In this document: piece by piece, positions 1 to 64,000 of the stretch | Layout: each line of letters opens with the position of its first letter | How positions within the stretch are numbered: position 1 is the stretch's first letter | Translations under genes and position numbers: made by a program | DNA from: Escherichia coli | GTDB taxonomy: Bacteria > Pseudomonadota > Gammaproteobacteria > Enterobacterales > Enterobacteriaceae | Assembly (NCBI RefSeq): GCF_024502345.1 | Contig: NZ_JALDNN010000001.1 | DNA length: 64,000 nucleotides | Reading direction: 5' to 3' (one strand) | Notes under the pieces: model-generated | The model's database searches: none | What the model was told of the DNA's origin: nothing | What the model saw: the letters and a program-made list of their open reading frames with translations, nothing else

Positions 1-391
1 CTTCACCGAAGACCTTCAGCCCGGTGGAATCAATTACCAGGTGTGCGATTTCACCCCGGGTGGGCGTTTTGAAACTGACGTTAACCGACTTTGCCCGCCT
101 GCTGACACAGCTGTAATCCGGGCAGCGTAGCGGAACGTTCATCAGAGAAAAAATGGAATCAATAAAGCCCTGCGCAGCGCGCAGGGTCAGCCTGAATACG
201 CGTTTAATGACCAGCACAGTCGTGATGGCAAGGTCAGAATAGCGCTGAGGTCTGCCTCGTGAAGAAGGTGTTGCTGACTCATACCAGGCCTGAATAGCTT
301 CATTATCCAGCCAGAAAGTTATGGAGCCACGGTTGATGAGGGCTTTATTGTAGGTGGGCCAGTTGGTGATTTTGAACTTTTGCTTTGCCAC
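1..391 (-). CDS. IS903-type DDE transposase, N-terminal part (truncated by window edge)
   Basis: GTG start at 389-391 (minus). Hand translation VAKQKFKITNWPTYNKALINRGSITFWLD... matches my recall of the IS903 transposase. Absent from the ORF track because it is open at the window edge. Confidence 0.8.
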   Translation of the reverse strand, partial: MAKQKFKITNWPTYNKALINRGSITFWLDNEAIQAWYESATPSSRGRPQRYSDLAITTVLVIKRVFRLTLRAAQGFIDSIFSLMNVPLRCPDYSCVSRRAKSVNVSFKTPTRGEIAHLVIDSTGLKVFGE

Positions 392-468
392 GGAACGGTC
401 TGCGTTGTCGGGAAGATACGTGATCTGATCCTTCAACTCAGCAAAAGTTCGATTTATTCAACAAAGCC
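1..468 (-). mobile_element. IS903-like element (IS5 family), one end only; runs off the window
   Basis: Reverse complement of 451-468 reads GGCTTTGTTGAATAAATC, the IS903-type terminal inverted repeat. A transposase frame follows. Confidence 0.85.
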
Positions 469-799
469 GCCCTGAAGTAAGAAAATGGTAATAGACCCCA
501 CCGATTTTCGACTAAAAAACAACCCAATAAGGCATTTAAAATTAATGCTATTTAAATCAATAGATTAAAGTGATGATTTTGACAATATGCAGCCCAACTT
601 AAGGGTAAATCAACCTTTCAACAATCAAAACCACACTCCATTAATTTTTATTATTGTGACAATCATCACATTTTACACCTGCGGGTGCTTTGATTTTGTA
701 CATTCACAAAGCTCACCAACCCCAACGACTATGAACGTAAAAAACCTCTTTTTATGCACATATTATTTCCATGTAAATCAATTCATTATGGAGATAATC

Positions 800-1153
800 A
801 TGTTCAAGCTCACGACACCCACCAGTCTTCCCCTTCTCAAACTGTCCGCCTCCGCGCTGGAAGCCCTCAGCAATGAAATCCTTGGCCCCGTCGATGATAT
901 CGACCTGTTTACCGCCTTCTGGAACGAAACGGAAACCCTGCTCTGGCATCTCAACCATGATGACACGCTGCCCGAAGACCCGCTGCTGGCAGTTGCACTG
1001 GCTAACCCGGAATACGTCACCGCACTTGATGATGGCTGGTATCTGCTTCTCGGTATCGTCTGTGATAACGGACAGGGTATCTATCTGGTATTCCCGGACA
1101 CGACCATTATCACTCAACTCCAGAACCTGATTGAGGCGCTGAACCATGAGTAA
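800..1153 (+). CDS. hypothetical protein (117 aa)
   Basis: ORF 587-1153 trimmed to the ATG at 800, which is preceded by GGAGA. Its stop overlaps the next start (ATGAGTAA). Confidence 0.55.
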   Translation: MFKLTTPTSLPLLKLSASALEALSNEILGPVDDIDLFTAFWNETETLLWHLNHDDTLPEDPLLAVALANPEYVTALDDGWYLLLGIVCDNGQGIYLVFPDTTIITQLQNLIEALNHE

Positions 1154-1577
1154 GAAAAAAATCGCTACCGAAGCCGCCGTCATCGAAAGCTATACCGTGT
1201 TCTACAGGGGTGAAGCCGAGAAAATCAGTCCCCACAGTAAGGGTCTGCTGACGTATGAGTTGGGTAAAGAGGGTGAAACCGGAAGCCTTGCCCTGCGCTT
1301 AACCGCCAATGGCGAAGGGGGGCTGTTCTCCCGTGAATGGATAGCGCTTGATGCGATTCACGCCATTCTTGAACAACAGCAGGACAGTTTCCCGTCCCGG
1401 GTATTCCGCCCGCTGTTTGGTCAGGGCAGCACCAACAACGCCGGGTTTCTTGCCGCTGTACTGAGAAGCCCGGATATCTGTCTTATCGAGGCGGACAGCA
1501 GCAGACTCTTTATGCACCGCTGCTACGCCGACTGGCCGCATCGTATGACGCAGCTTGCCGCACTCAGCCAGGACTAA
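1146..1577 (+). CDS. hypothetical protein (143 aa)
   Basis: ORF-track ORF with an 8-nt overlap with the upstream gene, suggesting translational coupling. Confidence 0.6.
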   Translation: MSKKKIATEAAVIESYTVFYRGEAEKISPHSKGLLTYELGKEGETGSLALRLTANGEGGLFSREWIALDAIHAILEQQQDSFPSRVFRPLFGQGSTNNAGFLAAVLRSPDICLIEADSSRLFMHRCYADWPHRMTQLAALSQD

Positions 1578-1623
1578 TCCCCACTTTTTCTGTGTTCCAT
1601 ACCCCTTAAAAAGGAAATTCACT

Positions 1624-2052
1624 ATGTCATCACCCGCTATATTGCAGGGCGGCTATGTGCTGCCTCTCTCCCGGTCGTTCACCCAACTGCTTCTGGATAT
1701 CCTCGCGCAAAAACCGCCTCATCGTCACCCCATCACCGGATTAACCATTAACTTCCGTGACCCTGAATACTCACCGGAAAAGGGCGGCTGGCATCCGGTC
1801 GAAATACGCCTCATCCCTGCCGGAGAAGACTGGCAGCTCGATTACGTCACCGATTTTCACTATGCAGGACATCCATGGCCTGAGCTTGAAAAAGATGTCG
1901 ATGTGAGCTGGACGCAACAATACACGTGGCTTTCCCGTTGTGGCGATATCTCTCATGTCGACGCCCGTGAGTTCTGGTCGCTATGGGAAAGTAACTTTAT
2001 GGCTTACCACGATATGGGGGTTTTCACGGTCCGTACGTTGTGGGAAAGCTGA
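1624..2052 (+). CDS. hypothetical protein, possibly DUF2787-like
   Basis: ORF 1555-2052 trimmed to the ATG at 1624 after AAGGAA. The family assignment is from memory only. Confidence 0.5.
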   Translation: MSSPAILQGGYVLPLSRSFTQLLLDILAQKPPHRHPITGLTINFRDPEYSPEKGGWHPVEIRLIPAGEDWQLDYVTDFHYAGHPWPELEKDVDVSWTQQYTWLSRCGDISHVDAREFWSLWESNFMAYHDMGVFTVRTLWES

Positions 2053-2110
2053 GTGTTCACTACGTTTCCCCCGCATCCCCCCTCTCCCCCATAGTAAGGA
2101 ACTGAATGTT

Positions 2111-2575
2111 ATGTACCGGCTTCTGCTGCTTAACTTCGTGGATTCATTTATCGATAACTGCATTCTGTCCTGCGTCGATGAACCGGCTTACGGCGGTATC
2201 GTGCAGTGCGAACTGCTTTTTGGCCTTGCCGCACACAGCGGTATCTATGTGGGTAACGGCGATATTGTTCATCTTGATGGCGATGGAACCGTTATCAAAA
2301 GTAAGGCTAAAGGTTTTCTTGACCGGCTCGATGGCTGGAACTCCGCTATCTCGGTGTATACCGACTGTATGGATTTGACGCCTCAGGGTTGTGCGCGGGC
2401 CGCTGAACGGGCAAAGGCGGCAGTGGGTCAGCGCTATCCTTATAGCCTGCTCGACTTTAACTGCCACCGGTTTACTGCCCGCTGCGTTACCGGCGATTCG
2501 TGCCCTGATATCTGGCTTGCCAGACACCTCGATACATTTCAGAAAGGGGACCGATGGCGCGTATGGCAACGATGA
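2111..2575 (+). CDS. LRAT / NlpC-P60 (NC-domain) family putative thiol hydrolase or acyltransferase
   Basis: Motifs HSGIYVGNGDIVH and LLDFNCHRF match the His and NCxxF Cys signature of the LRAT/H-rev107 family. Confidence 0.6.
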   Translation: MYRLLLLNFVDSFIDNCILSCVDEPAYGGIVQCELLFGLAAHSGIYVGNGDIVHLDGDGTVIKSKAKGFLDRLDGWNSAISVYTDCMDLTPQGCARAAERAKAAVGQRYPYSLLDFNCHRFTARCVTGDSCPDIWLARHLDTFQKGDRWRVWQR

Positions 2576-2793
2576 AAGCCAGCCGTTGCAGGCAACGTGT
2601 CACCGGACAGGGAGAACGGCTTATCCGGCTGACCATGGTGCTGTTTTACGGTCAGACAATATCTGTTCGCTACATCATCCGGCAGTTTGACGTGTCTCCC
2701 CGCACAGCAAGACGGGACCTCGCTCAACTGGCCTTTGTGCTGGAATCCGCTGGCCCTCACCTCTGGCGACTGGCTCCCTCGCTGAAACCCTGA
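2554..2793 (+). CDS. small putative HTH protein (79 aa)
   Basis: Overlaps the upstream gene by 22 nt. The segment VSPRTARRDLAQL resembles a DeoR/YafY-type HTH recognition helix. Confidence 0.4.
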   Translation: MARMATMKASRCRQRVTGQGERLIRLTMVLFYGQTISVRYIIRQFDVSPRTARRDLAQLAFVLESAGPHLWRLAPSLKP

Positions 2794-2867
2794 CTTTTTT
2801 CTCTGCCGGACATCTCCTGACCACCCCGTATGGCAGGCTGTCTCCGCTTTTCAATCCATAAGGGAAC

Positions 2868-3254
2868 ATGATGAAAATTTCTAAACTGTTAACCGCCACA
2901 CTTCTGCTTTCAGCCTTCAGCCACAGCGCATTTGCCGACGAGCAGGCTGACGCTCAGATGATAACCAACTCGACCTTCTGTGCGATGTACTCCACCCGCC
3001 TGACCCAGACCAGTGACAGCGGCCTTCAGGTAAAAGGCGTCAATCTCAATGCCCGCATCAACGGACCGGTATTCAACAGGGTACTTCAGGTGATGAACAA
3101 AACCTATGGCAGAACCTGGCTCGAATCAAATGCCCGTAACGGCAGCATGACCGCCATGCAGCTTTCGCAGTCGGAGCTGCTTTATAACCCGGAATATGCC
3201 CGGCAGTGCGATGCCTTTGCGGATAAAGTGGAAAAGGAATGGCGCGGAAAGTAA
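2868..3254 (+). CDS. secreted hypothetical protein
   Basis: N-terminal signal peptide MMKISKLLTATLLLSAFSHSAFA/DE. Confidence 0.65.
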   Translation: MMKISKLLTATLLLSAFSHSAFADEQADAQMITNSTFCAMYSTRLTQTSDSGLQVKGVNLNARINGPVFNRVLQVMNKTYGRTWLESNARNGSMTAMQLSQSELLYNPEYARQCDAFADKVEKEWRGK

Positions 3255-3287
3255 TCCCGACGCGTTATACCTCCATCCGGTGAACAG

Positions 3288-3318
3288 AAACCTGCTTTCG
3301 GGCAGGTTTTTTTTACTT
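3288..3318 (+). terminator. rho-independent terminator
   Basis: AAACCTGC / GCAGGTTT stem followed by a T8 run, directly after the 2868-3254 gene. Confidence 0.75.
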
Positions 3319-3332
3319 TTTTATTTTTCAGG

Positions 3333-3349
3333 CGGACAAACCCTGTCCG
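3333..3349. promoter_or_regulatory. palindrome CGGACA-N5-TGTCCG (candidate WYL-regulator operator)
   Basis: Perfect 6-bp arms. Near-identical copy at 4189-4207 and a related copy at 47106-47133. Confidence 0.45.
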
Positions 3350-3396
3350 GGGGCTTCCTTAAACTGTCAGGTCCAATATCTGCAATGAGGTGAAAT

Positions 3397-4146
3397 ATGG
3401 CTACCTACCGACACGACCCTGATCTTGAATTTCTGCGCCACTGCCATCGTGACGATCTGGATTTACTGGTTTCTGTGCTTATCTGCGATCCGAAAGACGG
3501 ACTGGCACGCATCACGGAAACGCTGACCTATGATCCTCAGTATAAAAAACACAAGCCCAACCACCCGCGCTACTGGGATGCCATTGCCGCCGAGGTTCAG
3601 ACGTTTGGGGCGAACAGCTTTGCCACGCTGCTCCGCTGGGGTAAAGGGGTGCTGTACCGGGAAATTCTCACCGATGCCTGCGATAAAATGAAGGTGAACT
3701 ACAACAACAAATCCAGTGTTGAAACCATTGAAATGAATCTGCTGATGAAGATCCTGGAGAAAAGTCTTGAGAAGATGACGCCTGACCAGCTAAAGACCGT
3801 GGCGGAAGAATTGCAGACAGGCTACAGCAACCCCACGCCGGAGTTGCTGACCATGGCAATCCAGGCGGGGATAAAAACATCCGGGTTTGCGGCCTATCAG
3901 ATGGCACTTGTTGTCACAAATGGTGTGGCGAAAGCCCTGTTAGGCAGAGGGCTGACCGTTGCAGGAAATGCCATGCTGACGCGTACCATGGGCGCTTTTG
4001 CCGGTCCCGTGGGCTGGGTGCTCAGTTCTCTCTGGCTGCTGATTGATTTAGCCGGTCCCGCATACCGGGTGACGCTACCATCCTGCATTTTTATTGCCTA
4101 CATGCGCCAGAAGCATCTTTATTCACCTGAGAATACTGACGTTTAG
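3397..4146 (+). CDS. YaaW-like protein (DUF3944 N-terminus plus UPF0174-like region), hydrophobic C-terminus
   Basis: N-terminus YRHDPDLEFLRHCHRDDLDLLVSVL...DGLARITETLT resembles the DUF3944/YaaW pattern (from memory). The C-terminus has hydrophobic segments. Confidence 0.5.
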   Translation: MATYRHDPDLEFLRHCHRDDLDLLVSVLICDPKDGLARITETLTYDPQYKKHKPNHPRYWDAIAAEVQTFGANSFATLLRWGKGVLYREILTDACDKMKVNYNNKSSVETIEMNLLMKILEKSLEKMTPDQLKTVAEELQTGYSNPTPELLTMAIQAGIKTSGFAAYQMALVVTNGVAKALLGRGLTVAGNAMLTRTMGAFAGPVGWVLSSLWLLIDLAGPAYRVTLPSCIFIAYMRQKHLYSPENTDV

Positions 4147-4188
4147 CACTTACATTTAAGGTATTCAGACTTTAAAAAACTTCAGAGG

Positions 4189-4207
4189 GCGGACAAATCC
4201 TGTCCGC
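4189..4207. promoter_or_regulatory. palindrome GCGGACA-N5-TGTCCGC (candidate operator upstream of WYL regulator gene)
   Basis: Perfect 7-bp arms, 42 nt upstream of the ATG at 4249. Confidence 0.45.
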
Positions 4208-4248
4208 TACTGCTGGCATCATTTCCCGGCTAAATTCGGAAATGATGT

Positions 4249-4962
4249 ATGACGCTGATAACACAAGAAAACGAACATGACAGACTGGCAACCCGCCTTT
4301 CCATCATCCTGAGCCGTTTGTTTCAGGGTGAAAAGCTGCATATCGGGACGCTGGCAGAAGAATTTGGAGTGACGACGCGAACGCTGCGACGGGATTTCAA
4401 CGTCCGTCTGACCTACCTTGATATTGAACAGAGCAACGGCGTGTATCAGCTTGCCTCACATTACTTTCGTCGCCGCACGGAACGGGATATGAAGATACTG
4501 GCGAGGTTGCTGCATCTTGACCGTCTGTTACCCGCGATGGATGCCAAACTACTGAGCCTGATGCTTGACGGGGAACGTCCCTCGCCATACAGGATTATGC
4601 TACCGGAGCCGCGCCAGAAACCCACCCTTTTCGGTGATTTCAGCAGACTGACGCTCGCCATACTTAACCAGACCCAGGTGCGTATCAGAACCGACGAAAA
4701 CGTCAGCCATACCGTTCATCCCTACCGTCTGCTTTGCAGCCATGCGGAGTGGTTTCTTGCCGGATGTACGTCATCGGGCGTGTTCGTTATTTCCCTGTCC
4801 CGAATCAGGCTGGTTGAGGTATTACCGGATACAACGTTTGAGATCGATAACACACTCATTTCGCTGATTGAACAGTCTGACTTTATGGAAGCCTTACCCC
4901 ACATGAACATTATTCATCAGATAATGCATTACGGGAGTAAACAGACGAATAATCGTAATTAA
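4249..4962 (+). CDS. HTH plus WYL-domain transcriptional regulator (YfjR/YafY-like)
   Basis: N-terminus DRLATRLSIILSRLFQGEKLHIGTLAEEFGVTTRTLRRDF is a typical YafY-type HTH. Clear paralogue of the 47188-47916 product. Confidence 0.75.
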   Translation: MTLITQENEHDRLATRLSIILSRLFQGEKLHIGTLAEEFGVTTRTLRRDFNVRLTYLDIEQSNGVYQLASHYFRRRTERDMKILARLLHLDRLLPAMDAKLLSLMLDGERPSPYRIMLPEPRQKPTLFGDFSRLTLAILNQTQVRIRTDENVSHTVHPYRLLCSHAEWFLAGCTSSGVFVISLSRIRLVEVLPDTTFEIDNTLISLIEQSDFMEALPHMNIIHQIMHYGSKQTNNRN

Positions 4963-5002
4963 AATCACAACATATTATTAGTGATGATTAAATCACATTA
5001 AC

Positions 5003-5332
5003 ATGATAAGTGAGAAAGTTATGATTATCGATAAAGAATACGCACTTGTAAATGCAACAGCAAGACTTAACACTGACCTGAGGGATTATGAATATGAAAT
5101 AAACAACGCCGCCATCATAACATTTGGCAATGACCTCATTGAGGTAATCGTATATCAGTTCAGCTTTGTCATCAGCATCAGGGCAGAGGGTGAAAAAATA
5201 AAGCACGGCCTACTTGTTAACTTCGGTAAAAATATAGCAAGACAGGTTTCATCACTTTGTGCATCCGCAATGCGAGTCTACCCGAATGAAAAACACAAAC
5301 CGAGCCGTCAGCTTTTCCATTGCATAAATTAG
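5003..5332 (+). CDS. hypothetical protein (109 aa), AT-rich
   Basis: ORF-track ORF only, lying between the WYL regulator and the DUF262/DUF1524 gene. Confidence 0.3.
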   Translation: MISEKVMIIDKEYALVNATARLNTDLRDYEYEINNAAIITFGNDLIEVIVYQFSFVISIRAEGEKIKHGLLVNFGKNIARQVSSLCASAMRVYPNEKHKPSRQLFHCIN

Positions 5333-5393
5333 TTTGTGCAAAGACTGTACTACCGACACGCAATAAATTAAAATAGGCCAGCTAATATAACAT

Positions 5394-7271
5394 ATGAGGT
5401 TTATGATGGCTGGCCAGTATGAAAAAGCAATAACGATAAAACAAGCGATAGATTCAATTAATTTACGCCACTATCTTCTGCCTGCAATTCAGAGGAAGTT
5501 CGTCTGGAGCAGCAGTCAAATATGTTTGCTGTTTGATTCCATCATGCGAGACTACCCGATAAACTCTTTCATGATGTGGGATATCCGTAGTGCCAGTATT
5601 AAAAATGATTACAAATTCTATGAATTCCTGAAAGAATACTGTCAGCGATTTAATGAAGAAAACCCCTGCGTAGCAACAAATGCTGGATTTCATGATTTCA
5701 AGGCGGTGATTGATGGTCAGCAGCGTCTCACATCATTATATATTGGATTGTGTGGAACGTATGCGTATAAACAGCCCCGGGTGTGGTGGCCTTCGGCACA
5801 GGATGATCGCATCCTGCCGCCCAGAAAGCTTTACGTCGATTTAACAGCGCCACTTAATTCAGACGATGAGCTCATGATGAAGTATAACTTCAGGTTCCTG
5901 ACCGACAAGCAATACGCTGATTCACTTACAGACAACAAGCATCACTGGTTCTGCCTGCACGAAATATTCAAATACGAGCAACATGATTCGCCTGATGATA
6001 TTTTATTTAACGTTGTCGTACCAGAACTCGAAAAAAGAGGACTCATTTCCAGTGAATTTTCCAGAAAAACATTACTGAGACTTTATACAAAAATAAGAAC
6101 TGAGAACATCATCCACTACTTCAATGAGAGTAGTCAGGATATTGACCATGTGCTGGATGTTTTCATACGCACGAACAGCGGGGGGACAAAACTTGAGTTC
6201 TCCGACTTACTGATGTCAATAGCGGTAGCGCACTGGCAGGGTGATTTCAGAAGAGAACTGGATGAACTGACAAAAAACATTTATCAGAATAATGAAATGG
6301 GGTTTTATATTGAAAGAGACTGGTTCTTAAAAACCAGCCTGATGCTTATTGACTCTGACGTCCGGTTCAAAGTAAAAAACTTCACTTCAGAGGAGGTCGG
6401 TAAGATACAACAACAATGGTCTGAAATAAAATCCTGCATCAAGGAGACTTTTATTCTTATCAGGCGATTCGGCATCAATCCACAGTCTTTGATATCTAAA
6501 AATGCAGTCATTCCTGTGGTCTACTGGCTTTACAAAAAGCAAACCAGTGGACATCCATTATATACAACGATTAACCTCCTGAATAAAAACCACAATGAAC
6601 GCTCAGTAATTAGCCAGTGGTTTTACATGGTACTTCTGAAAGGGATCTTTGGAAGCCAGGCAGATGCGCTACTCACGAGTATCAGAGATGTAATGAAAAA
6701 TAGTCTTTCAGATATTCACTTTCCTCTTGAAAAGATTATTGACAGATATAAAGGCTCGAATAAAGACCTCAGATTTGACGACGAATACATCGAAAGCCTT
6801 CTCAATATCAGATATGGCGAAGGTCGTTGCCGCGCACTATTGCATCTTCTGTTCCCTGAAATGAATCCGACCGAGGTGTTTCATATTGATCACCTTCACC
6901 CAAGAAATCACTTCTCAAAGAAATATCTTGAAAAATTAGATTATGTTGCGAACTCACCAGAGAACCTCAGCTTTTATGAAAACCCGGAACACTGGGACAC
7001 CATACCTAATCTTCATTTACTGAATCATTCTCAGAATATAAGTAAACAGGATACTTCCCTGAAACAATGGCTATCTCAGCCATCAAACAACTATTCGCCA
7101 TCAATGCTGTTAGTTTCAGATGAAAATATTGAGTTCAGTCGCTTCCCGGAATTCTACAATGAACGAAGAAACGCCCTGAAGCAAAGACTACTGAATCGGG
7201 TATTTCTTACAACAAAAATAGATTCATCACCATCCACAATCGATACGGATGAAGAAATTCTCACCGACTGA
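5394..7271 (+). CDS. GmrSD-like DUF262/DUF1524 protein (putative Type IV modification-dependent nuclease)
   Basis: The N-terminal DUF262 hallmark DGQQRLTS is present. The C-terminus has a His-Me finger-like HIDHLHPRNHF...NLHLLNHSQNISK, as in DUF1524. Confidence 0.75.
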   Translation: MRFMMAGQYEKAITIKQAIDSINLRHYLLPAIQRKFVWSSSQICLLFDSIMRDYPINSFMMWDIRSASIKNDYKFYEFLKEYCQRFNEENPCVATNAGFHDFKAVIDGQQRLTSLYIGLCGTYAYKQPRVWWPSAQDDRILPPRKLYVDLTAPLNSDDELMMKYNFRFLTDKQYADSLTDNKHHWFCLHEIFKYEQHDSPDDILFNVVVPELEKRGLISSEFSRKTLLRLYTKIRTENIIHYFNESSQDIDHVLDVFIRTNSGGTKLEFSDLLMSIAVAHWQGDFRRELDELTKNIYQNNEMGFYIERDWFLKTSLMLIDSDVRFKVKNFTSEEVGKIQQQWSEIKSCIKETFILIRRFGINPQSLISKNAVIPVVYWLYKKQTSGHPLYTTINLLNKNHNERSVISQWFYMVLLKGIFGSQADALLTSIRDVMKNSLSDIHFPLEKIIDRYKGSNKDLRFDDEYIESLLNIRYGEGRCRALLHLLFPEMNPTEVFHIDHLHPRNHFSKKYLEKLDYVANSPENLSFYENPEHWDTIPNLHLLNHSQNISKQDTSLKQWLSQPSNNYSPSMLLVSDENIEFSRFPEFYNERRNALKQRLLNRVFLTTKIDSSPSTIDTDEEILTD

Positions 7272-7474
7272 ACGTTCAGCCCCGATAGTATTGGGGCTTC
7301 AGTATTTATCATCAGCGCAACGTTTCTACTGGCCTGGCTGAAAGAGCATTGGCTACACAACCGGGCAAACGAACTCTCAGTGCAACGTATGACATACAAA
7401 GCCTGTCATCAATATGAAATTGCGATAAAATCGGGCCAATAACAGTACTTAAGAATCATACAACAGGATACAAA

Positions 7475-9031
7475 ATGACAAGCCTTCAGCAGCGTGCAGA
7501 GCTACACCGTCAAATCTGGGCCATTGCCAATGATGTCAGAGGCTCCGTAGATGGGTGGGATTTTAAACAGTATGTACTCGGTGCACTTTTCTACCGCTTC
7601 ATCAGTGAGAATTTTTCCAGCTACATGGAAGCAGGGGATGAGAGCATACATTATGCAGCACTTGATGACAGCATCATTACCGATGACATCAAAGACGATG
7701 CCATCAGGACTAAAGGCTATTTCATCTACCCGAGCCAGCTGTTCTGCAACGTTGCCGCTAAAGCGAACACCAACGACAGGCTGAATGCTGATTTAAACAG
7801 TATCTTCGTCGCTATAGAAAGCTCTGCCTACGGCTACCCGTCAGAGGCCGACATCAAAGGCCTGTTCGCCGATTTCGATACGACCAGCAATCGACTGGGG
7901 AACACAGTTAAAGACAAAAACAGCCGTCTTGCCGCGGTTCTGAAAGGGGTTGAAGGGTTAAAACTTGGTGACTTCAACGAACATCAGATTGACCTGTTCG
8001 GTGATGCCTATGAGTTCCTGATTTCTAACTATGCCGCAAATGCCGGTAAGTCAGGCGGTGAGTTCTTTACACCGCAGCACGTCTCCAAGCTGATTGCACA
8101 ACTGGCTATGCACGGGCAGACCAGCGTTAACAAAATCTACGACCCGGCAGCGGGTTCCGGCTCACTGTTGTTGCAGGCGAAAAAACAGTTTGATAACCAC
8201 ATCATCGAAGAAGGCTTTTTCGGTCAGGAAATCAACCATACGACCTATAACCTGGCGCGTATGAACATGTTTTTGCACAATATCAACTACGACAAGTTTG
8301 ATATCAAGCTGGGTAATACACTGACTGAGCCGCACTTCAGAGATGAAAAACCGTTTGACGCCATCGTATCTAATCCACCGTATTCGGTGAAATGGATTGG
8401 CAGCGATGACCCGACGCTGATTAACGATGAACGTTTTGCCCCGGCTGGCGTTCTGGCCCCCAAATCCAAAGCTGACTTTGCGTTTGTATTACATGCACTG
8501 AACTATCTTTCTGCCAAAGGTCGTGCTGCGATTGTCTGCTTCCCGGGTATTTTTTACCGTGGCGGCGCAGAGCAGAAAATCCGTCAATATCTGGTCGACA
8601 ATAACTATGTCGAAACCGTGATTTCACTGGCACCGAACCTGTTCTTTGGCACCACCATTGCCGTCAATATTCTGGTGCTGTCTAAACATAAAACGGATAC
8701 CAAAGTTCAGTTTATTGATGCCAGCGAATTATTCAAAAAAGAGACTAACAACAATATCCTGACCGATGCCCATATCGAACAGATTATGCAGGTATTTGCC
8801 AGCAAGGAAGATGTTGCTCATCTGGCGAAATCTGTCGCGTTTGAGACCGTTGTCGCTAATGACTATAACCTGTCGGTGAGCTGCTATGTAGAAGCGAAAG
8901 ATAACCGCGAAATTATCAATATTGCTGAGCTAAATGCAGAGCTTAAAACTACGGTTAGCAAAATCGACCAGTTGCGTAAAGATATTGATGCGATTGTGGC
9001 TGAAATTGAAGGCTGCGAGGTGCAGAAATGA
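7475..9031 (+). CDS. hsdM: Type I (family IC) restriction-modification methyltransferase subunit
   Basis: Near-identical, by recall, to EcoR124I HsdM ([15 protein letters not shown]...). Motifs [10 protein letters not shown] and NPPY are present. Confidence 0.95.
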
Positions 9032-10200
9032 GCGAGTTGAGTTATCTGGAAAAATTGCTGGATGGGGTTGAGGTTGAGTGGAAATCATTGGGAGATGTTG
9101 TAAATTTTCAGCGCGGAAGGCGGCTCGTAAAATCTCAGTTAGAAACCAGAGGTAAATATGCGGTTTACCAAAACAGCATGACACCACTCGGTTACTATCA
9201 TGAGTATAATGTCGCAGCTCAATCTTCGTTCATTATCTGTGCGGGTGCAGCCGGTGAAATTGGTTATAGCGAAAATGAATTTTGGGCTGCCGACGATGTT
9301 CATTTCGCAATCACACCAGAATATATAAATGACAGGTTTTTGTTTCATTTTTTGTTGACGCAAAAGAATAAAATTTCAGGACAAGTACGCCGTGCCAGTA
9401 TTCCGCGTCTCTCAAAGTCAGTAATTGAAAAACTTGAATTCCCCATCCCCTGCCCGGATAATCCGGAAAAGTCCCTTGCCATCCAGTCTGAAATCGTTCG
9501 GATTCTGGATAAATTTACTGCACTTACCGCTGAGCTTACCGCTGAGCTTAACATGCGTAAAAAACAGTACAACTACTATCGCGACCAGTTGCTGAGTTTT
9601 GATGAGGGTGAGGTTGAGTGGAAGGCTTTGGAGGAAGTCTCAACTTTTGCTAATGGAAAGGGGCATGAAAAAGACATATCAGAAGACGGTAAATATATTG
9701 TTGTAAACTCTAAGTTTATATCTACCAATGGCGAAGTCGCCAAGTTATCAAACAAACAGCTATGCCCTCTTTTTAAAGACGATATTCTTTTGGTTATGAG
9801 TGACCTGCCCAATGGCAAAGCACTTTCAAAAACATTTATTGTTGATGAAGATCATAAATACACTTTAAACCAACGTATTGGTGGAATTACAGTAAAAAAC
9901 AGTAATGAATTACTCCCTAAGTTTTTGCACTATTTTTTAAATAGAACCCCGCAATTGCTGAAACATGACAATGGTGTTGATCAAACAAATTTGCGTAAAG
10001 GTCAAATACTTGAAGTAAAAATACCAATAATTTCACTCATCAAACAAGTTCAGATCGTTGAAACTCTTGATAAATTCGATACTTACACTAAGTCGATTTC
10101 AGAAGGCCTCCCGCGCGAAATCGAGCTGCGCCATAAACAGTACGAGTACTATCGTGATTTATTGTTCAGCTTCCCGAGACCAGAAACCGCCAGCAACTGA
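9028..10200 (+). CDS. hsdS: Type IC specificity subunit
   Basis: 4-nt overlap with hsdM. Conserved IC regions are present ([34 protein letters not shown]... and [22 protein letters not shown]), with two variable TRDs. Confidence 0.95.
9523..9550 (+). repeat. 12-bp tandem repeat CTTACCGCTGAG x2 (plus a 4-nt partial) encoding TAEL-TAEL in the hsdS central spacer
   Basis: Read directly: 9523-9534 and 9535-9546 are identical. Confidence 0.95.
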
Positions 10201-10316
10201 CGGACCATTGATACCGGCAGGGTTTGTTCTCACCCGCCCGGTATCAGGCTTTAAGAATGCCGGAAGATGCTTCTGATACCCTTCCGGAATTTGCCAGATG
10301 ACGCACAGGATGCACC

Positions 10317-13300
10317 ATGACACAACAGATACACACCATTGCTGAATCCAATAACTTTATCGTCCTTGATAAATACACCAAAGTTCTGGAGAACGGCGAC
10401 AGCTACCAGAGCGAATCGGATCTTGAGCGGGAACTGATTCAGGACCTTCTGAATCAGGGCTATGAATTTATATCCGTTAAGTCACCGACAGCGATGCTGG
10501 CGAATGCACGGGACCAGCTTCAGCATCTTAATGGTGTGGTGTTTAACGAAAGTGAATGGCGGCGCTTCGCAGAGCAGTATCTGGACAGCCCCAGTGACAG
10601 CAGCCTGGACAAAACTCGTAAAATCCATATCGACTATATCTGTGATTTCACGTTTGATGACGGTCGTCTGGAAAACATCTATCTGATAGATAAAAAGAAC
10701 CTGCTGCGCAATAAGGTGCAGGTCATTCAGCAGTTTGAACAGACCGGCTCACACGCTAACCGTTATGACGTCACCATTCTGGTTAACGGCCTGCCACTGG
10801 TGCAAATCGAACTCAAAAAGCGCGGCGTGGCTATTCGTGAAGCCTTTAACCAGATACACCGTTACAGCAAGGAAAGCTTTAACAGCGACAACTCCCTGTT
10901 TAAATACCTGCAACTGTTTGTGATATCTAACGGAACCGATACCCGGTACTTTGCCAGTACCACTAAGCGGGATAAAAACAGCTTTGATTTCACCATGAAC
11001 TGGGCGAAGTCGGATAACACTCTGATTAAGGACCTGAAGGACTTTACCGCCACCTTCTTCCAGAAACATACCCTGCTGAATGTTCTGTTTAATTACAGCG
11101 TGTTTGACAGCAGCCAGACTCTGCTCGTCATGCGCCCCTATCAGATTGCCGCCACTGAGCGAATCCTCTGGAAAATTAACAGCTCATTTAAAGCGAAGAA
11201 TTGGTCAAAACCCGAAAGCGGCGGGTTTATCTGGCATACCACCGGGTCAGGCAAAACCCTGACCAGTTTTAAGGCTGCACGACTGGCAACCGAACTGGAC
11301 TTTATAGACAAAGTCTTCTTCGTGGTCGACAGAAAAGACCTTGATTACCAGACAATGAAGGAGTATCAGCGCTTTTCTCCGGACAGCGTCAACGGTTCGG
11401 ATAATACAGCAGGCCTCAGAAGAAACCTGGATAAGGACGATAACAAAATCATCGTCACAACCATTCAGAAACTCAATAACCTGATGAAAGCCGAAGCTGA
11501 CCTGCCCGTCTATCAGCAGCAGGTAGTGTTTATCTTTGATGAGTGTCACCGCAGCCAGTTTGGTGAGGCCCAGAAAAACCTCAAAAAGAAATTCAGACGC
11601 TTTTATCAGTTTGGTTTTACCGGTACGCCTATTTTCCCGGAAAATGCACTGGGGGCAGAAACCACAACCAGCGTGTTCGGGCGTGAGTTACATTCTTACG
11701 TCATTACTGATGCGATTCGTGATGAAAAAGTACTGAAGTTTAAGGTGGACTATAACGATGTCCGCCCACAGTTTAAGTCTCTTGAAACGGAAACAGACGA
11801 GAAAAAACTCAGCGCGGCTGAAAACCAACAGGCATTTTTGCACCCCCTGCGTATCCAGGAAATAACGCAATACATTCTCAATAACTTCCGGCAGAAAACA
11901 CACCGAACCTTCCCGGGAGCTAAGGGCTTTAACGCCATGTTAGCAGTTAGCAGCGTGGACGCGGCGAAAGCTTATTACACGACGTTTAAAATGCTACAGG
12001 AAGAAGCAGAGAAGAAATCTGGCAGCTATAAATGCCTTCGGGTGGCAACCATCTTCTCCTTTGCTGCAAATGAAGAGCAAAGCGCCATTGGTGATATTAC
12101 TGACGAAAGCTTTGATACCAGTGCAATGAACAGCAGCGCGAAGGAATTCCTGGATTCAGCCATTGATGACTATAACAATCACTTTAAAACCAATTTCAGC
12201 ACCGACAGTAACGGTTTCCAGAACTACTACCGCAATTTAGCTCAACGAGTGAAAAATCAGGATATTGACCTTCTCATCGTGGTGGGAATGTTCTTGACTG
12301 GCTTTGATGCCCCGACGCTTAACACTCTTTTCGTTGACAAAAACCTCCGTTATCACGGCCTGATGCAGGCATTTTCCCGCACAAACCGTATCTATGATGC
12401 CACCAAAACCTTCGGCAATATCGTGACTTTCAGGGATCTGGAGCGTCCGACCATTGATGCCATCACACTATTTGGCGACAAAAACACCAAGAATGTGGTG
12501 CTGGAAAAAAGCTACGAAGAGTACATGCAGGGCTTTACCGATGCGGCAACCGGTGAGGCTAAACGAGGTTTTATGGCTGTTGTTTCGGAGCTGGAGCAGC
12601 GCTTCCCTGACCCTGCCAGTATCGACAGTGAAAAAGAGAAAAAAGCCTTCGTCAAACTGTTTGGTGAATATCTGCGGGCAGAAAACATCCTGCAAAACTA
12701 TGATGAATTTGCCACGCTGAAAGCCCTGCAGAAGGTTGATATTAGTGACCCGGAAGCGGTAGAAACCTTTAAAGCAGAGCACTATGTGGATGATGAAAAA
12801 TTTGCTGAATTACAAACCATTCGTCTCCCGGCAGAACGTAAAGTTCAGGACTATCGCTCAGCATACAATGATATCCGGGACTGGCAGCGACGCGAAAAAG
12901 CATCAAACGACAGGGATAAATCAACCACAGACTGGGATGACGTGGTGTTTGAAATTGACCTGCTGAAGTCGCAGGAAATTAACCTGGATTACATCCTTGG
13001 TCTGATTTTCGACCACAATCGTCAGAAAAAAGGTAAAGAAGCCCTGACTGAAGAGGTCAGACGCTTAATCCGCTCAAGTCTGGGCAACCGTGCCAAAGAA
13101 GGTCTGATTGTTGACTTTATTCAGCAAACTAACCTTGATGACATGCCGGACAAGGCCAGTATCATTGATGCATTCTTTACCTATGCTCAGCGTGAACAGC
13201 AACGGGAAGCAGAGGCGTTGATTAAGGAAGAAAACCTCAATGAAGAGGCTGCAAGGCGCTATATCCGCACATCACTAAAACGGGAGTATGCCACCGAAAA

Positions 13301-13433
13301 TGGGACGGAGCTAAATGAGACGCTACCAAAGCTCAGTCCGCTGAATCCTCAGTACAAAACGAAAAAGCAGACTGTATTCCAGAAAATTGGGGCATTTATC
13401 GAAAAATTTAAAGGGGTTGGAGGACACCTCTAG
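10317..13433 (+). CDS. hsdR: Type IC restriction endonuclease/helicase subunit
   Basis: 1038 aa with helicase motifs TGSGKT and DECHRSQ. Its length and sequence fit an EcoR124I-type HsdR. Confidence 0.95.
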
Positions 13434-13654
13434 ATGTCAGATAAAAGAACAATGCGCTACCGCAATTTATGGGTAAGATTGTATCTTTTAACCTGCATCA
13501 GACCTGTTATGATCGATGAGGCGCTGGTTAATGTTAATGCTAACTGGATGAGTTTTAATCGCTGATTCAGACAATTAGCGTCCAGAACTCACAGAAACCA
13601 GTGCTTGATTTTGGATGGTAAAGTGCTGAACGGACGTATCACAGGAGAATGCTT

Positions 13655-13993
13655 ATGAGCGTAACTATAAAAGACGATCGACTCCGTACCATCGCTACCT
13701 TTGACGGTAAAACCCTGAAAGACGACCGGCTCAGGACCATCGCAACGTTTGACGGTAAAACCCTGAAAGACGACCGGCTCAGAACCATCTCAACTTTTGA
13801 CGGTAAAACCCTGAAAGACGACCGACTCCGCACCATCGCTACCTTTGATGGCAAGACCCTGAAAGACGATCGACTCCGCACCATCGCAACATTTGATGGT
13901 AAAACACTTAAAGACGATCGACTCAGAACCATCGCGACAGTTAATGGTAATGTTAGTATTGTTGTTTTGGCGTTTGCTGCTCGGCTATTTTAG
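13655..13993 (+). CDS. repeat protein: six 16-aa KDDRLRTIATFDGKTL units plus a hydrophobic tail
   Basis: The ATG at 13655 follows AGGAG with a 7-nt spacer. The repeats are conserved at protein level despite synonymous DNA differences. Confidence 0.6.
   Translation: MSVTIKDDRLRTIATFDGKTLKDDRLRTIATFDGKTLKDDRLRTISTFDGKTLKDDRLRTIATFDGKTLKDDRLRTIATFDGKTLKDDRLRTIATVNGNVSIVVLAFAARLF
13670..13957 (+). repeat. 6 x 48-bp in-frame tandem repeat
   Basis: Read directly. The units differ mostly at third codon positions. Confidence 0.95.
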
Positions 13994-14270
13994 GGCTAAG
14001 AGCCTATCTCAACAGAGATTAATACTTTACCCAAAAGATATAATATCAGTATCTAAAAGCCTGCACCGTCTGATTTTTAGTCATTGAATCGCGAGAACGG
14101 GAGATAATTTCTCTTCTATGGGTATAGGCTCATAATGGTAGGATTCTGGTAGCTTCGAAACGCCGTATTTAAGCAATACTTAAGTCATGAAGAACCAAAC
14201 TTAAACATTTTTCTCAAGGTAAACCAGTAAAAAACTGTTAGTGCTGATGGATCGTTTGGGCTCTTTTAAA

Positions 14271-14319
14271 GGGATTGAAAATCCCCGTGTCCTTGGTTCG
14301 ATTCCGAGTCCGGGCACCA
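14271..14319 (+). tRNA. 3' fragment (49 nt) of tRNA-Phe(GAA): anticodon stem-loop to CCA. The 5' half is absent (att remnant, not a functional gene).
   Basis: GGGATTGAAAATCCCCGTGTCCTTGGTTCGATTCCGAGTCCGGGCACCA equals the pheV/pheU 3' part. The upstream 27 nt do not match GCCCGGATAGCTCAGTCGGTAGAGCAG. Confidence 0.9.
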
Positions 14320-14330
14320 AATTCATATCA

Positions 14331-14357
14331 ACGGACCTCCACGGAGGTCCGTTTTTC
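14331..14357 (+). terminator. rho-independent terminator after the tRNA fragment
   Basis: ACGGACCTCC..GGAGGTCCGT stem followed by TTTTCGTTT. Confidence 0.7.
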
Positions 14358-14516
14358 GTTTCAGAACGCCACAATTTAAGCGTTCTGCCTCCAAATCAAT
14401 TCTACCGAACTCAACCAGATTCCCCCCACATCAACCCCATTGTGTGGGTATAATTGCGGGTATACCCCAGTTCGACAGAATTTGTACCCTCTTTAACGCA
14501 TTCAGAAGGCTGAACT

Positions 14517-15782
14517 ATGGCACTGACTGACGCAAAAATCCGGGCTGCAAAGCCCACTGACAAGGCTTATAAACTCACTGACGGGGCCGGCATGTTCCTG
14601 CTGGTTCATCCTAATGGTTCCCGTTACTGGCGTCTCCGTTATCGTATTCTGGGTAAGGAGAAAACCCTGGCACTTGGTGTGTATCCGGAAGTTTCTCTCT
14701 CCGAAGCTCGTACAAAACGGGATGAGGCCCGAAAACTGATTTCGGAGGGGGTTGACCCTTGCGAACAGAAAAGAGCTAAAAAAGTAGTCCCTGATTTACA
14801 ACTCTCTTTTGAACATATTGCACGACGCTGGCATGCCAGTAATAAACAATGGGCACAATCACACAGCGATAAAGTACTCAAAAGCCTCGAGACACACGTT
14901 TTCCCCTTTATCGGCAACCGGGATATCACAACACTCAGTACCCCGGACCTGCTTATCCCTGTTCGTGCTGCAGAAGCTAAACAAATTTATGAAATCGCCA
15001 GTCGTCTGCAGCAAAGAATATCTGCTGTAATGCGTTATGCCGTACAGTCTGGCATCATCAGATATAACCCGGCTCTGGATATGGCTGGTGCATTGACCAC
15101 GGTAAAACGCCAGCATCGCCCTGCTCTGGATCTTTCACGCCTGCCTGAACTTCTGTCGCGTATTGACGGTTATAAAGGCCAGCCTGTCACCCGACTGGCA
15201 GTTATGCTGAATTTACTGGTTTTTATTCGTTCCAGTGAACTCAGATATGCCCGCTGGTCTGAAATTGATATTGACAATGCCATGTGGACTATTCCAGCCG
15301 AACGCGAACCTCTGCCAGGCGTAAAATTTTCATACCGGGGCTCCAAGATGCGAACACCACATCTTGTGCCACTCAGCCAACAGGCTGTAGCCATACTGGC
15401 AGAACTTCAGACATGGGCAGGTGAAAATGGTCTGATCTTTACGGGAGCACATGACCCACGTAAACCAATCAGTGAAAACACCGTAAATAAAGCCCTGAGG
15501 GTTATGGGGTATGACACAACCCAGGATGTCTGTGGTCATGGATTCCGGGCGATGGCATGTAGTGCATTAATAGAATCAGGTTTGTGGTCCCGCGATGCTG
15601 TGGAACGCCAGATGAGCCATCAGGAGCGTAATGGTGTACGTGCTGCGTATATCCATAAAGCCGAACATCTGGAAGAACGTCGACTTATGCTACAGTGGTG
15701 GGCCGATTTTCTGGATGCAAACAGAGAAAGATTTATCAGTCCATTTGAATATGCAAAGATTAATAATCCATTAAAACAATAA
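14517..15782 (+). CDS. int: P4-type tyrosine integrase (tRNA-Phe island integrase)
   Basis: N-terminus MALTDAKIRAAKPTDKAYKLTDGAGMFLLVHPNGSRYWRLRY is typical. The C-terminal catalytic region contains HGFR...Y. Confidence 0.9.
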   Translation: MALTDAKIRAAKPTDKAYKLTDGAGMFLLVHPNGSRYWRLRYRILGKEKTLALGVYPEVSLSEARTKRDEARKLISEGVDPCEQKRAKKVVPDLQLSFEHIARRWHASNKQWAQSHSDKVLKSLETHVFPFIGNRDITTLSTPDLLIPVRAAEAKQIYEIASRLQQRISAVMRYAVQSGIIRYNPALDMAGALTTVKRQHRPALDLSRLPELLSRIDGYKGQPVTRLAVMLNLLVFIRSSELRYARWSEIDIDNAMWTIPAEREPLPGVKFSYRGSKMRTPHLVPLSQQAVAILAELQTWAGENGLIFTGAHDPRKPISENTVNKALRVMGYDTTQDVCGHGFRAMACSALIESGLWSRDAVERQMSHQERNGVRAAYIHKAEHLEERRLMLQWWADFLDANRERFISPFEYAKINNPLKQ

Positions 15783-15826
15783 TCCTCCCGGGAAAATGCC
15801 CGGGAACCACCCGGGGATTATTTTTT
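15783..15826 (+). terminator. probable terminator after int
   Basis: CCCGGG-rich hairpin (AATCCTCCCGGG...CCCGGGGATT) followed by T6. Confidence 0.55.
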
Positions 15827-15950
15827 GTTAAAAAAGGCAAAACGATATTAACTGATGTATTAAATGTTTACCGGATTGCTCCCTGCAGGTGGATTATCAG
15901 AATCCGCAGTTATTCGTTATTTATATATATTCAATAAAAAGAAACATCAT

Positions 15951-15985
15951 AAAAAATCCCGCACCCACAGGGTGATGCGGGATAA
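15951..15985 (-). terminator. rho-independent terminator of the minus-strand transferase gene
   Basis: The minus strand reads ATCCCGCA...TGCGGGAT followed by TTTTTT. Confidence 0.6.
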
Positions 15986-16103
15986 CTGACGTAAGGAATG
16001 CTGCCGGGATTTGGTGGTCCCTTGTGCTGATATGAATACAGGTTCTATTCTATACAGAATCCTTTTCAGTACAAGAGACTGTATTACAGTTTGCCATATA
16101 TGA

Positions 16104-17603
16104 TTACCTGTGGTCCGGAAGAATAAGTGGCTGCGGTTTCAGACTGTCTGCCGGCACATTTTTCTCTCCGTTAAAAACCATAACGGGTTCATTATCTTCG
16201 TCTGTCAGCGGATTGAATGGCGGTATATTTTCGGTACGAATACCGGTCAGCCACTGAAAAATGCCTGCGAAATTACGGGCACTGATTTTCCTGCTGACGG
16301 ACTGATGAGACGTGATGTCACTGGCGGTAATAATCAGGGGAACGCTGTAGCCCCCCTGCACATGACCATCATGATGAACAGGATTAGCACTGTCGCTGAC
16401 CGACAGCCCATGGTCAGAAAAGTAAAGCATTGCAAAGTGACGGGAATGCCGGCGAAGGATACCATCAAGCTGATCGAGAAAGTTATCCAGTTTACTGATG
16501 CTGGCGAGGTAACAGGCAATCTTTCGGGGATACTGCTCCAGGTAATAATTCGGCCAGGAGTTAAGTCGGTCACACGGATTCGGATGAGAGCCAATCATGT
16601 GCAGGAAAATCACCTTCGGCGAGGATTTATCCGCCAGCGCACGTTCTGTTTCCTGTAACAACAACATGTCATCCGTTTTACGGGAAGCGAAGCTGCCTTT
16701 CTTGAGGAAAACGGTATGCTCCGCATCAGAAGCAATAACAGAGATGCGTGTGTCATGCTCTCCCAGTTTTCCCTGATTGGATATCCACCATGTGCTGTAT
16801 CCTGCTTTTGCTGCCAGCGCCACCACGTTGTTGCCGGAGTCAGGGTTCTGCTCATAGTCATAAATCAGTGTCCGGCTCAGGGAAGGTACGGTACTGGCTG
16901 CTGCCGATGTATAGCCGTCAATAAATAAACCGGGAGCCGTATTCAGCCATGGTGTGGTTGGCACGGGATAGCCATATACCGACATATAATCCCTGCGCAC
17001 ACTCTCACCAGTAACGATAACAATCGTGTCATACAACGGTGTTCCCGGCAGGATTTTCCAGTTGTCAGCCCCGTGCTGACTCAGTTGTTTATAACGCTGC
17101 ATTTCACGCAATGTGTCAGTTGTTCCCACAACAATTCCTTTAACCATCCGCAACGGCCAGCTGTTTACAGAGCATAATACGAACAGCAGCAGTGCCAGCC
17201 AGTTACGGTGACCGCGGTGGTGTGTCCGCCAGAAAATCACCATGAATACCAGAATCGCGGCACTGACCAGAAAATGATAAACAGGAATCATCCCGGTAAA
17301 CTCTGCAGCCTCATCAGCCGTGGTCTGCAGCAACGCGACAATAAAACTGTTGTTGATTTTACCGTACGTCATACCCGCAGGCGCATACAGTGCACAACAG
17401 AACAGAAATAACAGCGTTGTAATGGATGTGAGGGTATTTCTGTGTGCAAGGAGAAGAAGGAGAAACAGAAGCAGCACATTTCCTGTGGCATTCTTCTCAG
17501 TGTATCCGCATGCAATTGTGATTATCACAGAAATAACAAAAAAGAATAAAAACAATAAAATCCGGGGTGTGTCGCCCGGACAAAACAGTTTTCTGATATT
17601 CAT
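16104..17603 (-). CDS. phosphoethanolamine transferase family protein (sulfatase domain, YhbX/EptA-like)
   Basis: Multi-TM N-terminus, then VTGESVRRDYMSVYGY and LHMIGSHPNP motifs typical of PEA transferases. Confidence 0.7.
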   Translation of the reverse strand: MNIRKLFCPGDTPRILLFLFFFVISVIITIACGYTEKNATGNVLLLFLLLLLAHRNTLTSITTLLFLFCCALYAPAGMTYGKINNSFIVALLQTTADEAAEFTGMIPVYHFLVSAAILVFMVIFWRTHHRGHRNWLALLLFVLCSVNSWPLRMVKGIVVGTTDTLREMQRYKQLSQHGADNWKILPGTPLYDTIVIVTGESVRRDYMSVYGYPVPTTPWLNTAPGLFIDGYTSAAASTVPSLSRTLIYDYEQNPDSGNNVVALAAKAGYSTWWISNQGKLGEHDTRISVIASDAEHTVFLKKGSFASRKTDDMLLLQETERALADKSSPKVIFLHMIGSHPNPCDRLNSWPNYYLEQYPRKIACYLASISKLDNFLDQLDGILRRHSRHFAMLYFSDHGLSVSDSANPVHHDGHVQGGYSVPLIITASDITSHQSVSRKISARNFAGIFQWLTGIRTENIPPFNPLTDEDNEPVMVFNGEKNVPADSLKPQPLILPDHR

Positions 17604-17682
17604 CGGAGTATATCGACAACATTATTATGAAGAGAACAGGATAATAAAAATCAGAAATTATCTGTAAAACAGATAACAGACA

Positions 17683-17720
17683 ACCCTGCAGTATAATTAC
17701 TGCAGGGTGTTTCCTTTTAA
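17683..17720 (-). terminator. hairpin between the OMP gene and the transferase gene
   Basis: 9-bp perfect stem ACCCTGCAG / CTGCAGGGT with T-rich flanks. Confidence 0.45.
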
Positions 17721-17762
17721 TTACAGAAGATAAGTAATTATTATCTTTCAGGAGCAGTTTCG

Positions 17763-18503
17763 TCAGAAGTTATAAGTCACACCAAGCATGATGTCATGAC
17801 TTTTAACATCAACCTCTGATTTATATTTATCGCCCCACTCATCCTTGTAACTCACACTGCTGTCACCTGCATCAATATAGCGATAGCTGAGGTCAAGAGC
17901 GATATCCGGGGTTACGTCATAACGGACACCAGCCCCAAGGCTCCATGCAAAGTTGTCAGCAGAGTCTGAGTGTGACAACGACTCACGCCCACTGTACCCG
18001 TACCCGTAATCCCAAGTACTGATACCAGTTGTTTTCTGATGAATTCTGGCGTAACCAATCCCTGCGGATACCCATGGTGTGAATGCACTGTCGTTCCGGA
18101 AGTCATAGTACGTATTCAGCATCAGAGTGTTGACTGACACTTCATTCTTCAGGTCATCACGCCAGTAACCACCTGACCAGCTGTCTTTATCTACGTTATA
18201 CTTCGAATCAGCTTTTCCACGCGCGTAAAACTCCAGTTCTGTACGAACCGGAATACTGAACTGCGGATAAAAATCATAACCGGCCGCAATACCGCCACTG
18301 AATACCGTATCATGGTCATCGCCGCCTTTATACTTTGACGTTTCTTCCTCATCTCCTGACAGGAAACGCTGGTCTGAAAGTGACACCACAGAGGCACCGG
18401 CTTTACCGGTCAGATAAAAACCGCTTTTACCTTCCTCAGCACCTGCATTTGCTGCAAATACACAGGCTGCGGCCACCACTGAAACAGCAAAAACCTTTTT
18501 CAT
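17763..18503 (-). CDS. hra: Hra/Hek/Tia-family outer-membrane beta-barrel adhesin/invasin
   Basis: Signal peptide MKKVFAVSVVAAACVFAANAGA, GFYLTGKAGASVVSLSDQRF, and a C-terminal DIMLGVTYNF ending in Phe. Matches my recall of Hra1/Hek. Confidence 0.75.
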   Translation of the reverse strand: MKKVFAVSVVAAACVFAANAGAEEGKSGFYLTGKAGASVVSLSDQRFLSGDEEETSKYKGGDDHDTVFSGGIAAGYDFYPQFSIPVRTELEFYARGKADSKYNVDKDSWSGGYWRDDLKNEVSVNTLMLNTYYDFRNDSAFTPWVSAGIGYARIHQKTTGISTWDYGYGYSGRESLSHSDSADNFAWSLGAGVRYDVTPDIALDLSYRYIDAGDSSVSYKDEWGDKYKSEVDVKSHDIMLGVTYNF

Positions 18504-18937
18504 TTCAATTATCTCCGTTATTGCTCCGTTGCTGCAAGCAGTACTCAGTGCATTTTAAAACCCGCCATGCGATAGTCTCAATTGAATAAAATCGATCGAA
18601 TCGATAGATGATATCGATCGTCATTAACCAGAAATTTTTATCGTATTCAGTCAGCACAGATACAACAAATGCATGCCATGCAGACAGTCATACCCGGCAA
18701 CAACAGCAGATGGTTGCTGAGCAAGCAGGGAGTGAGGCTGAATCCCGGGGAAGAAAAAACCTGTAAAATTTGTTTATTCTGCCAGGAGATAAAAGTGACG
18801 TGTGTTCATGTAACACACCAGGGACGAAAGATGCATGGACTGACAGTTTGGGGGATATGATGCAACTACAGACCAAAGTGTGAATCAGTATGACCCGGGC
18901 CAGAGTTTGTGCGGTTTCTTTATATAAAAAAGCCCAC

Positions 18938-19379
18938 GGTAATGACTCCAACTTATTGATAGTGTTTTATGTTCAGATAATGCCCGATGACTTTGTCATG
19001 CAGCTCCACCGATTTTGAGAACGACAGCGACTTCCGTCCCAGCCGTGCCAGGTGCTGCCTCAGATTCAGGTTATGCCGCTCAATTCGCTGCGTATATCGC
19101 TTGCTGATTACGTGCAGCTTTCCCTTCAGGCAGGATTCATACAGCGGCCAGCCATCCGTCATCCATATCACCACGTCAAAGGGTGACAGCAGGCTCATAA
19201 GACGCCCCAGCGTCGCCATCGTGCGTTCACCGAATACGTGCGCAACAACCGTCTTCCGGAGCCTGTCATACGCGTAAAACAGCCAGCGCTGGCGCGATTT
19301 AGCCCCGACATAGCCCCACTGTTCGTCCATTTCCGCGCAGACGATGACGTCACTGCCCGGCTGTATGCGCGAGGTTACC
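18938..19379 (-). mobile_element. IS1 remnant (about 442 bp including one terminal IR)
   Basis: GGTAATGACTCCAACTTATTGATAGTG at 18938 is the IS1 end. Identity to IS1 stops at GAGGTTACC (19371-19379). Confidence 0.9.
18953..19330 (-). pseudogene. insB: IS1 insB portion, cut off from insA
   Basis: The translation [37 protein letters not shown]... is IS1 InsB. Confidence 0.9.
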
Positions 19380-19445
19380 TGCTCCCCGTTGATTAATACA
19401 CCGTGATGTTAGTAATGTCTTCATAAGCCACATGAGGACATCCCC

Positions 19446-19709
19446 ATGAAGAAGCGTTTTTCCGACGAACAGATCATATGTATTCTCCGCGAGGCCGAAG
19501 CTGGCGTTTCTGCCCGTGAGCTCTGCCGTAAGCACGCCATTTCCGACGCCACCTTTTACACATGGCGTAAGAAGTATGGCGGTATGGAGGTGCCTGAGGT
19601 TAAGCGCCTGAAGTCGCTTGAGGAAGAGAACGCCAGACTCAAGAAGCTGCTTGCCGAAGCCATGCTGGATAAAGAGGCGCTTCAGGTGGCTCTTGGGCGA
19701 AAGTACTGA
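19446..19709 (+). CDS. IS3-family transposase OrfA (HTH)
   Basis: [46 protein letters not shown] is a typical IS407-group OrfA. Confidence 0.9.
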
Positions 19710-19732
19710 CGACAGACCAGAAGCGGGAAGCC

Positions 19733-20566
19733 GTGATGTTGATGTGTGATGCGACCGGTCTGTCGCAACGTCGTGCCTGCAGGCTTACAGGTTTATCCCT
19801 GTCGACCTGCCGCTATGAGGCTCACCGTCCGGCTGCTGATGCGCATTTATCAGGGCGCATCACTGAGCTGGCACTGGAGCGCAGGCGTTTTGGCTACCGT
19901 CGTATTTGGCAGTTGCTGCGCCGTGAAGGGCTTCATGTTAATCATAAGCGCGTGTACCGGCTTTATCACCTCAGTGGCCTGAGCGTAAAACGCAGAAGAC
20001 GTCGTAAAGGGCTGGCAACAGAACGTCTGCCGCTGCTCCGTCCGGCGGCGCCCAATCTGACCTGGTCGATGGATTTCGTCATGGACGCACTTTCCACCGG
20101 TCGCAGGATCAAGTGTCTTACCTGCGTCGATGATTTCACAAAGGAATGCCTGACGGTCACTGTTGCCTTTGGGATTTCAGGCGTTCAGGTCACGCGTATT
20201 CTGGACAGCATTGCACTGTTTCGAGGCTATCCGGCGACGATAAGAACTGACCAGGGGCCGGAGTTCACTTGCCGTGCACTGGATCAATGGGCCTTTGAGC
20301 ATGGTGTTGAGTTGCGCTTAATCCAGCCGGGCAAGCCAACGCAGAACGGATTTATTGAGAGCTTTAACGGACGATTTCGCGATGAATGTTTGAATGAGCA
20401 CTGGTTCAGCGATATCGTTCATGCCAGGAAAATTATTAATGACTGGCGGCAGGATTATAACGAATGCCGCCCGCACTCCACGCTGAATTATCAGACACCG
20501 TCTGAATTTGCAGCGGGCTGGAGAAAGGGTCATTCTGAGAATGAAGATTCCGACGTTACTAACTGA
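19733..20566 (+). CDS. IS3-family transposase OrfB (DDE), normally made as an OrfAB fusion by -1 frameshift near 19697-19703
   Basis: DDE region with TDQGPEF. The orfB frame is open upstream of 19733 and joins orfA if CGAAAG is read in the -1 frame. Confidence 0.85.
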
Positions 20567-20812
20567 GTGTTGTATCTAATCGTGGGGGCAGGTCACTCGA
20601 CTTGGTTCCATTAAAAACCATGAAGTTGATATAGGGTCAAGATTTTATACGATATACACATCAAGCATCTTGCATGAGTCGCACTGACTGACCCGGGTTA
20701 GTTACCATCATATTCTTTATGGTTGAGACCATACGGAAATCAGTGAATTAAAAATATTTATTCATCCAAAACACAAATGGTTTTAAGAAAGCCTAATGCC
20801 CTTCTTGTAAAA

Positions 20813-21082
20813 TTATTCAAGATAGTCAAGTATGTTTTTTATATTGTCAATTAAGGCGACATGCAGGTCAGGGTCATCACATTCATCTGAATGGCAATAG
20901 GAAATATGTTGAAGTATAATTCTTTTTTTGAATTCACTAACTGTACACTCCAACTCATACACCGACCGTACGATATCAATACAAGGTTCATCATCGATTA
21001 AAAAATCCTGCATTTTATTATACTTATCAGTCAGATCTTCTATCATAGAAATTAATACGGGGTCATTAACTAACATTGGCAT
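20813..21082 (-). CDS. small acidic hypothetical protein (89 aa)
   Basis: ORF 20813-21232 trimmed to the ATG at 21082 after GAGGAG. Overlaps the AraC gene end by 17 nt. Confidence 0.4.
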   Translation of the reverse strand: MPMLVNDPVLISMIEDLTDKYNKMQDFLIDDEPCIDIVRSVYELECTVSEFKKRIILQHISYCHSDECDDPDLHVALIDNIKNILDYLE

Positions 21083-21470
21083 ATCTCTCCTCATAATCTG
21101 AAAGTAAAGATGGACACAGCGCTGATAAATTCCAATTCCCTTGCTTGCGGTACCGACCGGGAGGAAGATGAAACTTGTTTTTAAAAGCTCTCGTGAAAGT
21201 TTGTTGCGAATTAAAACCATACTGAAGTGCAATGTCTAGGACTGTTCTGGAAGTCAATTTCAGATCAATCGCAGCACATGATAATCGACGAGCACGAACA
21301 TATTCACCCAGCGCAACACCGGTCGTCTGTTTAAACAAACGTTGAAAATGCCATCGTGAATACCCAGACTTCTCAGCAATAAATTCTACTGGCAAGGTTG
21401 TATTCAATGAACTTTCAACCCACTGCAAAATATCTTTGACAACACTTTCAGAATATTTCCTGGTGTCCAT
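21066..21470 (-). CDS. small AraC-family regulator (MarA/SoxS/Rob-N-like, two HTH)
   Basis: IAEKSGYSRWHFQRLFKQTTG and ALQYGFNSQQTFTRAFKNKF are canonical AraC HTH pairs. Confidence 0.8.
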   Translation of the reverse strand: MDTRKYSESVVKDILQWVESSLNTTLPVEFIAEKSGYSRWHFQRLFKQTTGVALGEYVRARRLSCAAIDLKLTSRTVLDIALQYGFNSQQTFTRAFKNKFHLPPGRYRKQGNWNLSALCPSLLSDYEERYANVS

Positions 21471-21562
21471 TCTCTCCCCCCAAACCATATTCTATGAATA
21501 TATTCAAACCAGAATACGGTCTCTGAGTCTGTCATCCATGAAGAACTCAGGGACCCAACTCT

Positions 21563-24064
21563 TTATTTTCGTAATAACCTCAGGCCATTTGCCACAACCA
21601 GAAGACTGGCACCAACATCAGCAAATACAGCCATCCACATAGTTCCCATTCCCATGAGCGTGAGTACAAGGAATACGGCTTTAATACCTAGAGCGAGGCT
21701 GATATTTTGCACGAGTAAGCTGTACGTTTGTCGGGATAATTTTACAAAGGCTGGGATTTTACGCAGGTCATCATCCATTAAGGCTACATCTGCAGTTTCA
21801 ATCGCCGTATCAGTACCCATTGCGCCCATAGCAAAACCGATATCAGCTGCAGCCAGAGCCGGTGCATCATTGATACCATCACCAACCATCCCAGTGATTC
21901 CAATCCGTGAATGCTCTTCAACTGCACGATGTTTATCTTCTGGCAATTGATTCCCTCGAGCCTCATCGATTCCAACCTGAGATGCGATTGCTTTAGCTGT
22001 ATGTGGGTTATCACCAGTCAGCATAATAGTTTTAACGCCAAGTTCATGAAGTTGTTCAATCGCTTCACGGCTGCTGTTTTTAACAGTATCAGCAACAGCG
22101 AACAACCCAAGCACTTGCTTACCATCATTGAGTAAAATAACTGTTTTACCCTGGCTTTCCAGCCTTTGTACTGTTGCTTTAATCTCTGATGGACAATTAA
22201 AGTGTTCTTCAGTCAAACGCAGGTTACCAAGGTAAAAATCCTTACCTGTAATCGCGCCATGCACACCTCGCCCAACAATCGCTTCAAAGCTGTCAACATC
22301 CTGCTTTTTCAAATCAGCAGAAGCATTCACAATTGCCAGTGAAACAGGGTGATCAGAGTAACTAGCGAGACTAGCTGCAGTAGTACGAACTTCACGCTCG
22401 CTCCACCCATTGAATACCATTACGTCGGTTTGTACTGGTTTCCCATAGGTAATAGTTCCTGTTTTATCCAGCGCAAGGGCTTTTAGCTTACGTCCCTGCT
22501 CAAGATAAACACCGCCTTTAATGAGAATCCCTTTGCGAGCAGCTGCAGTAAGTCCACTAACAATCGTTACTGGCGTAGAAATAACCAGGGCACATGGACA
22601 CGCAATGACAAGCATAACTAAAGCTTTATAGATCCACTCCTGCCATGTTCCTGCCCCAAACAATGGTGGCAATACAGCAACCGCAACAGCAATACCCATA
22701 ACGACGGGGGTATAAATCTGGGAAAAGCGGTCAACAAAACGTTGTGTAGCTGCTTTGGCGCCTTGCGCCTGCTCAACGGCATGAATGATGCGAGCAAGGG
22801 TTGTATTATTTGCAGCTGCAGTGACTTTATATTCAAAAGAGCCTGACTGATTTATTGTTCCAGCAAATACAGCATCGCCCGCAATTTTATCGACAGGCAT
22901 ACTTTCACCTGTAATTGGAGCTTGGTTAATGGTGGTTTGGCCTTTGACGATTTCTCCGTCGAGACCAATTCGTTCACCTGGTTTTACCCTGACAATACTG
23001 CCCGGTTGTACGCTACTGGCGTCAACTTCCTGCCATGTTCCATCAGCTTGTTGGACCATTGCAGTTTCAGGAGTCAGGTTCATCAGGGAACCTATTGCAT
23101 TTCTGGCTCTATCAAGTGATTTGGCTTCTATCAGCTCGGCAATGGTGAATAACACCATAACCATCGCCGCTTCTGGCCACTGCCCAAGGACCAAAGCCCC
23201 AGTAACGGCAATACTCATTAGTGCATTGATATTCAAGTTGCCATTGCGAATCGAAATCCAACCTTTTTTGTAGGTTGTCAGACCACAAGAAAGCACTGCT
23301 ATCAAAGCCAACCCAGCTTCTAGCCAGTCAGGCATATCAGCCCAGTGCATCACTTCGGCTGCAAGAGCAGCTACGCCAGCAAGAGCTAATGGCCACCAGG
23401 GCTTTTTTTTCTCCTGGGTATTTTTCTTGCCGCTAGTATTATCAGAGACTTCTGGCGCGAATCCCAACGAGCGAATTGCAGCCATGATAGCTTCAAGCGA
23501 ATCCGGTGTATGGGTTACAGTCAAAACACGCTGCATCAGGTTGAAATCAAGCTCTTTAACAGCGCTCATTCCACCCAGTTTCTTTTTGATAAGATTTTCT
23601 TCAACAGGACAATCCATCTGCATAATGCGAATTTCTGTCCGTAATCCACCAGCCACAACCTGCGAGCCCCCTAGGCTACTCAATTGTTCTGGAGCAGCGG
23701 AGCAACAATCCCCCTCATGGCCGTGATCGTGGCCTTCATGAGAATGCTCTTGCGCGGCATGAGCATGGTTACATCCCTTATGATTATGCTCATCATGCGA
23801 ATGCCCTTCGCCGCCATGGCTATGGGCATCATGATTATGGCCTTCATGGTTATGGCCTTCATGGTTATGACCTTCATGGGAATGATCATCACTGCATTTC
23901 TTGTGATTATGAGCCTGCTGATCATGTGCATGATCATTTGCTTTATGTGATTCACCAGTATTCTTAACCCGGAGTCCTGTCCCTAAATTGAACGTTTCAC
24001 AGCAACTAGCCGCTTCGTCTCCTGCAGGGTTTTTGCTATTTTTTACACCACCACTCATTTTCAT
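21563..24064 (-). CDS. P1B-type heavy-metal ATPase, Zn/Cd/Pb class (ZntA/CadA-like) with a His-rich N-terminus
   Basis: CPC motif (ACPCALVISTP), [13 protein letters not shown], an MDCPVEE metal-binding domain and a long HxH-rich tract. Confidence 0.9.
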   Translation of the reverse strand: MKMSGGVKNSKNPAGDEAASCCETFNLGTGLRVKNTGESHKANDHAHDQQAHNHKKCSDDHSHEGHNHEGHNHEGHNHDAHSHGGEGHSHDEHNHKGCNHAHAAQEHSHEGHDHGHEGDCCSAAPEQLSSLGGSQVVAGGLRTEIRIMQMDCPVEENLIKKKLGGMSAVKELDFNLMQRVLTVTHTPDSLEAIMAAIRSLGFAPEVSDNTSGKKNTQEKKKPWWPLALAGVAALAAEVMHWADMPDWLEAGLALIAVLSCGLTTYKKGWISIRNGNLNINALMSIAVTGALVLGQWPEAAMVMVLFTIAELIEAKSLDRARNAIGSLMNLTPETAMVQQADGTWQEVDASSVQPGSIVRVKPGERIGLDGEIVKGQTTINQAPITGESMPVDKIAGDAVFAGTINQSGSFEYKVTAAANNTTLARIIHAVEQAQGAKAATQRFVDRFSQIYTPVVMGIAVAVAVLPPLFGAGTWQEWIYKALVMLVIACPCALVISTPVTIVSGLTAAARKGILIKGGVYLEQGRKLKALALDKTGTITYGKPVQTDVMVFNGWSEREVRTTAASLASYSDHPVSLAIVNASADLKKQDVDSFEAIVGRGVHGAITGKDFYLGNLRLTEEHFNCPSEIKATVQRLESQGKTVILLNDGKQVLGLFAVADTVKNSSREAIEQLHELGVKTIMLTGDNPHTAKAIASQVGIDEARGNQLPEDKHRAVEEHSRIGITGMVGDGINDAPALAAADIGFAMGAMGTDTAIETADVALMDDDLRKIPAFVKLSRQTYSLLVQNISLALGIKAVFLVLTLMGMGTMWMAVFADVGASLLVVANGLRLLRK
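23831..23875 (-). repeat. 3 x 15-bp tandem repeat encoding HEGHN units in the ATPase His-rich tract
   Basis: Read directly: ATGRTTATGRCCTTC x3 on the plus strand. Confidence 0.9.
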
Positions 24065-24090
24065 TGCCTCATCTGTTAACTATACTGACG

Positions 24091-24121
24091 ATTAAAGACC
24101 CTAATCTAACTAGAGGGTCAA
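24091..24121 (-). promoter_or_regulatory. MerR-type promoter/operator for the Zn/Cd/Pb ATPase
   Basis: The minus strand reads TTGACC-19 nt-TTTAAT. The dyad ACCCT-N11-AGGGT lies in the overlong spacer. Confidence 0.75.
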
Positions 24122-24139
24122 GCGCATAAGGGGGGAGGC

Positions 24140-24592
24140 ATGAAAATTGGTGAATTGGCCCGTAAGGCGGATTGTCCGGTGGAAACTATTCGGTACTATG
24201 AGAAAGAAGGATTACTTCAGGCTCCATTAAGAGATATTGAAAATAACTATCGCCGTTACAACAATACTCATCTGGAAAAGTTATTATTTATCCGACGCTG
24301 CCGCTCTCTTGATATGACCCATGAGGAAATACGTGCATTGCTACTGGCAATGAATAATCACGGTAAAGACTGTGGCCCCATTGATGCAATAATCAGTGCC
24401 CATCTCACTCATGTTCAGCATCGTATTAAAGAATTAATAGCCCTGGAAATACAACTCAAAGAACTTAATAACTATTGCAGCTCAGACCGGAGCGTGGACG
24501 AATGCGGGATAGTACAGAAATTGACTGCTGATGAAGAGAATGGTGATCTTCCTTTAACCGTACCAACTGACCACTTGGGGGGTGTGCATTAG
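24140..24592 (+). CDS. MerR-family metal sensor (CadR/ZntR/PbrR-like)
   Basis: MKIGELARKADCPVETIRYYEKEGLL. Divergent from the ATPase, and the RBS GGGGGGAGG is present. Confidence 0.85.
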   Translation: MKIGELARKADCPVETIRYYEKEGLLQAPLRDIENNYRRYNNTHLEKLLFIRRCRSLDMTHEEIRALLLAMNNHGKDCGPIDAIISAHLTHVQHRIKELIALEIQLKELNNYCSSDRSVDECGIVQKLTADEENGDLPLTVPTDHLGGVH

Positions 24593-24681
24593 TGGTGTGC
24601 GCTTATAAGTTGATTAGACTGATGGCGTAACACAAGCCCATACAGCTTTGTGCTACGCCATCATGCCCTTAAAATAAGGGG

Positions 24682-25146
24682 TCAGGCTTTTTCCATTTCG
24701 TTACCACGAGAACGACGTTGCACTGCCCCTTCTCTCTTACCGGGATGGCTTTTAGCATCAGCGGTCATTAATGTCTGGAGTATTGGGCATTCAACTCGCT
24801 CATCCCCAGCACAGCTTTTGATCAGAGCTCTGAGTGTATCTGCCATTCGTCGCATATTTTCCATACGTCGCTCTAAATCATCCATATGCTCTTGTGCCAG
24901 ACGTTTAACATCGGCGCTCTGGCGAGATTTGTCATTCCATAACTTGAGCAAATCGGCTATCTCTTCAAGAGAAAAACCAAGATCGCGCGCACTGCGGATA
25001 AAAATCAGACGATGGACATCATTGGGTGCATAATCACGGTAGCCCGCTTCGGTACGGCCAGTAGCAGGAATCAGACCAATTTGCTCGTAATAGCGAATCA
25101 TCTTTGCGGAGATTCCTGATTCGTTCGATGCTTTACCAATGTTCAT
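24682..25146 (-). CDS. cueR: MerR-family Cu(I) sensor (CueR-like)
   Basis: MNIGKASNESGISAKMIRYYEQIGLIP plus a C-terminal C...C pair (CAGDERVECP). ORF-track ORF 24682-25284 trimmed to the ATG at 25146. Confidence 0.8.
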   Translation of the reverse strand: MNIGKASNESGISAKMIRYYEQIGLIPATGRTEAGYRDYAPNDVHRLIFIRSARDLGFSLEEIADLLKLWNDKSRQSADVKRLAQEHMDDLERRMENMRRMADTLRALIKSCAGDERVECPILQTLMTADAKSHPGKREGAVQRRSRGNEMEKA

Positions 25147-25159
25147 AGCTCCCCTTTTC

Positions 25160-27655
25160 TTAGTGCTCAGAGTCTTCTGCCAGCGGAGGCTGGAACCGAC
25201 GCAAACGAAGTGCGTTGCCCAGGACAAATACACTGGATAGCGCCATCGCGCCTGCAGCAAAGATTGGTGAAAGCAGCAATCCATAGGCAGGGTACAGCAG
25301 GCCTGCTGCTACAGGGATCAATGCGGCATTATAACCAAACGCCCAAAAAAGATTTTGCCTGATGTTACCTATGGTTGCCTTAGACAATCCAATAGCATTA
25401 GGCACACCCTGTAGGTTGCCGGACATTAAGACAACATCAGCAGATTCCACCGCTATATCGGTACCTGTACCAATTGCAAGCCCAATATCTGCCACGGCTA
25501 AAGCTGGGGCATCATTAATGCCATCACCAACATAAGCGACCTTACCGTAAGACTCCTTCAACCGACGAACTGCTTCAACTTTCCCTTCTGGCAACACTTC
25601 GGCAACCACTTCATCAATACCAAGCTGTCTCGCAATCGCATTTGCTGTATTGGCATTGTCACCGGTAATCATTGCGACTTTGAGCCCCAGTTGGTGCAAT
25701 GCATTTATGGCAATCGGCGTACTTGATTTAATAGGGTCAGCGACTGCGATAATGGCAGCCAGACGTCCATCAATAGCAACATAGAGTGGCGATTTTCCTT
25801 CGTTTCCAAGGCGTATCGCAGTCTTTGAAAAATACTCGATATCCAAGCCTAACTCACGCATAAATCGATCGGCCCCGACCTCTACGCGCTCTCCGTCTAC
25901 GGTAGCCCTGACGCCCATCCCAGTAATTGAATCAAACTCAGTCAACGCTGGCAGCGATATCTCTTTTCCTAGAGCAGCTTCAACGATAGCGCGGGCAATA
26001 GGATGTTCCGAACGTGATTCAACAGCGGCAACTTTTGCTAATACTAAGTCAAGCTCAAACCCTTCGGCCAACTCCAGGTCTGTCATTACTGGGCGCCCTT
26101 CAGTCAAAGTACCTGTTTTGTCTACAGCGACAACCCTGGCATCTTTAAGCAACTGCAGAGCTTCTCCCTTACGGAACAAGATCCCCATTTCTGCACCACG
26201 CCCAGTACCTACCATGATAGAGGTTGGGGTAGCCAATCCCATTGCACATGGGCAGGCAATGATCAATACAGCCACGGCATTAACCAGTGCGAAAGACAGG
26301 GCCGGTGATGGCCCAAATGTTAACCAGGCAAGGAAAGTTAACAACGCTGCCAGCATCACCACAGGAACAAACCATAATGTCACCTTATCGACCACGGCTT
26401 GTATAGGTAGTTTAGAGCCCTGGGCTTGCTCTACCATTCTGATTATTTGTGACAACATCGTCTGGCCACCAACGGCTGTTGCACGCAACCTCAATGCTCC
26501 TTTCTGGTTAACAGTCCCGCCAACCATTAAGCTTCCGGGAACTTTCTCGACGGGGATAGGCTCCCCCGTTATCATCGATTCATCGACAAAACTTGTTCCT
26601 TCACTCACCTCACCATCAACAGGTATCCGCTCACCTGGTCGAACTTCGATAATGTCATCAAGGGCTACATCACTAATGGGAATATCGATGACAATGCCGT
26701 TACGCAGCACATGCGCCTCTTTGGCCTGCAATCCAACCAAACGCTTGATAGCCTCAGACGTTCGACCTTTAGCTCGCGCCTCCATAAATCGTCCTAAAAG
26801 AATAAGAGCGACGATTACCGCAGCAGCTTCGTAATACACATTGACGGTACCTTGAGGCAAAAGACCTGGAGCAAAGGTCGCAATCATTGAATAACCGAAT
26901 GCAGCGAGAGTCCCGACGGAGACGAGAGAGTTCATGTCTGGGCCAAGTCTTAATAACGCGGGAATACCTTTCAGGTAAAAGCGCCGCCCCGGAATAGCCA
27001 ACACCAGCAATGTTAATACAAACTGGAGATACCAGCTTTCCTGGAGCCCAATGGTATCCATTATCCATTGATGCATTCCCGGTATCACATGCGACCCCAT
27101 TTCCAGAATAAATACTGGTAACGCAAGTACGGTCGCCAGAACTAAATCTTTCTTCAACGCAACCTTTTCAGCATCTTTTTTTTCTGCGGCACTATCATTA
27201 TTCTGGCTTTGGTTATCAACCAGGCTGGCTTCATAACCGATTTTTTCGATAGCAGTTATGAGGTCATCAACTCCTGCGGTTCCACGTACAGTAGCTCTTT
27301 CAGTCGCTAAATTAACAGTGGCTTCTTTTACACCTTTAACCGCTCGGAGCGATTTTTCGACACGCCCTACGCATGATGCACATGTCATGCCCTGAACTGA
27401 TAACTCTACAGAAGCTTGAGGAACCTCATAACCAACCTTTTCAACTGCTTCAACCAACGCCATACGATTAACGAATGCATTTAGGCGGATATCTGCACGC
27501 TCTGTTGCAAGGTTAACGCTTACGTTTTGTACGCCTTCAACCTTAGCCAGAGCGGCTTCAACTCGTCCAACGCAGCTTGCACAAGTCATTCCCTCAATGG
27601 GCAAGCTGACTTGAGTTTCACCATCATTAGAATGCTGTTTTTTTTGAATGCTCAT
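25160..27655 (-). CDS. copA: Cu(I)-translocating P1B-1 ATPase
   Basis: Two N-terminal [15 protein letters not shown] domains, CPC ([11 protein letters not shown]), DKTGT and GDGINDAP. Confidence 0.9.
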
Positions 27656-27691
27656 GATGTATTTCTCATCGTTATGGTCAGATAAAGAACA

Positions 27692-27722
27692 ACCTTAAGG
27701 CTTACCATCGTGGGAAGGTCAA
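27692..27722 (-). promoter_or_regulatory. CueR-type MerR promoter for copA
   Basis: The minus strand reads TTGACC-19 nt-TAAGGT with the dyad CTTCCCA-cga-TGGTAAG, similar to E. coli PcopA. Confidence 0.7.
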
Positions 27723-27777
27723 GCGCATTATTTTGAACATGCCGATGCCGTGGAAGGAATGGATATAAAAACCCTTT

Positions 27778-27800
27778 ACATGAACACATATTCATATGTT
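27778..27800 (+). promoter_or_regulatory. ArsR/SmtB (CzrA-like) operator upstream of the CDF gene
   Basis: ACATGAACACATATTCATATGTT closely resembles the S. aureus czr operator core ATGAACAAATATTCAGATG (recall). Confidence 0.6.
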
Positions 27801-27840
27801 ATATTGAAGGCATCATGTATAACCAACCGCTTGAGGCCCT

Positions 27841-28845
<1,005 letters not shown>

Positions 28846-28890
28846 TCAGGCCTCTGGTGATGCACTATCAATTTAGGAGGGAGAATCATA

Positions 28891-29253
28891 ATGTCCAGCA
28901 CATCAGATTGCGGCAACATACAAGACTGTTCCGCGACAGATCATGTCGCGGAGCCAGATCTATCAATGCTCTCGCAAAACGACATTGGGCAACTTTCCGA
29001 GATTTTCCATCTACTGGGGGACCAGTCAAGACTACGAATCCTGCTTTACTGTATGCGTGGTTCGGTCTCTGTAGGCGACATTGCTGAGTCGCTCCAGTTA
29101 TCACAATCTCTGGTCAGTCATCATCTGAGGTTGTTACGAAGTGCAAGGCTTGTTCGCGGAGAGAGAAAGGGTAAGTACATATTTTATAGCATAATGGATC
29201 ACCATGTAAGTCATGTTCTTCAGGACATGGTATTTCACATAGCTGAAGAATAA
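28891..29253 (+). CDS. ArsR/SmtB-family metalloregulator
   Basis: LGDQSRLRILLYCM...VGDIAESLQLSQSLVSHHLRLLRSARLV is a canonical ArsR wHTH. Confidence 0.85.
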   Translation: MSSTSDCGNIQDCSATDHVAEPDLSMLSQNDIGQLSEIFHLLGDQSRLRILLYCMRGSVSVGDIAESLQLSQSLVSHHLRLLRSARLVRGERKGKYIFYSIMDHHVSHVLQDMVFHIAEE

Positions 29254-29486
29254 CCCGAATGAATTTTGATAAGTAGAGCTTGTGTAATTCCAACTCACCT
29301 TAGTTTTTCATTACTTTGGTGAGTTGTTTCATCATTAATTTATTAAAACCTTAATAATTAACCTTTTAATAATGAAACCTGCCCCCTTCCCTTGTATGTA
29401 ATAAATACCTGATGGTTCACTATCACCAGATAAAGCGAAGTGAGCAGGCCACCTCATGAAGGAGAAACCTTGCTTTGCAAGCTTAT

Positions 29487-29508
29487 TGAATAGCCACGGA
29501 TAATCTAG
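29487..29508 (+). repeat. solo terminal-IR remnant of the IS3-family element found at 33425-38146
   Basis: TGAATAGCCACGGATAATCTAG versus TGAATCGCCACGGATAATCTAG at 33425 (21/22 match). Confidence 0.7.
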
Positions 29509-29510
29509 TT

Positions 29511-29550
29511 TGTCTGCTTCGTGCCAAAAGCGGACATTGCTACATCACAA
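29511..29550 (+). repeat. hairpin repeat copy 1 (TGTCTGCT-loop-AGCGGACA) plus 10-bp TACATCACAA
   Basis: Read directly. The partner copy is at 32483-32518. Confidence 0.85.
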
Positions 29551-29637
29551 TGCGTTATGGTCAACATCAGAATGCAGCCCTTGTGTTGTGACGTGTAGTC
29601 TGGCCTAAACGCAGTTGCACTACATTACCTCGTGGGG

Positions 29638-29886
29638 TCAGCGACGGCCCCGTTTCAGTTCACGTACACAGGGATCATACTCATCTGCATAGCCACCAAA
29701 GTCATGGCTGGGCATGAAGTACCACTTTTCACCTTTCCAACCAGCGATCCGGGTGGTCGGTTTGGTTTTATTCAGAACAACAATACAGACGCCGACGGGA
29801 GACACTGGAGGAAGAAGTCGTTGCACCACACACTCACGATTGCCCACATCAATCCAGTCTTTGACGTGAATTTCAGGATGGTTCAT
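29638..29886 (-). CDS. hypothetical protein (82 aa)
   Basis: ORF-track ORF, co-oriented with and downstream of the AAA_13 ATPase, inside the hairpin-bracketed segment. Confidence 0.4.
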   Translation of the reverse strand: MNHPEIHVKDWIDVGNRECVVQRLLPPVSPVGVCIVVLNKTKPTTRIAGWKGEKWYFMPSHDFGGYADEYDPCVRELKRGRR

Positions 29887-30166
29887 TGTTTATCTTCATG
29901 TGATGGAATTGCTTACCGTAATGCATCCGATTACCGTGCAAGATCATGTATCCTGTCGCCTTCCTGCTCCCTTGAGGTGGCGCTGCCTTGGTACAGTCAG
30001 CACTCTGAATGTCAGGCCCAGCCGCGAGGCCGGAAGCTCATCAGGTCGCTGCGGTAGGGGAAAACGGTCCGGGTAACAGACCGTAATCGCCTGCTGGTGG
30101 TTATTGGCCCTGACTGGAGCCGCACTGAAAACTGAAGCGCATTAATATACTCGCGCCTCCGACAGG

Positions 30167-32305
30167 TCAGGCAATTTCTTCCAGCGCATCGTCATTTGCC
30201 GGTGGAGGAGGAAGTATAAGCGCGTCGCACTCCCTGATGACATATTCAGGAATGAGATCAAACCGGGCAGGATCCAGCTGACAGATAAATTCATTTTCAA
30301 TGTGGTAGGTCTCATTCATGAATTTACGTATTACTGCGTTCTCGAGTCCGGTCTGAAGCAACCTGAACACCTGCAGTTTCTCGTAGCCATTACGGCAGAG
30401 CAGATAAAGCGCACGTATACGATCCGGGTCGGTGAGCTGAACGAAAGTGGCCTGGTAGTCAAAGCCGGGAATGCGATCGGCGATTGCCTGGCAGCCGAAG
30501 GCAACTTTTTCTGCGGACATTTCAGGATGTCCCACTCCCTGCACAACGGGTTCACGGGTGTCGATGGGCGTTTCACGGTGATGAAAAAGGTTTGACAGCA
30601 CCTGATAGGCATCACCGAGGTCGTCCATAATTTCATAATGTCGGCGAAGATAGATCAACTTGATGATGTCTTCACTATCAGAGTCAGTGACAGACTGGCA
30701 GATCTGAGCAAAAGTGCGGATATCACTTTCACCGATGAGCTGCTCGGTGATGCAGCCTGCGCTGTAGTGCAAGTGTGAGGCCGTAACCAGATTACTGAAC
30801 AGCTTCCTGACGGACTTCAGTGTATCAATAATAGGCTCAACATCGTGAGTCAGCATCAGTACCGTTTCATTTTTCAGGCACTCACCGGTATTGCGGCGAA
30901 ACAGCATCTCCAGGATGGCAAATTTCTTGTTCTTATCAAACGATGAAATCGGGTCGTCAAGAATGATCAGGCCTGGCTTCTTGGCTAAGCATTCATACAT
31001 AAACAGAACAATGGCAAAGGCGTTGCGTTCACCGTAGCTGAGATGCTGGCTGCCGCCGCTGACGTAGCCTTCAAAGTCTTCGTGGCGCAGTTTCAGCCGA
31101 CATTTATCGCCTTCCCCAGTGATATCCACCTGATAACGATAGCCTGCGTAAGCCAGAAAGGTATTGATATCGGTTTTATGCTTGAGGATCAGCTTCTGCA
31201 TGCCCTGACGCTGCTTATTTATTTGACCCTGCAGGCGTCCGGCCTGCGTCGTCAGGTCGTCTAAAGAGGTATTGAGACTGGCTACGGTGCGGGCCGTTTT
31301 ATCCGACTGCAGCTCCGGGAAAAACTTCACGTCTAGGCGACAGGCTTCCAGTGCAGCCTTGACGTTGGTTGAAGCGCTGAACGTAAAGCCGTTAAGAGTC
31401 TTAAGGGTATTCAGCATATTTATCAGGCTGTCTGTCTGCTTCTTCACTGTCACGAGATATTCTTCGTGCTGTTTTTCCAGCCCACTTTTTAGGGTTGTAA
31501 TATCAGCGAGGCGGGCACGGGCAGGCTCTGAAAAATATTCGCCGAGTTTATCTAGCACGCCGATCAGGCCGATCAGGTTTTTAATGACAGCCTTATCATA
31601 CTCCGCGCTGACGCGGCTAATCTGCTCGGCCTTTTCACGGGAGTCGCCAGTACAGAACGGACAGCAGCCGTCGGATAGCGCGGAGAATTTCTCATACCCC
31701 CGGGTCTGCCACTCGATCCACTCTACGCTGCTTTTACTTTGGATGTACGGCTTATAAGATTCCAAACCGTCGGGAATGTGCTGAAGCTTGTTGCCAGCGG
31801 ATAAGCCTTTCATACCGGTAGACGTTTTTGCAATCCCGGTACTACTCAGCTTAAATGCGGCGCTGAGTTCCCCCAGGTGCGTGATGAATTCTTCAAGCCC
31901 GACGTTATCAGCAAACTGCTGCCGTATGGCCACGACCATGGCTTCGATTTCGCGTTCTGTCTCGTGATACGCTTCACTTTTGATGAAGATGTCAAAACTA
32001 TTACTTACTAACTCGTCTGGTTGAAAAGTGAATTGATCGACATATTTTTCATTAAAGCACATGACGTTTTGCAGGCCATCGACACCAGTTACCCTAGGCT
32101 GTACTGCATCGGGATTAGAACCACGGTATCTAAACGGAAGCAGGTCGCTGAGACCCTGTTCATCCCCGTTTACCGTACACTGAATCGCGCGGGAAATGGT
32201 GCTTTTTCCGGTGCCGTTAGGCGCAAATTTAATATTTAGTTTTTTTTCTGCCAGAGTTATATTTGCTTTATCGATGTTATTACAGCAATTAATTTCAATT
32301 TCCAT
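30167..32305 (-). CDS. AAA_13 / RloC-PrrC-like ABC-type ATPase (candidate anticodon nuclease or abortive-infection protein)
   Basis: Walker A APNGTGKST, a coiled-coil insert with CCPFC, signature LSYGERNAF and Walker B LIILDDP. The C-terminal region contains RRHYE...FHHRE. Confidence 0.65.
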   Translation of the reverse strand: MEIEINCCNNIDKANITLAEKKLNIKFAPNGTGKSTISRAIQCTVNGDEQGLSDLLPFRYRGSNPDAVQPRVTGVDGLQNVMCFNEKYVDQFTFQPDELVSNSFDIFIKSEAYHETEREIEAMVVAIRQQFADNVGLEEFITHLGELSAAFKLSSTGIAKTSTGMKGLSAGNKLQHIPDGLESYKPYIQSKSSVEWIEWQTRGYEKFSALSDGCCPFCTGDSREKAEQISRVSAEYDKAVIKNLIGLIGVLDKLGEYFSEPARARLADITTLKSGLEKQHEEYLVTVKKQTDSLINMLNTLKTLNGFTFSASTNVKAALEACRLDVKFFPELQSDKTARTVASLNTSLDDLTTQAGRLQGQINKQRQGMQKLILKHKTDINTFLAYAGYRYQVDITGEGDKCRLKLRHEDFEGYVSGGSQHLSYGERNAFAIVLFMYECLAKKPGLIILDDPISSFDKNKKFAILEMLFRRNTGECLKNETVLMLTHDVEPIIDTLKSVRKLFSNLVTASHLHYSAGCITEQLIGESDIRTFAQICQSVTDSDSEDIIKLIYLRRHYEIMDDLGDAYQVLSNLFHHRETPIDTREPVVQGVGHPEMSAEKVAFGCQAIADRIPGFDYQATFVQLTDPDRIRALYLLCRNGYEKLQVFRLLQTGLENAVIRKFMNETYHIENEFICQLDPARFDLIPEYVIRECDALILPPPPANDDALEEIA

Positions 32306-32482
32306 ACCTAATCCTTTACGGCAAAGACACTGAGCAGGCCCCGTATATTGCAGGCCCGATTAATTATTTAAGCTGAAGCCAGAACATATAAGCACCGTTT
32401 CATTTTTGAGTAAAGCACTCCGGGATTCGCCCTTGGTACCGCAGCGCCGGAGCAGTTGTTTTATAGAGCGTATGTACGGCGC

Positions 32483-32518
32483 TTGTGATGTATGTCCGCT
32501 TCGTGCCAAGAGCGGACA
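32483..32518 (+). repeat. hairpin repeat copy 2 (TTGTGATGTA plus TGTCCGCT-loop-AGCGGACA)
   Basis: Read directly. The hairpin has the same orientation as copy 1, while the adjoining 10-mer is inverted. Confidence 0.85.
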
Positions 32519-32588
32519 TTTGCACCCTCAGTACCCGCACCAGACTAAGCCGGCTCAGCAATGTCGGCGTTGCTGATACTGACAGACG

Positions 32589-33424
32589 TTATGCCGTTTT
32601 AAAGCGACGTTTCCGGTGTATCACCATGAGAGCGACAATTACCGCCACCGCAATTGTCGCGGTCCCCCGGAAGACGACTGATGAATCTCCTAGGATGATT
32701 TCCATGAATGATGATAAAAACTGGCCGGAGAATATAGCCATAGAAAGCCAGGCAAGGTTACGTCCCCGGACGCGAGCGTGACTCTGCTCGACTGTCATAT
32801 GATTCACAAGCGGCACCGACAGACCAAACCCACAACTCATTAAAACCCCGCCAGCGATGTAGAACACTACATTATCAGCGAATGAAAATATGAAATGTCC
32901 GGCAGCGTAGCAGCTAAACGCCGTGTACAGATTTCCGTACTCACGTAAACGCGCTATGAGGCGCGGCATCATCGCAGCAGCCCCGACGGCGACCAGTGAG
33001 ATAAACGACAGAAAGTATCCGGTTTCTGCTGCCCCAATAGCCATGCAGCTAAACACCTGCGGAATGATGATAATGCTGGTGAAGAAGCAAATCATGGACA
33101 GCAGGGCTGCAAAAAGCACAGGCGCTAATCGAGTCGCACTCACCGATTCGCTTTCTCCGGCGTTTTCATTCATGTTTTCTGTCCCAGAGGACAATTGTTA
33201 CGGCACAAACGCCAGCTGCATAACCAGAAGAACCTAGGCAAAAAGATGAAGCAAAAACGGCCACTGCCAGCCAAGGGTTGCAAGTAATCCGCCTATAAAC
33301 AGAAAAATGACACCGCCCAGCTCAATCAACATTCCCTGCGAAGGTATCATTTTCAGGCAAGCCTGACCGCTATGAAACGAGGAAATCAATCCGGTTCCTG
33401 CTGACATGACGATGGCGGTATCTG
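32589..33424 (-). pseudogene. MFS-type transporter remnant: 5' end removed by IS insertion, two in-frame stops
   Basis: The 6-TM ORF at 32589-33194 continues in the same frame upstream through TAA (33198-33200) and TAG (33234-33236) into further TM-like sequence, up to the IS end at 33425. Confidence 0.6.
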
Positions 33425-33442
33425 TGAATCGCCACGGATAAT

Positions 33443-33909
33443 CTAGACACTTCCGAGCCGTTGATAATACTGGTTTTCATATTCTGTCGGTGACATCTGA
33501 TCGCTAGAACCATGCCGACGCCTACTGTTATAAAACATTTCGATGTAATCAAAAATATCGCTGCGGGCTTCTTCCCGCGTTCCGTAGATCTTTTTCTTTA
33601 TCCGCTCGCGTTTCAGTAACTGGAAAAAGCTTTCTGCAACCGCGTTATCGTGGCAGTTACCACGACGGCTCATGCTGCCCTCCAGTCCGTGTGATTTCAG
33701 GAACGACTGCCACTCATGGCTTGTGTACTGACTGCCCTGATCCGAGTGAACCAGCACCTGTTTTTGGGGGTTACGCCGCCATACAGCCATCAGCAGTGCG
33801 TTCAGGACAATGTCCTTTGTCATCCGGGATTGCATTGACCAGCCGATAATTTTACGTGAGAACAGATCAACAACCACGGCAAGATACAGCCAGCCTTCGT
33901 GAGTCCTGA
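33443..33909 (-). pseudogene. IS3-family orfB, 3' part (exon 2 relative to the intron)
   Basis: The translation continues IRTHEGWLYLAVVVDLFSRKIIGW...HSDQGSQY...NAVAESFF. Confidence 0.85.
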
Positions 33910-33960
33910 GTAGAGTAAGAGGCAGGGCGTAGTCGGACTATTTCCCTGCCTCTCCTCCCC

Positions 33961-33994
33961 GAACCGGACGTGCACCTTTCAGCGCATCCGGCTC
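33961..33994 (-). ncRNA. group II intron domain V
   Basis: The minus strand reads GAGCCGGATGCGCTGAAAGGTGCACGTCCGGTTC, a canonical 34-nt DV hairpin with a GAAA loop, 5 nt after the IEP stop. Confidence 0.9.
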
Positions 33995-33999
33995 TCCAT

Positions 34000-35523
34000 T
34001 TAAATGCTGGCGAACGCCATTGCCACTTCTGTAAAGCGCGATGTATACGTGTTTCTGGTCTCCGTCCTCAGATAGGGATTACCTTCGGGTAGCCGCCAGC
34101 GGAACAGCTTCTTGCCTTGCCCCACCAACCGGTACAGTATTTCGCCGCTGAGCTTGCCGTGATTGGTTTTACCAAATAAAACCCACGTTTTGCTCTGACC
34201 CGGTTTCGGTGATTTACACCACCACCTCATCAGGGAAGCGATACCTGTACGGTATTTGCGGGCCAGCCAGTGAGCCAGCTTCCAGAACACGACACGGTCG
34301 ATATAACTGAAGACTTTGGCCTTAAAATCAACGAACTGATAGAACATAGCCCAGCCTTTCAGTTTTCGGTTGAGTTGTTCAGCCATATCGACTTTGCTTT
34401 CACTGTAGTTGCCTGATAACAGTGCTGTCAGCGATGCGGCGAAGTTTCTGGCTTTCTCCTGCGGGATCGTTGAGACCACTCGCATCTCGCCATAACGACT
34501 GCGTTTGCGAATGATCCTGTGCCCCAGAAAGATAAAGCCGTCATTAACATGGGTGATTTTAGTCTTATCCATGTTCAGCCTGAGTTTCAGACTGCCTTCG
34601 AGCACACCCCGACACTCCTCCCTGATGGCTTCCGCCTGTGCTTTGGTGCCTTTGACGATGAGGACAAAATCATCGGCATAGCGGCAGTACGCCACCGCGG
34701 GTTTCCACTGCCAGTTTTCTCTGACCGCCGTACTTCGGCCCCGTTGGATACTGTTATTCCAGTACCACCGATCTTTTCTGGCTTTCCCGCTCAGGTAGCG
34801 CTCATGCAGGTATTGATCGAACTCATTCAGCATGATGTTCGATAATAGCGGCGATATAACACCGCCCTGTGGCACACCTTCACTGGCCGCCCGAAAGAGA
34901 CCGACATCGATATGTCCCGCCTTGATGGTTTTCCACAGCAGAGTCATGAAACGTGCGTCACTGATCCTGCGGCGTACAGCCTTCATCAGCAGTCGATGAT
35001 GTACGGTGTCGAAGTAACTGGACAGGTCGCCTTCAATCACCCAGCGTCCCCGGGTTTCACCACAGTCTGTGAGCTGTAATTTCACCGTGCGGATCGCGTG
35101 GTGGACACTGCGCTCAGGCCGGAAGCCATATGAGAGCGTATGAAAATCACTCTCCCATATCGGCTCCATCGCCATCAGCATGGCCCGCTGAACAATACGA
35201 TCCCGCAACGCGGGGATACCCAGTGGTCGCAGTTTGCCGTTGCTTTTAGGGATGTAAACCCGTCTGGCGGGCAAGGGCTGGTAGTGGCCTGAGAGTAATT
35301 CATCCCTGAGGATTTGCAGCTCAACAGCCAGTCTGGCCTGTAGCATTGTTTTGTTCACGCCATCAACGCCGGGGGTATGGGCCCCCTTTGATGAAAGCGT
35401 GATCCGCGCCGCTTCAGCCAGCCATTCTGGTTGTGTTATCAGACGCAGCAGCCGTTGAATCCGTAGGGACGGATCGGTGGCTGCCCATGTGGCAAGCTTG
35501 CGTTGCATTTCGCTGATTATCAA
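34000..35523 (-). CDS. group II intron reverse transcriptase/maturase (IEP)
   Basis: RT motifs are present, including YADDFVLIV, plus a maturase (X) domain. No obvious HNH endonuclease Cys/His cluster is seen at the C-terminus. Confidence 0.9.
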   Translation of the reverse strand: MIISEMQRKLATWAATDPSLRIQRLLRLITQPEWLAEAARITLSSKGAHTPGVDGVNKTMLQARLAVELQILRDELLSGHYQPLPARRVYIPKSNGKLRPLGIPALRDRIVQRAMLMAMEPIWESDFHTLSYGFRPERSVHHAIRTVKLQLTDCGETRGRWVIEGDLSSYFDTVHHRLLMKAVRRRISDARFMTLLWKTIKAGHIDVGLFRAASEGVPQGGVISPLLSNIMLNEFDQYLHERYLSGKARKDRWYWNNSIQRGRSTAVRENWQWKPAVAYCRYADDFVLIVKGTKAQAEAIREECRGVLEGSLKLRLNMDKTKITHVNDGFIFLGHRIIRKRSRYGEMRVVSTIPQEKARNFAASLTALLSGNYSESKVDMAEQLNRKLKGWAMFYQFVDFKAKVFSYIDRVVFWKLAHWLARKYRTGIASLMRWWCKSPKPGQSKTWVLFGKTNHGKLSGEILYRLVGQGKKLFRWRLPEGNPYLRTETRNTYTSRFTEVAMAFASI

Positions 35524-36179
35524 AGGTCTTCACCTCGTTAGGTCAGTTAATTCACGTCGCAAACACATTCAAACTGCTTCCCTTCGCCATGTAATGGGCT
35601 TTCCCCATCGCGGACTACTACGGAAGCTCCGCCAGCCAGCGCGTCATCGGAGCCATGCCCCCTTAACATCCGTCGCTGACCTTCCCCGGTTTACCTGCCT
35701 GGACTCAGGCATACTGAGGAGGCTGCCCGTCGCACTCTTTATCCTTGCTTGCCGCAAGTTGGCAGAAGTCAGCAACGCAAGCGTGATAGACGCTGCTGCC
35801 CCGGTGTTTCGCATACATGTCAAAACACCTTCGACCGGCAGTGCTTACGTATCACTGCCAGTTCCTCCTGCACGGCCTGTCAGATCACGTAGGCCGTGGT
35901 GACGTTTTCAACCCACAGAGGCGGATTAACGGGTTCATGTTCTTCAGCCTTTCAGTACTTAACCTTGAGGATCATCTCGGCTTAGTGATCTCGCCTCAAT
36001 CCCCGTTGTCAGCGGGTTACATCACCCTGCGGGCATGCCGCAGGTCACTGCCGCTCAGGTTCTCCACCGTCACACCCGGTGGGATTGTTGGGTTTCTCAT
36101 CGTGAGTTACCGGTTCAATATTCCAGACAGACTCGCGGTTCATTTAAGCATCCATGCCCGCCCTGAACTCCGGGCACAC

Positions 36180-36611
36180 TGTAGGTTATGTCCGTTACCC
36201 AACGCTCATCCGGAGCATCCGGATTGAACTGTCGCTGGAGCCTGTTGGGCGACACAATACTGGCCTCGCCTTTACGTGCCCGCGGGCTCCGGTATCCGAC
36301 CTGAGCCTTTATCCCGACACGTTTCATCAGTCGCCAGACTCTGTTGACTCCGCACTGTTGCCCGCTATCCCGCAGATCCAGATGGATCTTGCGATAACCA
36401 TAGACACATCCCGATTCCAGCCAGAACTGTTTAATCTGTCCTGTCAGTCTCAGGTCTACCTGATGGCGTTGTGAATGCGGCTGCTGAAGCCAGGAGTAAA
36501 AGCCACTGGGATGAACATCCAGCACCCTACAAAGCAGGCGAACAGGCCAGAAACAGGTGTTGTCGCGGATAAAGGCGTACCTCAGTCGGACAGTTTTGCG
36601 AAGTACGCCGC
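36180..36611 (-). pseudogene. IS3-family segment: orfA 3' end (...AAYFAKLSD*) and orfB 5' half
   Basis: The translation ...GFYSWLQQPHSQRH...ERWVTDITY ends at the intron 5' junction. Confidence 0.85.
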
Positions 36612-37832
36612 TGTAGATTCAATTGGTCAACGCAACAGTTATGTGAAAACATGGGGTTGCGGAGGTTTTTTGAATGAGACGAACATTTACAGCAGAGGAA
36701 AAAGCCTCTGTTTTTGAACTATGGAAGAACGGAACAGGCTTCAGTGAAATAGCGAATATCCTGGGTTCAAAACCCGGAACGATCTTCACTATGTTAAGGG
36801 ATACTGGCGGCATAAAACCCCATGAGCGTAAGCGGGCTGTAGCTCACCTGACACTGTCTGAGCGCGAGGAGATACGAGCTGGTTTGTCAGCCAAAATGAG
36901 CATTCGTGCGATAGCTACTGCGCTGAATCGCAGTCCTTCGACGATCTCACGTGAAGTTCAGCGTAATCGGGGCAGACGCTATTACAAAGCTGTTGATGCT
37001 AATAACCGAGCCAACAGAATGGCGAAAAGGCCAAAACCGTGCTTACTGGATCAAAATTTACCATTGCGAAAGCTTGTTCTGGAAAAGCTGGAGATGAAAT
37101 GGTCTCCAGAGCAAATATCAGGATGGTTAAGGCGAACAAAACCACGTCAAAAAACGCTGCGAATATCACCTGAGACAATTTATAAAACGCTGTACTTTCG
37201 TAGCCGTGAAGCGCTACACCACCTGAATATACAGCATCTGCGACGGTCGCATAGCCTTCGCCATGGCAGGCGTCATACCCGCAAAGGCGAAAGAGGTACG
37301 ATTAACATAGTGAACGGAACACCAATTCACGAACGTTCCCGAAATATCGATAACAGACGCTCTCTGGGGCATTGGGAGGGCGATTTAGTCTCAGGTACAA
37401 AAAACTCTCATATAGCCACACTTGTAGACCGAAAATCACGTTATACGATCATCCTTAGACTCAGGGGCAAAGATTCTGTCTCAGTAAATCAGGCTCTTAC
37501 CGACAAATTCCTGAGTTTACCGTCAGAACTCAGAAAATCACTGACATGGGACAGAGGAATGGAACTGGCCAGACATCTAGAATTTACTGTCAGCACCGGC
37601 GTTAAAGTTTACTTCTGCGATCCTCAGAGTCCTTGGCAGCGGGGAACAAATGAGAACACAAATGGGCTAATTCGGCAGTACTTTCCTAAAAAGACATGTC
37701 TTGCCCAATATACTCAACATGAACTAGATCTGGTTGCTGCTCAGCTAAACAACAGACCGAGAAAGACACTGAAGTTCAAAACACCGAAAGAGATAATTGA
37801 AAGGGGTGTTGCATTGACAGATTGAATCTACA
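36612..37832 (+). mobile_element. IS30, complete (1221 bp) with a 2-bp GC target duplication
   Basis: Ends are TGTAGATTCAATTGGTCAACGC and ...GATTGAATCTACA. GC flanks both ends. Confidence 0.95.
36674..37825 (+). CDS. insI: IS30 transposase
   Basis: 383 aa, MRRTFTAEEKASVFELWKNGTGFSEIANILGSKPGTIF... matches the IS30 transposase by recall. Confidence 0.95.
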   Translation: MRRTFTAEEKASVFELWKNGTGFSEIANILGSKPGTIFTMLRDTGGIKPHERKRAVAHLTLSEREEIRAGLSAKMSIRAIATALNRSPSTISREVQRNRGRRYYKAVDANNRANRMAKRPKPCLLDQNLPLRKLVLEKLEMKWSPEQISGWLRRTKPRQKTLRISPETIYKTLYFRSREALHHLNIQHLRRSHSLRHGRRHTRKGERGTINIVNGTPIHERSRNIDNRRSLGHWEGDLVSGTKNSHIATLVDRKSRYTIILRLRGKDSVSVNQALTDKFLSLPSELRKSLTWDRGMELARHLEFTVSTGVKVYFCDPQSPWQRGTNENTNGLIRQYFPKKTCLAQYTQHELDLVAAQLNNRPRKTLKFKTPKEIIERGVALTD

Positions 37833-38083
37833 GCGGCTTTTTTTAATATGTCCCGTTCGTCGGTAACCCGCTTCAGCTCTTTCTGAAGGCGGCGGATCTC
37901 GGTCTGAGCATCTGACTGTTCTTTATTAGTGGAAGAATCCGGGCCGTACTTCTTTATCCAGGCGTAAAGGCTGTGGGTGGTGATATCGAGACGTGTTGCA
38001 ACGCTGGCAACAGAATAACCGCGATCAACAACCTGTTTGACTGCTTCAATTTTAAACTCTTCGGGATAACGCTTACCGCTCAT
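37833..38083 (-). pseudogene. IS3-family orfA 5' part, cut by IS30 next to the A7G frameshift motif
   Basis: MSGKRYPEEFKIEAVKQVVDRGYSVASVATRLDITTHSLYAWIKKYG...ILKKAA, then IS30. Confidence 0.85.
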
Positions 38084-38239
38084 GGGCACCTCTCTTTAAG
38101 CCATCTTAAATGACTCTGAGGTGTCTGTTAAACCCGTGGCGATTCAAGAAGGTTGAATATGATTCCCGACTCATTAATGGAACGCTGCATGATGTTATGC
38201 ATTACGGGTTGACATTACGATGTGACGGGCCGGGTTAGC

Positions 38240-38726
38240 TGTATGGAGCCTGTACACAAGTTTGTGTAATTGCCTGATTTTGATATGTTCAATTCAACAT
38301 CAAAAGCAGGTTACTTTATGGACGAAAAACAGTTGTAGGCTCTGGCTAACGAACTGACCAAAAATCTCAAAACCCCTGACGATCTCAACCAGTTCGATCG
38401 CCTGCTGAAAAAAATCAACGTTGAGCGCCGCCTCAACGCCGAAATGCTCCATCACCTCGGCTACGGTAAACATCAGTCTAAACCGGGTGCCAACTCCCGC
38501 AACGGCTATTTCACAAAAACCGTTACCACCGGCGATGGCCCGCTGGAACTGCGTACGCCGTGCGATCGTGACGGCTCCTTCGAGCCCCAACTGGTGAAGA
38601 AAAACCAGACCCGGATCACCGGGATGGATAACCAAATCCTGTCACTGTACGCCAAAGGGATGACCACCCGTGAGATAGTGGCTGCGTTCAAAGAGTTGTA
38701 TGACGCGGATGTCTCACCGACGCTGG
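38240..38726 (+). pseudogene. IS256-family (IS1414-like) fragment: left end plus a transposase N-terminus with an in-frame TAG, truncated
   Basis: ATG at 38318 and TAG at 38336-38338. The frame then reads ALANELTKNLKTPDDLNQFDRLLKK...GMTTREIVAAFKELYDADVSPTL. The left boundary is approximate. Confidence 0.7.
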
Positions 38727-39030
38727 TAGTCCTTCATGCTCCGGAAGGTCAGACTGATGTTGTCTTCACTGCCATCATCAGCAAGCGTGTTTTTAACGGT
38801 AAGATTGACTTTTGGGGAATATTCAGAAATGACAGAATCACAATTATTTTTATTCAAATCAACTTTTTTGCGCTCAGACAAGGGGCAGACTCCTGACCAT
38901 TACTGAAGTCGCCCGCCACGAGCAATTTCAGGGGGAGCTCCGTTTTCTTGCTCGCACCACCGGTATGCAAATCAAGTTTTAAATTAATACGCGCTTTAGG
39001 GATTTCGGACTGAAAGGAAGAATTAGACAT
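38727..39030 (-). pseudogene. tssB: T6SS sheath small subunit TssB (VipA) remnant: frameshifted and 3'-truncated
   Basis: The minus strand reads MSNSSFQSEIPKARINLKLDLHTGGASKKTELPLKLLVAGDFSNGQES, then a frameshift, then PLSERKKVDLNKNN...ISLTFRSMKD. It ends at the IS256-family junction. Confidence 0.75.
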
Positions 39031-39766
39031 GGCTGTCCCTGTTCTATGGAGTGATAGAAACGGTCAATGCCAGTGAAAAATAAATAAGAAAAAATTACCC
39101 AGCCAGAACAACTTTCCGGTTCGCGTCATCCGACGTAAATAAAAATCCCGGAACCAAAAAAAGCGGGCGCATTCCATCCACCAGCATGTCGACACTGTAT
39201 TTTCTGGGTATTTGTCTGAAATGAAAAATTTCGGATAAGGCCCAATGGCTGGAGTTTGGGAACGTTCCCTGCCAGATCGAAAATGAAAAAATGTAACAAA
39301 GATTTACATTCCTGGCTTTTAACAAAAAAAATATCATCTTTCTGATTTATAAAAATTTTACACCATAACCCTTCAGGCCCCGCGGGATAAGGATGTACAG
39401 AAAATGATCAATTTGGCTTAGGGTGTATATTTGTACAAAATATCACCAGTCACGTGAAATATCTGATTTTGTACTTTTATCAGAAATTGAGAAGCTGGAC
39501 GTGACTGAGCATGTGAAAAACTGGCGACAGTTTCAGGTTTCCATCATTTCTTATTATTCACGTAAACCGGGCTTATTTATTTTTTTTCAGATTAAAGGAA
39601 TTGCAACGCCCGGACTTTACGCATATCTCATACCTGTACCAGCGATATGAATATCTCAGCCGCCGGTGCATTAGCGCGACCAGGAACAACACCCGTTCGG
39701 TTTACAGAAAGACAGACGTGGACAGTGATGAGCTTTGCTGCGGGTTGAGAACGGTTGTTTTACTGC

Positions 39767-40372
39767 TCAAGGTTGTAACACGATCCGATTCGACTCCAGC
39801 ATGACAGCCGACAGTGTATGAGCCGCAAAAACAGCCATACAGGCTGACAAGTCGCCATTCACAAGAAACTCAACCGGCGCAACGAGTTTCCCTCCATCCG
39901 AAAATCCGCAGGTCAGTGCCGACTTCCTTACCAGCAGTGCATTCGCATCGCTGTATTCCAGGGCCAGAAGCGTTTCATTGTCCCAGTCCCTGTCACTCAC
40001 CGCTGCATTGACCCAGCCCCGCGATTTAAGCTGTTCAATTGCGTACGTCAGCCGATACAAATCCGACTGCGCTGACACCGGTCCGGTGCACGAAGACCAC
40101 AGATATTCCAGACGACTGAATAAGCTGGCGGCAAGGCCTTTGTTACGCCCCAGCGTCAGCAATCCCTCAATATCAGATGCGATTGCACGTGGAAACCGTT
40201 TTTGCTTATACGCCACCGTTAACCAGCGCAGTATAAATGCATGCGTGCTGAGTGGCGACAATGCCTGACCATCCTGCTGAGCGGTACGTAAGGCGACAAG
40301 GGCGCACCAGGCGAAATGCGCAAGTGCTGTGACGGTTTGTTCCGGGGGTAAGGTATCGTGAGCTTTTTTCAT
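39767..40372 (-). CDS. hypothetical island protein (possibly DUF2913-like)
   Basis: ORF-track ORF in the co-oriented CP4-like module. The family name is from memory only. Confidence 0.5.
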   Translation of the reverse strand: MKKAHDTLPPEQTVTALAHFAWCALVALRTAQQDGQALSPLSTHAFILRWLTVAYKQKRFPRAIASDIEGLLTLGRNKGLAASLFSRLEYLWSSCTGPVSAQSDLYRLTYAIEQLKSRGWVNAAVSDRDWDNETLLALEYSDANALLVRKSALTCGFSDGGKLVAPVEFLVNGDLSACMAVFAAHTLSAVMLESNRIVLQP

Positions 40373-40448
40373 TCAGGGATTATATCGGCGCTGCAGACAC
40401 CGGGGAAGACCTGGATAACTCCCCCATTAATTAGAGAAGCTATTACTT

Positions 40449-41015
40449 TCACGGACAAATCATCCCCGTTCTGGCCGTTGCTATTGGCTCTGACATGGCC
40501 TTAACATGCACGGTAAGCTGGTTAAAGGGTGTTGCGAAGACTCCCTGAGCGACGCGGTTAATAATGATCTGCGTCATACTCGTTACACCGTCAGTGCAGG
40601 CGGTACCGGTCACCTTTTGCCATGCGTCGGCGATGATGGCGTTAAGCCCCGGAGGCGCACTGTCGGTCAGTTGCAGGTTTCGCCCTGTACCCAGCGTATC
40701 GAGATTGAGCAGCAGCACCATTTTGCACTCCGGTGCGCTGGCCGTCTCCCATATCCAGCGTAACAGCGTCGGGAGTGAACGATGTCGTGCCTGCTGACGC
40801 TGGCGCGAATATTCGCCGGTGCGCTGCCAGACTTCAGAGTGAAAACGCAGAATCAATGACCGGTATTCGCTCATGGCTTCACGATACGGTAGCGCCAGCG
40901 TAAAGCTGAATGCCGCCAGTCGCGGGTAATGGTCAACGGCCTGTTGCAGAAATGCACGCGTGCTGACGGCATCCGCGCTGACAGCATCAGACGCCCGTAT
41001 GTAAGAATGATTCAT
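40449..41015 (-). CDS. inovirus Gp2 / YfjJ-YagK family protein
   Basis: The pattern HYPRLAAFSFTLALPY... is shared with 42596-43201, 62146-62688 and 63213-63773. Confidence 0.6.
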   Translation of the reverse strand: MNHSYIRASDAVSADAVSTRAFLQQAVDHYPRLAAFSFTLALPYREAMSEYRSLILRFHSEVWQRTGEYSRQRQQARHRSLPTLLRWIWETASAPECKMVLLLNLDTLGTGRNLQLTDSAPPGLNAIIADAWQKVTGTACTDGVTSMTQIIINRVAQGVFATPFNQLTVHVKAMSEPIATARTGMICP

Positions 41016-41090
41016 AATGCAGACTCTCTTTAGGTTAAATCAGGGAGGACACCGCCTCTACGGCGGTATCTGGTTCATAAAGACGGGGAA

Positions 41091-41507
41091 CTATCTGGTA
41101 CTGCAGCAGTAGTTTCTCTGCCAGTGCGCTTCTTCGATGCTGTAGATACCAGTCAGACACCGGGGACAGTGCTTCACGCCCTGGTAATGGTCGCCGCACC
41201 ACACGCAGTACCAGGAGAGCACCATTACCGTCGCTTCCAGCCCGTTGATGAGACTGCGCAGCTTTCGGTGCCGGGCTTCGGTTTTCACTTCCGGGTCAAG
41301 GTGGGCGCAGGCCATCAGCACATGCCGGGCCACGCTCTGCTGGTCATGTTCAAACCACGGCGGCTCCCCGTATGTCCCCGCATGGAGCACCAGTCGACAG
41401 CCGCAGGACGCGCAGCTCCATATCTGCCCCGGCGCACTCACGGCCTCCCCGGCTGTCGCGAAGTGGCCTTCGCGGTCATTGGCCAGATAACATTTCAGCA
41501 TGCGCAT
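41091..41507 (-). CDS. zinc-ribbon protein (two CxxC pairs), paralogue of the upstream gene
   Basis: CASCGC...PPWFEH...CVWCG...CPRC. Confidence 0.6.
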   Translation of the reverse strand: MRMLKCYLANDREGHFATAGEAVSAPGQIWSCASCGCRLVLHAGTYGEPPWFEHDQQSVARHVLMACAHLDPEVKTEARHRKLRSLINGLEATVMVLSWYCVWCGDHYQGVKHCPRCLTGIYSIEEAHWQRNYCCSTR

Positions 41508-41944
41508 GCCGTCACTTCCTCTATCCGGTTGGTATCAGCACGCACATCACTGTGCTCGCCCGTCCGGCAGGTGAGGCAGTAGCGCTCACCGTGGTAATCA
41601 CTGCCGCAGCCGTGACAGTGCCAGTCTGCGTAGAAAACCAGGGGACGGGCTTCCGGTACATAAGACTGCAGTTGCCGGATATGGCGGGTCTCCCTCACCC
41701 CGGGCTTTACATACGGGCAGTGCTGTCGACCGTTCTCCGAAAGCTTTGCTGCATGATGTTCAAACCACGGACGTTCGGTGTCGTATTCAGGATGGTACTG
41801 CAGGGCACTGGCACACAGATGGCAGCTGTAGCGGTCATACGGCGCGGTCTGCGCGGTTATGGCTCCCGTGAGACGGCCGTTGCCGTCCAGAGCCATAAAC
41901 GATTTTGCATACATAGTGGTACTCTCCTTACCGCCAGACGACAC
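41495..41944 (-). CDS. zinc-ribbon protein (two CxxC pairs)
   Basis: CHLCAS...RPWFEH...CHGCG...CLTC. Overlaps the downstream paralogue by 13 nt. Confidence 0.6.
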   Translation of the reverse strand: MSSGGKESTTMYAKSFMALDGNGRLTGAITAQTAPYDRYSCHLCASALQYHPEYDTERPWFEHHAAKLSENGRQHCPYVKPGVRETRHIRQLQSYVPEARPLVFYADWHCHGCGSDYHGERYCLTCRTGEHSDVRADTNRIEEVTACAC

Positions 41945-42051
41945 GCAGGCGTCAGCCGTCCCGGTACGGGCAGCGTGGCAGGGTGAATGGCGGTTCAGTT
42001 ATGCGTTAGCGGGTCGGTACGGTTGGTGGTCGGCACCGGAATACAGAAAGG

Positions 42052-42186
42052 TTACGGTTGTGCAGGTGCGTCGGTGGGTCTGAAACAAACGGGACAGGGT
42101 CTGGCGCCACAGTACTGTCGCCGGCAACGGGGACACGTCCAGCGAACCGGGATGGCCTGTGGCTGAGTGCGGCGTCGTTTTTCCAT
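42052..42186 (-). CDS. small zinc-ribbon protein (44 aa), not in the ORF track
   Basis: Hand translation MEKRRRTQPQAIPVRWTCPRCRRQYCGARPCPVCFRPTDAPAQP after the RBS AGGGAGGA. A homologous ORF lies at 62804-62917. Confidence 0.55.
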   Translation of the reverse strand: MEKRRRTQPQAIPVRWTCPRCRRQYCGARPCPVCFRPTDAPAQP

Positions 42187-42203
42187 TCAGATATCCTCCC
42201 TGC

Positions 42204-42443
42204 TCAGACGCCACGGGAATCAGCAATACGCTGCTGCATCCAGGCTTCCACCTCGCTTCTGCGCCAGCGGGAGCTGCGCCCCAGCTTGATGGGTTTCGGA
42301 AACAACCCGTCGCCAATCAGTTTGTAAAACCATTTGTCGGTCATCCCGGTAAACGTGGTGATAAAGGTCATGTCGATAAGCGGGTCCTGAGCTGAAAGCA
42401 GTGTGTCAGGGCTGGCATTAATATTCGTATTCAACGTGGTCAT
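42204..42443 (-). CDS. alpA: AlpA-family phage/island regulatory protein (excisionase-like HTH)
   Basis: FITTFTGMTDKWFYKLIGDGLFPKPIKLGRSSRWRRSEVEAWM. Confidence 0.85.
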   Translation of the reverse strand: MTTLNTNINASPDTLLSAQDPLIDMTFITTFTGMTDKWFYKLIGDGLFPKPIKLGRSSRWRRSEVEAWMQQRIADSRGV

Positions 42444-42595
42444 GGTATTTTTCTCCCTCTGAGGATATGGCTATCGGGAGACGTCCGGTGGTGGTTGAAT
42501 CATGGGGTTACCGGTTCTCCTCAGAGGATAGGGGAACGTTGTAAAAAATTACCCGGCCCGCACAATCAGGCCTGATGAATCGAGATATGTCTGGC

Positions 42596-43201
42596 TCAGC
42601 CACGGCTGCAACCGAAGTTACGCTCACCGTCACCGGTGATTTTGGTCTCCAGCTTGGCTAAATAGGCCGCCTGCGACAGGGCCTGTTGCAGTTGAGCACC
42701 ATCGCCACGTGTCAACCATGAGACTGGACTCGCCGGGAAACGAGCCAGAACGGCATGCGCCTGTGCATCCACCTTCAGGGCGCTGCACCACGCTTGTTTA
42801 ATCATACCTGCAAGCGAATCCGGGTCTTTGTAATCTCCCGGTCCGCACCACGTATCGCGGTTCAGCAACAGCACCGCGTGGTAATGCTTCTTCCCTTTGA
42901 TTTCACCAAACTCCCGCGCCCAGATAAAACGCAGCGTGGTCGGCCAGACGCGTTTGCCCTCGCGACGTTGACGCGTCTGAAGGGCATCAATCCGGGCTTT
43001 CAGGGAATCGGTGAAGCGGGAGATAACAGCAGCATCGGTGGCCGCTGGCGTATCCGGCAGACGGAGGTCAACACGCAGGGCCAGTAAGCGGGTGTAAGCG
43101 TTAAGAGCGCAACTGAAGGTATCAGCGATGCGTTGCTGCCAGTAAGGGTCGTATGTGTAACTCATTAAAATGGACTCCGGTGGGTTATCGTTCATAACCA
43201 T
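42596..43201 (-). CDS. inovirus Gp2 / YfjJ-YagK family protein
   Basis: YTRLLALRVDLRLP...KKHYHAVLLL pattern. Confidence 0.6.
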   Translation of the reverse strand: MVMNDNPPESILMSYTYDPYWQQRIADTFSCALNAYTRLLALRVDLRLPDTPAATDAAVISRFTDSLKARIDALQTRQRREGKRVWPTTLRFIWAREFGEIKGKKHYHAVLLLNRDTWCGPGDYKDPDSLAGMIKQAWCSALKVDAQAHAVLARFPASPVSWLTRGDGAQLQQALSQAAYLAKLETKITGDGERNFGCSRG

Positions 43202-43336
43202 TACCGGTGCTGTTAAAAAAAACTTATTGCCTTCAGCGAGTCCGCCAGTCGATCCCTCAGAGACGGCTGGCTTCAGTAAAATATCGTGGCTGGCAGAATG
43301 ATTGCGTAAAGGGTAATCGCCTCTCAGAAATCGGTT

Positions 43337-43762
43337 CTAATGCCGGGTGACCCGAAGGCTGCGAAAAAACAGTCTTCCCGTTAGACGATGGCGGGTACGC
43401 TTGACATAAGCGGCGTCAACGAGTTCATCGGGTGGCAAATCACGGGTGATATTACAAATCGTCGCCAGTGCTGTATCGGAGAGTTTAAAACTCCGTGACA
43501 AGGCGTAGTAATCCCCGGTTTTTTGGTTACTGATGTTATCGAATAACGCTCTGAAGAAATCCGTCTGTGAAGGTCTGCGGGCGTTGATAATTGCCTCTGT
43601 CGCTTCATCCCTGAATGTTACCTCCACCTCTTCCATCCCCAGTGAGCGAATGATCCCGGCAATGTCAGGCCAGTAGCGAAGATCGAAACTGTTAAGTCGC
43701 TGCAATTCTGGCTTACAGAAGCAGCTGAAGATTGCGATGCCCTTGTATTGACCTGGACCCAA
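43337..43762 (-). CDS. hypothetical protein (start uncertain)
   Basis: ORF-track ORF only. Confidence 0.35.
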   Translation of the reverse strand: MGPGQYKGIAIFSCFCKPELQRLNSFDLRYWPDIAGIIRSLGMEEVEVTFRDEATEAIINARRPSQTDFFRALFDNISNQKTGDYYALSRSFKLSDTALATICNITRDLPPDELVDAAYVKRTRHRLTGRLFFRSLRVTRH

Positions 43763-45311
43763 AATAGGTTGTGGTTACCCTGAAAAGCAAATATTACCCC
43801 AGAGGGATGTATATACCCGGGGCAAGAGCCCCTGTACCAGTCCCTCATTGCTGTCATGATATTATTACCCCGTTCAATAAGCCCGATAAATAATCGTTAT
43901 CGGGACTACTGCTAAAACGCCCTGTAACGCATCAGGAGCGCCATATTCATACTAACCACAGATTTCCACTATCGTGTTATTCAATGCGCTTATGCAGGCT
44001 CACAGGAAGCTATGGCGGTATAAGACACTACAGCGCTCAATTACTTATTAAATAGCTTGCGGTGATTACCAGGATAATCACCCTATTCCACGTCACCTCA
44101 ATCGGGTTATTCTGTTTACGATACAATCATGACTATTATCACCAACACGGATAATGCCCCGTTTACAGTCGTTACCAATGGCCTTGTTTACACATATCAA
44201 AAAACTTTCAGGGATAACGGGTCACCGTAGTATCTGTAACTGACAGGTATTGTAAGCGTCAATATCAGGCAGACAGAGCAATACCGACAGGCTTACTACA
44301 GGTTAGTTCACTGACTGAGCATTTAACGCTCATCACTAATACGCAGACCAGTAATAAACCATTGATACTCACCTGCTGATTTTCAGGCATGACCATTCAC
44401 CCAAAACGTTACTGTTAACCAGTAACCACCCTGTCGTTATGATTATTAGATTACTGATGTTAATCATCTTCACTTTTATCCTGACGAGGACTAGTCAATG
44501 GTAATATCGACTCAATTCAATTCTGTTTTCTTAATGATAGATTTTTAATGAGTGCTAAACATTCAGGTTGTGACTACATTGAATGGTGTATTTCTTACCT
44601 GATGGCAATGATTGCTCAATGGATACCATCCAATAGTACTATCCCCTTAGTGAATACCTTCAGATAATAATACCTCCCAGGCATAACCCACTTACTGATA
44701 ACACATCATCGATTACTGTTACAAATGATAAGACCCCTTCTTTAATATATTAATACCAATCCAACACGCCAGGCATAACAATAGCTATGAAGATAACCAC
44801 GCCAGACAGCACTTACCTACAACAAACGCCTGCATCAGTTACTCTGGAATTATCTTTTTTCAATAACATGAAAATAGACACCACGTCATATCAAATAACC
44901 TCAATCAAATTAACCCCGTATCATCACTGCCCGCAGAAGCCCTCAATCCTGATTATGAGCAACAAAATGGAAATACCTCATGGCAGCCCGACCTGATACC
45001 AGAAATGCCCCCTGAAGCGAACCAGGCACCATGATGGGGATGAAAACGAAAGCATGCAGGAGAACAAGATAACCTATTGAGACGATACTCATCCAGTAAA
45101 CAGAGAAGCATCTGAGAGATAAACAAAGAAAATGACAACTTTAAAACCATGGTAAAACCTTGTCAAAACCAGTATAAATCAACAATAAAACCTCACGATG
45201 ACTACCAGATGTGTTTTTAAGTGACGATAAAACCATCATCGTGATACTGTGTAGCTACAACAATCACCACCATAACCACTACTATGTAGTTTACGATTAC
45301 AGGTATCCACA

Positions 45312-46280
45312 ATGGTTGTACATTACGACAATGGCAGACAACATCTTATAAAAACCCGTGACCTGAGAGTCTGTGCTTTTTATGCCGGGTGGCTGGGTGT
45401 TAATAAAATAATTAACACCCGTGACATTCCTCACCAGGATGCAGAAAGTTGTCGACAGGCACTCAACAAACTGATTAATCAGTTCATACCGAATGCAGAA
45501 CAGCGGGCAAGACTTTTTTCTGATATGGAAACAGCCCGTGATGAAAACATCCTTCCGCTGGAAAGTTTTGACTGGCTAGAACAGGATGAACGGGCAACAT
45601 TCTGGTTATGGGCGTATATTTGCAAGGCCGGAGACTACGAACTTGGTATTGACAAACCAGCAAATGCAGAGTTCGGAAAGAACTGGTATCAGCGAATGAA
45701 TCTGAGTGTATCTCCGACAAGCCACCAGGAAAGAATTAATATTATCATCTCTTTTTTCGACAACATTATTATTCCGACCCCACCGGTAAATCATCTCAAG
45801 CGCCAGGTCATGGACAGGCTGAAAGACCAGTGGAAAAATATTTACAGCAAACCAGCTCCGCTGAAATGGTTACCTAATGAAGAAGACGCGGTACTGTGGG
45901 CATGGAACAGCCTCAAATCGCTTCAGGAAGAAAGAAATGCGCCCACTATCGGGCTCTCATTAAATATTTCAACGCCAGGAATGAGTACCTGGTTTACCCC
46001 CCTGAGTCATTCTGAACGCAATTTAGCCCTGCGCACGGCGATCGACTTATGGGACGATGCACCGGATACAAAGCGTTTATTCCTTCTGAACCTGAATAAA
46101 GCCTGGAACCAGCAAAAATTACGTCAGTCCCGTACCGATAAAAAAGCACTCAATACGTACCTGAAGAACGAAACAAAAACTCGACTGGACTTTATGGCAG
46201 AACGTAGCGGAGTTCGCATCAGTGATATGCTGGAAATGCTGATTAATGACCATTACCGAAAAACCTGTGGTGGTGAGTGA
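45312..46280 (+). CDS. hypothetical protein (322 aa) with a possible C-terminal ribbon-helix-helix-like tail
   Basis: ORF-track ORF. The C-terminus TRLDFMAERSGVRISDMLEMLI resembles an RHH segment. Confidence 0.5.
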   Translation: MVVHYDNGRQHLIKTRDLRVCAFYAGWLGVNKIINTRDIPHQDAESCRQALNKLINQFIPNAEQRARLFSDMETARDENILPLESFDWLEQDERATFWLWAYICKAGDYELGIDKPANAEFGKNWYQRMNLSVSPTSHQERINIIISFFDNIIIPTPPVNHLKRQVMDRLKDQWKNIYSKPAPLKWLPNEEDAVLWAWNSLKSLQEERNAPTIGLSLNISTPGMSTWFTPLSHSERNLALRTAIDLWDDAPDTKRLFLLNLNKAWNQQKLRQSRTDKKALNTYLKNETKTRLDFMAERSGVRISDMLEMLINDHYRKTCGGE

Positions 46281-46629
46281 GGGCTTTGCGCTAAAAACAA
46301 GGTGAGCGGAGGCAGTAATACAGACCAGAAATGACATTCAAAATAATTTCAGACCTATATTACCGGTGTGAGAACGGCAGCAGAAGTGCTGCCGTTTTGT
46401 TATTTCACTCACGGAGGTTAATGTGTCCAGTAAGAACAAACGGGGTCCCGATACCCTGTTACCGTCGTTATTCCTTCTCCCGGGTCAACTGTCCCACAAA
46501 ATACCCGTGCGTATGCTTCTCGCGCTAAGTCACAGCTATGCTTTCTGTTCCGGTACCCAGGTCTCTCTGATACACGGTCCGCCAGCTCATGAAGGCGGCT
46601 ATTTATTGCCAGTAATAAGGGAGAAAGAA

Positions 46630-46926
46630 ATGCATTGTCCGAATTGCGGTTCGCAAAACATACGACTGCGCCATGTGGGTAAAAAGACGGGTGGGGTCAT
46701 TGGCGCAACAGCCGGAGGCATTGCCGGGCTTGAAGGAGCCTCCACCGGTGCGCTGATAGGTTCAGTCATTCCGGTTGTCGGTACGATAGCCGGAGGCCTC
46801 ATTGGTTTTCTGTCCGGCGCCTGTGCTGGTGCGGTGGCAGGCTCTCTGGCCGGAGAACAACTGGACGGTACCGTCTTTGATGAATACGGCTGCACGCAGT
46901 GCGAGCATATCTTCAGTGCACCGTAA
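46630..46926 (+). CDS. zinc-ribbon plus glycine-zipper membrane protein (98 aa)
   Basis: ORF 46423-46926 trimmed to the ATG after GGGAGA. Contains CPNCG...CTQC flanking a G/A-rich hydrophobic core. Confidence 0.55.
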   Translation: MHCPNCGSQNIRLRHVGKKTGGVIGATAGGIAGLEGASTGALIGSVIPVVGTIAGGLIGFLSGACAGAVAGSLAGEQLDGTVFDEYGCTQCEHIFSAP

Positions 46927-47105
46927 CGTTAATAAGGGTCAGCCCATCCTGCACAAAGCCTGAGCCGCTGACCGTACTCGCTACGGCACGACTGATGACA
47001 GGGCGTGTCAGCATGCTGTCGTCATTTCAGCTACCTGGCACTAACCCTTTGTTAATTCTCCTGTTTACTGAAAGATGAATTTTACTTTTTCTTTTCCGCC
47101 ATTAC

Positions 47106-47133
47106 GGGGGATGGACATAACGTGTCCCTCCCC
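47106..47133. promoter_or_regulatory. extended palindrome around GGACA-N5-TGTCC (candidate operator upstream of the second WYL regulator gene)
   Basis: GGGGATGGACATAACGTGTCCCTCCCC, with the core at 47113-47127. Confidence 0.4.
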
Positions 47134-47187
47134 GCCCGCATAATAACCGCATGAAATATCAACCTATTTATCGCACACGGAGCGTCC

Positions 47188-47916
47188 ATGCAACGACCCG
47201 ATGAAGAGGCCCGCTACGACCGGCTGGCCGTCAGATTGTCGGTCATTATCAGCCGGTTAATGGCCGGAGAAACGCTGACCCTTCAGACACTGTCCGGTGA
47301 GTTTGGTGTATCGATACGCACCCTGCGTCGTGACTTACATCAACGGCTGGTCCACCTCGACATTATCGGGGAGAACGGCACGTATCGGCTCAGTGAGAGC
47401 GCCACGCGTGATCACTCTCCGGGGGCCGTTTCCTTTGCCCGCAGTACCGGTATCGCACGCATTATCCCGTCGCAGAACCGGCAACTGATGCACCTGCTGA
47501 TGAATGAAACGGGCACCTCACCCTGCTTTATCTGGCACGACTTACCGCCAGCATGGACACAGGCTGACAGTTTTCATCGTCTGGCCGAAGCCATTTGTCA
47601 TCACCGGGTGGTCAGTCTGCTGGTCGGCGGTGTCCGTCACGATGAGCAGGAGCCTTACCGCCTGATTTACCGGCATCAGCACTGGTATCTGGTCGTCTGT
47701 TGCCGGGGGAGCCTTCGGGTGTTCCGGCTGGAAGACATTATCTCGGCCTCACTCTCAGAGCAAACCTTCCGTCGCCGGAGCGAAATCAGTTCGCTCATTA
47801 CTGAAGAGGGATTTATCAGCGCACTGCCCCACTTTCGCTTTATCAGTGATGTCATTCACACCTTCAGGGAACAACACCCTGAACATCCATCCAGACCCAA
47901 AGGAGTCAAATCGTGA
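47188..47916 (+). CDS. yfjR: HTH plus WYL-domain regulator, YfjR-like
   Basis: YDRLAVRLSVIISRLMAGETLTLQTLSGEFGVSIRTLRRDL. Resembles CP4-57 YfjR by recall. Confidence 0.7.
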   Translation: MQRPDEEARYDRLAVRLSVIISRLMAGETLTLQTLSGEFGVSIRTLRRDLHQRLVHLDIIGENGTYRLSESATRDHSPGAVSFARSTGIARIIPSQNRQLMHLLMNETGTSPCFIWHDLPPAWTQADSFHRLAEAICHHRVVSLLVGGVRHDEQEPYRLIYRHQHWYLVVCCRGSLRVFRLEDIISASLSEQTFRRRSEISSLITEEGFISALPHFRFISDVIHTFREQHPEHPSRPKGVKS

Positions 47917-48179
47917 AACCTGTCGAAGGCCCTCTGCTGCTCTTCACCCTGATGTTGTCTGCCGTAACCCTGAGCGGCTGTGGCGACAAAAATGAACGCG
48001 AGTTTATCCGGGGATGCAAATCAGGCGGCGGTACTACCGCCGTCTGCGGATGTATCCGGGATGACCTCAAAACGAAATATACGCACGGGGAGCTGGAGAA
48101 AATGAACCAGCAATACGGTTATGTCCCCCCGCGCTTCATGGACAACATGCTGAGCGCTGCTCAGCAGTGCAGAAAATAA
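47913..48179 (+). CDS. lipoprotein (YfjS-like)
   Basis: The GTG start overlaps the regulator stop (GTGA). Lipobox LSGC is present. Confidence 0.6.
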   Translation: MKPVEGPLLLFTLMLSAVTLSGCGDKNEREFIRGCKSGGGTTAVCGCIRDDLKTKYTHGELEKMNQQYGYVPPRFMDNMLSAAQQCRK

Positions 48180-48191
48180 GGAAATCTGAAC

Positions 48192-48503
48192 ATGGCGCTT
48201 GTCATTAAATATTTCGCGATTGCCTTCGCCATCGCGCTTGTGGTCGTGCTGTTTAACGTGTTCGGGAGTACCGGCGAGATACGCAGTTTTGGTCAGGGAA
48301 TGGAATATCTGTTCTGGATGACGCTTGGGCCCGGAGCCGGTATGACGGTCGGTGCTGCTCTTCGACAATGGCTGATGCCGGATGCGGTATACACCCGCGA
48401 AGGAATGACCGGATTACTCAAGGCCCGTCTGTTCTGGCTTGTGGGCCCACAGTATATCGGCTGGCTGGCCGGACTTATCGTCGTGGGTAAACAACTCATG
48501 TAA
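48192..48503 (+). CDS. small inner-membrane protein
   Basis: Two or three hydrophobic helices. Confidence 0.55.
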   Translation: MALVIKYFAIAFAIALVVVLFNVFGSTGEIRSFGQGMEYLFWMTLGPGAGMTVGAALRQWLMPDAVYTREGMTGLLKARLFWLVGPQYIGWLAGLIVVGKQLM

Positions 48504-48549
48504 CACGGCTGCCCCCCAACAACATTTTTGACTGAGAAGGAAAAATACC

Positions 48550-49020
48550 ATGCGATTCATGCACGCCATCCTGTCAGCAGGATTACTGACCTTTGCCATC
48601 ACGGCACAGGCGGTCCCCAATATGTGGAGCAGTGGCTTCGGTATGGGCGTCACCGAGTACATCATCACCAGCCCGGAAAACGTGATGATGAACCTGAACT
48701 GCACCGGCAACCCTGACGACCAGAATATCCTGCAGCATCACGTCATGCTCACCCTGCCTGACGGCAGCGGTGCCGATTCACAGGATGAGAAAACCGCCAT
48801 CACCGTCGTCACGGATGACCAGACGTTCCCCCTGCCGTCCTCTCTGGGCTGGCGTAACGGCGACAACGCCTGGCTGTCGTTCATTGATGCCATCAGAAAA
48901 GCAACGTCGTTTGAGATTTACGTCAACGACAAACAGGTGGGGCACTTTACCCCTTCGGCTGGAAACGTTCACAAGGTTCTGGCTGATATGCCCGAATGCA
49001 CGACACTGACCGCCGGGTAA
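48550..49020 (+). CDS. periplasmic protein (YfjT-like)
   Basis: Signal peptide MRFMHAILSAGLLTFAITAQA/VP. Confidence 0.6.
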   Translation: MRFMHAILSAGLLTFAITAQAVPNMWSSGFGMGVTEYIITSPENVMMNLNCTGNPDDQNILQHHVMLTLPDGSGADSQDEKTAITVVTDDQTFPLPSSLGWRNGDNAWLSFIDAIRKATSFEIYVNDKQVGHFTPSAGNVHKVLADMPECTTLTAG

Positions 49021-49068
49021 CCCGGCGCATCCCCGGTTTACAGCAAAATCAATCAAGGACAATACGAT

Positions 49069-49581
49069 ATGACCGACATTTCGACACTCAGCCAGCGACT
49101 GACGACGCCAACCCTGCATTTTGTTCTACTCACCGTCGCCACCTGCGGCATCTGGCCGTTACTGTGGCTGTACCGAAAACAGCAGATTATCAGCGACACC
49201 ACCGGATATCCGGTTTGCGGCAATCTGTTTATCATCTGGCTCGCCGTCTGTTTTGGGCTCGGACGACAGTTCGGCGTGATGGCCTCACCGGACCTGGCGG
49301 GCTACTACACGGGCAGCGATACACTGTTGGCCTTAAGCGGCATTCTGTCGCTCACCTGCGGCGTGATGTACATCGTCTGGGCCTTTAAGGCCAGAGCAGC
49401 ACTGCGACACTATGCGCTGAACACCTTCCGGTTTGACCTGAAGATGAATGCGTTTTATACCGTGGTGCTCAACGTCTTCTACATTACATACTGCATCAAC
49501 GATATGCCGCAGGCACTGGCGAAGCACCGCATTATTCATGGTCAGGCCCCTGTGCCGCCGGAGTCTCCGTCACCGCAGTAA
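49069..49581 (+). CDS. membrane protein
   Basis: Several TM helices and a Pro-rich tail. Confidence 0.55.
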   Translation: MTDISTLSQRLTTPTLHFVLLTVATCGIWPLLWLYRKQQIISDTTGYPVCGNLFIIWLAVCFGLGRQFGVMASPDLAGYYTGSDTLLALSGILSLTCGVMYIVWAFKARAALRHYALNTFRFDLKMNAFYTVVLNVFYITYCINDMPQALAKHRIIHGQAPVPPESPSPQ

Positions 49582-49663
49582 CGCAGCTCTCCTCTTATTA
49601 TCCGGCCGGGGCATTCCTGTGTGCCCCAGATTCATCCGGATCCCCCCTCTGAGATTTGACCCA

Positions 49664-49885
49664 ATGACATTACTGAAAATCGTGCTCAACACCCTGCGTC
49701 AGGTGCTGACGTGGTGCGCCAGCAGCCGGGCGCAGCAGTTTGTGGAAGACCACTTCCGCGAAGAAGGCTATGACGAAGACAGTATTTACATCGCCAGACA
49801 GGCGGCAACCCTGCTCGCAGGTGCCTTAATCACAGCGCTCATGGAACAGATACTGCAGCTTATTGCCACACACTTAACCCACTGA
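49664..49885 (+). CDS. hypothetical protein (73 aa)
   Basis: ORF 49448-49885 trimmed to MTLLKIVLN. The RBS is weak. Confidence 0.35.
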
Positions 49886-49940
49886 TGCCCTGCTCACTGA
49901 GCGGGGCATTTTGTTTTATGCCATTCATCAGGAACTGAAT

Positions 49941-50174
49941 ATGCAAGTCACTGACGATACGTCGTTACCGCCAGGGCAATTCACCCGCCGACAGGCTGAA
50001 GCCGTGGTCACGCTTTACCACAACGTCACTATAGAAGATGACCAGGGTACGCACTTTCGGCTGGTTATTCGCGACAGCGAGGGGACGTTAATCTGGCGGG
50101 CCTGGAATTTTGAAGCCAGTGCCGGGGAATGGCTTAACCGCTATCTGCTCAGCCACGGGATCCCCAAACACTGA
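49941..50174 (+). CDS. hypothetical protein (77 aa)
   Basis: ATG after AGGAA. Confidence 0.45.
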
Positions 50175-50277
50175 CACACCACAGCTTAACCCAATAGCGA
50201 CCACACAAAAAAGCCATGCTCCCACAGGAGCATGGCTGTTTTGTTTATGCCGTTAAATCAACAATAAGGAATTTACC

Positions 50278-50673
50278 ATGAGACTAGCCAGCCGCTTTGG
50301 ACGGACAAACCAGATCCGTCGCGATCGTCCGTTAACCCGCGAAGAACTGATGCAGGTCGTTCCCAGCGTATTCAGTGCAGATCGCCACGGTTCCAGGAGC
50401 GAAAAATACGCTTACATACCCACCATTACTCTGCTCGAAAATCTTCAACGCGAAGGCTTTGAACCCTTCTTCGCCTGCCAGTCACGCGTACGCGACCCTG
50501 ACCGCCGGGAGCACACCAAACATCTGCTGCGCCATCTTTGTAGACCGGAGAATGATGTTTGGATGAAAGCGAGTTTTGGTACCCTCATCATTGAGGGTAC
50601 CAACAGCAAAATACTCGGCGAATGCTATTGTCTAAGCACAGCGCCAAGCCTTAGCGGCACGAATAGTTGTTAA
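50278..50673 (+). pseudogene. DUF932 (YfjQ/YafZ-like) gene truncated after about 85 codons by the incoming AT-richer block
   Basis: MRLASRFGRTNQIRRDRPLTREELM...FFACQSRVRDPDRREHTKHLLR matches the family N-terminus by recall. After about 50532 the sequence is unrelated and the frame runs to a chance stop. Confidence 0.7.
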
Positions 50674-50675
50674 CC

Positions 50676-53414
50676 TTACTCAGCTTTAGCAAACTGCTGG
50701 GTGAAGTAAGCCAATGAATTAGCTTCTTTTACGGCATCATGCGGAATGAGTAAGTATTTCCAAGGTTTGCCACCGTGCTGTGCAAGGTATTCACTGGCAT
50801 GACTACACCATTTCACACCACTGCGGGCTTTTTCGGTGACTTCCTCATTCCAACTGCCGTCTTGGTTTTGATGTTGAGTACTTTTAGTTTCAATCATCAA
50901 TACATAGTCGGCGGTTTCAGCAACGAAATCCGGCACGTATTCAGGATGCTCGCTACCGCGTTTGTAGTACATCTTGAATTGGCCTTTGGCAGGCTTAAAC
51001 CACTTCTCGCAGTCGCGTTCTAAAATCACCGCAAAACGGCGCTCAGTGTCTGAATCAAACTTTTGCAATGGGTATAGACAACGGCTAAAGCCGCCAAAGA
51101 GCATTTGTTTGATGCGACTGACATCGCGTACTGTATCACGGTAGCTTTGCACCGGCTGGTCTTGCGCTATGGTGTAAGCGCAGTCACGTAAGGTACTAAA
51201 GCCACTGCGTACATCGACGACGTACTCGGTTGCTTCTTCAAAGAAGTGGTTGTTCAGTTGCGCATGAATTAACTTCGCAATCGCATCACTCTGGTTTTGC
51301 AGAATGTTCTCAACCACATCGTCGTCGTTTTCAGCGGCCAGTGTATTGACAGCTTGAGTGGCTAGGTCAAACAAAAGTTCAGCTTGCTCGTCGTAAGGAA
51401 TATCGTCGTAATCGAACAGCTTCTTCAAAATATAGTTTTGTTTCACCGGCTCGTAGTTGCCCGAATCGCCTTCGCCACGAATGGTTTGGTGATTGTCTTG
51501 CAGGCTTTGTTGAATCAGAGTTCGGTCGATAGGTTTTAAACCTTTAATGGCAGCAATGTCCAAATCGAACGGGTGATAGCCGGTACGTACTTCACCTGAT
51601 GGTGAAACAATAATACGCGGAATATCTATGGTGTTATCCACCGTGAGCTGGGTGACTTGCTCAACAATCGCCGCAATATCCACCGATTCTTCAGTAAATA
51701 GCTCCCGTTGCTCTTGGGTTAACTGAGCTTTTACTTGTTCGGTGATCTGTGCTTTTACCTCAGTCGTTAACAATGCTTTGCTGGTCGGCGCATCGGTAGG
51801 GCGTGTTTGATATTGCTTGATCACGTCCAATGCAGCGCGGGCAACGGTTTGTTGGTTAGGCGTGGTATAAGTGGCTTTAGGTTCTTGTACCTCACGGTTA
51901 CCGTCTGCACCGGTTGCGGTTACACCTGAACCAGTCAGTTGCTGCTCTAGGTTCGATTTAACCTGCACACTTTGTTTGGTTACATCGTCTTCTGGGCGAT
52001 CTAATACGCGTGTTTTCAGGCGCAGTGGGTTATTCGGGTCGTTAGCCTCATCAACAATTTCTTGGAATTTGTCGTGCGCAACAATGCTCAGCGTATCGAC
52101 GGCTTCAACACCTGTACGTTTGCCATAAGGTAAACGCAAACCACGGCCAATTGACTGTTCAATTAGGGTTCTGGCGTTGGCTGCACGTAGTGGCACAATG
52201 GTGTACAGGTTAGTAACGTCCCAACCTTCTTTCAGCATGTTAACGTGAATGACGATCTCGGTTGGCTCATCGACATGCTCAACATTGAGCAGTGCTTGAA
52301 TAGTTTCTTCTTCTTTTTTACTGCTATCCACTTGAATGACTTTGCCACGGTAGCGGCCGTCAAACACTGTTTCAAGTTTGGTTAAAAGCTCTGCTGCATG
52401 CGTGGTATCACGGGCAATCACCAACATAAAAGGCTTAACTAACTTAGCATCGTTTTCATGTGCATAAGTGATTAAATCCACCTTGGTTTGCTCATGTAAA
52501 CGAATACCGTCCATTAACTTAATGGTTTCTAGTTCGTCTTTATCATATTGGCTGGCATCAAAGTTACGCTGAGTAACAACGGCAGGCTCTTTAACAAAAC
52601 CATCATCCATGGCACAGGCCAATGGGTAATCAATCACCACATTTTTAAAGTGCACAGGGCCACGACTTGATTCGGTAAATGGTGTGGCCGTTAGCTCTAA
52701 TGCGAATAGTGGATTAAGCTCATTGAGCGCACGCATACCGGCATCGGCACGATAGCGATGCGATTCGTCCATCAGCAGCACTAAGTCAGGTAAGTTCGAT
52801 AGATACTCAAAGTAGCTTTCGCCTAGGGTTTCCGCTAAACGCTTAATACGCGGGGCTTTGCCTCCACGTACTTCGGTGTTAATTTTCGCGATGTTAAACA
52901 CATTGATCCGAACCGAACCAAATAGATCGCCCATGACTTGTGCGCCGCGGCTCTCATAGTTATCACCGGTGATCACTTCTGGCGGTGCTAGCACAAAATC
53001 GGTAATGCCTTTAAACACGTACTTCGGTGAGGCGGGCGAGAAATCGCTGATCAGCTTTTCATAAATAGTCAGGTTAGGTGCCAACACAAAATAATTGCGA
53101 ATGCCATGTACCTGATACAAATAGGTAATAAACGCCCCCATCAAACGGGTTTTACCTACACCTGTTGCCAAGGCAAAACACAGTGAAGGAAAGTCACGTT
53201 CAAAATCGCTGAGCTTAGGAAACTGCGCTTTTAAGGTTTCTAATAGCTCCGGCACATCGCGTTTTGGGTTCAGTAGTTTGTGCTCAGAAGCACTAATCGC
53301 CACTGCCAACGCACGCAGCGAATCTTGCTGCGGCTGGCGTAAGCTTAAACGGCCAATAATATTATTAATGGCACGTAATTGGTCGGGTTTTAAGCTTGAT
53401 AAATCCATGGTCAT
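50676..53414 (-). CDS. res: Type III restriction enzyme Res subunit (SF2 helicase plus C-terminal PD-ExK nuclease)
   Basis: ATGVGKT, MDESHRY, TATP and C-terminal PDF...IETK. Confidence 0.85.
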   Translation of the reverse strand: MTMDLSSLKPDQLRAINNIIGRLSLRQPQQDSLRALAVAISASEHKLLNPKRDVPELLETLKAQFPKLSDFERDFPSLCFALATGVGKTRLMGAFITYLYQVHGIRNYFVLAPNLTIYEKLISDFSPASPKYVFKGITDFVLAPPEVITGDNYESRGAQVMGDLFGSVRINVFNIAKINTEVRGGKAPRIKRLAETLGESYFEYLSNLPDLVLLMDESHRYRADAGMRALNELNPLFALELTATPFTESSRGPVHFKNVVIDYPLACAMDDGFVKEPAVVTQRNFDASQYDKDELETIKLMDGIRLHEQTKVDLITYAHENDAKLVKPFMLVIARDTTHAAELLTKLETVFDGRYRGKVIQVDSSKKEEETIQALLNVEHVDEPTEIVIHVNMLKEGWDVTNLYTIVPLRAANARTLIEQSIGRGLRLPYGKRTGVEAVDTLSIVAHDKFQEIVDEANDPNNPLRLKTRVLDRPEDDVTKQSVQVKSNLEQQLTGSGVTATGADGNREVQEPKATYTTPNQQTVARAALDVIKQYQTRPTDAPTSKALLTTEVKAQITEQVKAQLTQEQRELFTEESVDIAAIVEQVTQLTVDNTIDIPRIIVSPSGEVRTGYHPFDLDIAAIKGLKPIDRTLIQQSLQDNHQTIRGEGDSGNYEPVKQNYILKKLFDYDDIPYDEQAELLFDLATQAVNTLAAENDDDVVENILQNQSDAIAKLIHAQLNNHFFEEATEYVVDVRSGFSTLRDCAYTIAQDQPVQSYRDTVRDVSRIKQMLFGGFSRCLYPLQKFDSDTERRFAVILERDCEKWFKPAKGQFKMYYKRGSEHPEYVPDFVAETADYVLMIETKSTQHQNQDGSWNEEVTEKARSGVKWCSHASEYLAQHGGKPWKYLLIPHDAVKEANSLAYFTQQFAKAE

Positions 53415-53435
53415 TATAATTATCCTTATTAACCG

Positions 53436-55142
53436 TTAATCTTGCGCTGCATCGTCATCGGCAGACGCATCGTCAGTTAGGTTTGCCACGTTTAACGAAT
53501 AATCGTCCTGACCAAATTGGCACTTGTCTAAAATGGCTTTTGGCAGTTTTTTCAAGGTTAAATTGGTAAAACGACCTGGCTCGCAGCGAAATGCACCACA
53601 CATAACCAGTAAAGTTCGGTCACTGCCAACTTCTTCTGACAGCGCTTCTAATTTATCTACCGATAAGCTTTGTGTGGTGACATAAATATGATCCGTCTCG
53701 GTTGAATAACCGTGATCCCACCAATTCACTTCCGATGGCGCATAGGTAAAACCTTCCAGCTTACAAACGGCTTCGGCGAGCATTTCTGGGTTGTACTCTT
53801 TATTGATCACTTCCAAGCCAAACTTATCTTTCACAATTAAGGTCGGGGCAAGTTTGTAATAGCGGAAGCCACCGCCACCTTGCCAGTTTACAGACTTAGA
53901 AATACCACCTTGATCTTCGCCATCAATCACTTTTTGCAAGCGCGGGATAATATGGGTATGACAATGATCACCTAGCTCGACCGAGATCCAACGTCTTTTC
54001 ATCTTGTGAGCTACAGCAGCAGTAGTTCCCGAACCACCGAATGAATCAAAGACTAAATCGCCTTCTCGCGTACACATTTCGAAAATCCGCTTCAAAAGCG
54101 CTTCGGGTTTTTTTCCATTTTTGAAACTAACGCCGCCTTCATTTGCTATTCCATTCCAACTAATGTCAGTCCAAACATCAGTTATTAGTTCAGCAGGTTG
54201 CATCTCACCGTCAATTTCCAAAAGCCTATTGGAGTAAAAGACCATTTGCCTACCATTTGCGATATAAAAGCCTTCGACATCCTCATTTGGATGTACATAA
54301 ACCTTATCCCTATCTTTCTTTGACTTCTCGATAGTTTCTTTTCTCTTTATTTTAGCACCACCACCAATTGCAACGGATTGAAATACACGTTCTGCATTAT
54401 CAATTGCGAATTGTGCTAATTCATCATCAAATGTATCAGGCAGTTTTTTCTTGGCTTCTTTTGTATCTTTATAGCCATTGGCCTTTGCAAACGCATCGGC
54501 AATACCGCACCACGTCCAACTTTTATAATGGTCATCTGGGTTTAATAGATATTTGTTATATCCCGTATCATATCCTTTAGGTATATAGATTTTGTTAAGC
54601 GGTTTCTGGGTGCGATCTTTTGCGTATACAAGCAAAAAGTTTACTGTGGAGAAAACTGTGGCCCCTGTTGCCTTAAAGCCTGAAGGGTCATTTGTGGTCA
54701 TCGATATGGTATTTAACTGATTTGCACGACCAAAAATCTCGTCCATCAAAACTTTTAAATAAGCCATTTCGCAGTCATCTAAGTGAACGAATATTACTCC
54801 ATCATCACTTAGTAGATTACGAATTATTTCTAACCTATCCCTCATTAAGCCCAGCCAAATGGAATGCTCCAGACCATCATCATAGTGCTCAAAAGCACTT
54901 CCGGTATTGAATGGTGGGTCTATGTAAACACACTTCACTTTGCCTGCATATTCTTGCTCTAGCGCCTTCAATGCCAATAAGTTATCGCCAAAAATCAGTT
55001 TATTATCAAAAATATCGTTTTCGGTCACTTTTTGGCTGGCGTGATAAGACTTGCTCGGGTCTTCTAACAAAATGCGCGGCTCTAACTTTTTGCGCTCGTT
55101 TTTGCCTATCCAGGTCAGTTCTAATTTGGTTTTGCTCATCAT
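53436..55142 (-). CDS. mod: Type III-style beta-class N6-adenine DNA methyltransferase (Mod)
   Basis: YIDPPFNTG (motif IV) precedes FDSFGGSGTTAAVA (motif I). Sits immediately upstream of res. Confidence 0.85.
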   Translation of the reverse strand: MMSKTKLELTWIGKNERKKLEPRILLEDPSKSYHASQKVTENDIFDNKLIFGDNLLALKALEQEYAGKVKCVYIDPPFNTGSAFEHYDDGLEHSIWLGLMRDRLEIIRNLLSDDGVIFVHLDDCEMAYLKVLMDEIFGRANQLNTISMTTNDPSGFKATGATVFSTVNFLLVYAKDRTQKPLNKIYIPKGYDTGYNKYLLNPDDHYKSWTWCGIADAFAKANGYKDTKEAKKKLPDTFDDELAQFAIDNAERVFQSVAIGGGAKIKRKETIEKSKKDRDKVYVHPNEDVEGFYIANGRQMVFYSNRLLEIDGEMQPAELITDVWTDISWNGIANEGGVSFKNGKKPEALLKRIFEMCTREGDLVFDSFGGSGTTAAVAHKMKRRWISVELGDHCHTHIIPRLQKVIDGEDQGGISKSVNWQGGGGFRYYKLAPTLIVKDKFGLEVINKEYNPEMLAEAVCKLEGFTYAPSEVNWWDHGYSTETDHIYVTTQSLSVDKLEALSEEVGSDRTLLVMCGAFRCEPGRFTNLTLKKLPKAILDKCQFGQDDYSLNVANLTDDASADDDAAQD

Positions 55143-55196
55143 TTCTGTGCTCTTATCTTGTGTTCGTTACTTAGCGTTATTATTCTACAGCAATCG

Positions 55197-57062
55197 CTAC
55201 GCAGGTTGTGCTTGGCGATTACTCGCTTGGGTGTTTTGCCCTTGTCGGCGTTGCGCTTGCTCGGCTAAGTAACTGAATAAATTCTGGTTGTGTGGGTCGT
55301 TCGCTTGAAGGCGTTCTTGTTTTGCTACAACTGCCGGGCTTTCTGCCAAGTTTAAATGGCTAATCCACACCGTTTGCATTAAACGTGCGGTATCGCCCAA
55401 GCGTTTGAAGTATGCGTGCGGCGCACTGCCTAATACTAATGCCGTAAAACTATCAAAAAATTGCTGACGAAGTTCATCAAAAGCGTGGCTGATTAATCTT
55501 TTAAATGCCGCTTGCTCGGTAATCTCAGGAGCCGTAATAGCGCCTTCAAACTGCGCCATTAATAGCGTGGTTATGCAGTAAGTAAAATGTCGATATACCA
55601 GTTTTTCTGGGCTTGGACTACTGCGCTCTGCGTTTGTACATAAGACTTGAATAGCCAGATAGCAGTTCACCGCGTTAATGGCGACGGCCCCCTGTAAATC
55701 TGTACTAAAAACGGCTTGGTACTCGGCACTTTCTTGGTTAGTGAATTTGCTTGGCTCTACTTTTAGCTGATAAGGCACGCGTACATCACCGTGCATACAG
55801 GCCAATGCTTTGGCCAAGGTGTCGATAGTAATGCTGCGAATACCCGCTGCTGCGCTTTGTTGTGGGCGGTAGAGATATTCAACACCAAACATTTTCATCT
55901 CTTGGCGCAAGCGTTCTTGGGTATCATCCAGCGCGGCAAAGTTGGCTAAATCGACCGGGTTTTGCAGGTTACGCGCTTTGGTTACTTGTTTGTGAAATGC
56001 ATCGTTACCCGTGTTGATAATGGTTACCATCACTTGAGCTTGGCTGATGTCTGCATTTGGGTTTTCACGCATAAACTGTGCAGCACTAGCAATGGTTTGT
56101 GCACCGTTAACGACGGACAGGCCATCGACTGCAACATGCTTGCTACCTGTGTGGCCTCTAATATTCCCTTTTGGTTTTACTGCATTGCCAACCAGAGTAA
56201 TGCCATTGTTAAGATAAATAAAATTTTCCGGCTCATGTAAAAGGGTGTCTTTAATCGCCCTATTTACCCCACGTCTGCCAGCACCAATAAAATAGCGAAT
56301 ATTTTTCTCGTAAAGTTTACGGTCATGAGTAGTGTGCAAGGCAATTAAATCGGTTAGCTTGGCGATACCAAATACGACTTTTCGTGGTTGTTCTTGCACT
56401 CGGAACTTATATACAGCGACACGCTCGTTTACCGTATCAACCGCATGTTCACTGCGAAGAGCCTGCTCAACATCGGTGGCGGTGTATTCTTGATATTCAG
56501 GTGCGATTTGCTCTTCACCTTCATCAATCAGCTCTTGGATCGCTGGTTGTAGGTAGTTTTGTGCTTGTATGGTAATGCCATTACCTGTGTATGCGACAAG
56601 CAGTTGAATTCTTTCGCACTCGTCTAATGCGGCTTCAATATTTGCTTGAAGGTTTTGAACATTTTGATTAAAGCGGTGAAATTGCTTGTTTAAAAGTAAC
56701 TTTACACCCTCAATAAAAGCCTGTGCTTCGCCCAATTGGAATTGCGCATCTTCCTTCATTTTTGACTGTACTAAGTACAGAGTCTGATCAGCTTCGTGAT
56801 AATAAATTGCATCAATACCATGGTCTTCATAGTCGTCCACCACAGCTTTTGCTGCGGTCACTACGTCTAAATCGAATTTTTGCTGTAGTACGAATGCGCT
56901 AAAAGCCCTGGAAATTTGCTTTTTAGGTTTATCTTCTCGCCCACCTTGCCCAAGCAATGGCGGTAAATGCGGCACAAAACGCTGCTGTAGCAGTTCTTTT
57001 AATAGGGTAAGAAATTGTGGTTGTAATGCTGCCAAGTGAGTTGTCCTTATTTTTATTGCCAA
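55197..57062 (-). CDS. AIPR (abortive infection phage resistance) family protein
   Basis: [17 protein letters not shown]...NNGITLV...VVNGAQT core. The N-terminus GIDAIYY...LYLVQSK is nuclease-like. An apparent TTG start overlaps the Abi_2 stop. Confidence 0.75.
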
Positions 57063-57982
57063 ATTGGCCGCGCTTGCCAGTCGGCTGGAAAGCCCATGCG
57101 GTCAATGTCTATTTGGTGATGATTTATCAATTGGATGAGTCGTTGCTTCCAGTGATGTTCACCACTGATCACATCCATGAGGTAGCCCAACATCACCAAG
57201 GTGTTATAAATTTTTCGTAAACGCCGGTCGCTATCGGGCAGGTTTTGCAAGCTTTGAATCAGTGCCGGTTCACCATGGCGTGGCAGTACCGTGGTTTTAA
57301 TAAAATCACGGTTCCATAGCCTAGAATGATGGGCACTTAAATTGCGCACTAGCGACAAATGCTCACAGAATGAGGTAAGAGTTTTTTCATCTAGGCCGTA
57401 GCTTTTGCTTATTACCTGGCGGTCGGCACGCAGCTTGATATTGCTGTACCAACAGGAAAGTTGCCCCATGGTTAACAGCTCAACACAGGCCCAAATAGGG
57501 GGTAGTGGCTCTTGATATTTTTGCGTAAGGTGCTTGATGAACTCTTCACGACTGCACTTTACCTCACCCGTGAGTTTGCCAAGGCTACTGGCGTATTCTA
57601 ATAAATCACCAAAGAGCTCTGGTTTTAAATGAGGGTGCGCGGTTTGGTATTTTTGGCTCAACTGATACGCAATTTGTGTGCGTAATGACACCTCAAAACG
57701 CTCGATGGCATCTAGCACTAACAAACGTAGTTCACGGTCGAAAACATATAGGCTTAGGACTTGGTCAAACTGAGTACCTGTGATAAACGTATGACTGGCA
57801 TGATCTTGCTCATAGGGCAAACAATAAGCCGCAAAACGATAGTAGTTCAGCTGTGCTAAGTAAAACTCAGCTTTCGGGACATCACTGATCACTAGGCCAC
57901 GTTGTTGCAACAAGCGTACTTGATCGCTAAAGCTTGTAGGGGGCTTGGTAAAAGCGACTTTAGGGACTGGTTTGCGGCTCAT
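57053..57982 (-). CDS. Abi_2 (AbiD/AbiF-like) abortive-infection family protein
   Basis: [10 protein letters not shown]...[16 protein letters not shown]...[10 protein letters not shown] is the Abi_2 pattern. The ATG at 57982 follows GGGAGG. Confidence 0.75.
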
Positions 57983-58086
57983 TTGACCTCCCATGCAACA
58001 GAAGATCGAATTTTGCGGGCCCCAGAAACGAGTAACCCCTCACAGGGCGCTGATCTGACGGGTAGCGGGAGGGGTGTTGTTGCAGT

Positions 58087-58114
58087 GATCATAGCCCCAA
58101 ACTGAAAAAAGTCA
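58087..58114 (-). promoter_or_regulatory. candidate sigma70 promoter for the Abi_2-AIPR pair
   Basis: The minus strand reads TTGACT-16 nt-TATGAT in the 157-nt gap after the SNF2 gene. Confidence 0.45.
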
Positions 58115-58139
58115 ATGCTGGCGTTGAAATTGATTGTCA

Positions 58140-61034
58140 TCATTGAACCGTCCACCCAATGGTAAATAGGGTCTCTTGGCTGGTTTTTTTATTCAGTTTG
58201 CCTTCTAAGCTTTCAATCAGCTGTTCGCGCTTTTCGTCCACTTCATCTTGTTTATCAAACAGTTCACGGCGGCTTTTATTGCGCTGACTTTCTAACTGGC
58301 GCTGCTGTTTTTGCAGGGCAAGTTTCTCTTCCAGGGTTGGAGCTATTTTGGCTTCGCGGCGTACTTGCTTGATTTGCTTATCAAGCTCTTTTATAGATTG
58401 TTCAAGCCCTTCTTTTAAATCGTCTGCCCAAGAATCTAACTTGTTTACCTCTTGCTCGAAGAAGCTGAGATTACGATCGTTAACTTGCTTTTCGATGCCT
58501 AGTCTCGACTGCTGTAACGCATGCTGCAGCGCATATTGATAGCCAGGATATAAGGCGGCAAGTTCTTGCTCACTTACTTCACTTTGCACACAGGCACTAA
58601 GCTGCATCAGCTTTTGCACGACTTCACTTGGTAGCGGATGACCATGTTCATCTTGCGCGGCGAACAATAAATGGTCTTCGCTACGCTCCAATGATTCGAC
58701 ACTAAATTTTTGTAGGCTTAGTACACCTGACAAACCCACTAAGGGTTCTAGCATACTGATTTTTGTTTGGTGGTTGCTGTAATCAAAAATTACGCTGGCA
58801 ATGGGTAATTCACGTTGAAGCGCGTTGCTGATCACCCATTCACCCAGCGGGTGGGTGATACGATACACATGGGCATTGGCTAGTTTACCGGTTTCAATAC
58901 TGCCGCTTTGCTGTCCTCGGCGTACAAGTTGGTAGCTACCTGTAGGAGCCTGATTGATACTTTGATTAAGCGTAAAACTATGGTTGCTTGGGTCAATGTC
59001 TGCGATAGCTGCAAGTTCATGCGTACTGAGTTGCCAGAACCAACGGCCTACTTTATCGAGGCGTTGCTGCGCGGCATCTAGCTGAATTTTGAGTAAGTCG
59101 TGAATATCTTCATCGAAATTTTCCAGCAGCAGTTGCTGGGTCTCGCGCATTTTTTGGTTGATGTCGGCTTCTAGCTCTTTTTGCAATTGATCAAAAGCTG
59201 CTTCTATTTCCGCCGGTTGCCGACAAGTCTCGTATATATTTTGGATGCGTTTTTCAAAATCAATACCAGATTCAATGCTGCCTAGCACATCGTCCGATGC
59301 ACCAAACACGCCATCGAACAGATGGAATTTTTCAGTCAGTAACTCTAAAACACGCTGATCGGCTTTGTTGGCTTCGTTGAGGAAGTTGATCACCACAACA
59401 TCAAATTGCTGCCCATAGCGGTGACAACGGCCAATACGTTGCTCTACTCGTTGTGGGTTCCATGGTAAGTCATAGTTAATAAGTAACGAACAGAACTGTA
59501 AGTTAACCCCTTCTGCAGCCGCTTCGGTTGCGATCATAACTTCGGCATGATGGCGGAAGTAATCAATTAGGGCAGTACGGCGGTCAATTTGCGGTGAACC
59601 ACTCACCTTATCACTACCTTGGTTTTCAGCTAACCACTGCTGATAAACTTTGGTTGCTTCTGGATGGTTATTGCTGCCACTAAAGGTGACTAATTTATCA
59701 GCAAAGCCATTCGCCTCGAGGAAACGAGCTAGGTATTCTTGCGTGCGCTTCGATTCGGTAAAAATAATGACTTTACGTGGCGCCCCCATTTCCTCCATTT
59801 TGGCAAACCCTTGATTAAGCGCCGTTAGCAAGGCTTGGGTTTTACTGTCGGTGGTAATGGATTTAGCCTGCTCGATATAATGCTCAAGCTCGGCTATTTC
59901 AGCATTGAGTAACTCAAAGTCAATATCACTCTCAGGGGTATTGCTTTGTGTTTCTTCTACATACTCGCTGTACTCTTCTCCTAAATCATCACTCTCAACA
60001 AGCTCACTGATAATATCGAGGTCCGATTTAGCCTGTACTTTCAAGTCAACCAATCGGCGCTTTATAGTTTCGAGTGTGTTGAGCACTGCGTGCGAACTAG
60101 ATGCTAATAGCTTTCTCAGTATAAGGCCGGTTAAATGACGTTGGCTCTTGGGTAGTGCATAGCTCTCGTCCTTTTCCAATAAGGCACTAATACTTTCGTA
60201 AAGTGCCATCTCAGCATTAGAGGGTGTAAACGGTACGGTGAGTGTTTGACGTTGGGTATAGCGGACGTATTCGAGTACATCTTTGCGCAAGGTACGCTGA
60301 ATAAACCCGGTAAGTCGTTTCTTTAAATGCCCTAGCGCACTTTCGTTATTGACAAAGTGTTGTTTGAAGCTTCGCTCATCGCCGAAGATTTGATCGTCGA
60401 TAATGGTTGAAAGTCCATACAATTCCATGAGCGAGTTTTGTAAGGGTGTTGCAGTAAGTAATAGCTTTTTACTGCCATCTAATGCGCGGCGTAGCGTTTG
60501 ACCCATTTTATTGCTGCTACGATGTGCATTACGTAGCTTGTGCGCTTCGTCGATGACGACAATATCCCATGGCTCTAGCATTAGCTGCGTTTCCATTCTC
60601 GCAGCATAGTGATAGGACATAATAGAAACGCAGTGATTAGCTAGCGGGTTAGTTTGACCATTGTTAACACTAATGCGCCACGTTTTTGCATCAAGCACTT
60701 GCGTTGGTAAATTAAACTTATCGCCCAATTCCTGCGCCCACTGGCGTCGCAATGACGCCGGGCAGATGATCAATATGCGGCGTTTACGCTCTGCCCAATA
60801 CTGTGACAGTACTAAGCCTGCTTCAATAGTTTTCCCTAAGCCCACTTCATCAGCGAGTACAACACCTTTGCTTAACGGGTTGTTGAGCGCAAAAAGTGCC
60901 GCATGAATTTGGTGCGGATTGAGATCAACACTGGCATCAAAAAGAGATTGAGACAATTTATCAACGCCATTTTCAGCGTGGCGAATGGTTAATTCCTGCG
61001 CAAAGTATTTTGCTTGATAATCAGTTATTACCAT
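58140..61034 (-). CDS. SNF2-family helicase (964 aa) with a long coiled-coil-rich C-terminal extension
   Basis: LADEVGLGKT, VVIDEAHKLRN, LLLTATPLQNS, QRIGRCHRYGQ. ORF 58140-61115 trimmed to the ATG at 61034 (MVITDYQAKYF). Confidence 0.85.
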   Translation of the reverse strand: MVITDYQAKYFAQELTIRHAENGVDKLSQSLFDASVDLNPHQIHAALFALNNPLSKGVVLADEVGLGKTIEAGLVLSQYWAERKRRILIICPASLRRQWAQELGDKFNLPTQVLDAKTWRISVNNGQTNPLANHCVSIMSYHYAARMETQLMLEPWDIVVIDEAHKLRNAHRSSNKMGQTLRRALDGSKKLLLTATPLQNSLMELYGLSTIIDDQIFGDERSFKQHFVNNESALGHLKKRLTGFIQRTLRKDVLEYVRYTQRQTLTVPFTPSNAEMALYESISALLEKDESYALPKSQRHLTGLILRKLLASSSHAVLNTLETIKRRLVDLKVQAKSDLDIISELVESDDLGEEYSEYVEETQSNTPESDIDFELLNAEIAELEHYIEQAKSITTDSKTQALLTALNQGFAKMEEMGAPRKVIIFTESKRTQEYLARFLEANGFADKLVTFSGSNNHPEATKVYQQWLAENQGSDKVSGSPQIDRRTALIDYFRHHAEVMIATEAAAEGVNLQFCSLLINYDLPWNPQRVEQRIGRCHRYGQQFDVVVINFLNEANKADQRVLELLTEKFHLFDGVFGASDDVLGSIESGIDFEKRIQNIYETCRQPAEIEAAFDQLQKELEADINQKMRETQQLLLENFDEDIHDLLKIQLDAAQQRLDKVGRWFWQLSTHELAAIADIDPSNHSFTLNQSINQAPTGSYQLVRRGQQSGSIETGKLANAHVYRITHPLGEWVISNALQRELPIASVIFDYSNHQTKISMLEPLVGLSGVLSLQKFSVESLERSEDHLLFAAQDEHGHPLPSEVVQKLMQLSACVQSEVSEQELAALYPGYQYALQHALQQSRLGIEKQVNDRNLSFFEQEVNKLDSWADDLKEGLEQSIKELDKQIKQVRREAKIAPTLEEKLALQKQQRQLESQRNKSRRELFDKQDEVDEKREQLIESLEGKLNKKTSQETLFTIGWTVQ

Positions 61035-61227
61035 CCAACACCCCTTTTCCTTGAGCTGCTTGCGTACTGATCCATTCTTCAAGATCGGATTGTTTAAAGC
61101 GCCAAGCATTGCCAACTTTAAAAGCAGGAATTTTATGTACCGCTGCTAGACGGTAAACAGTTCTCTCATTTACCTTCAAATACTCAGCTACTTCTTTAAT
61201 TGTCAGAACGGTATCAGTCATTTTCAC
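61021..61227 (-). CDS. excisionase-type (HTH_17/MerR-like) DNA-binding protein
   Basis: LTIKEVAEYLKVNERTVYRLAAVHKIPAFKVGNAWRFKQSDLEEWI. Confidence 0.8.
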   Translation of the reverse strand: MKMTDTVLTIKEVAEYLKVNERTVYRLAAVHKIPAFKVGNAWRFKQSDLEEWISTQAAQGKGVLDGNN

Positions 61228-61433
61228 TCGGCCACTTTGAAAAGTGCGTCAATTATCTAATGCGAGTGTCAAAATAGTACAAATAAGTACATGAATCAAT
61301 CTTATTCGGCACTTGCCGGAGCTCCTTGGCTTTAATCCTCATCAATTTTAGGTACAGTTTTCAGGCTCGGGGATAAAGTATAAAGAATGTCGTACTGCCG
61401 CTGCCAGAGCAATATTCCCCCCTGCTGGTTGTA

Positions 61434-62093
61434 TCAGAGATGGTATGCCGGTATTTTGCGGGTTGTTCCCGTCAGGTTATCGTGCACCTCCACGGTCGTC
61501 GTTACCACCGGCATTCCGGCCTTTCTCAGCCTCAGGACATCAGCCGCAATACGCTGACTGCCAAACCAGAACAGGCCGTCCAGTGCAGTCACCAGTAAAC
61601 CTGCCTCCAGCGCATACTTCAGCCGTTCACGGGGCGCTTTCACTTCCCTGGCAACCTGCTGATATGGCGATGATGTGCTTTCATTCCCAACCACGCGACG
61701 AATACGGTGAGACAGATGATACCGGTATATATCCGGCACACCAGAAAGACTGGCCTTCAGGCTGTACACGCAGCCAAACCGTTTATCGTTGAACACCACA
61801 TTTTTCTGGCTGATGCCCCATTCTTCACGCAGCGCGGCAATCAGTTGTGGTGTCCGGGTAAGCAGCAAGCGAAAAGGCAGCTCAAAACTGGTGACGTAAT
61901 CCACATTCAACAATGCAATACGCAGTCGTTCTTCTGGCCCGGCCTCTGTCTGCCGACACTCCTCCAGAACATCCTGCCACTGCCGGCGAAGACGGGGCGA
62001 TTCGTTCCGTTCTGTAAAACAGTATTTATCTGCCAGATAATCAATTCGTGTACGCATACTGAAAAGAATTCCGTATAAAGATTCAGCAGACAA
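61434..62093 (-). CDS. hypothetical island protein (219 aa)
   Basis: ORF-track ORF at the end of the second CP4-like module. Confidence 0.5.
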   Translation of the reverse strand: MSAESLYGILFSMRTRIDYLADKYCFTERNESPRLRRQWQDVLEECRQTEAGPEERLRIALLNVDYVTSFELPFRLLLTRTPQLIAALREEWGISQKNVVFNDKRFGCVYSLKASLSGVPDIYRYHLSHRIRRVVGNESTSSPYQQVAREVKAPRERLKYALEAGLLVTALDGLFWFGSQRIAADVLRLRKAGMPVVTTTVEVHDNLTGTTRKIPAYHL

Positions 62094-62145
62094 AACTTTA
62101 TCAGTCTGTAAAAATTAACGGAAGAGTCGATATTTCTCCCGGTCA

Positions 62146-62688
62146 TCACCGGATGATTGTTGCAATAACCAGTGGCCTCAGAGACTGAACAGCCGTTTTT
62201 AACGCAACGTATTGCTCTGATGTATCAGGCCGGGTAACCCGAAAACACCTTTCCACCCGACATTGTCCGCCCGTATCCATCCCCCGCCAGGTCTGCTGCA
62301 GTAAATCCACCACTTGCGAACATTGTTCATCAACTGTGACACTGGCTCGCGGGTGACAAATACTCGTCTGGCTGAGCAGCAACAGGCATCGCATTGTTGC
62401 TCCTCCATGTTGTTCCCGCAACCAGCGTAATACCACCGGCGATGATGGACTGGTCGTGTGATTACGCTCAGTAATACGTTCATAAAAGGAAGTACAGAAT
62501 GCATGAATATGTTGCCCGTTGATGTTTCCTTCTGCCGAATGGAGCGTGAAGTGAAATGCCAACAGATGTGGCCAGTGGTCCACCCCCTGCTGAACAAAAC
62601 GCCGGATTTCCCCCGGCGCTGAAAGTAAGGCTTCGGTTATTTGCACTATTTTACCCCTGTGAATTTTGTTAAGCCGGTGCAGACACAC
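62146..62688 (-). CDS. inovirus Gp2 / YfjJ-YagK family protein
   Basis: HWPHLLAFHFTLHSAEG pattern, paralogous to 40449-41015. Confidence 0.55.
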   Translation of the reverse strand: MCLHRLNKIHRGKIVQITEALLSAPGEIRRFVQQGVDHWPHLLAFHFTLHSAEGNINGQHIHAFCTSFYERITERNHTTSPSSPVVLRWLREQHGGATMRCLLLLSQTSICHPRASVTVDEQCSQVVDLLQQTWRGMDTGGQCRVERCFRVTRPDTSEQYVALKTAVQSLRPLVIATIIR

Positions 62689-62803
62689 GGAAAGCGCACA
62701 TCAACACCAGCACAGTACGATACAAACACCAGTGACTGACGGGACGAAGGAAATGACGAATCAGTCAGGAAATGATGACAAACAGTTGGCTGACCAGAGG
62801 GTG

Positions 62804-62917
62804 TCAGCAGAAAGATGAGCGGGAGTGTCGCCAGCACCAGGGACAGGGCTGATTTCCGCAATACCAGCGCCGGCATTTTGCACATTGACAGCGTACTGGC
62901 ATTACAACACGTTTCAT
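62804..62917 (-). CDS. small zinc-ribbon protein (37 aa), not in the ORF track
   Basis: MKRVVMPVRCQCAKCRRWYCGNQPCPWCWRHSRSSFC. The ATG overlaps the alpA stop (ATGA). Homologous to 42052-42186. Confidence 0.55.
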   Translation of the reverse strand: MKRVVMPVRCQCAKCRRWYCGNQPCPWCWRHSRSSFC

Positions 62918-63144
62918 GCTGCTCCTCGTGATTCCTCAATTCGCTGCTGCATCCACTGCTCCACTTCACTTTTGTACCAGCGGCTGCTGCGCCCCAGTTT
63001 GATGGGTTTAGGGAAATGACCTTCACTGATCAGCCTGTAAAACCATTTATCGGTCATGCCGGTGAAACTGGTGATGTAGTTCATGTCGATCAGGGGATCA
63101 TCGGCACGCAGCAATACGCTGTCGTGGCTTGTTGTGGTCAACAT
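62914..63144 (-). CDS. alpA: AlpA-family regulatory protein
   Basis: ORF 62914-63264 trimmed to MLTTTSHDS. Contains YITSFTGMTDKWFYRLISEGHFPKPIKLGRSSRWYKSEVEQWM. Confidence 0.85.
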   Translation of the reverse strand: MLTTTSHDSVLLRADDPLIDMNYITSFTGMTDKWFYRLISEGHFPKPIKLGRSSRWYKSEVEQWMQQRIEESRGAA

Positions 63145-63212
63145 GGTCAGAATGTCCTCAGTGAGATTTATGAAGAATGGGGTAATACGGGAAATGGGAT
63201 TGCGTGCTGCTT

Positions 63213-63773
63213 TCAGCACTGCCAACCGGGATTGCCGGCAAGGCAACGGGCTTCCGGATCGCACACTCCACGGCGATCGCGGGCGAAATCACTGAACGCC
63301 CAGATAAGGTCCTTAAACAGGGCTTCGCAGTCCGGTGACCGGCGATCCAGTACCACATCCCGGGTGATCTGCTTCTGGTACAGCTTTGCTTCACCTGGTG
63401 ACGCGAAACCCAGCACATTACTCCAGGCATCCAGTATCAACCGATCCAGTTCGGGGCCGTCGAAATACTCCTGTCTGACGCACAGCACCACGTGGTATTC
63501 CGGCTTTTCCGGATGACGGGTCAGGAGCCAGCAGAGGTCACGCCCGGGCGTTGCATTCATCAGCGCACTGACAGTTTCGATAAAGGCCATACCAAACCAG
63601 GTCTTTCTGCTGCTGAAGGTAGTGTCATATTCACATGGCAGACGAAGCAGGATCCGCCGTACCCGGGAGCCGGACTGCTCACGCAGCGCACGCTCAAGAA
63701 CGCCGATGACTTTGCTCTGATAAGATGGCCAGAAGGGGGCAAGGCTATAGTCGAAATAAGGAATAGCATTCAT
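63213..63773 (-). CDS. inovirus Gp2 / YfjJ-YagK family protein
   Basis: ORF 63213-63803 trimmed to MNAIPYF. Contains VRRILLRLPCEYD...EYHVVLCV. Confidence 0.55.
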   Translation of the reverse strand: MNAIPYFDYSLAPFWPSYQSKVIGVLERALREQSGSRVRRILLRLPCEYDTTFSSRKTWFGMAFIETVSALMNATPGRDLCWLLTRHPEKPEYHVVLCVRQEYFDGPELDRLILDAWSNVLGFASPGEAKLYQKQITRDVVLDRRSPDCEALFKDLIWAFSDFARDRRGVCDPEARCLAGNPGWQC

Positions 63774-64000
63774 AAGATATGCTCCGTTATGCGCAGCCCA
63801 CAACGCGTCCTGCCCGAGAATGAGCTGACGTGTTATGGTTTGCGGATGGGGTTGATGGAATACGTGAAGAACCGAAACAGAACGGGAAGATCAGGTCACC
63901 GACAAGGGGCGAACACCGGATACAGGTTCAGGATGAATGATCTCCGTTGACTTCGGTTCACATCATTAATCAAGGCGGTAAGGTTTTACCGACGGAGTGT

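Follow-up and report, generated by a model that had tools for sequence, protein, structure and literature searches.

In the pEFER island of Escherichia fergusonii, a BrxU-family enzyme is found beside BREX, a methylation-based system against unmodified DNA, and together they give complementary protection against modified and unmodified phages (PMC8565348, PMC9122601); an HTH-WYL gene, that of BrxR, is located upstream. Type IV and Type I enzymes are also adjacent and co-oriented on genomic islands in the case of TgvAB of Vibrio cholerae VPI-2 (PMC11411939) and of the Hma/Type I embedded HEC-05 and HEC-06 loci (bioRxiv 10.1101/2024.01.29.577857), and the same complementary roles have been proposed for these GmrSD-like/Type I loci. 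In the Juk systems, the jukA gene has WYL domains and R-M components as its most frequent defence-associated neighbours, and the tested JukA variants are paired with Xre-type regulators (bioRxiv 10.1101/2022.09.17.508391).

The locus described here lies in the window, which is the whole 64,000-nucleotide stretch of Escherichia coli DNA that was analysed (Table 1), and its pairing of a Type IV enzyme with a Type I system is an arrangement that is already known. As in pEFER, the BrxU-family enzyme is next to a methylation-based system against unmodified DNA, an HTH-WYL gene is upstream, and complementary protection is predicted. The partner is a Type IC R-M system instead of BREX, however, and the nuclease is encoded upstream of its partner, whereas BrxU is embedded; it is only 35% identical to BrxU (7P9K, E 3.5e-99, full length). 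The regulator also differs from BrxR, being a shorter protein of the YfjR family, without a WCX-sized C-terminal domain and with no sequence match to BrxR, and its predicted sites precede jukA and the WYL gene, not the restriction genes. The nuclease belongs to the HEC-05 family (bioRxiv 10.1101/2024.01.29.577857) and is a single protein, unlike the two-protein TgvAB; its gene is in front of hsdM, whereas the Type I embedded GmrSD-like genes sit between hsd genes. Unlike in these embedded or adjacent loci, four genes of the present locus also move as a group, carried by plasmids and a phage-plasmid.

Table 1. Features of the island region discussed in the text.
Feature	Position	Strand	Evidence or remark
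79-aa HTH-only DeoR-like protein, island backbone gene	2554..2793	+	Pfam HTH_DeoR, E 5.9e-6
Palindrome site 1, GGACATCTCCTGACC, 1 mismatch	2808..2822	.	60 nt before orf128 ATG
orf128, 128 aa, N-terminal signal peptide	2868..3254	+	Translation
Strong terminator-like hairpin and T-run, ends orf128 transcription unit	3286..3311	+	11 pairs, then TTTACTTTTT
Palindrome site 2, GGACAAACCCTGTCC	3334..3348	.	63 nt before jukA ATG; TAAACT after 11 nt
JukA/YaaW homologue (DUF3944 + Cbp3-like domain)	3397..4146	+	PADLOC JukA 241 bits; Pfam DUF3944 + Ubiq_cyt_C_chap
Palindrome site 3, GGACAAATCCTGTCC, candidate autoregulatory operator	4191..4205	.	58 nt before WYL ATG; CATCAT after 11 nt
Second hairpin, ends just before WYL start codon	4216..4248	+	Inverted repeat; 87% of cells paired, compensatory changes in two pairs (10 sequences)
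YfjR-family HTH-WYL transcription regulator, 237 aa	4249..4962	+	Pfam HTH_DeoR + WYL
Conserved AT-rich element ACAACATATTATTAGTGATGATTAAATCAC, ATCAC/GTGAT repeats, upstream of small ORF	4967..4996	.	
Small ORF, conserved ~103-aa protein, backbone/cargo border marker	5021..5332	+	ORF opens at 5003 (109 aa), 38% GC
BrxU-family (PADLOC HEC-05) GmrSD-like Type IV enzyme, 625 aa	5394..7271	+	DUF262 NTPase/sensor + His-Me nuclease
Terminator-like hairpin directly after brxU-like stop codon, weak T tail	7278..7298	+	-13.4 kcal/mol, z -2.6
hsdM promoter-like site CTGTCA-17-TAAAAT, contains conserved TGCGATAAAATCG	7403..7433	+	
hsdM, Type IC	7475..9031	+	TIGR00497 645 bits; EcoR124II M 1133 bits
hsdS, Type IC, two target-recognition domains	9028..10200	+	Two Methylase_S stretches; EcoR124II S 251 bits
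hsdR, Type IC	10317..13433	+	EcoR124_C + other HsdR domains; EcoR124I HsdR 2W00 2121 bits, same 1038 aa
114-aa 5-fold beta-flower protein, variable slot after hsdR	13649..13993	+	Pfam Bflower_2
Right att repeat of island, exact 23-nt copy of tRNA-Phe 3' end	14297..14319	+	
P4-type integrase, beyond right att repeat	14517-15782		

The region makes up the right-hand portion of an integrative island at tRNA-Phe, where the same island is also inserted in E. coli, and the restriction block is located in its variable cargo arm. Six uninterrupted plus-strand open reading frames, those of the WYL regulator, the small ORF, the BrxU-like enzyme and hsdM, hsdS and hsdR, are found between 4249 and 13433. 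The sequence-only reading had the identities, coordinates and strand of these genes right, while counting five of them, and it had taken 4963-5393 as intergenic, which it is not because it contains the small ORF. The co-oriented stack extends beyond these limits, with the JukA homologue and the secreted orf128 product to the left and the beta-flower gene, followed by the att repeat, to the right; in other islands, the slot after hsdR has a gene for a 388-aa protein instead. The gene of the HTH-only protein, which is 33% identical over 43 aa to the N-terminus of the WYL regulator, is also found in related islands, and orf128 is conserved across them, with no match in Pfam, PADLOC or NCBIfam. 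A generic promoter scan gave 15 sites, fewer than the mean of 18.5 for shuffled sequences, and the promoter assignments therefore rest on conservation and not on consensus strength.

The small ORF probably starts at the ATG at 5021, as in RefSeq. When judged from its homologues (72 clusters, 47-56% identity in Edwardsiella and other relatives), it encodes a real conserved protein; its AF2 model (pLDDT 67) has no significant match in the PDB. In Edwardsiella tarda, the AT-rich element accompanies the small ORF and not the WYL gene.

The identification of the Type IV enzyme as a DUF262 protein with a His-Me nuclease is in agreement with its scores (767 bits for PADLOC HEC-05 and 114 bits for Pfam GmrSD_N), its DGQQRLTS motif and its C-terminal FHIDHLHP...NLHLLNHSQN motif, aligned with DHIYP of BrxU. 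The His-Me domain is placed by this BrxU alignment only, as the Pfam scan of the C-terminal half finds no family at E <= 0.001. The assignment of hsdM-hsdS-hsdR as Type IC also holds, all three products matching EcoR124 subunits. When compared with EcoR124I and EcoR124II, HsdR is of equal length and near-identical by score, and the M-S-R order and the 116-nt gap before hsdR are the same. The target-recognition domains of HsdS diverge, and the recognition sequence therefore probably differs from that of EcoR124, whose genes are on a conjugative plasmid, whereas the present system is chromosomal, on an island. Two TAEL repeats are seen in the translated central conserved region of HsdS, as in EcoR124I HsdS. 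The proposed combination of a nuclease against modified DNA and a system against unmodified DNA is supported.

The restriction genes are separable from the regulator. A block with a truncated small ORF, the brxU-like gene and hsdMSR occurs on Klebsiella IncFIB plasmids and on a phage-plasmid with no WYL gene. A Klebsiella IncFIB plasmid in which the WYL gene, jukA and the palindrome are absent matches window positions 5198-9099 and 10066-13424 with ~92-93% identity, and 5198-7474, comprising the brxU-like gene and both flanking spacers, is found with 93.8% identity in Klebsiella phage vB_KpnS_p4727. On Klebsiella plasmids, the whole 203-nt spacer that separates the brxU-like gene from hsdM is conserved with ~94-95% identity. 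A solitary brxU-like gene is found between IS3 fragments, and in Edwardsiella ictaluri the WYL gene, small ORF and hsdMSR are present without a brxU-like gene, the 13-nt block of the hsdM promoter-like site being preserved. Other cargo is present in E. tarda, locus L009, Hafnia, Buttiauxella and Kluyvera; in Hafnia (L019), the cargo that follows these two backbone-side genes, WYL and small ORF, is encoded on the other strand, and in Buttiauxella (L024), it has its own CapH/CapP regulators.

Aligned over its full length, the WYL regulator shares 36% identity with YfjR of E. coli K-12 (E 1e-38), and the earlier label "YfjR-like" is therefore correct. The best PDB matches of its fold, as found by Foldseek with a moderate AF2 model (pLDDT 69), are BrxR, PafBC, CapW and DriD, whereas by sequence there is no PDB match at E <= 1; of the suggested BrxR/CapW type, the HTH-WYL superfamily is retained and the BrxR/CapW sequence family is not. 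YfjR of the CP4-57 cryptic prophage has the same HTH-WYL architecture and size, the same palindrome upstream and a place in the backbone of an integrative island; it differs in that jukA does not adjoin it and in the type of its island (P4-type integrase, neighbours yfjP and yfjQ). According to published work, yfjR has no predicted canonical promoter.

The WYL gene is immediately preceded by a jukA homologue, which had been overlooked. It has the DUF3944 and Cbp3-like domain of JukA, and WYL and R-M neighbours as in many jukA loci (bioRxiv 10.1101/2022.09.17.508391). JukB is absent at this locus, and the regulator is of the WYL and not the Xre type. In the island relatives, the WYL gene is kept whatever the cargo, and jukA adjoins it in all of them and in the distant loci L034-L038. 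This adjacency is preserved at only ~40% WYL identity in loci of Yersinia, Rouxiella, Ewingella and Buttiauxella, which have a CP4-57-like backbone and no hsd genes, brxU or small ORF. The WYL regulator looks tied to the upstream jukA, a predicted jumbo-phage sensor gene, and not to the downstream restriction genes.

The palindrome GGACA-N5-TGTCC is the sole conserved one associated with this regulator family. The 64 kb contain three exact matches to it, where base odds predict ~0.06; each match is located 58-75 nt ahead of a start codon, and two of the three precede YfjR-like genes, including the second one of the window (47188). The palindrome is likewise found before K-12 yfjR and the Hafnia loci, and of 21 genome loci, 19 have it at the head of the unit with jukA and/or WYL, a count that overstates the independent support because many of these loci are close relatives, with ~8 lineages differing by >35% in the WYL protein. 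Site 1 has a constant position in E. coli, Edwardsiella, L009, Hafnia and other loci; at site 2, the arms are conserved and the N5 spacer varies between lineages. Even when two mismatches are allowed, the palindrome is absent from 4963-5393, 7272-7474 and 10201-10316, and none is found upstream of the small ORF, the brxU-like gene, hsdM or hsdR.

These observations are probably best explained by a separable mobile restriction cassette, transcribed from its own promoters, next to a backbone module (orf128, jukA, WYL gene) whose WYL protein controls jukA and its own gene. The regulator would most likely bind GGACA-N5-TGTCC as a dimer, repressing or activating, with the palindrome at about -38 to -24 replacing the -35 element of the orf128, jukA and WYL promoters. 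As the palindrome is at its own, the jukA and the orf128 promoters, the WYL protein would control its own synthesis and set the level of a JukA-type phage sensor. The trigger is probably a ligand of the WYL domain, maybe single-stranded DNA, by analogy with CapW, DriD and PafBC. The BrxU-like enzyme, with its DUF262 NTPase/modification sensor and His-Me nuclease, is predicted to cut DNA with modified cytosines, whereas HsdM2S would methylate adenine in a bipartite site and HsdR would translocate and cut unmethylated DNA. Phages escaping the Type I system by cytosine modification would become BrxU-like substrates, each system covering the blind spot of the other, and Hsd adenine methylation would fall outside the cytosine modifications reported as BrxU targets. 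hsdMS and hsdR would have promoters of their own, and the brxU-like gene probably likewise. It could also be that read-through from the WYL promoter couples the small ORF and brxU-like gene to it, as no intrinsic terminator separates the WYL gene from the brxU-like gene.

It is rather unlikely that the WYL regulator, in the manner of BrxR or CapW, gates the small ORF, brxU-like gene and hsdMSR, as the sequence-only reading had suggested, be it by read-through or by unrecognised binding sites. HTH-WYL regulators are known to control downstream defence islands, and in this island family the defence cargo is always downstream of the WYL gene. The gSELEX laboratory, in a review table, gives the yfjR operon as the target of YfjR, and downstream genes form part of that operon. 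At the present locus, the small ORF is just 58 nt past the WYL stop codon, and jukA, the beta-flower gene and all genes between them share one orientation, with no convincing intrinsic terminator found between 3311 and 14330. Yet plasmids and the phage-plasmid have the cassette but not the regulator, the cargo varies between islands, and the Hafnia strand and the Buttiauxella regulators do not fit such gating. The palindrome is missing before the restriction genes, hsdM retains its own conserved promoter block, hairpins are found behind the brxU-like gene in the window and behind the small ORF in Edwardsiella, and the neighbour kept at deep divergence is jukA and no restriction gene.

That the palindromes are intergenic stem-loops (mRNA stabilisers, attenuators or insulators), with the WYL target elsewhere, is improbable. 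The site 3 hairpin is stable, its helix 1 pairing in 100% of cells and one flanking pair being changed on both sides (C-G to T-A); the jukA-WYL spacer RNA (4180-4262) folds with z -4.6 versus shuffles, and ChIP-exo found no binding sites for K-12 YfjR. Given this pairing, the palindrome could additionally function as a hairpin in RNA or DNA. However, the region upstream of jukA folds no better than shuffles (z +0.5), and site 1 keeps nine of its ten motif bases with a stem-breaking mismatch in every lineage. Wherever there is a YfjR-like gene, in unrelated islands and in non-homologous spacers, the core sequence itself and not just its pairing is found again, and the constant 11 nt to the -10-like hexamer upstream of orf128, jukA and the WYL gene fits a promoter element. 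General island housekeeping (excision, replication or transfer, through the integrases and the DUF927 protein, with no defence gene as target) is very improbable: YfjR-type genes are indeed backbone genes of two different island types and the WYL gene is present regardless of cargo, but the sites found precede orf128, jukA and the regulator itself, and upstream of the integrase and DUF927 genes there is no palindrome in any locus, the only matches there being 1-mismatch ones inside coding sequence.

The locus with its separable cassette and jukA-WYL module is an ordinary one, and its one modestly new lead is the candidate operator of the YfjR family.

The WYL regulator aligns over its full length with YfjR of E. 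coli K-12 (36% identity, E 1e-38; 237 versus 233 residues), and because of this the YfjR-like label given to it in the sequence-only reading is right. That reading had also likened it to the BrxR/CapW regulators, which holds at the level of the HTH-WYL superfamily and of fold matches but not at the level of sequence: the N-terminal winged HTH and the WYL domain of BrxR and CapW are present, whereas neither sequence similarity to BrxR nor the C-terminal WCX dimerization domain was found. In the AF2 model, which is of moderate quality (pLDDT 69), a winged HTH (residues ∼11-70) is connected by a poorly defined linker to a WYL barrel (∼129-196), followed by a C-terminus of about 40 residues that is mostly one long helix. 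The best PDB matches of this model obtained with Foldseek are BrxR, PafBC, CapW and DriD (E 4e-7 to 1e-4; 3.9e-7 for BrxR, entry 7QFZ), with 14-22% identity in the alignments and TM-scores of about 0.3. The phmmer search against all PDB chains, including the BrxR and CapW entries, returned only SpoIIID at E <= 1, and no Pfam WCX domain is found in the regulator, while the distant homologue P0022 does carry one. The BrxR family was delimited by BLASTP matches at E < 1e-5 to the pEFER BrxR (PMC9122601). By sequence, the WYL regulator is a member of the HTH-WYL superfamily that groups with YfjR and lies outside the BrxR/CapW family, and it may work like other members of the superfamily. The product of the second YfjR-like gene in the window is 35% identical to this first copy, 43% identical to K-12 YfjR and 63% identical to a Hafnia homologue.

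Features discussed in the text, with their positions in the window
Feature	Position	Strand	Description
HTH-only protein	2554-2793	+	DeoR-like, 79 aa; kept in island backbone; weakly similar to N-terminus of WYL regulator
Palindrome, one mismatch	2808-2822		60 nt before orf128
orf128	2868-3254	+	128 aa; signal peptide
Palindrome, exact	3334-3348		63 nt before jukA ATG
jukA	3397-4146	+	JukA/YaaW homologue; Pfam DUF3944 and Ubiq_cyt_C_chap (Cbp3-like); PADLOC JukA, 241 bits, residues 3-241
Palindrome, exact	4191-4205		58 nt before WYL ATG
WYL regulator	4249-4962	+	237 aa; Pfam HTH_DeoR and WYL; PADLOC WYL models also match
Small ORF	5003-5332	+	38% GC; likely start ATG at 5021 (103 aa), as annotated by RefSeq
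brxU-like	5394-7271	+	DUF262 protein, 625 aa; Pfam GmrSD_N, 114 bits; PADLOC HEC-05, 767 bits, residues 4-604
hsdM	7475-9031	+	EcoR124 M subunit match, 1133 bits
hsdS	9028-10200	+	EcoR124II S match, 251 bits; two TAEL repeats in translation
hsdR	10317-13433	+	1038 residues, as EcoR124I HsdR; Pfam EcoR124_C, 247 bits
Beta-flower protein	13649-13993		5-fold, 114 aa; second variable slot, between hsdR and att site, occupied in other islands by a 388-aa protein
Palindrome, exact	47113-47127		75 nt before second YfjR-like gene
Second YfjR-like HTH-WYL gene	47188-47916		242 aa; in CP4-57-like backbone of tandem second island

The jukA homologue, which the sequence-only reading overlooked, is located 102 nt upstream of the WYL gene on the same strand; no PADLOC match for the partner JukB was found among the scanned neighbours. 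JukA serves as sensor in the 'jumbo phage killer' system, some of its homologues function without JukB, and WYL domains and R-M components are the commonest defence-associated genes of jukA neighbourhoods (bioRxiv 10.1101/2022.09.17.508391). Relatives of the WYL protein are encoded at 21 loci when one genome per species is scanned. At five distant loci (two of Yersinia and one each of Rouxiella, Ewingella and Buttiauxella izardii) identity of the WYL protein is down to about 40%, and in each of these the WYL gene is directly preceded by a jukA homologue (58-64% identical); the small ORF, brxU and hsd are absent from all five. The annotated one of these loci (Yersinia, L034) has a CP4-57-like backbone of DUF932, RadC, antirestriction and DUF4942 genes. 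Relatives without jukA occupy the YfjR position of CP4-57-like islands in Hafnia, Serratia and bacterium B14, as do K-12 YfjR itself and the second copy in the window. This distribution shows that the regulator is a backbone gene of two island types, for which jukA is the sole recurrent partner.

When the jukA-WYL spacers of divergent islands are aligned, the palindrome GGACA-N5-TGTCC is invariant amid diverged sequence. The exact palindrome occurs three times in the 64-kb window, versus about 0.06 expected from base odds, and five sites are found with one mismatch allowed, versus 1.8 in shuffles. The three positions upstream of orf128, jukA and the WYL gene are filled in the islands of E. coli, Edwardsiella, locus L009 and Hafnia (L019), with constant arms and a variable N5, and likewise in most close relatives from the genome scan. 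At the distant jukA-WYL loci the palindrome is present upstream of jukA only, which fits a two-gene operon there; where jukA is absent, the palindrome precedes the WYL gene by 75-95 nt. Upstream of K-12 yfjR, a perfect distal palindrome and a degenerate proximal one are found. The palindrome stands at the head of the regulator-containing unit in 19 of the 21 loci, and elsewhere in these (∼290 kb) there are three one-mismatch matches only. Downstream of each functional-looking palindrome, at a distance of exactly 11 nt, there is a -10-like hexamer (for jukA TAAACT, at 3360-3365 in the window, or TACACT or TAAGGT; for the regulator CATCAT, at 4217-4222 in the window, or CATAAT; for orf128 CAGGCT), which the chance matches lack. 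With this gap the palindrome would span about -38 to -24, the usual position of the -35 element. This is in agreement with the report that a canonical promoter is not predictable for yfjR, and the arrangement is similar to that of the WYL activator PafBC, which acts at a -26 motif of -35-less promoters. In a review table of the gSELEX laboratory, the yfjR operon is the regulation target of YfjR.

From the predicted sites, the WYL regulator most likely controls jukA and orf128 as well as its own gene. The wider proposal, which we put forward tentatively as plausible yet somewhat short of probable, is that YfjR-family regulators, including K-12 YfjR, recognize GGACA-N5-TGTCC in place of the -35 element, 11 nt upstream of a -10-like hexamer, in a manner that recalls the PafBC and DriD activators on -35-less promoters, and that one branch of the family controls the JukA sensor, giving inducible Juk-type immunity. 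A hairpin in the jukA-WYL spacer (4216-4248) stops immediately short of the WYL start codon, and the ribosome-binding region would lie within it; over 10 sequences, paired cells amount to 87% and compensatory changes are seen at two pairs. As its 5' arm and the proposed -10 hexamer overlap, the hairpin would form only in transcripts reading through from jukA. A role as terminator was rejected, as no T-run follows it.

In the sequence-only reading the WYL regulator was instead proposed to gate the restriction cluster downstream of it, which is considered rather improbable. Its main support is the WYL to brxU-like interval, where no intrinsic terminator was found between the stop codon of the former and the start codon of the latter, so that some read-through is possible. 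Against it, the palindrome lies upstream of the regulator's own gene, jukA and orf128 and not upstream of brxU-like or hsd: even with two mismatches it is absent from 4963-5393, 7272-7474 and 10201-10316, and the first two of these, which had been proposed for EMSA, are the intervals least likely to bind the regulator. The recurrent partner, moreover, is jukA, and the cassette of brxU-like and hsdMSR genes occurs without WYL. On an IncFIB plasmid of Klebsiella variicola, which is about 92-93% identical to window positions 5198-9099 and 10066-13424, the DUF262 gene and hsdMSR are accompanied by a small ORF that is truncated; WYL, jukA and the palindrome are absent. The Klebsiella phage vB_KpnS_p4727 (a 110.9-kb record) is 93.8% identical to 5198-7474, covering brxU-like and both of its flanking spacers, and IS3 fragments flank a solitary DUF262 gene, along with the 210 nt before it, in some E. 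coli. These alignments show the brxU-like/Type IC block to be a self-contained cassette common to chromosomal islands, plasmids and a phage-plasmid. A recurrent recombination breakpoint is seen inside the small ORF at about 5190-5198: from here on the window is homologous to the cassette of the Klebsiella plasmid and to the solitary brxU-like genes of E. coli.

The cassette also carries its own signals, as suggested by conserved elements around its genes. The promoter-like CTGTCA-17-TAAAAT before hsdM contains the 13-nt block TGCGATAAAATCG, which also precedes hsdM in E. ictaluri, where the brxU-like gene is absent; the 203-nt spacer before hsdM is about 94-95% identical on plasmids; and hairpins follow the brxU-like stop codon in the window and, as a strong one, the small ORF in Edwardsiella. 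A generic sigma-70 scan gave 15 sites versus a shuffled mean of 18.5 and thus has no weight by itself. Terminator-like sites number 19 (shuffled mean 11.9), of which only those at 3286-3311 and 14330-14353 are convincing on the plus strand, and no Rfam family was found at gathering thresholds in window positions 1-16000. Direct control of the restriction cassette by the WYL regulator is unlikely. As to the factor that would bind the palindrome, the 79-aa HTH-only protein could compete with the WYL regulator for it, and was rejected as the main binding factor because islands in which no separate copy of this protein was found still have the palindrome before their YfjR-like genes.

The genes named in the sequence-only reading are all present, intact and on the plus strand, being six listed ORFs rather than the five counted, and the stack, delimited there as 4249-13433, runs past both ends. 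Its identification of a DUF262 protein with a DGQQR motif and a His-Me finger is borne out by the alignment with the BrxU crystal structure 7P9K (E 3.5e-99, residues 9-600, 35% identity), in which VIDGQQRLTS aligns with the nucleotide-binding DGQQR of BrxU, FHIDHLHP with FHVDHIYP and NLHLLNHSQN with NLQLLEGTIN. The C-terminal half thus aligned has the GmrSD/BrxU pattern of (D/E)H..P followed by N and again N; the Pfam scan of this half gave no family at E <= 0.001, and the NCBIfam search none for the WYL protein, the small ORF product or the BrxU-like protein. BrxU is a member of the HEC-05 family and cuts DNA containing 5mC, 5hmC and glucosyl-5hmC. An inverted repeat, GGCCAGC...GCTGGCC at 5376-5415 (RNA fold z -3.5), encloses the brxU-like start codons and could affect translation initiation.

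The Type IC assignment is supported as well: the subunits match EcoR124 and are encoded in the order M-S-R, with a 4-nt overlap of hsdM and hsdS and a 116-nt gap before hsdR. HsdR aligns with EcoR124I HsdR (2W00) at 2121 bits over residues 1-1037 of 1038 and bears EcoR124_C, and the tandem TAEL repeats are in the central conserved region of HsdS. Such repeats are a hallmark of Type IC HsdS and set the spacer length (EcoR124I/II); EcoR124I methylates adenine in a bipartite site and cuts unmethylated DNA after translocation. In the BrxU-like protein, recognition of modified DNA would be expected of the DUF262 NTPase domain and its cleavage of the His-Me domain; the Type IC enzyme would methylate adenine in its own bipartite site and cut DNA lacking this methylation after translocation. 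By analogy, the two are predicted to be able to coexist in a cell and to complement each other against phages, as has been argued for BREX/BrxU (PMC8565348, PMC9122601), TgvAB/Type I (PMC11411939) and embedded HEC-05 (bioRxiv 10.1101/2024.01.29.577857).

A 23-nt repeat at 14297-14319 is identical to the 3' end of tRNA-Phe and is followed by the strong terminator at 14330-14353 and a P4-type integrase gene (14517-15782), and in E. coli genomes the same island is located at a tRNA-Phe gene. The region is thus the right-hand part of one integrative island, with a second island in tandem after this att repeat. In the island family the left part is conserved (int, DUF927, int, two small ORFs, DUF2787, LRAT, HTH79, orf128, jukA, WYL and the small ORF), and the part from the small ORF to the att site is variable. 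In the window, as in many Enterobacteriaceae, the cargo slot is filled by BrxU-like and Type IC genes; E. ictaluri has just the Type IC genes there, and E. tarda too has Type IC, with a TM2 protein and a 243-aa protein inserted between WYL and the small ORF. L009 carries DUF6708 and an IS, Hafnia an AAA-like protein within a minus-strand block, and Kluyvera other genes. In Buttiauxella warmboldiae (L024, 9242-12926) the slot holds CapP/CapH regulators divergent from an E1/E2-like system, showing that cargo can carry its own regulators. A Pantoea island has the small ORF and lacks jukA and WYL. Among 5426 complete E. coli genomes, 108 have the orf128-jukA-WYL-small ORF stretch (window 2800-5400) and 114 have the brxU-like gene; the 10-kb stretch is covered to 80% or more in 39. 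Alternative cargo was rejected as the cause of this gap, the inspected cases being IS insertions or truncations; hsdS divergence reduces coverage in the best-matching genomes.

The small ORF lies within 4963-5393, which had been called intergenic, and is a genuine gene: in Edwardsiella and other relatives the ORF at the same position encodes a protein 47-56% identical to its product, with the invariant core KIKHG.LVNFGKNI, and homologues form 72 clusters across Enterobacterales. The AF2 model of its product (pLDDT 67) has no PDB fold match better than E 0.026, and a weak resemblance to IS200/IS605 TnpA (ferredoxin-like fold) was given no weight, as no HUH motif was seen in the translation. Between the WYL stop codon and this ORF there is a conserved AT-rich element with ATCAC/GTGAT repeats (4967-4996), which in E. 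tarda stays with the small ORF, beside an apparent remnant of an E. ictaluri-type WYL 3' end (L006, ∼12470-12560).

Elsewhere in the window, a second defence block on the minus strand (50676-61115) comprises the res and mod genes of a Type III system and, after them, genes for AbiU-like and AbiD-like proteins and for a DrmD-like SNF2 helicase. A minus-strand gene for a 712-aa AAA_13 ATPase (30167-32305; PADLOC candidate system PDC-S06, 987 bits) is surrounded by metal-efflux genes, IS elements and a group II intron.

The locus is one more case of the documented pattern of GmrSD/BrxU-type enzymes beside methylation-based systems on mobile islands, and as such has chiefly cataloguing value. The single modestly new lead is the candidate operator of the YfjR family and its link to jukA. 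If true, this would be the first predicted operator and regulon of YfjR and a new instance of WYL control over a defence sensor; its confirmation would provide a binding site and targets for an orphan K-12 regulator and would show how a jumbo-phage sensor is controlled.

What the first reader, a model, noticed from the sequence alone, without database searches (positions are those of the whole stretch)
13655..13993. ORF made of six 48-bp repeats whose protein sequence is conserved while the DNA has diverged synonymously
Units 1-5 encode KDDRLRTIATFDGKTL, with one A-to-S change. Unit 6 degenerates into ...TVNGNVS and is followed by a hydrophobic tail IVVLAFAARLF. The DNA copies differ at many third positions (for example GAT CGA CTC CGT, GAC CGG CTC AGG, GAC CGA CTC CGC). 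That is the signature of selection on the peptide and argues against a recent slippage expansion. A good RBS (AGGAG, 7 nt) precedes the ATG. The alternating pattern (I-x-D-G-x-x-L-x-D) recalls small beta-hairpin repeat folds. I have no confident family assignment. The ORF sits at the extreme end of the island, next to the tRNA remnant and just after hsdR.
Basis: seen in the sequence. Interest (0 to 1): 0.6.

Follow-up and report, generated by a model that had tools for sequence, protein, structure and literature searches.

The report
Six-hairpin beta-flower gene in defence island
This is a real small gene of the recently named but functionally uncharacterised "beta-flower" family: six almost identical hairpins predicted to form a barrel around a greasy helix. 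It travels as a separate cargo gene beside different anti-phage systems, so it is a reasonable, untested candidate for a one-gene phage defence.

Summary
Window 13655-13993 (+) is a 112-aa ORF built from 48-bp units. Among units 1-5, 12 columns vary and only one changes an amino acid. The sense frame is far better conserved than any other frame, both between units and between alleles (omega 0.06-0.13).

The gene is an autonomous cassette of about 540 bp. The same hsdR lineage occurs with and without it. Close relatives sit next to a type V retron, a viperin-like radical SAM gene and Bunzi, so it is not a dedicated type I R-M subunit. A 4-fold beta-flower protein, Cernunnos, is an experimentally shown single-gene anti-phage system.

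Best guess (about 0.45): a stand-alone, membrane-acting defence protein. The family is known; the function is unproven.

The parts
13453..13994 (+). Beta-flower cassette: about 200 nt of upstream sequence, the ribosome-binding site and the ORF. It is the unit that is present or absent in otherwise homologous islands.
   Evidence: Islands with the same hsdR lineage but no beta-flower gene stop matching at window 13433-13452 (L043, L044). Several Enterobacter and E. coli islands stop matching at 13994, one base after the stop codon. Copies in other contexts share only 13644/13653-13991.
13643..13647 (+). Shine-Dalgarno AGGAG, 7 nt before the ATG
   Evidence: Read directly in the sequence. RefSeq uses the same start codon in the orthologue.
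13655..13993 (+). ORF of 112 aa (12.7 kDa, pI 10.1, no signal peptide), a PF21785 beta-flower protein
   Evidence: Pfam 43.3 bits against a cut-off of 38. The identical RefSeq protein WP_020838577.1 is named "5-fold beta-flower protein". Physico-chemical values.
13664..13951 (+). Six 16-residue hairpin units (residues 4-99): [T][IL]KDDRLRTIATFDGK five times, then TLKDDRLRTIATVNGN
   Evidence: Sequence. The AlphaFold2 model has 12 strands, two per unit.
13670..13957 (+).
   Evidence: TRF period 48, 5.5 copies. Unit table.
13952..13990 (+). C-terminal hydrophobic segment VSIVVLAFAARLF; predicted helix at residues 102-111, the presumed core plug of the barrel
   Evidence: Helix H102-111 in the model. 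Ala106 is nearly invariant across 33 relatives. The family is described as enclosing a C-terminal hydrophobic helix.
13639..13932 (-). Open antisense frame (97 aa), a by-product of the repeat and not a gene
   Evidence: Its wobble positions coincide with those of the sense frame, so it stays open. It carries 5 variable columns against 1 between units, and 7-12 amino-acid changes against 3 between alleles.
10317..13433 (+). hsdR (EcoR124-family type I restriction subunit), the upstream neighbour; context, not part of the cassette
14273..14319 (+). Exact 3' 47 nt of tRNA-Phe, the island end (attachment-site remnant). A second integrase gene follows at 14517-15782.
   Evidence: (0 mismatches, 0 expected by chance). 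The tRNA-Phe reference sequence was supplied from my own memory.

Best explanation
**Shown here**
- Window 13655-13993 is an evolutionarily conserved coding gene under purifying selection; expression was not measured. It encodes a 112-aa basic cytoplasmic protein of the beta-flower family (Pfam PF21785, Tubby clan).
- AlphaFold2 predicts six near-identical 16-residue beta-hairpins that close into a 12-stranded barrel, followed by a short hydrophobic C-terminal helix.
- Each hairpin sits in an equivalent environment, so every unit is under the same strong purifying selection.
- The array is re-homogenised from time to time by exchange between units. The units then drift apart at synonymous sites, which is what this allele shows.
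- The gene with its own ribosome-binding site is an autonomous cassette of about 540 bp. It fills a variable cargo slot at the end of a tRNA-Phe defence island.

**Inferred**
- It acts on its own, not as a subunit of the neighbouring type I R-M system.
- It is most likely a single-gene anti-phage (abortive-infection-type) protein, like the 4-fold beta-flower protein Cernunnos.
- Proposed mechanism: the ring of six F-D-G-K hairpin tips docks on the inner face of the membrane. On a phage cue the buried hydrophobic helix is exposed and disturbs the membrane, which stops growth of the infected cell.

My confidence in the identity and fold part is about 0.95. The 0.45 given applies to the defence function. 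The membrane mechanism is less certain still.
For: **Coding and selection**
- (see the observation check).
- Against a relative with 82% amino-acid identity (L014), synonymous sites are saturated (pS 0.86) while dN is 0.14.

**Family**
- Pfam PF21785 scores 43.3 bits against a cut-off of 38.
- All 33 aligned relatives hit PF21785. Ten also hit PF21784 and four also hit PF21786.
- RefSeq gives the same name. The fold description is in PMC10584680.

**Fold**
- AlphaFold2 with a 33-sequence alignment: pLDDT 86.7, 12 strands and helix 102-111.

**Autonomy**
- About 50 of 96 E. coli genomes with this hsdR lineage carry the gene. The rest have other cargo in the same slot.
- Homology to copies in other contexts is confined to the ORF.

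**Defence neighbourhood of the enterobacterial subfamily**
- The window island holds JukA, a WYL regulator, HEC-05 and a type I R-M system.
- A type V retron (RT_V E 2.6e-127, plus CSD_V) accompanies it on two different small-plasmid backbones.
- A viperin-like radical SAM gene (pVip model, E 1e-25) lies next to it on a 4773-bp Klebsiella plasmid.
- Bunzi BnzA and BnzB (E about 1e-200) lie 1.2 kb upstream in L014.
- The candidate defence gene PDC-S08 lies just downstream in L003.

**Precedent**
- A second screen recovered it again (10.64898/2026.03.17.712381).

**Membrane idea**
- Some relatives carry signal peptides or lipoprotein-like leaders. The fold therefore works on either side of the membrane.
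- Tubby-like relatives bind phosphoinositides or act as scramblases, as stated.
Against: - No expression or phenotype data exist for this gene or for any PF21785 member.
- PADLOC has no model that matches it.
- It does not itself hit PF21784, the Cernunnos domain, even at E up to 10. I could not obtain the Cernunnos sequence for a direct comparison.
- Distant relatives are not in defence contexts. In Succinatimonas the gene lies between dgkA and an alpha-2-macroglobulin gene. In Spirochaetes it lies next to regulators and housekeeping genes.
- Neighbourhood evidence on small plasmids and islands is weak by nature. The two retron contexts may share one ancestor.
- No promoter-like site was found upstream on the + strand, so transcription may depend on read-through from hsdR.
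- Alleles with 3 and 5 hairpins exist, so a fixed six-fold barrel is not obligatory.
Confidence: 0.45

Rival explanations
1. It is a general membrane- or lipid-binding (envelope) protein with no role in phage defence. It merely rides as cargo on mobile elements in Enterobacteriaceae.
For: - Distant family members lie in ordinary chromosomal contexts. In Succinatimonas the gene sits between diacylglycerol kinase and alpha-2-macroglobulin genes. Spirochaete copies sit next to MarR or PAS-domain regulators.
- Many relatives carry signal or lipoprotein-like leaders.
- The fold resembles lipid-binding Tubby and scramblase-like barrels.
Against: - In every independent enterobacterial context examined, a recognised defence system lies within about 1.5 kb.
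- The gene sits in a slot that holds alternative defence cargo in sister islands.
- A beta-flower protein has proven anti-phage activity.
Confidence: 0.3
2. It is an anti-defence or inter-element competition factor carried by islands and small plasmids, for example one that protects the element or excludes rivals, and not a host defence.
For: - It is found only on mobile elements in Enterobacteriaceae: tRNA-Phe islands and ColE1-type plasmids.
- It is small, autonomous and patchily distributed (about 1% of complete E. coli genomes).
Against: - It is basic (pI 10.1), whereas known anti-restriction DNA mimics are strongly acidic (my own knowledge).
- It was not found in the phage genome or viral contig collections.
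- No precedent exists for this fold in anti-defence.
Confidence: 0.1
3. It is an accessory or regulatory subunit of the adjacent EcoR124-family (type IC) restriction-modification system.
For: - It lies directly downstream of hsdR on the same strand in every E. coli, Enterobacter, Pseudocitrobacter, Pseudescherichia and Mixta chromosomal locus examined.
- No separate promoter was detected.
- It is retained while hsdS varies (35-40% identity).
Against: - About 46 of 96 E. coli genomes with the same hsdR lineage (97-98% identical 3' ends) lack it. Homology breaks within 19 nt of the hsdR stop codon.
- 1272 records carrying an ~81%-identical hsdR lineage have no such gene.
- It is kept where hsdR is destroyed by IS1.
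- Relatives sit next to retrons, a viperin-like gene and Bunzi with no R-M system nearby.
Confidence: 0.05
4. It is a component, perhaps the true effector, of type V retrons, and the copy in the window is an orphan.
For: - The order beta-flower, then about 570 bp, then RT, then CSD is conserved on two different plasmid backbones. Their RTs are 84% identical and their CSD proteins 64% identical.
- All 28 plasmids with an RT at least 80% identical are among the plasmids that carry a beta-flower gene.
Against: - Type V retron plasmids of Hafnia and Edwardsiella (RT 60-65% identical) have no beta-flower gene upstream.
- The systematic survey of retron-associated genes lists only the CSD protein for type V (PMC7736814).
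- The window and the other chromosomal copies have no retron.
Confidence: 0.05
5. It is not a gene. The 48-bp array is a DNA-level repeat, such as binding sites or a recombination relic, that happens to be open.
For: - It lies at the very end of an island next to an attachment-site remnant.
- Two frames are open across the array.
Against: - Variation is overwhelmingly synonymous in one frame only, and omega is 0.06-0.13.
- The Pfam match is above threshold, and the structure prediction is confident.
- There is a good ribosome-binding site.
- The ORF, but not its flanks, is conserved across unrelated contexts.
Confidence: 0.02

Closest known systems
Pfam PF21785 (Bflower_2, "5-fold beta-flower protein"), defined by Durairaj et al., Nature 2023 (PMC10584680)
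   Same: - It scores above the gathering threshold.
- It has tandem short beta-hairpin units with a conserved D-G turn and a C-terminal hydrophobic helix.
- RefSeq gives the identical protein this name.
   Different: - The predicted structure has six hairpins and 12 strands, not five and 10. "5-fold" is therefore a family label here and not a description of this protein.
- The units are 16 residues long and almost identical to one another.
- The family has no known function and no solved structure.
Cernunnos, a single-gene anti-phage cassette of the Vibrio cholerae chromosomal integron (Darracq et al., bioRxiv 10.1101/2024.07.02.601686)
   Same: - It is a small stand-alone protein with a beta-flower domain, carried on a mobile or variable locus.
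- The domain belongs to the same Pfam clan. Ten of 33 relatives of the window protein also match its domain, PF21784, weakly.
   Different: - Cernunnos carries the 4-fold domain PF21784, which the window protein does not hit.
- Its Escherichia homologues are reported mainly in prophages, whereas this gene is absent from the phage collections.
- Anti-phage activity is shown for Cernunnos and untested here. I had no sequence for a direct comparison.
Tubby C-terminal domain, LURP-one-related (DUF567) and phospholipid scramblase fold (Pfam clan CL0395)
   Same: - It is a 12-stranded closed barrel with a hydrophobic helix.
   Different: - Sequence identity is only 9-10%, and Foldseek finds nothing significant.
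- Strands and loops are much shorter.
- According to the published comparison the strand order is circularly permuted and the helix runs the other way.
- Lipid binding is untested.

Membership tests
Pfam PF21785 5-fold beta-flower | Whole-protein score above the curated gathering threshold | tested here: met
   43.3 bits against a cut-off of 38, E 3.7e-11, residues 4-102. All 33 aligned relatives also match.
Pfam PF21785 5-fold beta-flower | Tandem beta-hairpin "petals" with the semi-conserved [DNEQ]xxG motif at the hairpin tip | tested here: inconclusive
   Hairpins are predicted. The nearly invariant columns are an adjacent D-G (D81, G82) plus D87. The turn reads F-D-G-K, which does not fit [DNEQ]xxG literally.
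Pfam PF21785 5-fold beta-flower | Five hairpins forming a ten-stranded barrel | tested here: not met
Pfam PF21785 5-fold beta-flower | C-terminal hydrophobic helix enclosed by the barrel (stated for many members) | tested here: inconclusive
Tubby-like clan (CL0395) | 12-stranded closed beta-barrel with a hydrophobic helix | tested here: met
Tubby-like clan (CL0395) | Phosphoinositide or lipid binding, or membrane association | not testable with these tools
   Needs liposome binding or cell fractionation.
Cernunnos anti-phage system | [quoted passage not shown] | tested here: not met
   No PF21784 hit for the window protein at E up to 10. Ten of 33 relatives hit it weakly, best E 7e-5.
Cernunnos anti-phage system | Confers phage resistance when expressed alone | not testable with these tools
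   Shown for Cernunnos only.
Cernunnos anti-phage system | Direct sequence or profile similarity to the Cernunnos protein | not tested
Type I R-M (EcoR124 family) accessory gene | Co-occurs with the system whenever the system is present | tested here: not met
   About 50 of 96 genomes with this hsdR lineage have it. None of 1272 records with the ~81% lineage do. It also occurs without any R-M system nearby.
Type V retron component | Present with type V RT and CSD across diverged retrons | tested here: not met
   Present where the RT is at least 84% identical, absent from Hafnia and Edwardsiella plasmids with RTs 60-65% identical. Not listed by Mestre et al..

The most novel reading that the evidence does not exclude
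This 112-aa, six-fold pseudo-symmetric beta-flower protein would be a new single-gene anti-phage system, distinct from Cernunnos. Its barrel would hide a hydrophobic helix that is released into the membrane on infection. The concerted, lineage-specific replacement of the same residue in all hairpins (DDR to DDH, RTI to RTL, DDR to DRD) would record an arms race with a phage trigger or inhibitor. The natural 3-, 5- and 6-hairpin alleles would then be functional size variants of the barrel.
Probability: 0.25. Interest if true: 0.65.

Novelty: already known. Interest (0 to 1): 0.4.

Why it matters
The beta-flower fold was named in 2023 from predictions alone. It still has no solved structure, and I found no published function for PF21785.

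This gene gives a convenient E. coli and Enterobacter entry point. It is a 339-bp autonomous cassette whose close relatives sit beside four or five different defence systems, and a clan relative (Cernunnos) already has anti-phage activity. If it defends on its own, it would be among the smallest defence proteins known. It would also tie a Tubby-like barrel to bacterial immunity.

Separately, it is a rare natural protein with six almost identical structural units whose DNA has diverged to near saturation at silent sites. That makes it a clean case for studying how symmetric repeat proteins are maintained, through purifying selection plus occasional homogenisation.

As an annotation matter it is ordinary, because RefSeq already names it.

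Tried and rejected
- **Single-sequence AlphaFold2** gave an unusable model (pLDDT 48). Only the run with an alignment was informative.
- **The afdb50 fold library** was unavailable, so I could not list structural relatives among predicted proteins.
- **Foldseek against the PDB** found nothing significant. A profile search of PDB sequences found nothing.
- **Other family libraries.** NCBIfam gave no model and PADLOC gave none. The PHROGs hits are short repeat-driven fragments with no matched stretch, and I disregarded them. The Pfam side hits Cac1_C and Helicase_C are also repeat artefacts.
- **The word-indexed protein search** was saturated by the repeat. It returned mostly truncated 48-, 64- and 95-aa forms. 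The exact 112-aa protein is not in that collection.
- **Phage and viral collections.** The phage genomes gave only one weak hit, in a Gordonia phage. IMG/VR gave none. The alignment was too variable for a pattern scan.
- **Rfam.** On the locus it gave only a chance-level sroE hit (E 0.88). On the plasmids it gave only RNAI and a repBA pseudoknot, with no retron RNA family.
- **Promoter and terminator scan.** No + strand promoter lies before the ORF, and the only terminator-like hairpin is at 14330-14353. The transcription unit is therefore unresolved.
- **The Cernunnos sequence** was not in the held supplement.
- **Contexts that turned out not to be independent.** Plasmid hits L046, L047 and L048 are fragments or cointegrates of the L025-type and retron plasmids.
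- **Rejected readings.** The antisense ORF as the real gene, a tail-anchored membrane protein (the hydrophobic stretch has only 13 residues), and a DNA-mimic anti-restriction protein (pI 10.1).

Full report

Yes. AGGAG sits at 13643-13647, 7 nt before the ATG at 13655. An upstream in-frame ATG at 13649 is too close to it, and RefSeq uses the same 339-nt ORF in orthologues.

Tandem Repeats Finder reports a 48-bp period with 5.5 copies and 87% matches. Among the five full units (13670-13909), 12 columns vary. Ten are third codon positions, one is the first position of a CGN/AGR arginine switch, and one is a G>T that gives Ala>Ser in unit 3. Random single-base changes to the consensus unit would be synonymous 26% of the time. 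The observed figure is 14-15 of 16 variant states (P about 4e-7).

The sense frame has one variable amino-acid column of 16. The open antisense frame (13639-13932) has five. The other four frames have 10-12 and contain stops. Between alleles, 21-33 nucleotide differences cause 3 amino-acid changes in the sense frame, 7-12 in the antisense frame and 16-31 elsewhere. The antisense frame stays open in all alleles only because its wobble positions coincide with those of the sense frame.

**2. What family is it?**

The protein matches Pfam PF21785 (Bflower_2, "5-fold beta-flower protein") at 43.3 bits against a gathering score of 38. RefSeq annotates the identical protein, WP_020838577.1, under that name in E. 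coli.

The fold was named by Durairaj et al. (Nature 2023, PMC10584680). They describe shallow symmetric barrels of 8, 10 or 12 short strands made of hairpin "petals", many enclosing a C-terminal hydrophobic helix. They placed these families in the Tubby clan CL0395 on the basis of AlphaFold models only. I found no paper that gives PF21785 a function.

**3. Predicted structure**

AlphaFold2 without an alignment failed (pLDDT 48). With 33 relatives it gave pLDDT 86.7 and pTM 0.67, with twelve strands, two per 16-residue unit, and a helix at residues 102-111.

In the register [T][IL]KDDRLRTIATFDGK there are six complete units (residues 4-99) and a 13-residue tail, VSIVVLAFAARLF. This member is therefore six-fold in the model, despite the family name.

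The protein is basic (pI 10.1) and has no signal peptide. Some relatives in other phyla do have signal or lipoprotein-like leaders.

**4. How the repeats evolve**

Within this allele, the units differ at synonymous sites almost to saturation (mean pS 0.48, pairwise dS 0.2-1.1), with pN 0.03. Between E. coli alleles omega is 0.06-0.13. dS in this gene (0.16-0.36) is several times that of the adjacent hsdR 3' end (0.03-0.075). That fits shuffling of silent variants between units.

Amino-acid replacements are concerted within lineages:
- All units read RTL in a Klebsiella plasmid allele.
- All units read DDH in a metagenomic relative.
- All units read DRD in another relative.
- The DDH relative has three DNA-identical units.

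The array is therefore re-homogenised or re-expanded from time to time and then drifts at silent sites under strong purifying selection.

Unit number varies. At least 38 of the 40 listed E. coli copies have six units. Strain ET220 has five (a hybrid of units 3 and 4), and strain ES1 has three. Plasmid relatives have two to six.

**5. Genomic context**

About 50 of 5426 complete E. coli genomes carry the gene. In all the loci I inspected it lies about 220 bp after an EcoR124-family hsdR on the same strand, including one where hsdR is broken by IS1. The same hsdMSR and beta-flower block, with 96-98% protein identity and variable hsdS, is found in Enterobacter, Pseudocitrobacter, Pseudescherichia and Mixta.

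The link to hsdR is physical, not obligate:
- 96 E. coli genomes have this hsdR lineage, and about 46 of them lose homology within 19 nt of the hsdR stop codon. They carry other cargo there: IS66 plus a HEC-06-like DUF262 gene, or two unknown genes.
- 1272 records carry an ~81%-identical hsdR lineage without the gene.
- Several islands stop matching exactly one base after the ORF's stop codon.
- Copies in other contexts share only the ORF and its ribosome-binding site.

The mobile unit is therefore a cassette of about 540 bp (13453-13994). It sits in a variable slot just before the tRNA-Phe remnant (14273-14319).

**6. What sits next to relatives**

The window island is a defence island. It holds JukA (3397-4146), a WYL regulator (4249-4962), HEC-05 (5394-7271) and hsdMSR. 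Contexts of relatives are:
- **Type V retron.** A ~50%-identical paralogue lies on 4.0-4.1-kb E. coli, Salmonella and Shigella plasmids, about 570 bp upstream of a type V retron (RT_V E 2.6e-127, CSD_V E 3e-25). An ~80%-identical two-hairpin form lies in the same position on 4261-bp Klebsiella and Serratia plasmids with a different backbone.
- **Viperin-like gene.** A five-hairpin, 87%-identical form lies next to a viperin-like radical SAM gene on a 4773-bp Klebsiella plasmid.
- **Bunzi.** An 82%-identical six-hairpin form lies 1.2 kb after BnzA and BnzB.
- **PDC-S08.** This candidate defence gene follows the beta-flower gene in one E. coli island.
- **Not an obligate retron part.** Type V retron plasmids of Hafnia and Edwardsiella lack the gene, and the retron survey lists only the CSD partner.
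- **Distant relatives.** Copies in Succinatimonas and Spirochaetes lie in ordinary contexts.
- **Phages.** The gene is absent from the phage and viral collections.

**7. Link to known function**

Darracq et al. (bioRxiv 10.1101/2024.07.02.601686) tested 88 cassettes of the Vibrio cholerae chromosomal integron. They named 16 anti-phage systems. [quoted passage not shown] A second screen recovered Cernunnos among survivors of phage challenge (10.64898/2026.03.17.712381).

The window protein does not hit PF21784 itself. Ten of its 33 relatives do so weakly, which agrees with the clan relationship. I could not obtain the Cernunnos sequence.

**8. Most likely explanation, and rivals**

Shown: a real gene under selection, PF21785 membership, a confident 12-strand-plus-helix model, an autonomous cassette, and repeated adjacency to different defence systems.

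Inferred: it is a stand-alone defence protein (about 0.45). The mechanism I favour has the six basic and aromatic F-D-G-K hairpin tips docking on the inner membrane. The buried hydrophobic helix is then exposed on a phage cue, damages the membrane and halts growth. That mechanism rests only on analogy with Tubby and scramblase proteins and with abortive-infection effectors.

Rivals:
- A general lipid- or envelope-binding cargo protein with no defence role (0.3).
- An anti-defence or inter-element competition factor (0.1).
- An accessory of the type I R-M system (0.05, contradicted by distribution).
- A type V retron component (0.05, contradicted by Hafnia and Edwardsiella).
- Not a gene (0.02, contradicted by the substitution pattern).

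**9. Verdict**

The object is already catalogued: it belongs to a named Pfam family and is annotated in RefSeq. That makes it a member of a known but functionally dark family, not a new kind of element.

This analysis adds four points:
- The model is six-fold, not five-fold.
- The gene is a separable cassette and not part of the R-M system.
- Its enterobacterial relatives keep company with several different defence systems.
- A clan relative has proven anti-phage activity.

Interest is moderate (0.4). The hypothesis is cheap to test and the repeat evolution is neat, but nothing here is surprising in kind.

Noticed in passing
window 3397-7271: Upstream of the type I R-M genes the island carries a JukA-like gene (3397-4146, E 3.5e-72), a WYL-domain regulator (4249-4962) and a HEC-05/DUF262 gene (5394-7271, E 3.9e-231). 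I did not identify a JukB partner.
   Followed up: partly
window 9028-10317, compared with L001 7609-8928: In E. coli strain 21AR0133 an AAA-family ATPase gene lies between hsdS and hsdR. The window has no such gene there; hsdS ends at 10200 and hsdR starts at 10317.
   Followed up: no
window 14273-15782: The island ends at an exact 47-nt tRNA-Phe 3' remnant. A terminator-like hairpin (14330-14353) follows, and then a second integrase gene (14517-15782). Two islands therefore appear to sit in tandem at one tRNA-Phe site. ARAGORN finds no complete tRNA anywhere in the window.
   Followed up: partly
L005:2029-2211; L049:2319-2501; L050:853-1026 (-): An ORF of about 57-60 aa lies directly upstream of the reverse transcriptase in diverged type V retron plasmids of E. 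coli, Hafnia and Edwardsiella. The Hafnia and Edwardsiella copies have similar N-termini and a shared ...KEIGF[ML]EV... stretch; I did not read the E. coli copy. It could be a real micro-protein, or the retron non-coding RNA region read as an ORF.
   Followed up: no
L044:5559-7513; L043:5559-10409; L003:7578-9589: The slot after this hsdR lineage holds other cargo in sister islands. One has two unknown proteins (394 and 181 aa, no PADLOC hit). One has IS66 plus a HEC-06-like DUF262 gene. One has a PDC-S08 candidate gene. The two unknowns could be an undescribed defence pair.
   Followed up: partly
window 13434-13565: A 43-aa ORF starts immediately after the hsdR stop codon. A chance-level Rfam hit to sroE (E 0.88) overlaps it at 13449-13538. 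Both are probably meaningless.
   Followed up: no
window 18937-19379: A segment of about 442 bp matches sequences in E. coli loci L002 and L004 at 97-99% identity, in both orientations in L004. This suggests an insertion-sequence end or another repeated mobile fragment in the second island.
   Followed up: no
protein databases: The exact 112-aa protein is missing from the 15-billion-protein collection, which instead holds many 48-, 64- and 95-aa forms. Some short forms are real (strain ES1 in a chromosome-level assembly, and the 4261-bp plasmids). Others are probably repeat collapse or frameshifts in short-read assemblies.
   Followed up: partly
Gordonia phage Spooky MK937597.1 44707-44937 (-): This is the only hit in the phage genome collection: gene 76, a hypothetical protein, 30% identity over 77 residues, E 3e-4. 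It could be a distant beta-flower-like repeat protein in an actinophage.
   Followed up: no

Follow-up and report, generated by a model that had tools for sequence, protein, structure and literature searches.

The locus analysed here raises the question of why the 3' part of a tRNA-Phe gene, and not the whole gene, lies directly upstream of a P4-type integrase gene. Displaced tRNA fragments and tandem arrays of islands are textbook features, and the initial annotation had proposed that this fragment was left behind when a second element entered a tRNA-Phe gene already occupied by an integrase island. The window, which is the whole stretch of 64,000 nucleotides of Escherichia coli DNA that was analysed, contains the fragment at positions 14271-14319 on the + strand. 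The sequence of the fragment, gggattgaaaatccccgtgtccttggttcgattccgagtccgggcacca, is identical to nucleotides 28-76 of the 76-nt E. coli tRNA-Phe(GAA) gene at 49 of 49 positions. When tRNA-Phe is numbered with the anticodon stem at nucleotides 27-31 and 39-43 and the anticodon at nucleotides 34-36, the fragment extends from the second base of the 5' arm of the anticodon stem (G28) to CCA. The 27 nucleotides that precede it (14244-14270) match the 5' part of the tRNA at 4 of 27 positions, which is less than the random expectation. This result indicates that the fragment was described exactly in the initial annotation, both in its extent from the anticodon stem to CCA and in its coordinates, and that the 27 nucleotides before it are unrelated to the tRNA. 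ARAGORN detects no tRNA gene in the 64-kb window, and Rfam detects no tRNA in it at the gathering threshold. A 23-nt substring from the 3' part of the fragment occurs only once in the window, and the number expected from 100 shuffles is 0, even when three mismatches are allowed. A promoter scan detects no sigma-70-like site in the 320 nucleotides upstream of the fragment. When the RNA of the fragment is folded together with the flanking sequence, the terminator is evident, and the predicted pairing of the upstream island sequence with the 3' strand of the acceptor stem (z = -2.7) is probably fortuitous. The fragment is not a tRNA; its present role would be that of a substrate for precise excision of the defence island upstream of it. 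It also keeps the 3'-terminal target of intP4-type integrases, because the target and repeat of intP4 islands is of the type formed by its last 19-23 nucleotides (about 14297-14319). The fragment and the regions next to it are arranged as follows.

14135-14270, + strand: right-end (attR) arm of the upstream defence island, non-coding and abutting the core; conserved in 56 E. coli genomes
14271-14319, + strand: displaced 3' fragment of pheU, very probably the attR core of the upstream defence island; 49/49 identity, direct repeat of the intact tRNA in four homologous E. coli loci (L003, L004, L005 and L008)
14320-14516, + strand: pheU 3' flank as in genomes without the defence island, consisting of the terminator and the leader of the P4-type integrase gene; identity to the K-12 flank, terminator scan
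14517-15782, + strand: P4-type tyrosine integrase of 421 amino acids with Arm-DNA-bind_3, Phage_int_M and Phage_integrase domains, first gene of the right-hand island, probably the older one

The sequence 3' of the fragment identifies the tRNA gene from which the fragment is derived. Positions 14320-14452 (133 nt) are 91.7% identical to the downstream flank of pheU in K-12, which identifies the locus as pheU (dicD-pheU-cadC). The K-12 gene has dicD (yjdC) on one side and cadC on the other, and 3' of it is yjdQ, which is what is left of a decayed integrase gene. In the junction alignment, the sequence 3' of the fragment, aattcatat[a/c]aacggacctccacggaggtccgttttt, is the one found 3' of pheU in K-12, and the terminator scan indicates that the native pheU terminator is retained 3' of the fragment, with a stem-loop at 14330-14353 and a T-run. 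Genomes with the dicD-pheU-int arrangement share 99.9% identity with the window over this flank. The ORF of the integrase begins at 14517, 197 nucleotides after CCA, and its product is 54.9% identical to the integrase of phage P4 (X51522/NC_001609) over 97% of the length (E = 1e-152), so that the label "P4-type", which the initial annotation had already used for this gene, is justified.

The region upstream of the fragment is the right-hand part of a defence island. The features of this region are as follows.

1-468, no strand assigned: end of an IS903-family element, inserted in the island 5' of hypA; terminal inverted repeat at 450-468, IS903B annotated in relatives
469-14134, + strand: right-hand cargo part of the defence island; ORFs, Pfam, NCBIfam, PADLOC and RefSeq annotation of homologous loci
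800-1153, + strand: hypA, ORF
1146-1577, + strand: hypothetical protein (hyp), ORF
1624-2052, + strand: DUF2787 protein, ORF with domain match
3397-4146, + strand: JukA-like DUF3944 protein, ORF with domain match
4249-4962, + strand: WYL/HTH regulator, ORF with domain match
5394-7271, + strand: GmrSD (PADLOC family HEC-05), ORF with PADLOC match
7475-9031, + strand: hsdM, ORF
9028-10200, + strand: hsdS, ORF
10317-13433, + strand: hsdR of the EcoR124 family, Type IC, with an EcoR124_C domain
13649-13993, + strand: 5-fold beta-flower protein, ORF

Among the E. coli genomes, 56 have the right arm, and conservation within it is nested: the last 63-136 nucleotides next to the core are kept and the cargo upstream of them varies. 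The base at the junction of the right arm is identical throughout the genomes compared. The genes for the JukA-like DUF3944 protein, the WYL regulator, a small hypothetical protein and the HEC-05 GmrSD protein (3397-7271) all lie 5' of the Type IC restriction-modification genes, and their order resembles that of WYL/BrxR-regulated defence modules. Within E. coli, the island part of the window is matched at 95.9% identity at best. The exact product of hypA has no entry on record, and a 143-aa protein neighbouring hypA is recorded only from contigs that lack this insertion of IS903. Other E. coli islands are homologous to the window from position 469 or 758 onward, and int(-), one of the two tyrosine recombinase genes found in the islands of relatives, is located to the left of the insertion point of IS903. 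The island had been assigned to positions 1-14270 in the initial annotation. The right boundary at 14270 is retained, but the island is larger than this segment, and extends a further 7-16 kb leftward in relatives. Because the island is broken by IS903 (1-468), loss or rearrangement of its left part is possible in this genome; if this part is present in the source genome, it is located beyond IS903 and outside the window.

The left end of the island was therefore examined in the homologous loci of E. coli S1-CAM-01-C (L003), G3/10 (L004), ET151 (L005) and GPT21-003_1 (L008). In all four of them, an intact, co-oriented tRNA-Phe gene (76/76) is located by dicD, 12-23 kb to the left of the fragment. 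The order at the left end of L003, L004 and L005 is dicD, the intact tRNA-Phe gene, a conserved non-coding arm, a variable cargo slot and int(+), which encodes a 394-aa tyrosine integrase on the + strand. It is followed by a module on the - strand encoding a 118-aa Arm-domain protein, a DUF927 protein and a 392-aa tyrosine recombinase, int(-), and then by hypA, hyp, DUF2787, LRAT, DeoR, hyp, DUF3944, HTH, hyp, GmrSD, hsdM, hsdS, hsdR, beta-flower and the 49-nt fragment. Window positions 469-14270 correspond to the part of this island from hypA onward. The locus of GPT21-003_1 is a shorter deletion derivative, which contains only a truncated int(+) and lacks hsdM and hsdS. The defence island of the relatives thus contains two full-length tyrosine recombinases, int(+) and int(-), both with a Phage_integrase catalytic domain. 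The junction alignment indicates that the intact tRNA on the left is followed by island DNA with a terminator hairpin of its own, atattcataaggcctcgctgcaaagcggggcttttt. The left arm begins with atattcataaggcctcgctg, and comparison with K-12 indicates that it is the native flank of neither pheV nor pheU. A regenerated tRNA gene on the left, combined with a K-12-type flank after the fragment on the right, is the signature of an element that carries the 3' two-thirds of the tRNA in its attP. No third tRNA-Phe fragment is found next to int(+) inside the left island in L003 and L004, suggesting that the island is a single unit between the tRNA gene and the 49-nt fragment. The initial annotation had predicted that the gene was restored at the far end and that an intact tRNA-Phe gene and a second integrase would be found there. 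The far end of the source genome is outside the window, and in the homologous loci the intact gene with the island's own terminator is indeed present in L003, L004, L005 and L008, and the intact gene together with a second integrase in L003, L004 and L005.

These results suggest that the fragment is the attR core of a tRNA-Phe-specific integrative defence island of about 21-23 kb, which entered pheU after the P4-type island. We estimate the probability of this reading to be roughly 0.85. According to this mechanism, the attP of the island would consist of tRNA-Phe nucleotides 28-76 followed by its own terminator. The tyrosine integrase encoded at the left end, most likely int(+), would have recombined the 49-nt block with chromosomal pheU, with a crossover that, judging from comparable elements, would lie within or close to the anticodon loop. 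The chromosomal nucleotides 1-27 would then have been joined to the 3' part provided by the island, so that a functional pheU was regenerated next to dicD, and the original nucleotides 28-76 would have been displaced to the right end of the island, where they would still be linked to the native terminator and the P4-type integrase gene. The outcome would be a tandem array of two islands in the order dicD, pheU, defence island, 49-nt fragment and P4-type int island. That the anticodon loop was the place of the crossover is inferred from how far the identity block extends; all copies of tRNA-Phe examined are identical, so that the crossover is not marked by a polymorphism within the 49 bp. If the island is excised as this mechanism predicts, the attP junction of the circle would read gggctcttttaaa + 49 bp + atattcataaggcc, and the repaired chromosomal junction would read dicD-pheU-aattcatatcaacggacc-int.

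The occupancy of pheU was compared among E. coli genomes by using an island-free junction, which was built in silico from the dicD flank, an intact tRNA-Phe gene and window positions 14320-15300. The island-free dicD-pheU-int junction is detected in 3159 of the 5426 genomes (58%), with up to 99.9% identity. The left arm of the defence island is detected in about 173 of the 5426 complete genomes (~3%). Four states of the locus are distinguished. In the first, pheU is followed by the decayed integrase remnant yjdQ, as in K-12. In the second, it is followed by an intact P4-type integrase gene, as in the 3159 genomes mentioned above. The third contains the defence island and the integrase remnant (L003, L005 and L008). 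The fourth contains the defence island and an intact integrase gene, as in the window, L001, L002 and L004, and is represented by at least 21 records among the matches listed. The tDNA is thus precisely polymorphic for the presence and absence of the island, and genomes carrying only one of the two islands, a comparison that the initial annotation had recommended, are available for both: the P4-type integrase gene is alone at pheU in the 3159 genomes, and the defence island is accompanied only by the remnant in L003, L005 and L008. Two types of right arm, which are ~80-86% identical to each other, and two types of downstream flank, which are ~91% identical and then unrelated, occur in all four combinations, and these are joined at the same base, G28, in every case.

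Right arm A with the flank containing an intact P4-type integrase gene: window, L001 and L004
Right arm A with the K-12-like remnant flank: L003
Right arm B with the flank containing an intact P4-type integrase gene: L002
Right arm B with the K-12-like remnant flank: L005 and L008

These four combinations bear on the possibility that the junction was formed by site-specific integration only once or a few times elsewhere, and that the array or the island was then gained at this locus by homologous recombination in the flanks. The islands of the window are IS-rich mosaics, and a block bearing the junction is present at a second locus in strain 30EVA2, as expected if such transfer occurs. In this strain (L001), the order IS1-truncated hsdR, beta-flower, fragment, P4-type int, phosphoethanolamine transferase and outer membrane protein at 1.60 Mb recurs at 3.91 Mb, where the second copy is located inside a mosaic island with O-antigen ABC-transporter genes. 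This second copy indicates that the fragment-int junction has been moved as a block by other recombination. Transfer of this kind, however, leaves the identity of the fragment unchanged and still requires a site-specific origin of the junction, and the meeting of four arm-flank combinations at the core is explained more simply by repeated integration or by recombination at the core. We therefore regard acquisition of the window array by homologous recombination as rather unlikely.

The order of arrival was also considered in reverse, with the defence island entering first and the P4-type island integrating later into the 3' end of the displaced fragment instead of the regenerated gene. The full 19-23-nt target of intP4 islands is available in the fragment, and the opposite stacking does occur at tRNA-Phe, namely in E. 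coli O103:H2 12009. However, the P4-type integrase gene follows an intact pheU in 58% of the genomes and a remnant of it follows pheU in K-12, whereas the defence island is present in ~3%. In addition, an identical arm (136/136) is located on two anciently diverged flanks, and genomes that carry only the P4-type island match the window at 99.9% over the flank 3' of the fragment. Because the flanks that carry the identical arm are 9% diverged and then unalignable, the island is younger than these flanks. The reverse order is improbable for these reasons. The order in which the P4-type island came first and the defence island second, as the initial annotation had supposed, is favoured by the distribution of the two islands (3159 of 5426 genomes versus about 173), by the fossil integrase yjdQ in K-12, by the presence of one arm on diverged flanks and by the recent spread that the near identity of the defence island across genera implies, and is the most parsimonious one. 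Finally, the possibility that the 5' half of the tRNA gene was lost by a non-specific or IS-mediated (for example IS903) deletion, the event that the initial annotation had named as the one that would overturn its reading, and that the upstream segment is just adjacent DNA, is effectively refuted despite the many elements of the IS903, IS1 and IS3 families at and near the locus, because no IS end is located at the fragment (IS903 comes no closer than position 468, a distance of 13.8 kb), one and the same breakpoint, G28, in diverged backgrounds with ~80-86% identical arms is not what random or IS-mediated deletion would produce, a perfect 49-bp repeat lies within the intact tRNA gene at the other end in relatives, and the island provides a replacement terminator.

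Islands with intP4 at pheV, the sister gene of pheU, are reported to have direct repeats of 23 bp or 19 bp that correspond to the tRNA 3' end, such as TTCGATTCCGAGTCCGG-CACCA (PMC11537424). The published 19-23-bp 3' repeats of intP4 islands (PMC11537424) agree with the use of the extreme 3' end of the tRNA that the initial annotation had attributed to P4-type islands. A second tRNA-Phe 3' repeat, which would close the right-hand island, is not found in the window, including the 50 kb that follow the fragment, in searches with a 23-mer (up to 3 mismatches), with a 20-mer (up to 5 substitutions) and with up to 5 edits allowed. The right-hand island either extends beyond position 64000 or lacks an attR, as do 34% of the GI-pheV islands (PMC11537424). 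The cargo of this region is mosaic. A phosphoethanolamine transferase gene (EptA/CptA-like, weakly similar to MCR families) and a gene for an OmpA-like beta-barrel protein (16104-18503) directly follow the P4-type integrase gene, and the same pair follows the integrase gene in 30EVA2. A block of 12.8 kb (20596-33424) has a 100% match in two records of E. coli strain 44, which are 248-271 kb long. Genes for P-type heavy-metal ATPases are located in this block at 21563-24064 and 25160-27655, together with genes annotated as cueR, CDF and MFS, and the block is thus a metal-resistance module that was shared recently. Just before it (19676-19793) is an element of the IS3 family that has a frameshift signal of the IS1222 type. 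A group II intron is also present, with the Rfam Intron_gpII match at 33910-33996 (- strand) and a reverse transcriptase/maturase ORF at 34000-35523 (- strand). A second defence-like cluster (50676-61115, - strand) encodes ResIII/SNF2, N6_N4 DNA methyltransferase, AIPR, Abi_2 and SNF2-family helicase proteins, and is 99% identical to clusters in APEC O1:K1:H7 strains.

The defence island is not restricted to E. coli. Relatives of int(+) with 86-100% identity are found in Pseudocitrobacter, Enterobacter, Kluyvera, Buttiauxella, Citrobacter, Pseudescherichia, Mixta and Erwinia, and the full-length copies in other genera are 93-99% identical. An intact, co-oriented tRNA-Phe gene is located 2.5-8.8 kb upstream of int(+) in 8 of the 8 loci in which the fetched flank reaches the tRNA gene. 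The backbone of the island, consisting of int(+), hypA, DUF2787 and GmrSD, is 92-99% identical across genera, and this near identity suggests that the island has spread recently. The left arm is conserved over at least 230 nucleotides in 12 tRNA-Phe loci, namely four of E. coli and those of eight species of seven other genera (L003, L004 at 6449-6700, L005, L008, L010-L013, L016, L018, L024 and L025). It contains a tRNA terminator of its own and three to five CTACGGT repeats, the number of which differs by locus; these repeats are plausible candidates for arm-type binding sites of the integrase. Linkage of int(+) to tRNA-Phe and conservation of the island backbone and the left arm across genera suggest that int(+) is most likely the cognate integrase of the defence island. 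It has no close relative among phage integrases, with which it shares at most 31% identity. The P4-type integrase of the window, int(+) and int(-) all have the Arm-DNA-bind_3/Phage_int_M/Phage_integrase architecture and are 23-29% identical in pairs. The contrast between them is therefore one of integrase subfamilies, and not one between P4-like and non-P4-like domain organisations.

Other parts of the island vary. In the module of the Arm-domain fragment, DUF927 and int(-) (L010-L018 and L026), the DUF927 protein is 38-95% identical and int(-) 58-85% identical between genera, and the module may be exchangeable or under diversifying selection, as far as can be judged from these comparisons. 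Repeats that would bound the module as a nested element were looked for, and the matches obtained were short and no better than expected by chance. The DUF927 protein has a weak resemblance to the Cch helicase of SCC. The variable slot between the left arm and int(+) (L003, 223-1870; L004, 6449-10645; L005, 12050-15672; L027-L031, 1-4105) contains, depending on the genome, genes for a restriction endonuclease, ADH and LysR, for BCCT and DUF2254 proteins, for dynamin-like and AAA_15 proteins, or IS903 and a hypothetical gene. Cargo between attL and the integrase gene is in an unusual position. At positions 8978-9300 of the O103:H2 12009 locus (L007), a 22-nt tRNA-Phe 3' repeat closes an intP4 island with flu/yee modules, and is followed by the left arm of the defence island and then by LEE. 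This repeat is the same as that published for intP4 islands at pheV, and LEE has been located downstream of attR in this strain (PMC11537424). From this order, LEE would seem to adjoin, or to have arisen from, an element that shares its attachment system with the defence island. We tentatively consider that the upstream element belongs to a so far un-named family of tRNA-Phe-specific mobile defence islands, which is distributed across Enterobacterales and is characterized by the unusual layout and the link to LEE; this is a possibility of well below even odds. No paper naming such a family was found. If it exists, acquisition of LEE at tRNA-Phe would be tied to the same attachment system.

The analysis gives a border between the two pheU islands that is precise to the base pair, with the end of the defence island at 14270/14271 and the end of the tRNA-derived core at 14319/14320, and this border is useful for annotation, for delimitation of the islands and for the design of PCR that detects excision. 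It also indicates that the island with Type I restriction-modification and GmrSD genes is a discrete, site-specific mobile unit common to enterobacterial genera. The understanding of how islands integrate is unchanged, because the locus represents routine stacking of genomic islands.

An anticodon-centred ('A') attachment sublocation of tyrosine integrases was reportedly described by Williams in 2002. The block of identity between attL and attR of the defence island, nucleotides 28-76, is that of an anticodon-centred attachment site, but the presumed integrase keeps the Arm-DNA-bind_3 N-terminus that is typical of P4-like enzymes. Groups of integrases with an attB extending from the anticodon loop to CCA are known (bioRxiv 10.1101/2020.11.02.365908). 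In the tDNA islands of Islander (Hudson, Lau and Williams 2015, PMC4383910), the regenerated tDNA and the displaced fragment mark the ends of an island, and tandem arrays have been catalogued, with 125 tandems among 3919 islands. The pheU locus resembles these islands in its restored split tRNA, in the co-oriented 3' fragment at the far end and in the second integrase island. It differs from them in that the window shows only the fragment and the integrase of the second island: of the one fragment and one integrase per island by which Islander recognizes a tandem, the left island has its fragment in the window and its integrase in relatives, and the right island has its integrase in the window, in which its fragment is not found. 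The integrase gene at 14517 resembles those of intP4 islands at tRNA-Phe (GI-pheV, LEE/OI-122-type; PMC11537424) in that it is co-oriented with the tRNA sequence, lies immediately 3' of it and precedes an IS-rich mosaic cargo, but the site is pheU instead of pheV, the gene abuts a 49-nt fragment, and a right-end repeat of 19-23 bp is absent from the next 50 kb. The defence island resembles the mobile defence islands at E. coli hotspots (Hochhauser et al. 2023, PMC10121019), because anti-phage cargo is carried by an integrase element at a tRNA hotspot, and its cargo of Type I restriction-modification, GmrSD/HEC-05, JukA-like and WYL regulator genes is similar; the main text of that paper does not name pheU, dicD or cadC. 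The arrangement thus appears to be a standard tandem array of tDNA islands, of which the left one probably has an anticodon-centred attachment site and the right one is of the intP4 type.

Follow-up and report, generated by a model that had tools for sequence, protein, structure and literature searches.

The locus considered here raises the question of how a 2982-bp segment, which contains a candidate defence gene and no transposase, came to be bracketed by two hairpin repeats on the same strand, and by what means it might move. In the original prediction, the hairpins were compared with the ends of elements mobilized as single-stranded DNA, of the IS200/IS605 type or akin to REP/PATE elements, and the segment was taken for a possible non-autonomous cassette moving a defence gene. 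The features on which the answer depends are listed below, with coordinates referring to the window, that is, the whole 64-kb stretch of DNA that was analysed.

29487-29508, plus strand: solo 22-bp IS3-family terminal inverted repeat TGAATAGCCACGGATAATCTAG, left neighbour of the left site and outside the cassette
29511-29536, plus strand: left B-type site TGTCTGCTTCGTGCCAAAAGCGGACA, consisting of arm TGTCTGCT plus TC, core GTGCCA (29521-29526) and AA plus arm AGCGGACA
29527-32508, no strand assigned: putative mobile unit, core to core, 2982 bp, with the 82-aa ORF and the ATPase gene
29541-29550, plus strand: inner 10-mer TACATCACAA
29638-29886, minus strand: 82-aa ORF without a Pfam, NCBIfam or PADLOC match
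30167-32305, minus strand: 712-aa ABC/AAA_13 ATPase gene (Pfam AAA_13, E 7e-18; PADLOC PDC-S06)
32483-32492, plus strand: inner 10-mer TTGTGATGTA, inverted relative to TACATCACAA
32493-32518, plus strand: right B-type site TGTCCGCTTCGTGCCAAGAGCGGACA, consisting of arm TGTCCGCT plus TC, core GTGCCA (32503-32508) and AG plus arm AGCGGACA
32519-33424, minus strand: neighbouring module with a truncated MFS transporter gene (32589-33194; Pfam MFS_1)
33425-33446, plus strand: end of the IS3-family element that interrupts the neighbouring module in the window

The two hairpins were confirmed as near-identical copies in the same orientation, sharing 24 of 26 positions, with starts 2982 bp apart. No further copy with up to three mismatches was found in the 64-kb window, and shuffled controls yielded matches in 0 of 100 cases. 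Folded as single-stranded DNA, the right hairpin reaches −9.2 kcal/mol (z −3.6), whereas a T:G pair makes the left one less stable (−6.2 kcal/mol, z −2.2). As originally described, the long ORFs that they enclose are those of the 712-aa ATPase and of the 82-aa product; the remaining listed ORFs overlap these two, and the one of the overlapping set that was scanned (29632-30057) had no Pfam match. The ATPase aligns with the PADLOC profile PDLC04889 (PDC-S06) at E 1.3e-297, over residues 1-698 and profile positions 1-688 of 693, and by this match is a member of the candidate phage-defence family PDC-S06. Its earlier designation as 'RloC/PrrC-like' is right for the ABC/AAA_13 ATPase fold but not for the family: the PADLOC PrrC profile gave only E 1.4e-3 over 23 residues (446-468), and we rejected the assignment to PrrC/RloC. 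These anticodon nucleases combine an ABC ATPase with a C-terminal anticodon-nuclease domain, and PrrC is tied to a type Ic restriction-modification locus; the window ATPase does not conform to this description, and no restriction-modification genes adjoin it. The 82-aa product falls into a narrow family of hypothetical proteins from enterobacteria, and its ORF is also found on other plasmids without the ATPase.

The solo IS3-family repeat reported beside the left hairpin is indeed present, matching the IS end at 33425-33446 at 21 of 22 positions in direct orientation and stopping 2 nt short of the hairpin; sister plasmids without the IS at 33425 have this repeat as well. In sister plasmids, the MFS module runs on into a CBASS pair and stops at a third B site (L249 28854 and L002 18828 in the respective loci). 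IS3-like elements bracket the whole stretch 20596-33424, and no integrase is encoded within 13 kb of the window cassette. Seventeen plasmids share the identical arrangement, so that the window copy may be long fixed.

The same cassette resides in other contexts. In 83 E. coli chromosomes, a copy 98.3% identical to the window and restricted to positions 29521-32490 is located in an island that adjoins ychF and has at its head an integrase gene (NCBIfam PRK09692, NF007246, E 1e-79; this is an integrase-domain model, and we read the enzyme as P4-type). There the cassette lies between two B sites (5991-6016 and 9191-9216 of island locus L001), its flanks are unrelated to those in the window, and each neighbouring gene is set apart by a B site or by a site of the sister class A described below. 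Homology between window and island breaks within the sites, on the left beginning at 29521. In plasmid pKpn13-1, the cassette is 94.3% identical over 29511-32472 and starts exactly at 29511. The repeat units thus stand at the cassette junctions in both the E. coli island and pKpn13-1.

Among the three contexts, the left halves of the left site differ, and the core and everything rightward are common. Judged by these alignments, the left site is a hybrid, with a left half specific to the plasmid context and a right half that arrives with the cassette. The right site is likewise a hybrid on comparison: its left half matches the right site of the island, and from its right half onward the sequence matches the C. 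freundii plasmid pIMP-CF-15-127, in which the MFS module with the right site is 98.7% identical and has relBE as its left neighbour. This relBE block, in turn, is 98.5% identical to the E. coli K-12 Qin prophage and terminates in a site, past which the K-12 sequence differs from that of pIMP-CF-15-127. Another, third cassette (L001 5261-6021), which carries a 159-aa gene, is bordered by two B sites in strain NB4833, where its neighbours on both sides are different. The assumption that the hairpins belong to the element could accordingly not be maintained, each being half cassette and half neighbour, with exchange inside what had been called the loop. By contrast, the proposal of a non-autonomous cassette with a candidate defence gene is supported, the two repeats being its limits and the same cassette recurring with different flanks. 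The inner 10-mers are present and inverted, as had been noted, but they are cassette sequence and no conserved end: pKpn13-1 carries TCTATCACTA as its left inner 10-mer, and the island retains only TTGTGATG, 219 bp off the right site (8972-9190). The window TTGTGATGTA is the product of a deletion of approximately 215 bp across an ATG microhomology, which took out what was left of a Pin-like recombinase gene; the E. coli island has kept this remnant.

The B site conforms to the consensus TGTCYGCT-nn-GTGCCA-nn-AGCGGACA (26-28 bp; with flanks, (A)TGTCYGCT-nn, GTGCCA and nn-AGCGGACA(T)), that is, two inverted arms around an asymmetric 6-bp core. The sister class A has the same arms and the core GAGCGA, and same-arm sites altogether bear several discrete, invariant cores (GTGCCA, GAGCGA, TGACCC and a GGGGGT class), as expected if a core need only match that of its partner. 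A search for further copies of the end units, suggested at the outset, returned matches across plasmids, genomes, phages and islands: the family is represented in 2,357 PLSDB plasmids and in 2,906 of the 5,426 complete E. coli genomes, as well as in lambdoid and P2 phages and P4-integrase islands. E. coli genomes contain a median of one and a maximum of five copies, and all sampled copies lie within mobile elements. The hairpin is therefore widespread independently of the ATPase gene, a pattern that had been thought to speak against a cassette; it marks module junctions, however, which strengthens the cassette reading. The family marks the borders of swappable accessory modules, many of them anti-phage, in enterobacterial plasmids, prophages and islands. 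Neighbouring sites are arranged as B with inverted A in 72 cassettes, as direct B..B in 15 and as direct A..A in seven, the A site being mostly inverted and at the cassette end opposite to B; A/B doublets are spaced by 14-16 nt (n = 24). A different picture emerged from soil Alphaproteobacteria MAGs, where the sites are much more densely packed and 464 of them were counted in 120 loci (~0.8 Mb, a density taken from loci picked for holding one site), with doublets at 19 nt and ordinary genes (ABC_sub_bind, MFS, Crp) as neighbours. This density beside ordinary genes suggests a REP-like life of the repeat in these bacteria, with which an active recombinase is hard to reconcile.

Where within the site the exchange falls was assessed in 85 distinct B copies and 66 A copies, the junction pairs being phylogenetically non-independent and the signal carried by ~20 to 40 distinct flank combinations. 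Site positions 1-10 always go with the left flank and positions 17-26 with the right one; as the halves are linked to their own flanks in every copy, all exchanges fall within the 6-bp core, which is GTGCCA in 84 of the 85 B copies. Of the left-flank clusters, two (with 22 and 16 members) are each paired with 11 different right-flank clusters, and positions 1-10 are constant within each cluster (TGTCCGCTTT versus TGTCCGCTGA). Nine right halves were seen with the two left clusters and co-vary perfectly with the right flank, and two right-flank clusters are joined to both left halves, each retaining its own right half. Type A, with core GAGCGA, follows the same linkage pattern.

A serine-recombinase cut at the central dinucleotide, or a topoisomerase cut in the core, would leave the same pattern of linkage.

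We consider it probable, if far from assured, that the B site is a lox/dif-like double-stranded recombination site at which a trans-acting recombinase inserted the window cassette. We infer a conservative, double-strand recombination that proceeds through a circular intermediate and is catalysed by a tyrosine-type enzyme. The site would act in double-stranded form, as lox, FRT and dif do, with the recombinase bound to the arms and the strands exchanged in the core, so that each resulting site would be a hybrid of two neighbours. A direct B pair would allow the cassette to be excised as a circle with one site, which any other B site could then receive; the window would have arisen from such an entry, the receiving site having had the IS3 remnant on one side and the MFS/CBASS module on the other. 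Where a cassette is flanked by B and inverted A, two independent exchanges, each between sites of one class, could swap it between replicons in the way of recombinase-mediated cassette exchange. The enzyme would be supplied in trans, encoded neither in the cassette nor nearby; tyrosine recombinase genes showed no enrichment near the sites and offered no candidate. The empty site that the original prediction led one to expect was not encountered in the 5,426 E. coli genomes, PLSDB or the JGI metagenomes, nor was a circle junction found in E. coli genomes, PLSDB or JGI metagenomes.

Several other explanations deserve to be weighed against such a recombinase. The repeats might have no dedicated enzyme, being kept for some other role (mRNA stability or protein binding) and serving merely as short homology for RecA or Red/RecT, as in the 'linker' model of phage mosaicism. 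Their location at the 3′ ends of genes and their abundance beside housekeeping genes in soil bacteria would suit this explanation, and lambdoid prophages, which are rich in these site junctions, have Rad52-like recombinases for which short homology suffices; homologous recombination has also been invoked for exchange at the P2/P4 hotspots (Rousset et al., 2022). We nevertheless regard it as unlikely, because exchange never falls in the two 8-bp arms, even though these are as conserved as the 6-bp core: positions 9-10 are left-linked and positions 17-18 right-linked across 22 B flank combinations and many more of type A. Were exchange uniform over the ~27 positions, an event would fall between positions 10 and 17 with P ~0.26, and the chance that all ~20 events did so is negligible; besides, 26 bp is at or under the minimal efficient length for RecA. 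A single-strand mechanism, whereby the hairpins fold, an HUH enzyme (Y1, RAYT or Rep-like) nicks the loop and the segment is freed and re-inserted, as in IS200/IS605, REPINs and double-origin rolling-circle replicons, appears to us quite unlikely. It would fit two foldable copies on one strand, an exchange point in the 'loop', the REPIN-like combination of inverted doublets and high density in the sampled Alphaproteobacteria loci, and the tolerance of T:G pairs solely on the GTGCCA-bearing strand. However, the arms are conserved as sequence, without compensatory changes in the stem: T5/A22 and C5/A22 combinations are as frequent as independence of the two positions predicts, with no covariation, which implies that pairing is not under selection. 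Furthermore, four unrelated, invariant loops sit on identical stems, which an HUH active site that reads its nick sequence would reject, no GTAG/CGTC tag lies beyond the stem, the dimensions of stem and loop are unlike those of described REP superfamilies, and E. coli genomes have a median of one copy. A tblastn search for a Y1 transposase, which with an approximate IS200 TnpA query amounts to a weak test, found none: the best match in the window had E 2.1, and 2.7 Mb of related loci gave no hit.

The 26-bp palindrome could instead be a type II topoisomerase cleavage site, as REP/BIME-2 is for gyrase, or the crossover site of a small serine recombinase, with a central cut at GT-GC-CA followed by subunit swapping. 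The central GC is common to the B and A cores, 26 bp is presumably also the length of hix and gix, and the outer hexamer YGTCYG is what we take to be the half-site hexamer of the gamma-delta/Tn3 resolvases. In addition, the ancestral cassette had a Pin-like serine recombinase (in Pantoea soli, its stop codon is 17 nt from a B site, and the island holds the remnant), and a universal enzyme such as gyrase would account for conservation from Alpha- to Gammaproteobacteria. Against this, 80 prophage Pin-like loci are free of B and A sites, few serine recombinase genes occur near the sites, and the partners of a serine recombinase reaction have to agree in just the 2 central bp, which leaves the six invariant asymmetric positions and the discrete cores unexplained; we hold this possibility to be very unlikely. 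Most improbable of all is that no cassette moved here, the locus having been built by IS3-family activity and deletions, with the hairpins as independent insertions of a small mobile palindrome. The IS3 inverted-repeat remnant at the left site, the IS3-like elements flanking 20596-33424 and the failure to find an empty site would agree with such a history. Yet independent insertion would not give hybrid sites with halves from two donors, on account of which this reading is already disfavoured, and the cassette ends at the same points where no IS remnant is present, both in E. coli and in K. pneumoniae contexts.

Extending the double-stranded recombination site beyond the window, one arrives at an integron-independent cassette-exchange system common to proteobacterial mobile elements, with common arms, several mutually incompatible 6-bp cores and a trans-acting recombinase, operating through circles between direct sites or through B/inverted-A exchange. 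We put this forward tentatively, rating its chances at somewhat less than even. If it is correct, cassettes for defence, toxin-antitoxin and resistance functions would have these sites as their borders in lambdoid prophages (behind the replication genes), in P2 (Z/fun), in P4-integrase islands and in large plasmids.

A close precedent is found in phage P2. There, sites of this family bracket the Z/fun region, which separates gpFI from gpG, a tail-fibre assembly gene; one is of type A and the other, inverted, of type B, and they occupy the following positions of the P2 locus (L253):

4000-4025: AGTCTGCT TTGAGCGAGG AGCGGACA
5598-5623: CGTCTGCT CTTGGCACAG AGCGGACT

According to a review (PMC8987985) that cites work on Z/fun of P2-like phages (Nilsson, Karlsson and Haggard-Ljungquist, 2004, Mol Biol Evol 21:1), inverted repeats flank P2 fun and enable site-specific recombination between phages and bacteria. 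The repeats around Z/fun may have been reported already, as far as the 2004 study is represented in that review, our sole source for it, and the window cassette, on a large plasmid and between two direct B sites rather than A and inverted B, would add a direct B..B case. No recombinase for exchange of the Z/fun type is named in that literature as the review relates it, or by Rousset et al. (2022).

Integron cassettes are similar in forming arrays of promoter-poor accessory and defence cassettes that are delimited by sites, with a fixed exchange point, hybrid sites and, in the presumed mechanism of both, a circular intermediate. They differ in that no intI, attI or Pc accompanies the present sites, which are 26-28 bp long, conserved in sequence and devoid of GTTRRRY, whereas attC is 57-141 bp long, defined by structure and contains this motif; moreover, evidence for a folded single-stranded substrate is absent here, and at least two core classes occur, often as inverted pairs. 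Acinetobacter pdif modules, which are exchanged by XerC/XerD, likewise comprise resistance and toxin-antitoxin modules with alternating site orientation and no recombinase in cis. The geometry of dif is 11-6-11, and the B consensus, once the flanking A/T is included, can be divided in the same way into ATGTCCGCTTT, GTGCCA and AAAGCGGACAT. By inspection, we know of no resemblance between the B arms and the XerC/XerD binding consensus (e.g. TTATGTTAAAT), and the orientation classes differ here in their cores rather than in C/D versus D/C order, with hosts that are mainly plasmids, prophages and islands of Enterobacterales. The 7-bp crossover core of the R64 shufflon site sfx, GTGCCAA, recognized by Rci, begins with the six nucleotides of the B core, and sfx shares the tyrosine-recombinase style of arms around a 6-7 bp core. 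However, its right arm (TCCGGT...TGG) is unrelated to the B arm, its left arm is unconserved, Rci performs only inversions inside one operon, and no rci gene was found near B sites.

The original comparison with REP-like ends is borne out in part. The sites described here share with REP/REPIN-RAYT and IS200/IS605 sequences the form of short extragenic palindromes at gene 3′ ends, with inverted doublets that keep a constant distance, here 19 nt in Alphaproteobacteria and 14-16 nt in enterics; in the sampled loci of some soil bacteria they are dense. They differ from these sequences in several respects: an unpaired GTAG/CGTC tag is missing, TGTC/CGTC lying within the stem, the 'loop' measures 10 nt, stem covariation is absent, no associated Y1 gene was found in the loci, the enteric sites are low-copy and restricted to mobile elements, and exchange falls inside the palindrome. 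Stem and loop sizes of the REP families described in PMC3733652 differ from those of the B site. A classification of the hairpins as IS200/IS605-type ends did not hold up either: IS200/IS605 elements have distinct subterminal hairpins with cleavage outside them, as opposed to one and the same site present twice, without distinct left and right ends, and exchanged at positions 11-16. In both B and A, exchange is limited to a short central region identical between partners, as at sites of the tyrosine-recombinase type. The arrangement also resembles engineered heterospecific lox and FRT sites, in which the same arms surround different, mutually incompatible spacers and a cassette is flanked by one of each; the A and B cores would presumably be incompatible in a like manner, with the difference that the site system described here would be a natural one.

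The architecture set out in the original prediction was recovered in full, with the palindromes, the 10-mers, the ORFs and the IS3 repeat all lying where it had placed them. The two palindromes are as follows.

29511-29536, plus strand: left palindrome, 26 nt, read from the sequence
32493-32518, plus strand: right palindrome, 26 nt, read from the sequence

They are identical at 24 of 26 positions, are spaced 2982 bp apart, carry inverted 10-mers immediately on their inner sides and enclose ORFs of 82 and 712 aa, both on the minus strand. A 22-bp copy of an IS3-family terminal repeat stops 2 nt short of the left one. Both fold as single strands, the right more strongly than the left. No additional copies were detected in the 64-kb window or in shuffled sequence, and Rfam holds no family for the window palindromes (E up to 10) or in 15 doublet-bearing loci. 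An intrinsic terminator was rejected, there being no T run after either palindrome and no call by the terminator scan, as were the inner 10-mers as element ends, which are not kept in other cassette copies.

The window is a portion of a large metal-resistance plasmid, and 17 PLSDB plasmids from Klebsiella, Citrobacter, Raoultella and E. coli are ~100% identical to it across 28600-33400. Two P-type ATPases, a CDF transporter and an ArsR regulator lie to the left of the cassette and a truncated MFS gene to the right. The 712-aa ATPase is a full-length member of the PADLOC candidate family PDC-S06 (E 1.3e-297), and the match to PrrC is limited to a 23-residue Walker-type stretch, so that the designation 'RloC/PrrC-like' is true of the fold and fails at the level of family. 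No recognizable domain was found in the 82-aa protein by profile searches of Pfam, NCBIfam and PADLOC. In the sister plasmid pMB18183_1 (locus L002, 12768-14905), RefSeq calls the ATPase gene frameshifted; the region is 100.0% identical to the window by megablast and the window ORF is intact; the discrepancy could stem from one differing base or from the annotation. An ORF at 14514-15779 (plus strand), some 14 kb upstream of the cassette, matches, with E 5e-64, the P4-type integrase that heads the ychF island described next.

Both cassette genes recur at 98.3% identity in 83 E. coli chromosomes, within an island beside ychF with a P4-type integrase at its start, and the similarity extends only across window positions 29521-32490; it thus begins halfway through the left palindrome and stops just short of the right one. 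The palindromes are copies of what we call the B site, two inverted arms around the core GTGCCA; in the A site, the same arms surround GAGCGA.

Junctions of the ATPase cassette in different contexts
Left, window: CTAGTT TGTCTGCT TC GTGCCA AA AGCGGACA TTGCTACATC
Left, E. coli island: TTAGCC CTTCCGCA AT GTGCCA GA AGCGGACA TTGCTACATC
Left, pKpn13-1: TGTGGA TGTCTGCT GT GTGCCA GG AGCGGACA TTGCTCTATC
Right, window: GTGATGTA TGTCCGCT TC GTGCCA AG AGCGGACA TTTGCACCC
Right, E. coli island: GCAATGTA TGTCCGCT TC GTGCCA GG AGCGGACC TTGCTGAAGG
Right, C. freundii pIMP-CF-15-127: GTGATCAC TGTCCGCT TT GTGCCA AG AGCGGACA TTTGCACCC

Comparison of the right junctions reveals that the right site of the window combines the left half of the island site with the right half of the C. 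freundii site. Such a hybrid would be expected if a circle with one site had inserted at a site already in place. The occurrence of the same genes between B sites elsewhere with other flanks, together with the hybrid sites, supports the earlier reading of the segment as a cassette.

Other modules behave similarly. In pIMP-CF-15-127, relBE adjoins the B site on its left, in a block that matches relBE from the Qin prophage of E. coli K-12 at 98.5% identity through the site inclusive; past that site, the K-12 sequence differs again. Strain NB4833 has another copy of the 159-aa gene that adjoins the island's ATPase cassette; this copy, too, lies between two sites, and its neighbours differ from those in the island on either side. 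In the K-12 RV308 locus (L127), one B site, its right arm degenerate (AGCAGCCA), lies at 4001-4026 between relB and flxA of the Qin prophage, inside the annotated ORF ydfV, which may not be a real gene, and an A-type site (~4992-5017) follows flxA, making flxA a site-bounded module. A Pin-like serine recombinase gene is intact in the Pantoea soli plasmid version of the cassette, its stop codon 17 nt before the B site, and is represented in the E. coli island by an 82%-identical C-terminal remnant, an extra ~215 bp absent from the window; judging from these sequences, the cassette formerly carried this gene.

The position of the exchanges was examined in 85 distinct B copies from enteric, viral and plasmid sequences, for which the 400-nt flanks were clustered. 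One left-flank cluster with 22 members and another with 16 each occur in combination with 11 right-flank clusters, and several clusters of right flanks are combined with more than one left cluster. Among the 326 pairs with the same left and different right flanks, the bases at site positions 5, 9 and 10 are the same in every pair (100%), and those at positions 17, 18 and 26 agree at background level only; for pairs with the same right and different left flanks, the pattern is reversed. A single left half (TGTCCGCTTT or TGTCCGCTGA) characterizes each left cluster and is combined with nine right halves, which co-vary perfectly with the right flank, and in right clusters shared by both left clusters the right half is constant and the left half switches. 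The core GTGCCA is present in 84 of the 85 copies. This linkage of flanks and halves places all detectable exchanges between positions 10 and 17. No exchange was seen in the 8-bp arms, which are conserved as well as the core, among these copies or in the A class, whose linkage behaviour is identical.

Thus, the sites are hybrid in composition and exchange is confined to their core. We consider it moderately probable that this reflects site-specific recombination by a putative trans-acting enzyme. Such a recombinase would bind the inverted arms on duplex DNA and exchange strands inside the 6-bp core, the asymmetry of which would set orientation, fitting the same-strand arrangement in arrays. 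From a direct B..B pair, a circle would be excised and then integrate at other B sites, with the predicted circle junction ...TTGTGATGTA-TGTCCGCTTC-GTGCCA-AAAGCGGACA-TTGCTACATC and the predicted empty site ...CTAGTT-TGTCTGCTTC-GTGCCA-AGAGCGGACA-TTTGCACCC, and cassettes between a B and an inverted A site could be swapped through two like-with-like exchanges. The enzymology, the circle and the recombinase type are what we infer from the sites. Chimeric flank queries of E. coli genomes and PLSDB recovered no empty site, a check proposed in the original prediction, and JGI metagenomes contained no exact match to the predicted empty site or circle junction. Tyrosine recombinase genes are not enriched near the sites. 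The Pin-like serine recombinase was rejected as an enzyme acting in cis, being a remnant in E. coli, and 80 Pin-like prophage loci lack such sites.

The original prediction had instead envisaged mobilization as single strands, in the manner of IS200 or REP elements. When copies were ascertained via the core and one arm only and the other arm was then examined, the arms were nearly invariant as sequence; the sole common variants are Y at position 5, R at 22 and N at 26, and their combinations match independence (C5/A22 in 14 copies, T5/A22 in two), thereby giving no sign of covariation that would speak for pairing. The occurrence of several invariant, unrelated cores on identical arms is also hard to reconcile with a loop-reading enzyme, and no IS200-like or Y1 transposase gene was found in the window or in 2.7 Mb of related loci with an IS200 TnpA probe, a weak test. 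These observations tell against the single-strand mechanism. Explanations of the core exchange by homology, by HUH enzymes or by topoisomerases all have a low probability in our assessment, and are kept alive by the density of sites beside housekeeping genes in sampled soil loci.

Those loci, 120 8-kb stretches from metagenome-assembled genomes (MAGs) of soil Alphaproteobacteria and some Betaproteobacteria (L007-L126), contain 464 sites, having been chosen for holding one. The sites are mostly inverted doublets (e.g. L019 and L072). The 19-nt spacer between the two members is conserved and forms a small palindrome of its own (cATGTGCAGYGCACnAGCCnA), and the cores of the sites form three classes, GTGCCA, TGACCC and GGGGGT. 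They adjoin ordinary genes, often 9 nt past the stop of PF04392 ABC substrate-binding genes ending ...ADEVIE. The soil sites may be either REP-like elements or cassette boundaries; their density argues that the repeat has or once had a REP-like life. Alignment ends fall within 5 nt of the hairpins in 23% of cases in these loci versus 2.6% at random, which is weak support, since the hairpins sit near gene ends. A tRNA-adjacent att site, considered in view of tRNA-3'-end-like sequence by some Nitrosomonadaceae copies, was rejected, as ARAGORN finds no tRNA there.

Further copies of the end units, sought on the suggestion of the original prediction, proved abundant. The exact pattern TGTCYGCTNNGTGCCANNAGCGGAC occurs in at least 120 stretches of species-representative genomes and at least 120 of IMG/VR, and a 33-nt consensus was matched in 2,357 PLSDB plasmids, chiefly of Klebsiella and Enterobacter, in 2,906 of 5,426 complete E. 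coli genomes (median 1, maximum 5 per genome) and in 30 phage records, P2-like and lambdoid among them. From their sequence context, the enteric sites delimit accessory modules. A Pseudescherichia contig, for instance, reads site, FMN reductase-arsRBC, site, vapBC, site, ASCH, site; in phage P2, the Z/fun region lies between an A site and a B site of inverse orientation; and the variable region of lambdoid prophages starts at a site located after the replication genes. The largest lambdoid cargo ORF matched GajB, DarT, PD-T7-1, PDC-S06, -S33, -S39 or a Lamassu-like protein in 7/10 samples and AbiU in one further sample, and the cargo sampled beside sites overall includes GajB, DarT, PD-T7-1, AbiU, CBASS and PDC-S06/S33/S39. 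A-class sites are usually inverted; they either precede a B site by 14-16 nt or occupy the opposite end of a cassette. Other cores on standard arms were seen in enteric and viral loci (AGGTAT/ATACCT 13 times, TTGCTC five times), a hint that enterics have further core classes besides A and B.

Arrangement of neighbouring sites
B and inverted A around a cassette: 72 neighbouring-site pairs
Adjacent A/B doublets: 24
Direct B..B, as in the window: 15
Direct A..A: 7

In the sister plasmids, the module right of the ATPase cassette is likewise bounded by B sites (L249, 23891-28878; L002, 15093-18849), with a third site at its end, and contains an MFS fragment, a Cap15-family effector with a CD-NTase (a CBASS pair) and a NIPSNAP gene. 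In the window, this MFS/CBASS module is cut by an IS3-family element at 33425. The element (33425-~36700) itself seems interrupted: its rve ORF (33443-33877, minus strand) is limited to the C-terminal portion of the integrase core, and an ORF for a group II intron reverse transcriptase/maturase (34000-35523, minus strand) comes directly after it. At 29487-29508, the solo copy of the IS3-type inverted repeat faces the cassette and has the same orientation as the IS end at 33425. Paired with the other end of that IS, this solo copy would make inverted ends around the cassette and MFS fragment. In the sister plasmids, the solo repeat is present without the IS. The 12.8 kb of 20596-33424 (metal resistance and cassette) are colinear with plasmid pNUITM-VR1_1 and have IS3-like sequence on both sides in the window, 19374-20595 being 89% identical to ISKpn34 of pNUITM-VR1_1; this bracketing points to either a translocatable unit bounded by IS elements or a rearrangement.

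The P2/P4 defence hotspots were defined by Rousset et al. (2022), who speculated on cos ends and homologous recombination and made no mention of the A/B sites. A full-text literature search with the site sequence in both orientations gave no relevant match, and none at all for 13-mers, and a keyword search for a described cassette system returned nothing beyond the P2 citation. In that citation, a review (PMC8987985) states with reference to Nilsson et al. (2004) that fun of P2 has inverted repeats on its flanks, through which site-specific recombination can occur. The window feature is therefore filed with a known but barely characterized kind of repeat. The breadth of the family, its core classes and the core-confined exchange appear to be absent from the searchable literature, as does the link of the sites to lambdoid, island and plasmid defence cargo. 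How anti-phage systems move among hotspots of phages, satellites, islands and plasmids becomes a testable question with a defined 26-bp site that borders two phage hotspots, P2 Z/fun and the one after the lambdoid replication genes, as well as cassette arrays in islands and the cargo regions of plasmids. The sites could also delimit cassettes in mining for new defence genes and, if the core classes are truly incompatible, would constitute a natural heterospecific site set.

In lox, FRT and dif sites, the core need only match that of its partner, and discrete cores on identical arms would, by analogy, be the pattern expected of such a system. Including flanking A/T, the B consensus is ATGTCCGCTTT / GTGCCA / AAAGCGGACAT, an 11-6-11 layout. 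The CGTC-tagged REP superfamily (PMC3733652), with its unpaired tag and 4-5 nt loops, is unlike the B site, and this difference in structure rules out membership. The site arm aGCGGACA is alike at 6/8 positions to the P2-type integrase arm-site consensus tgTGGaCa (PMC3448106), which may be coincidence. Finally, the 7-bp crossover core of the R64 shufflon sfx sites, GTGCCAA, recombined by the tyrosine recombinase Rci, begins with the B core; the sfx arms are unrelated to those of the B site, and the shared core is thus a lead rather than a sign of membership.
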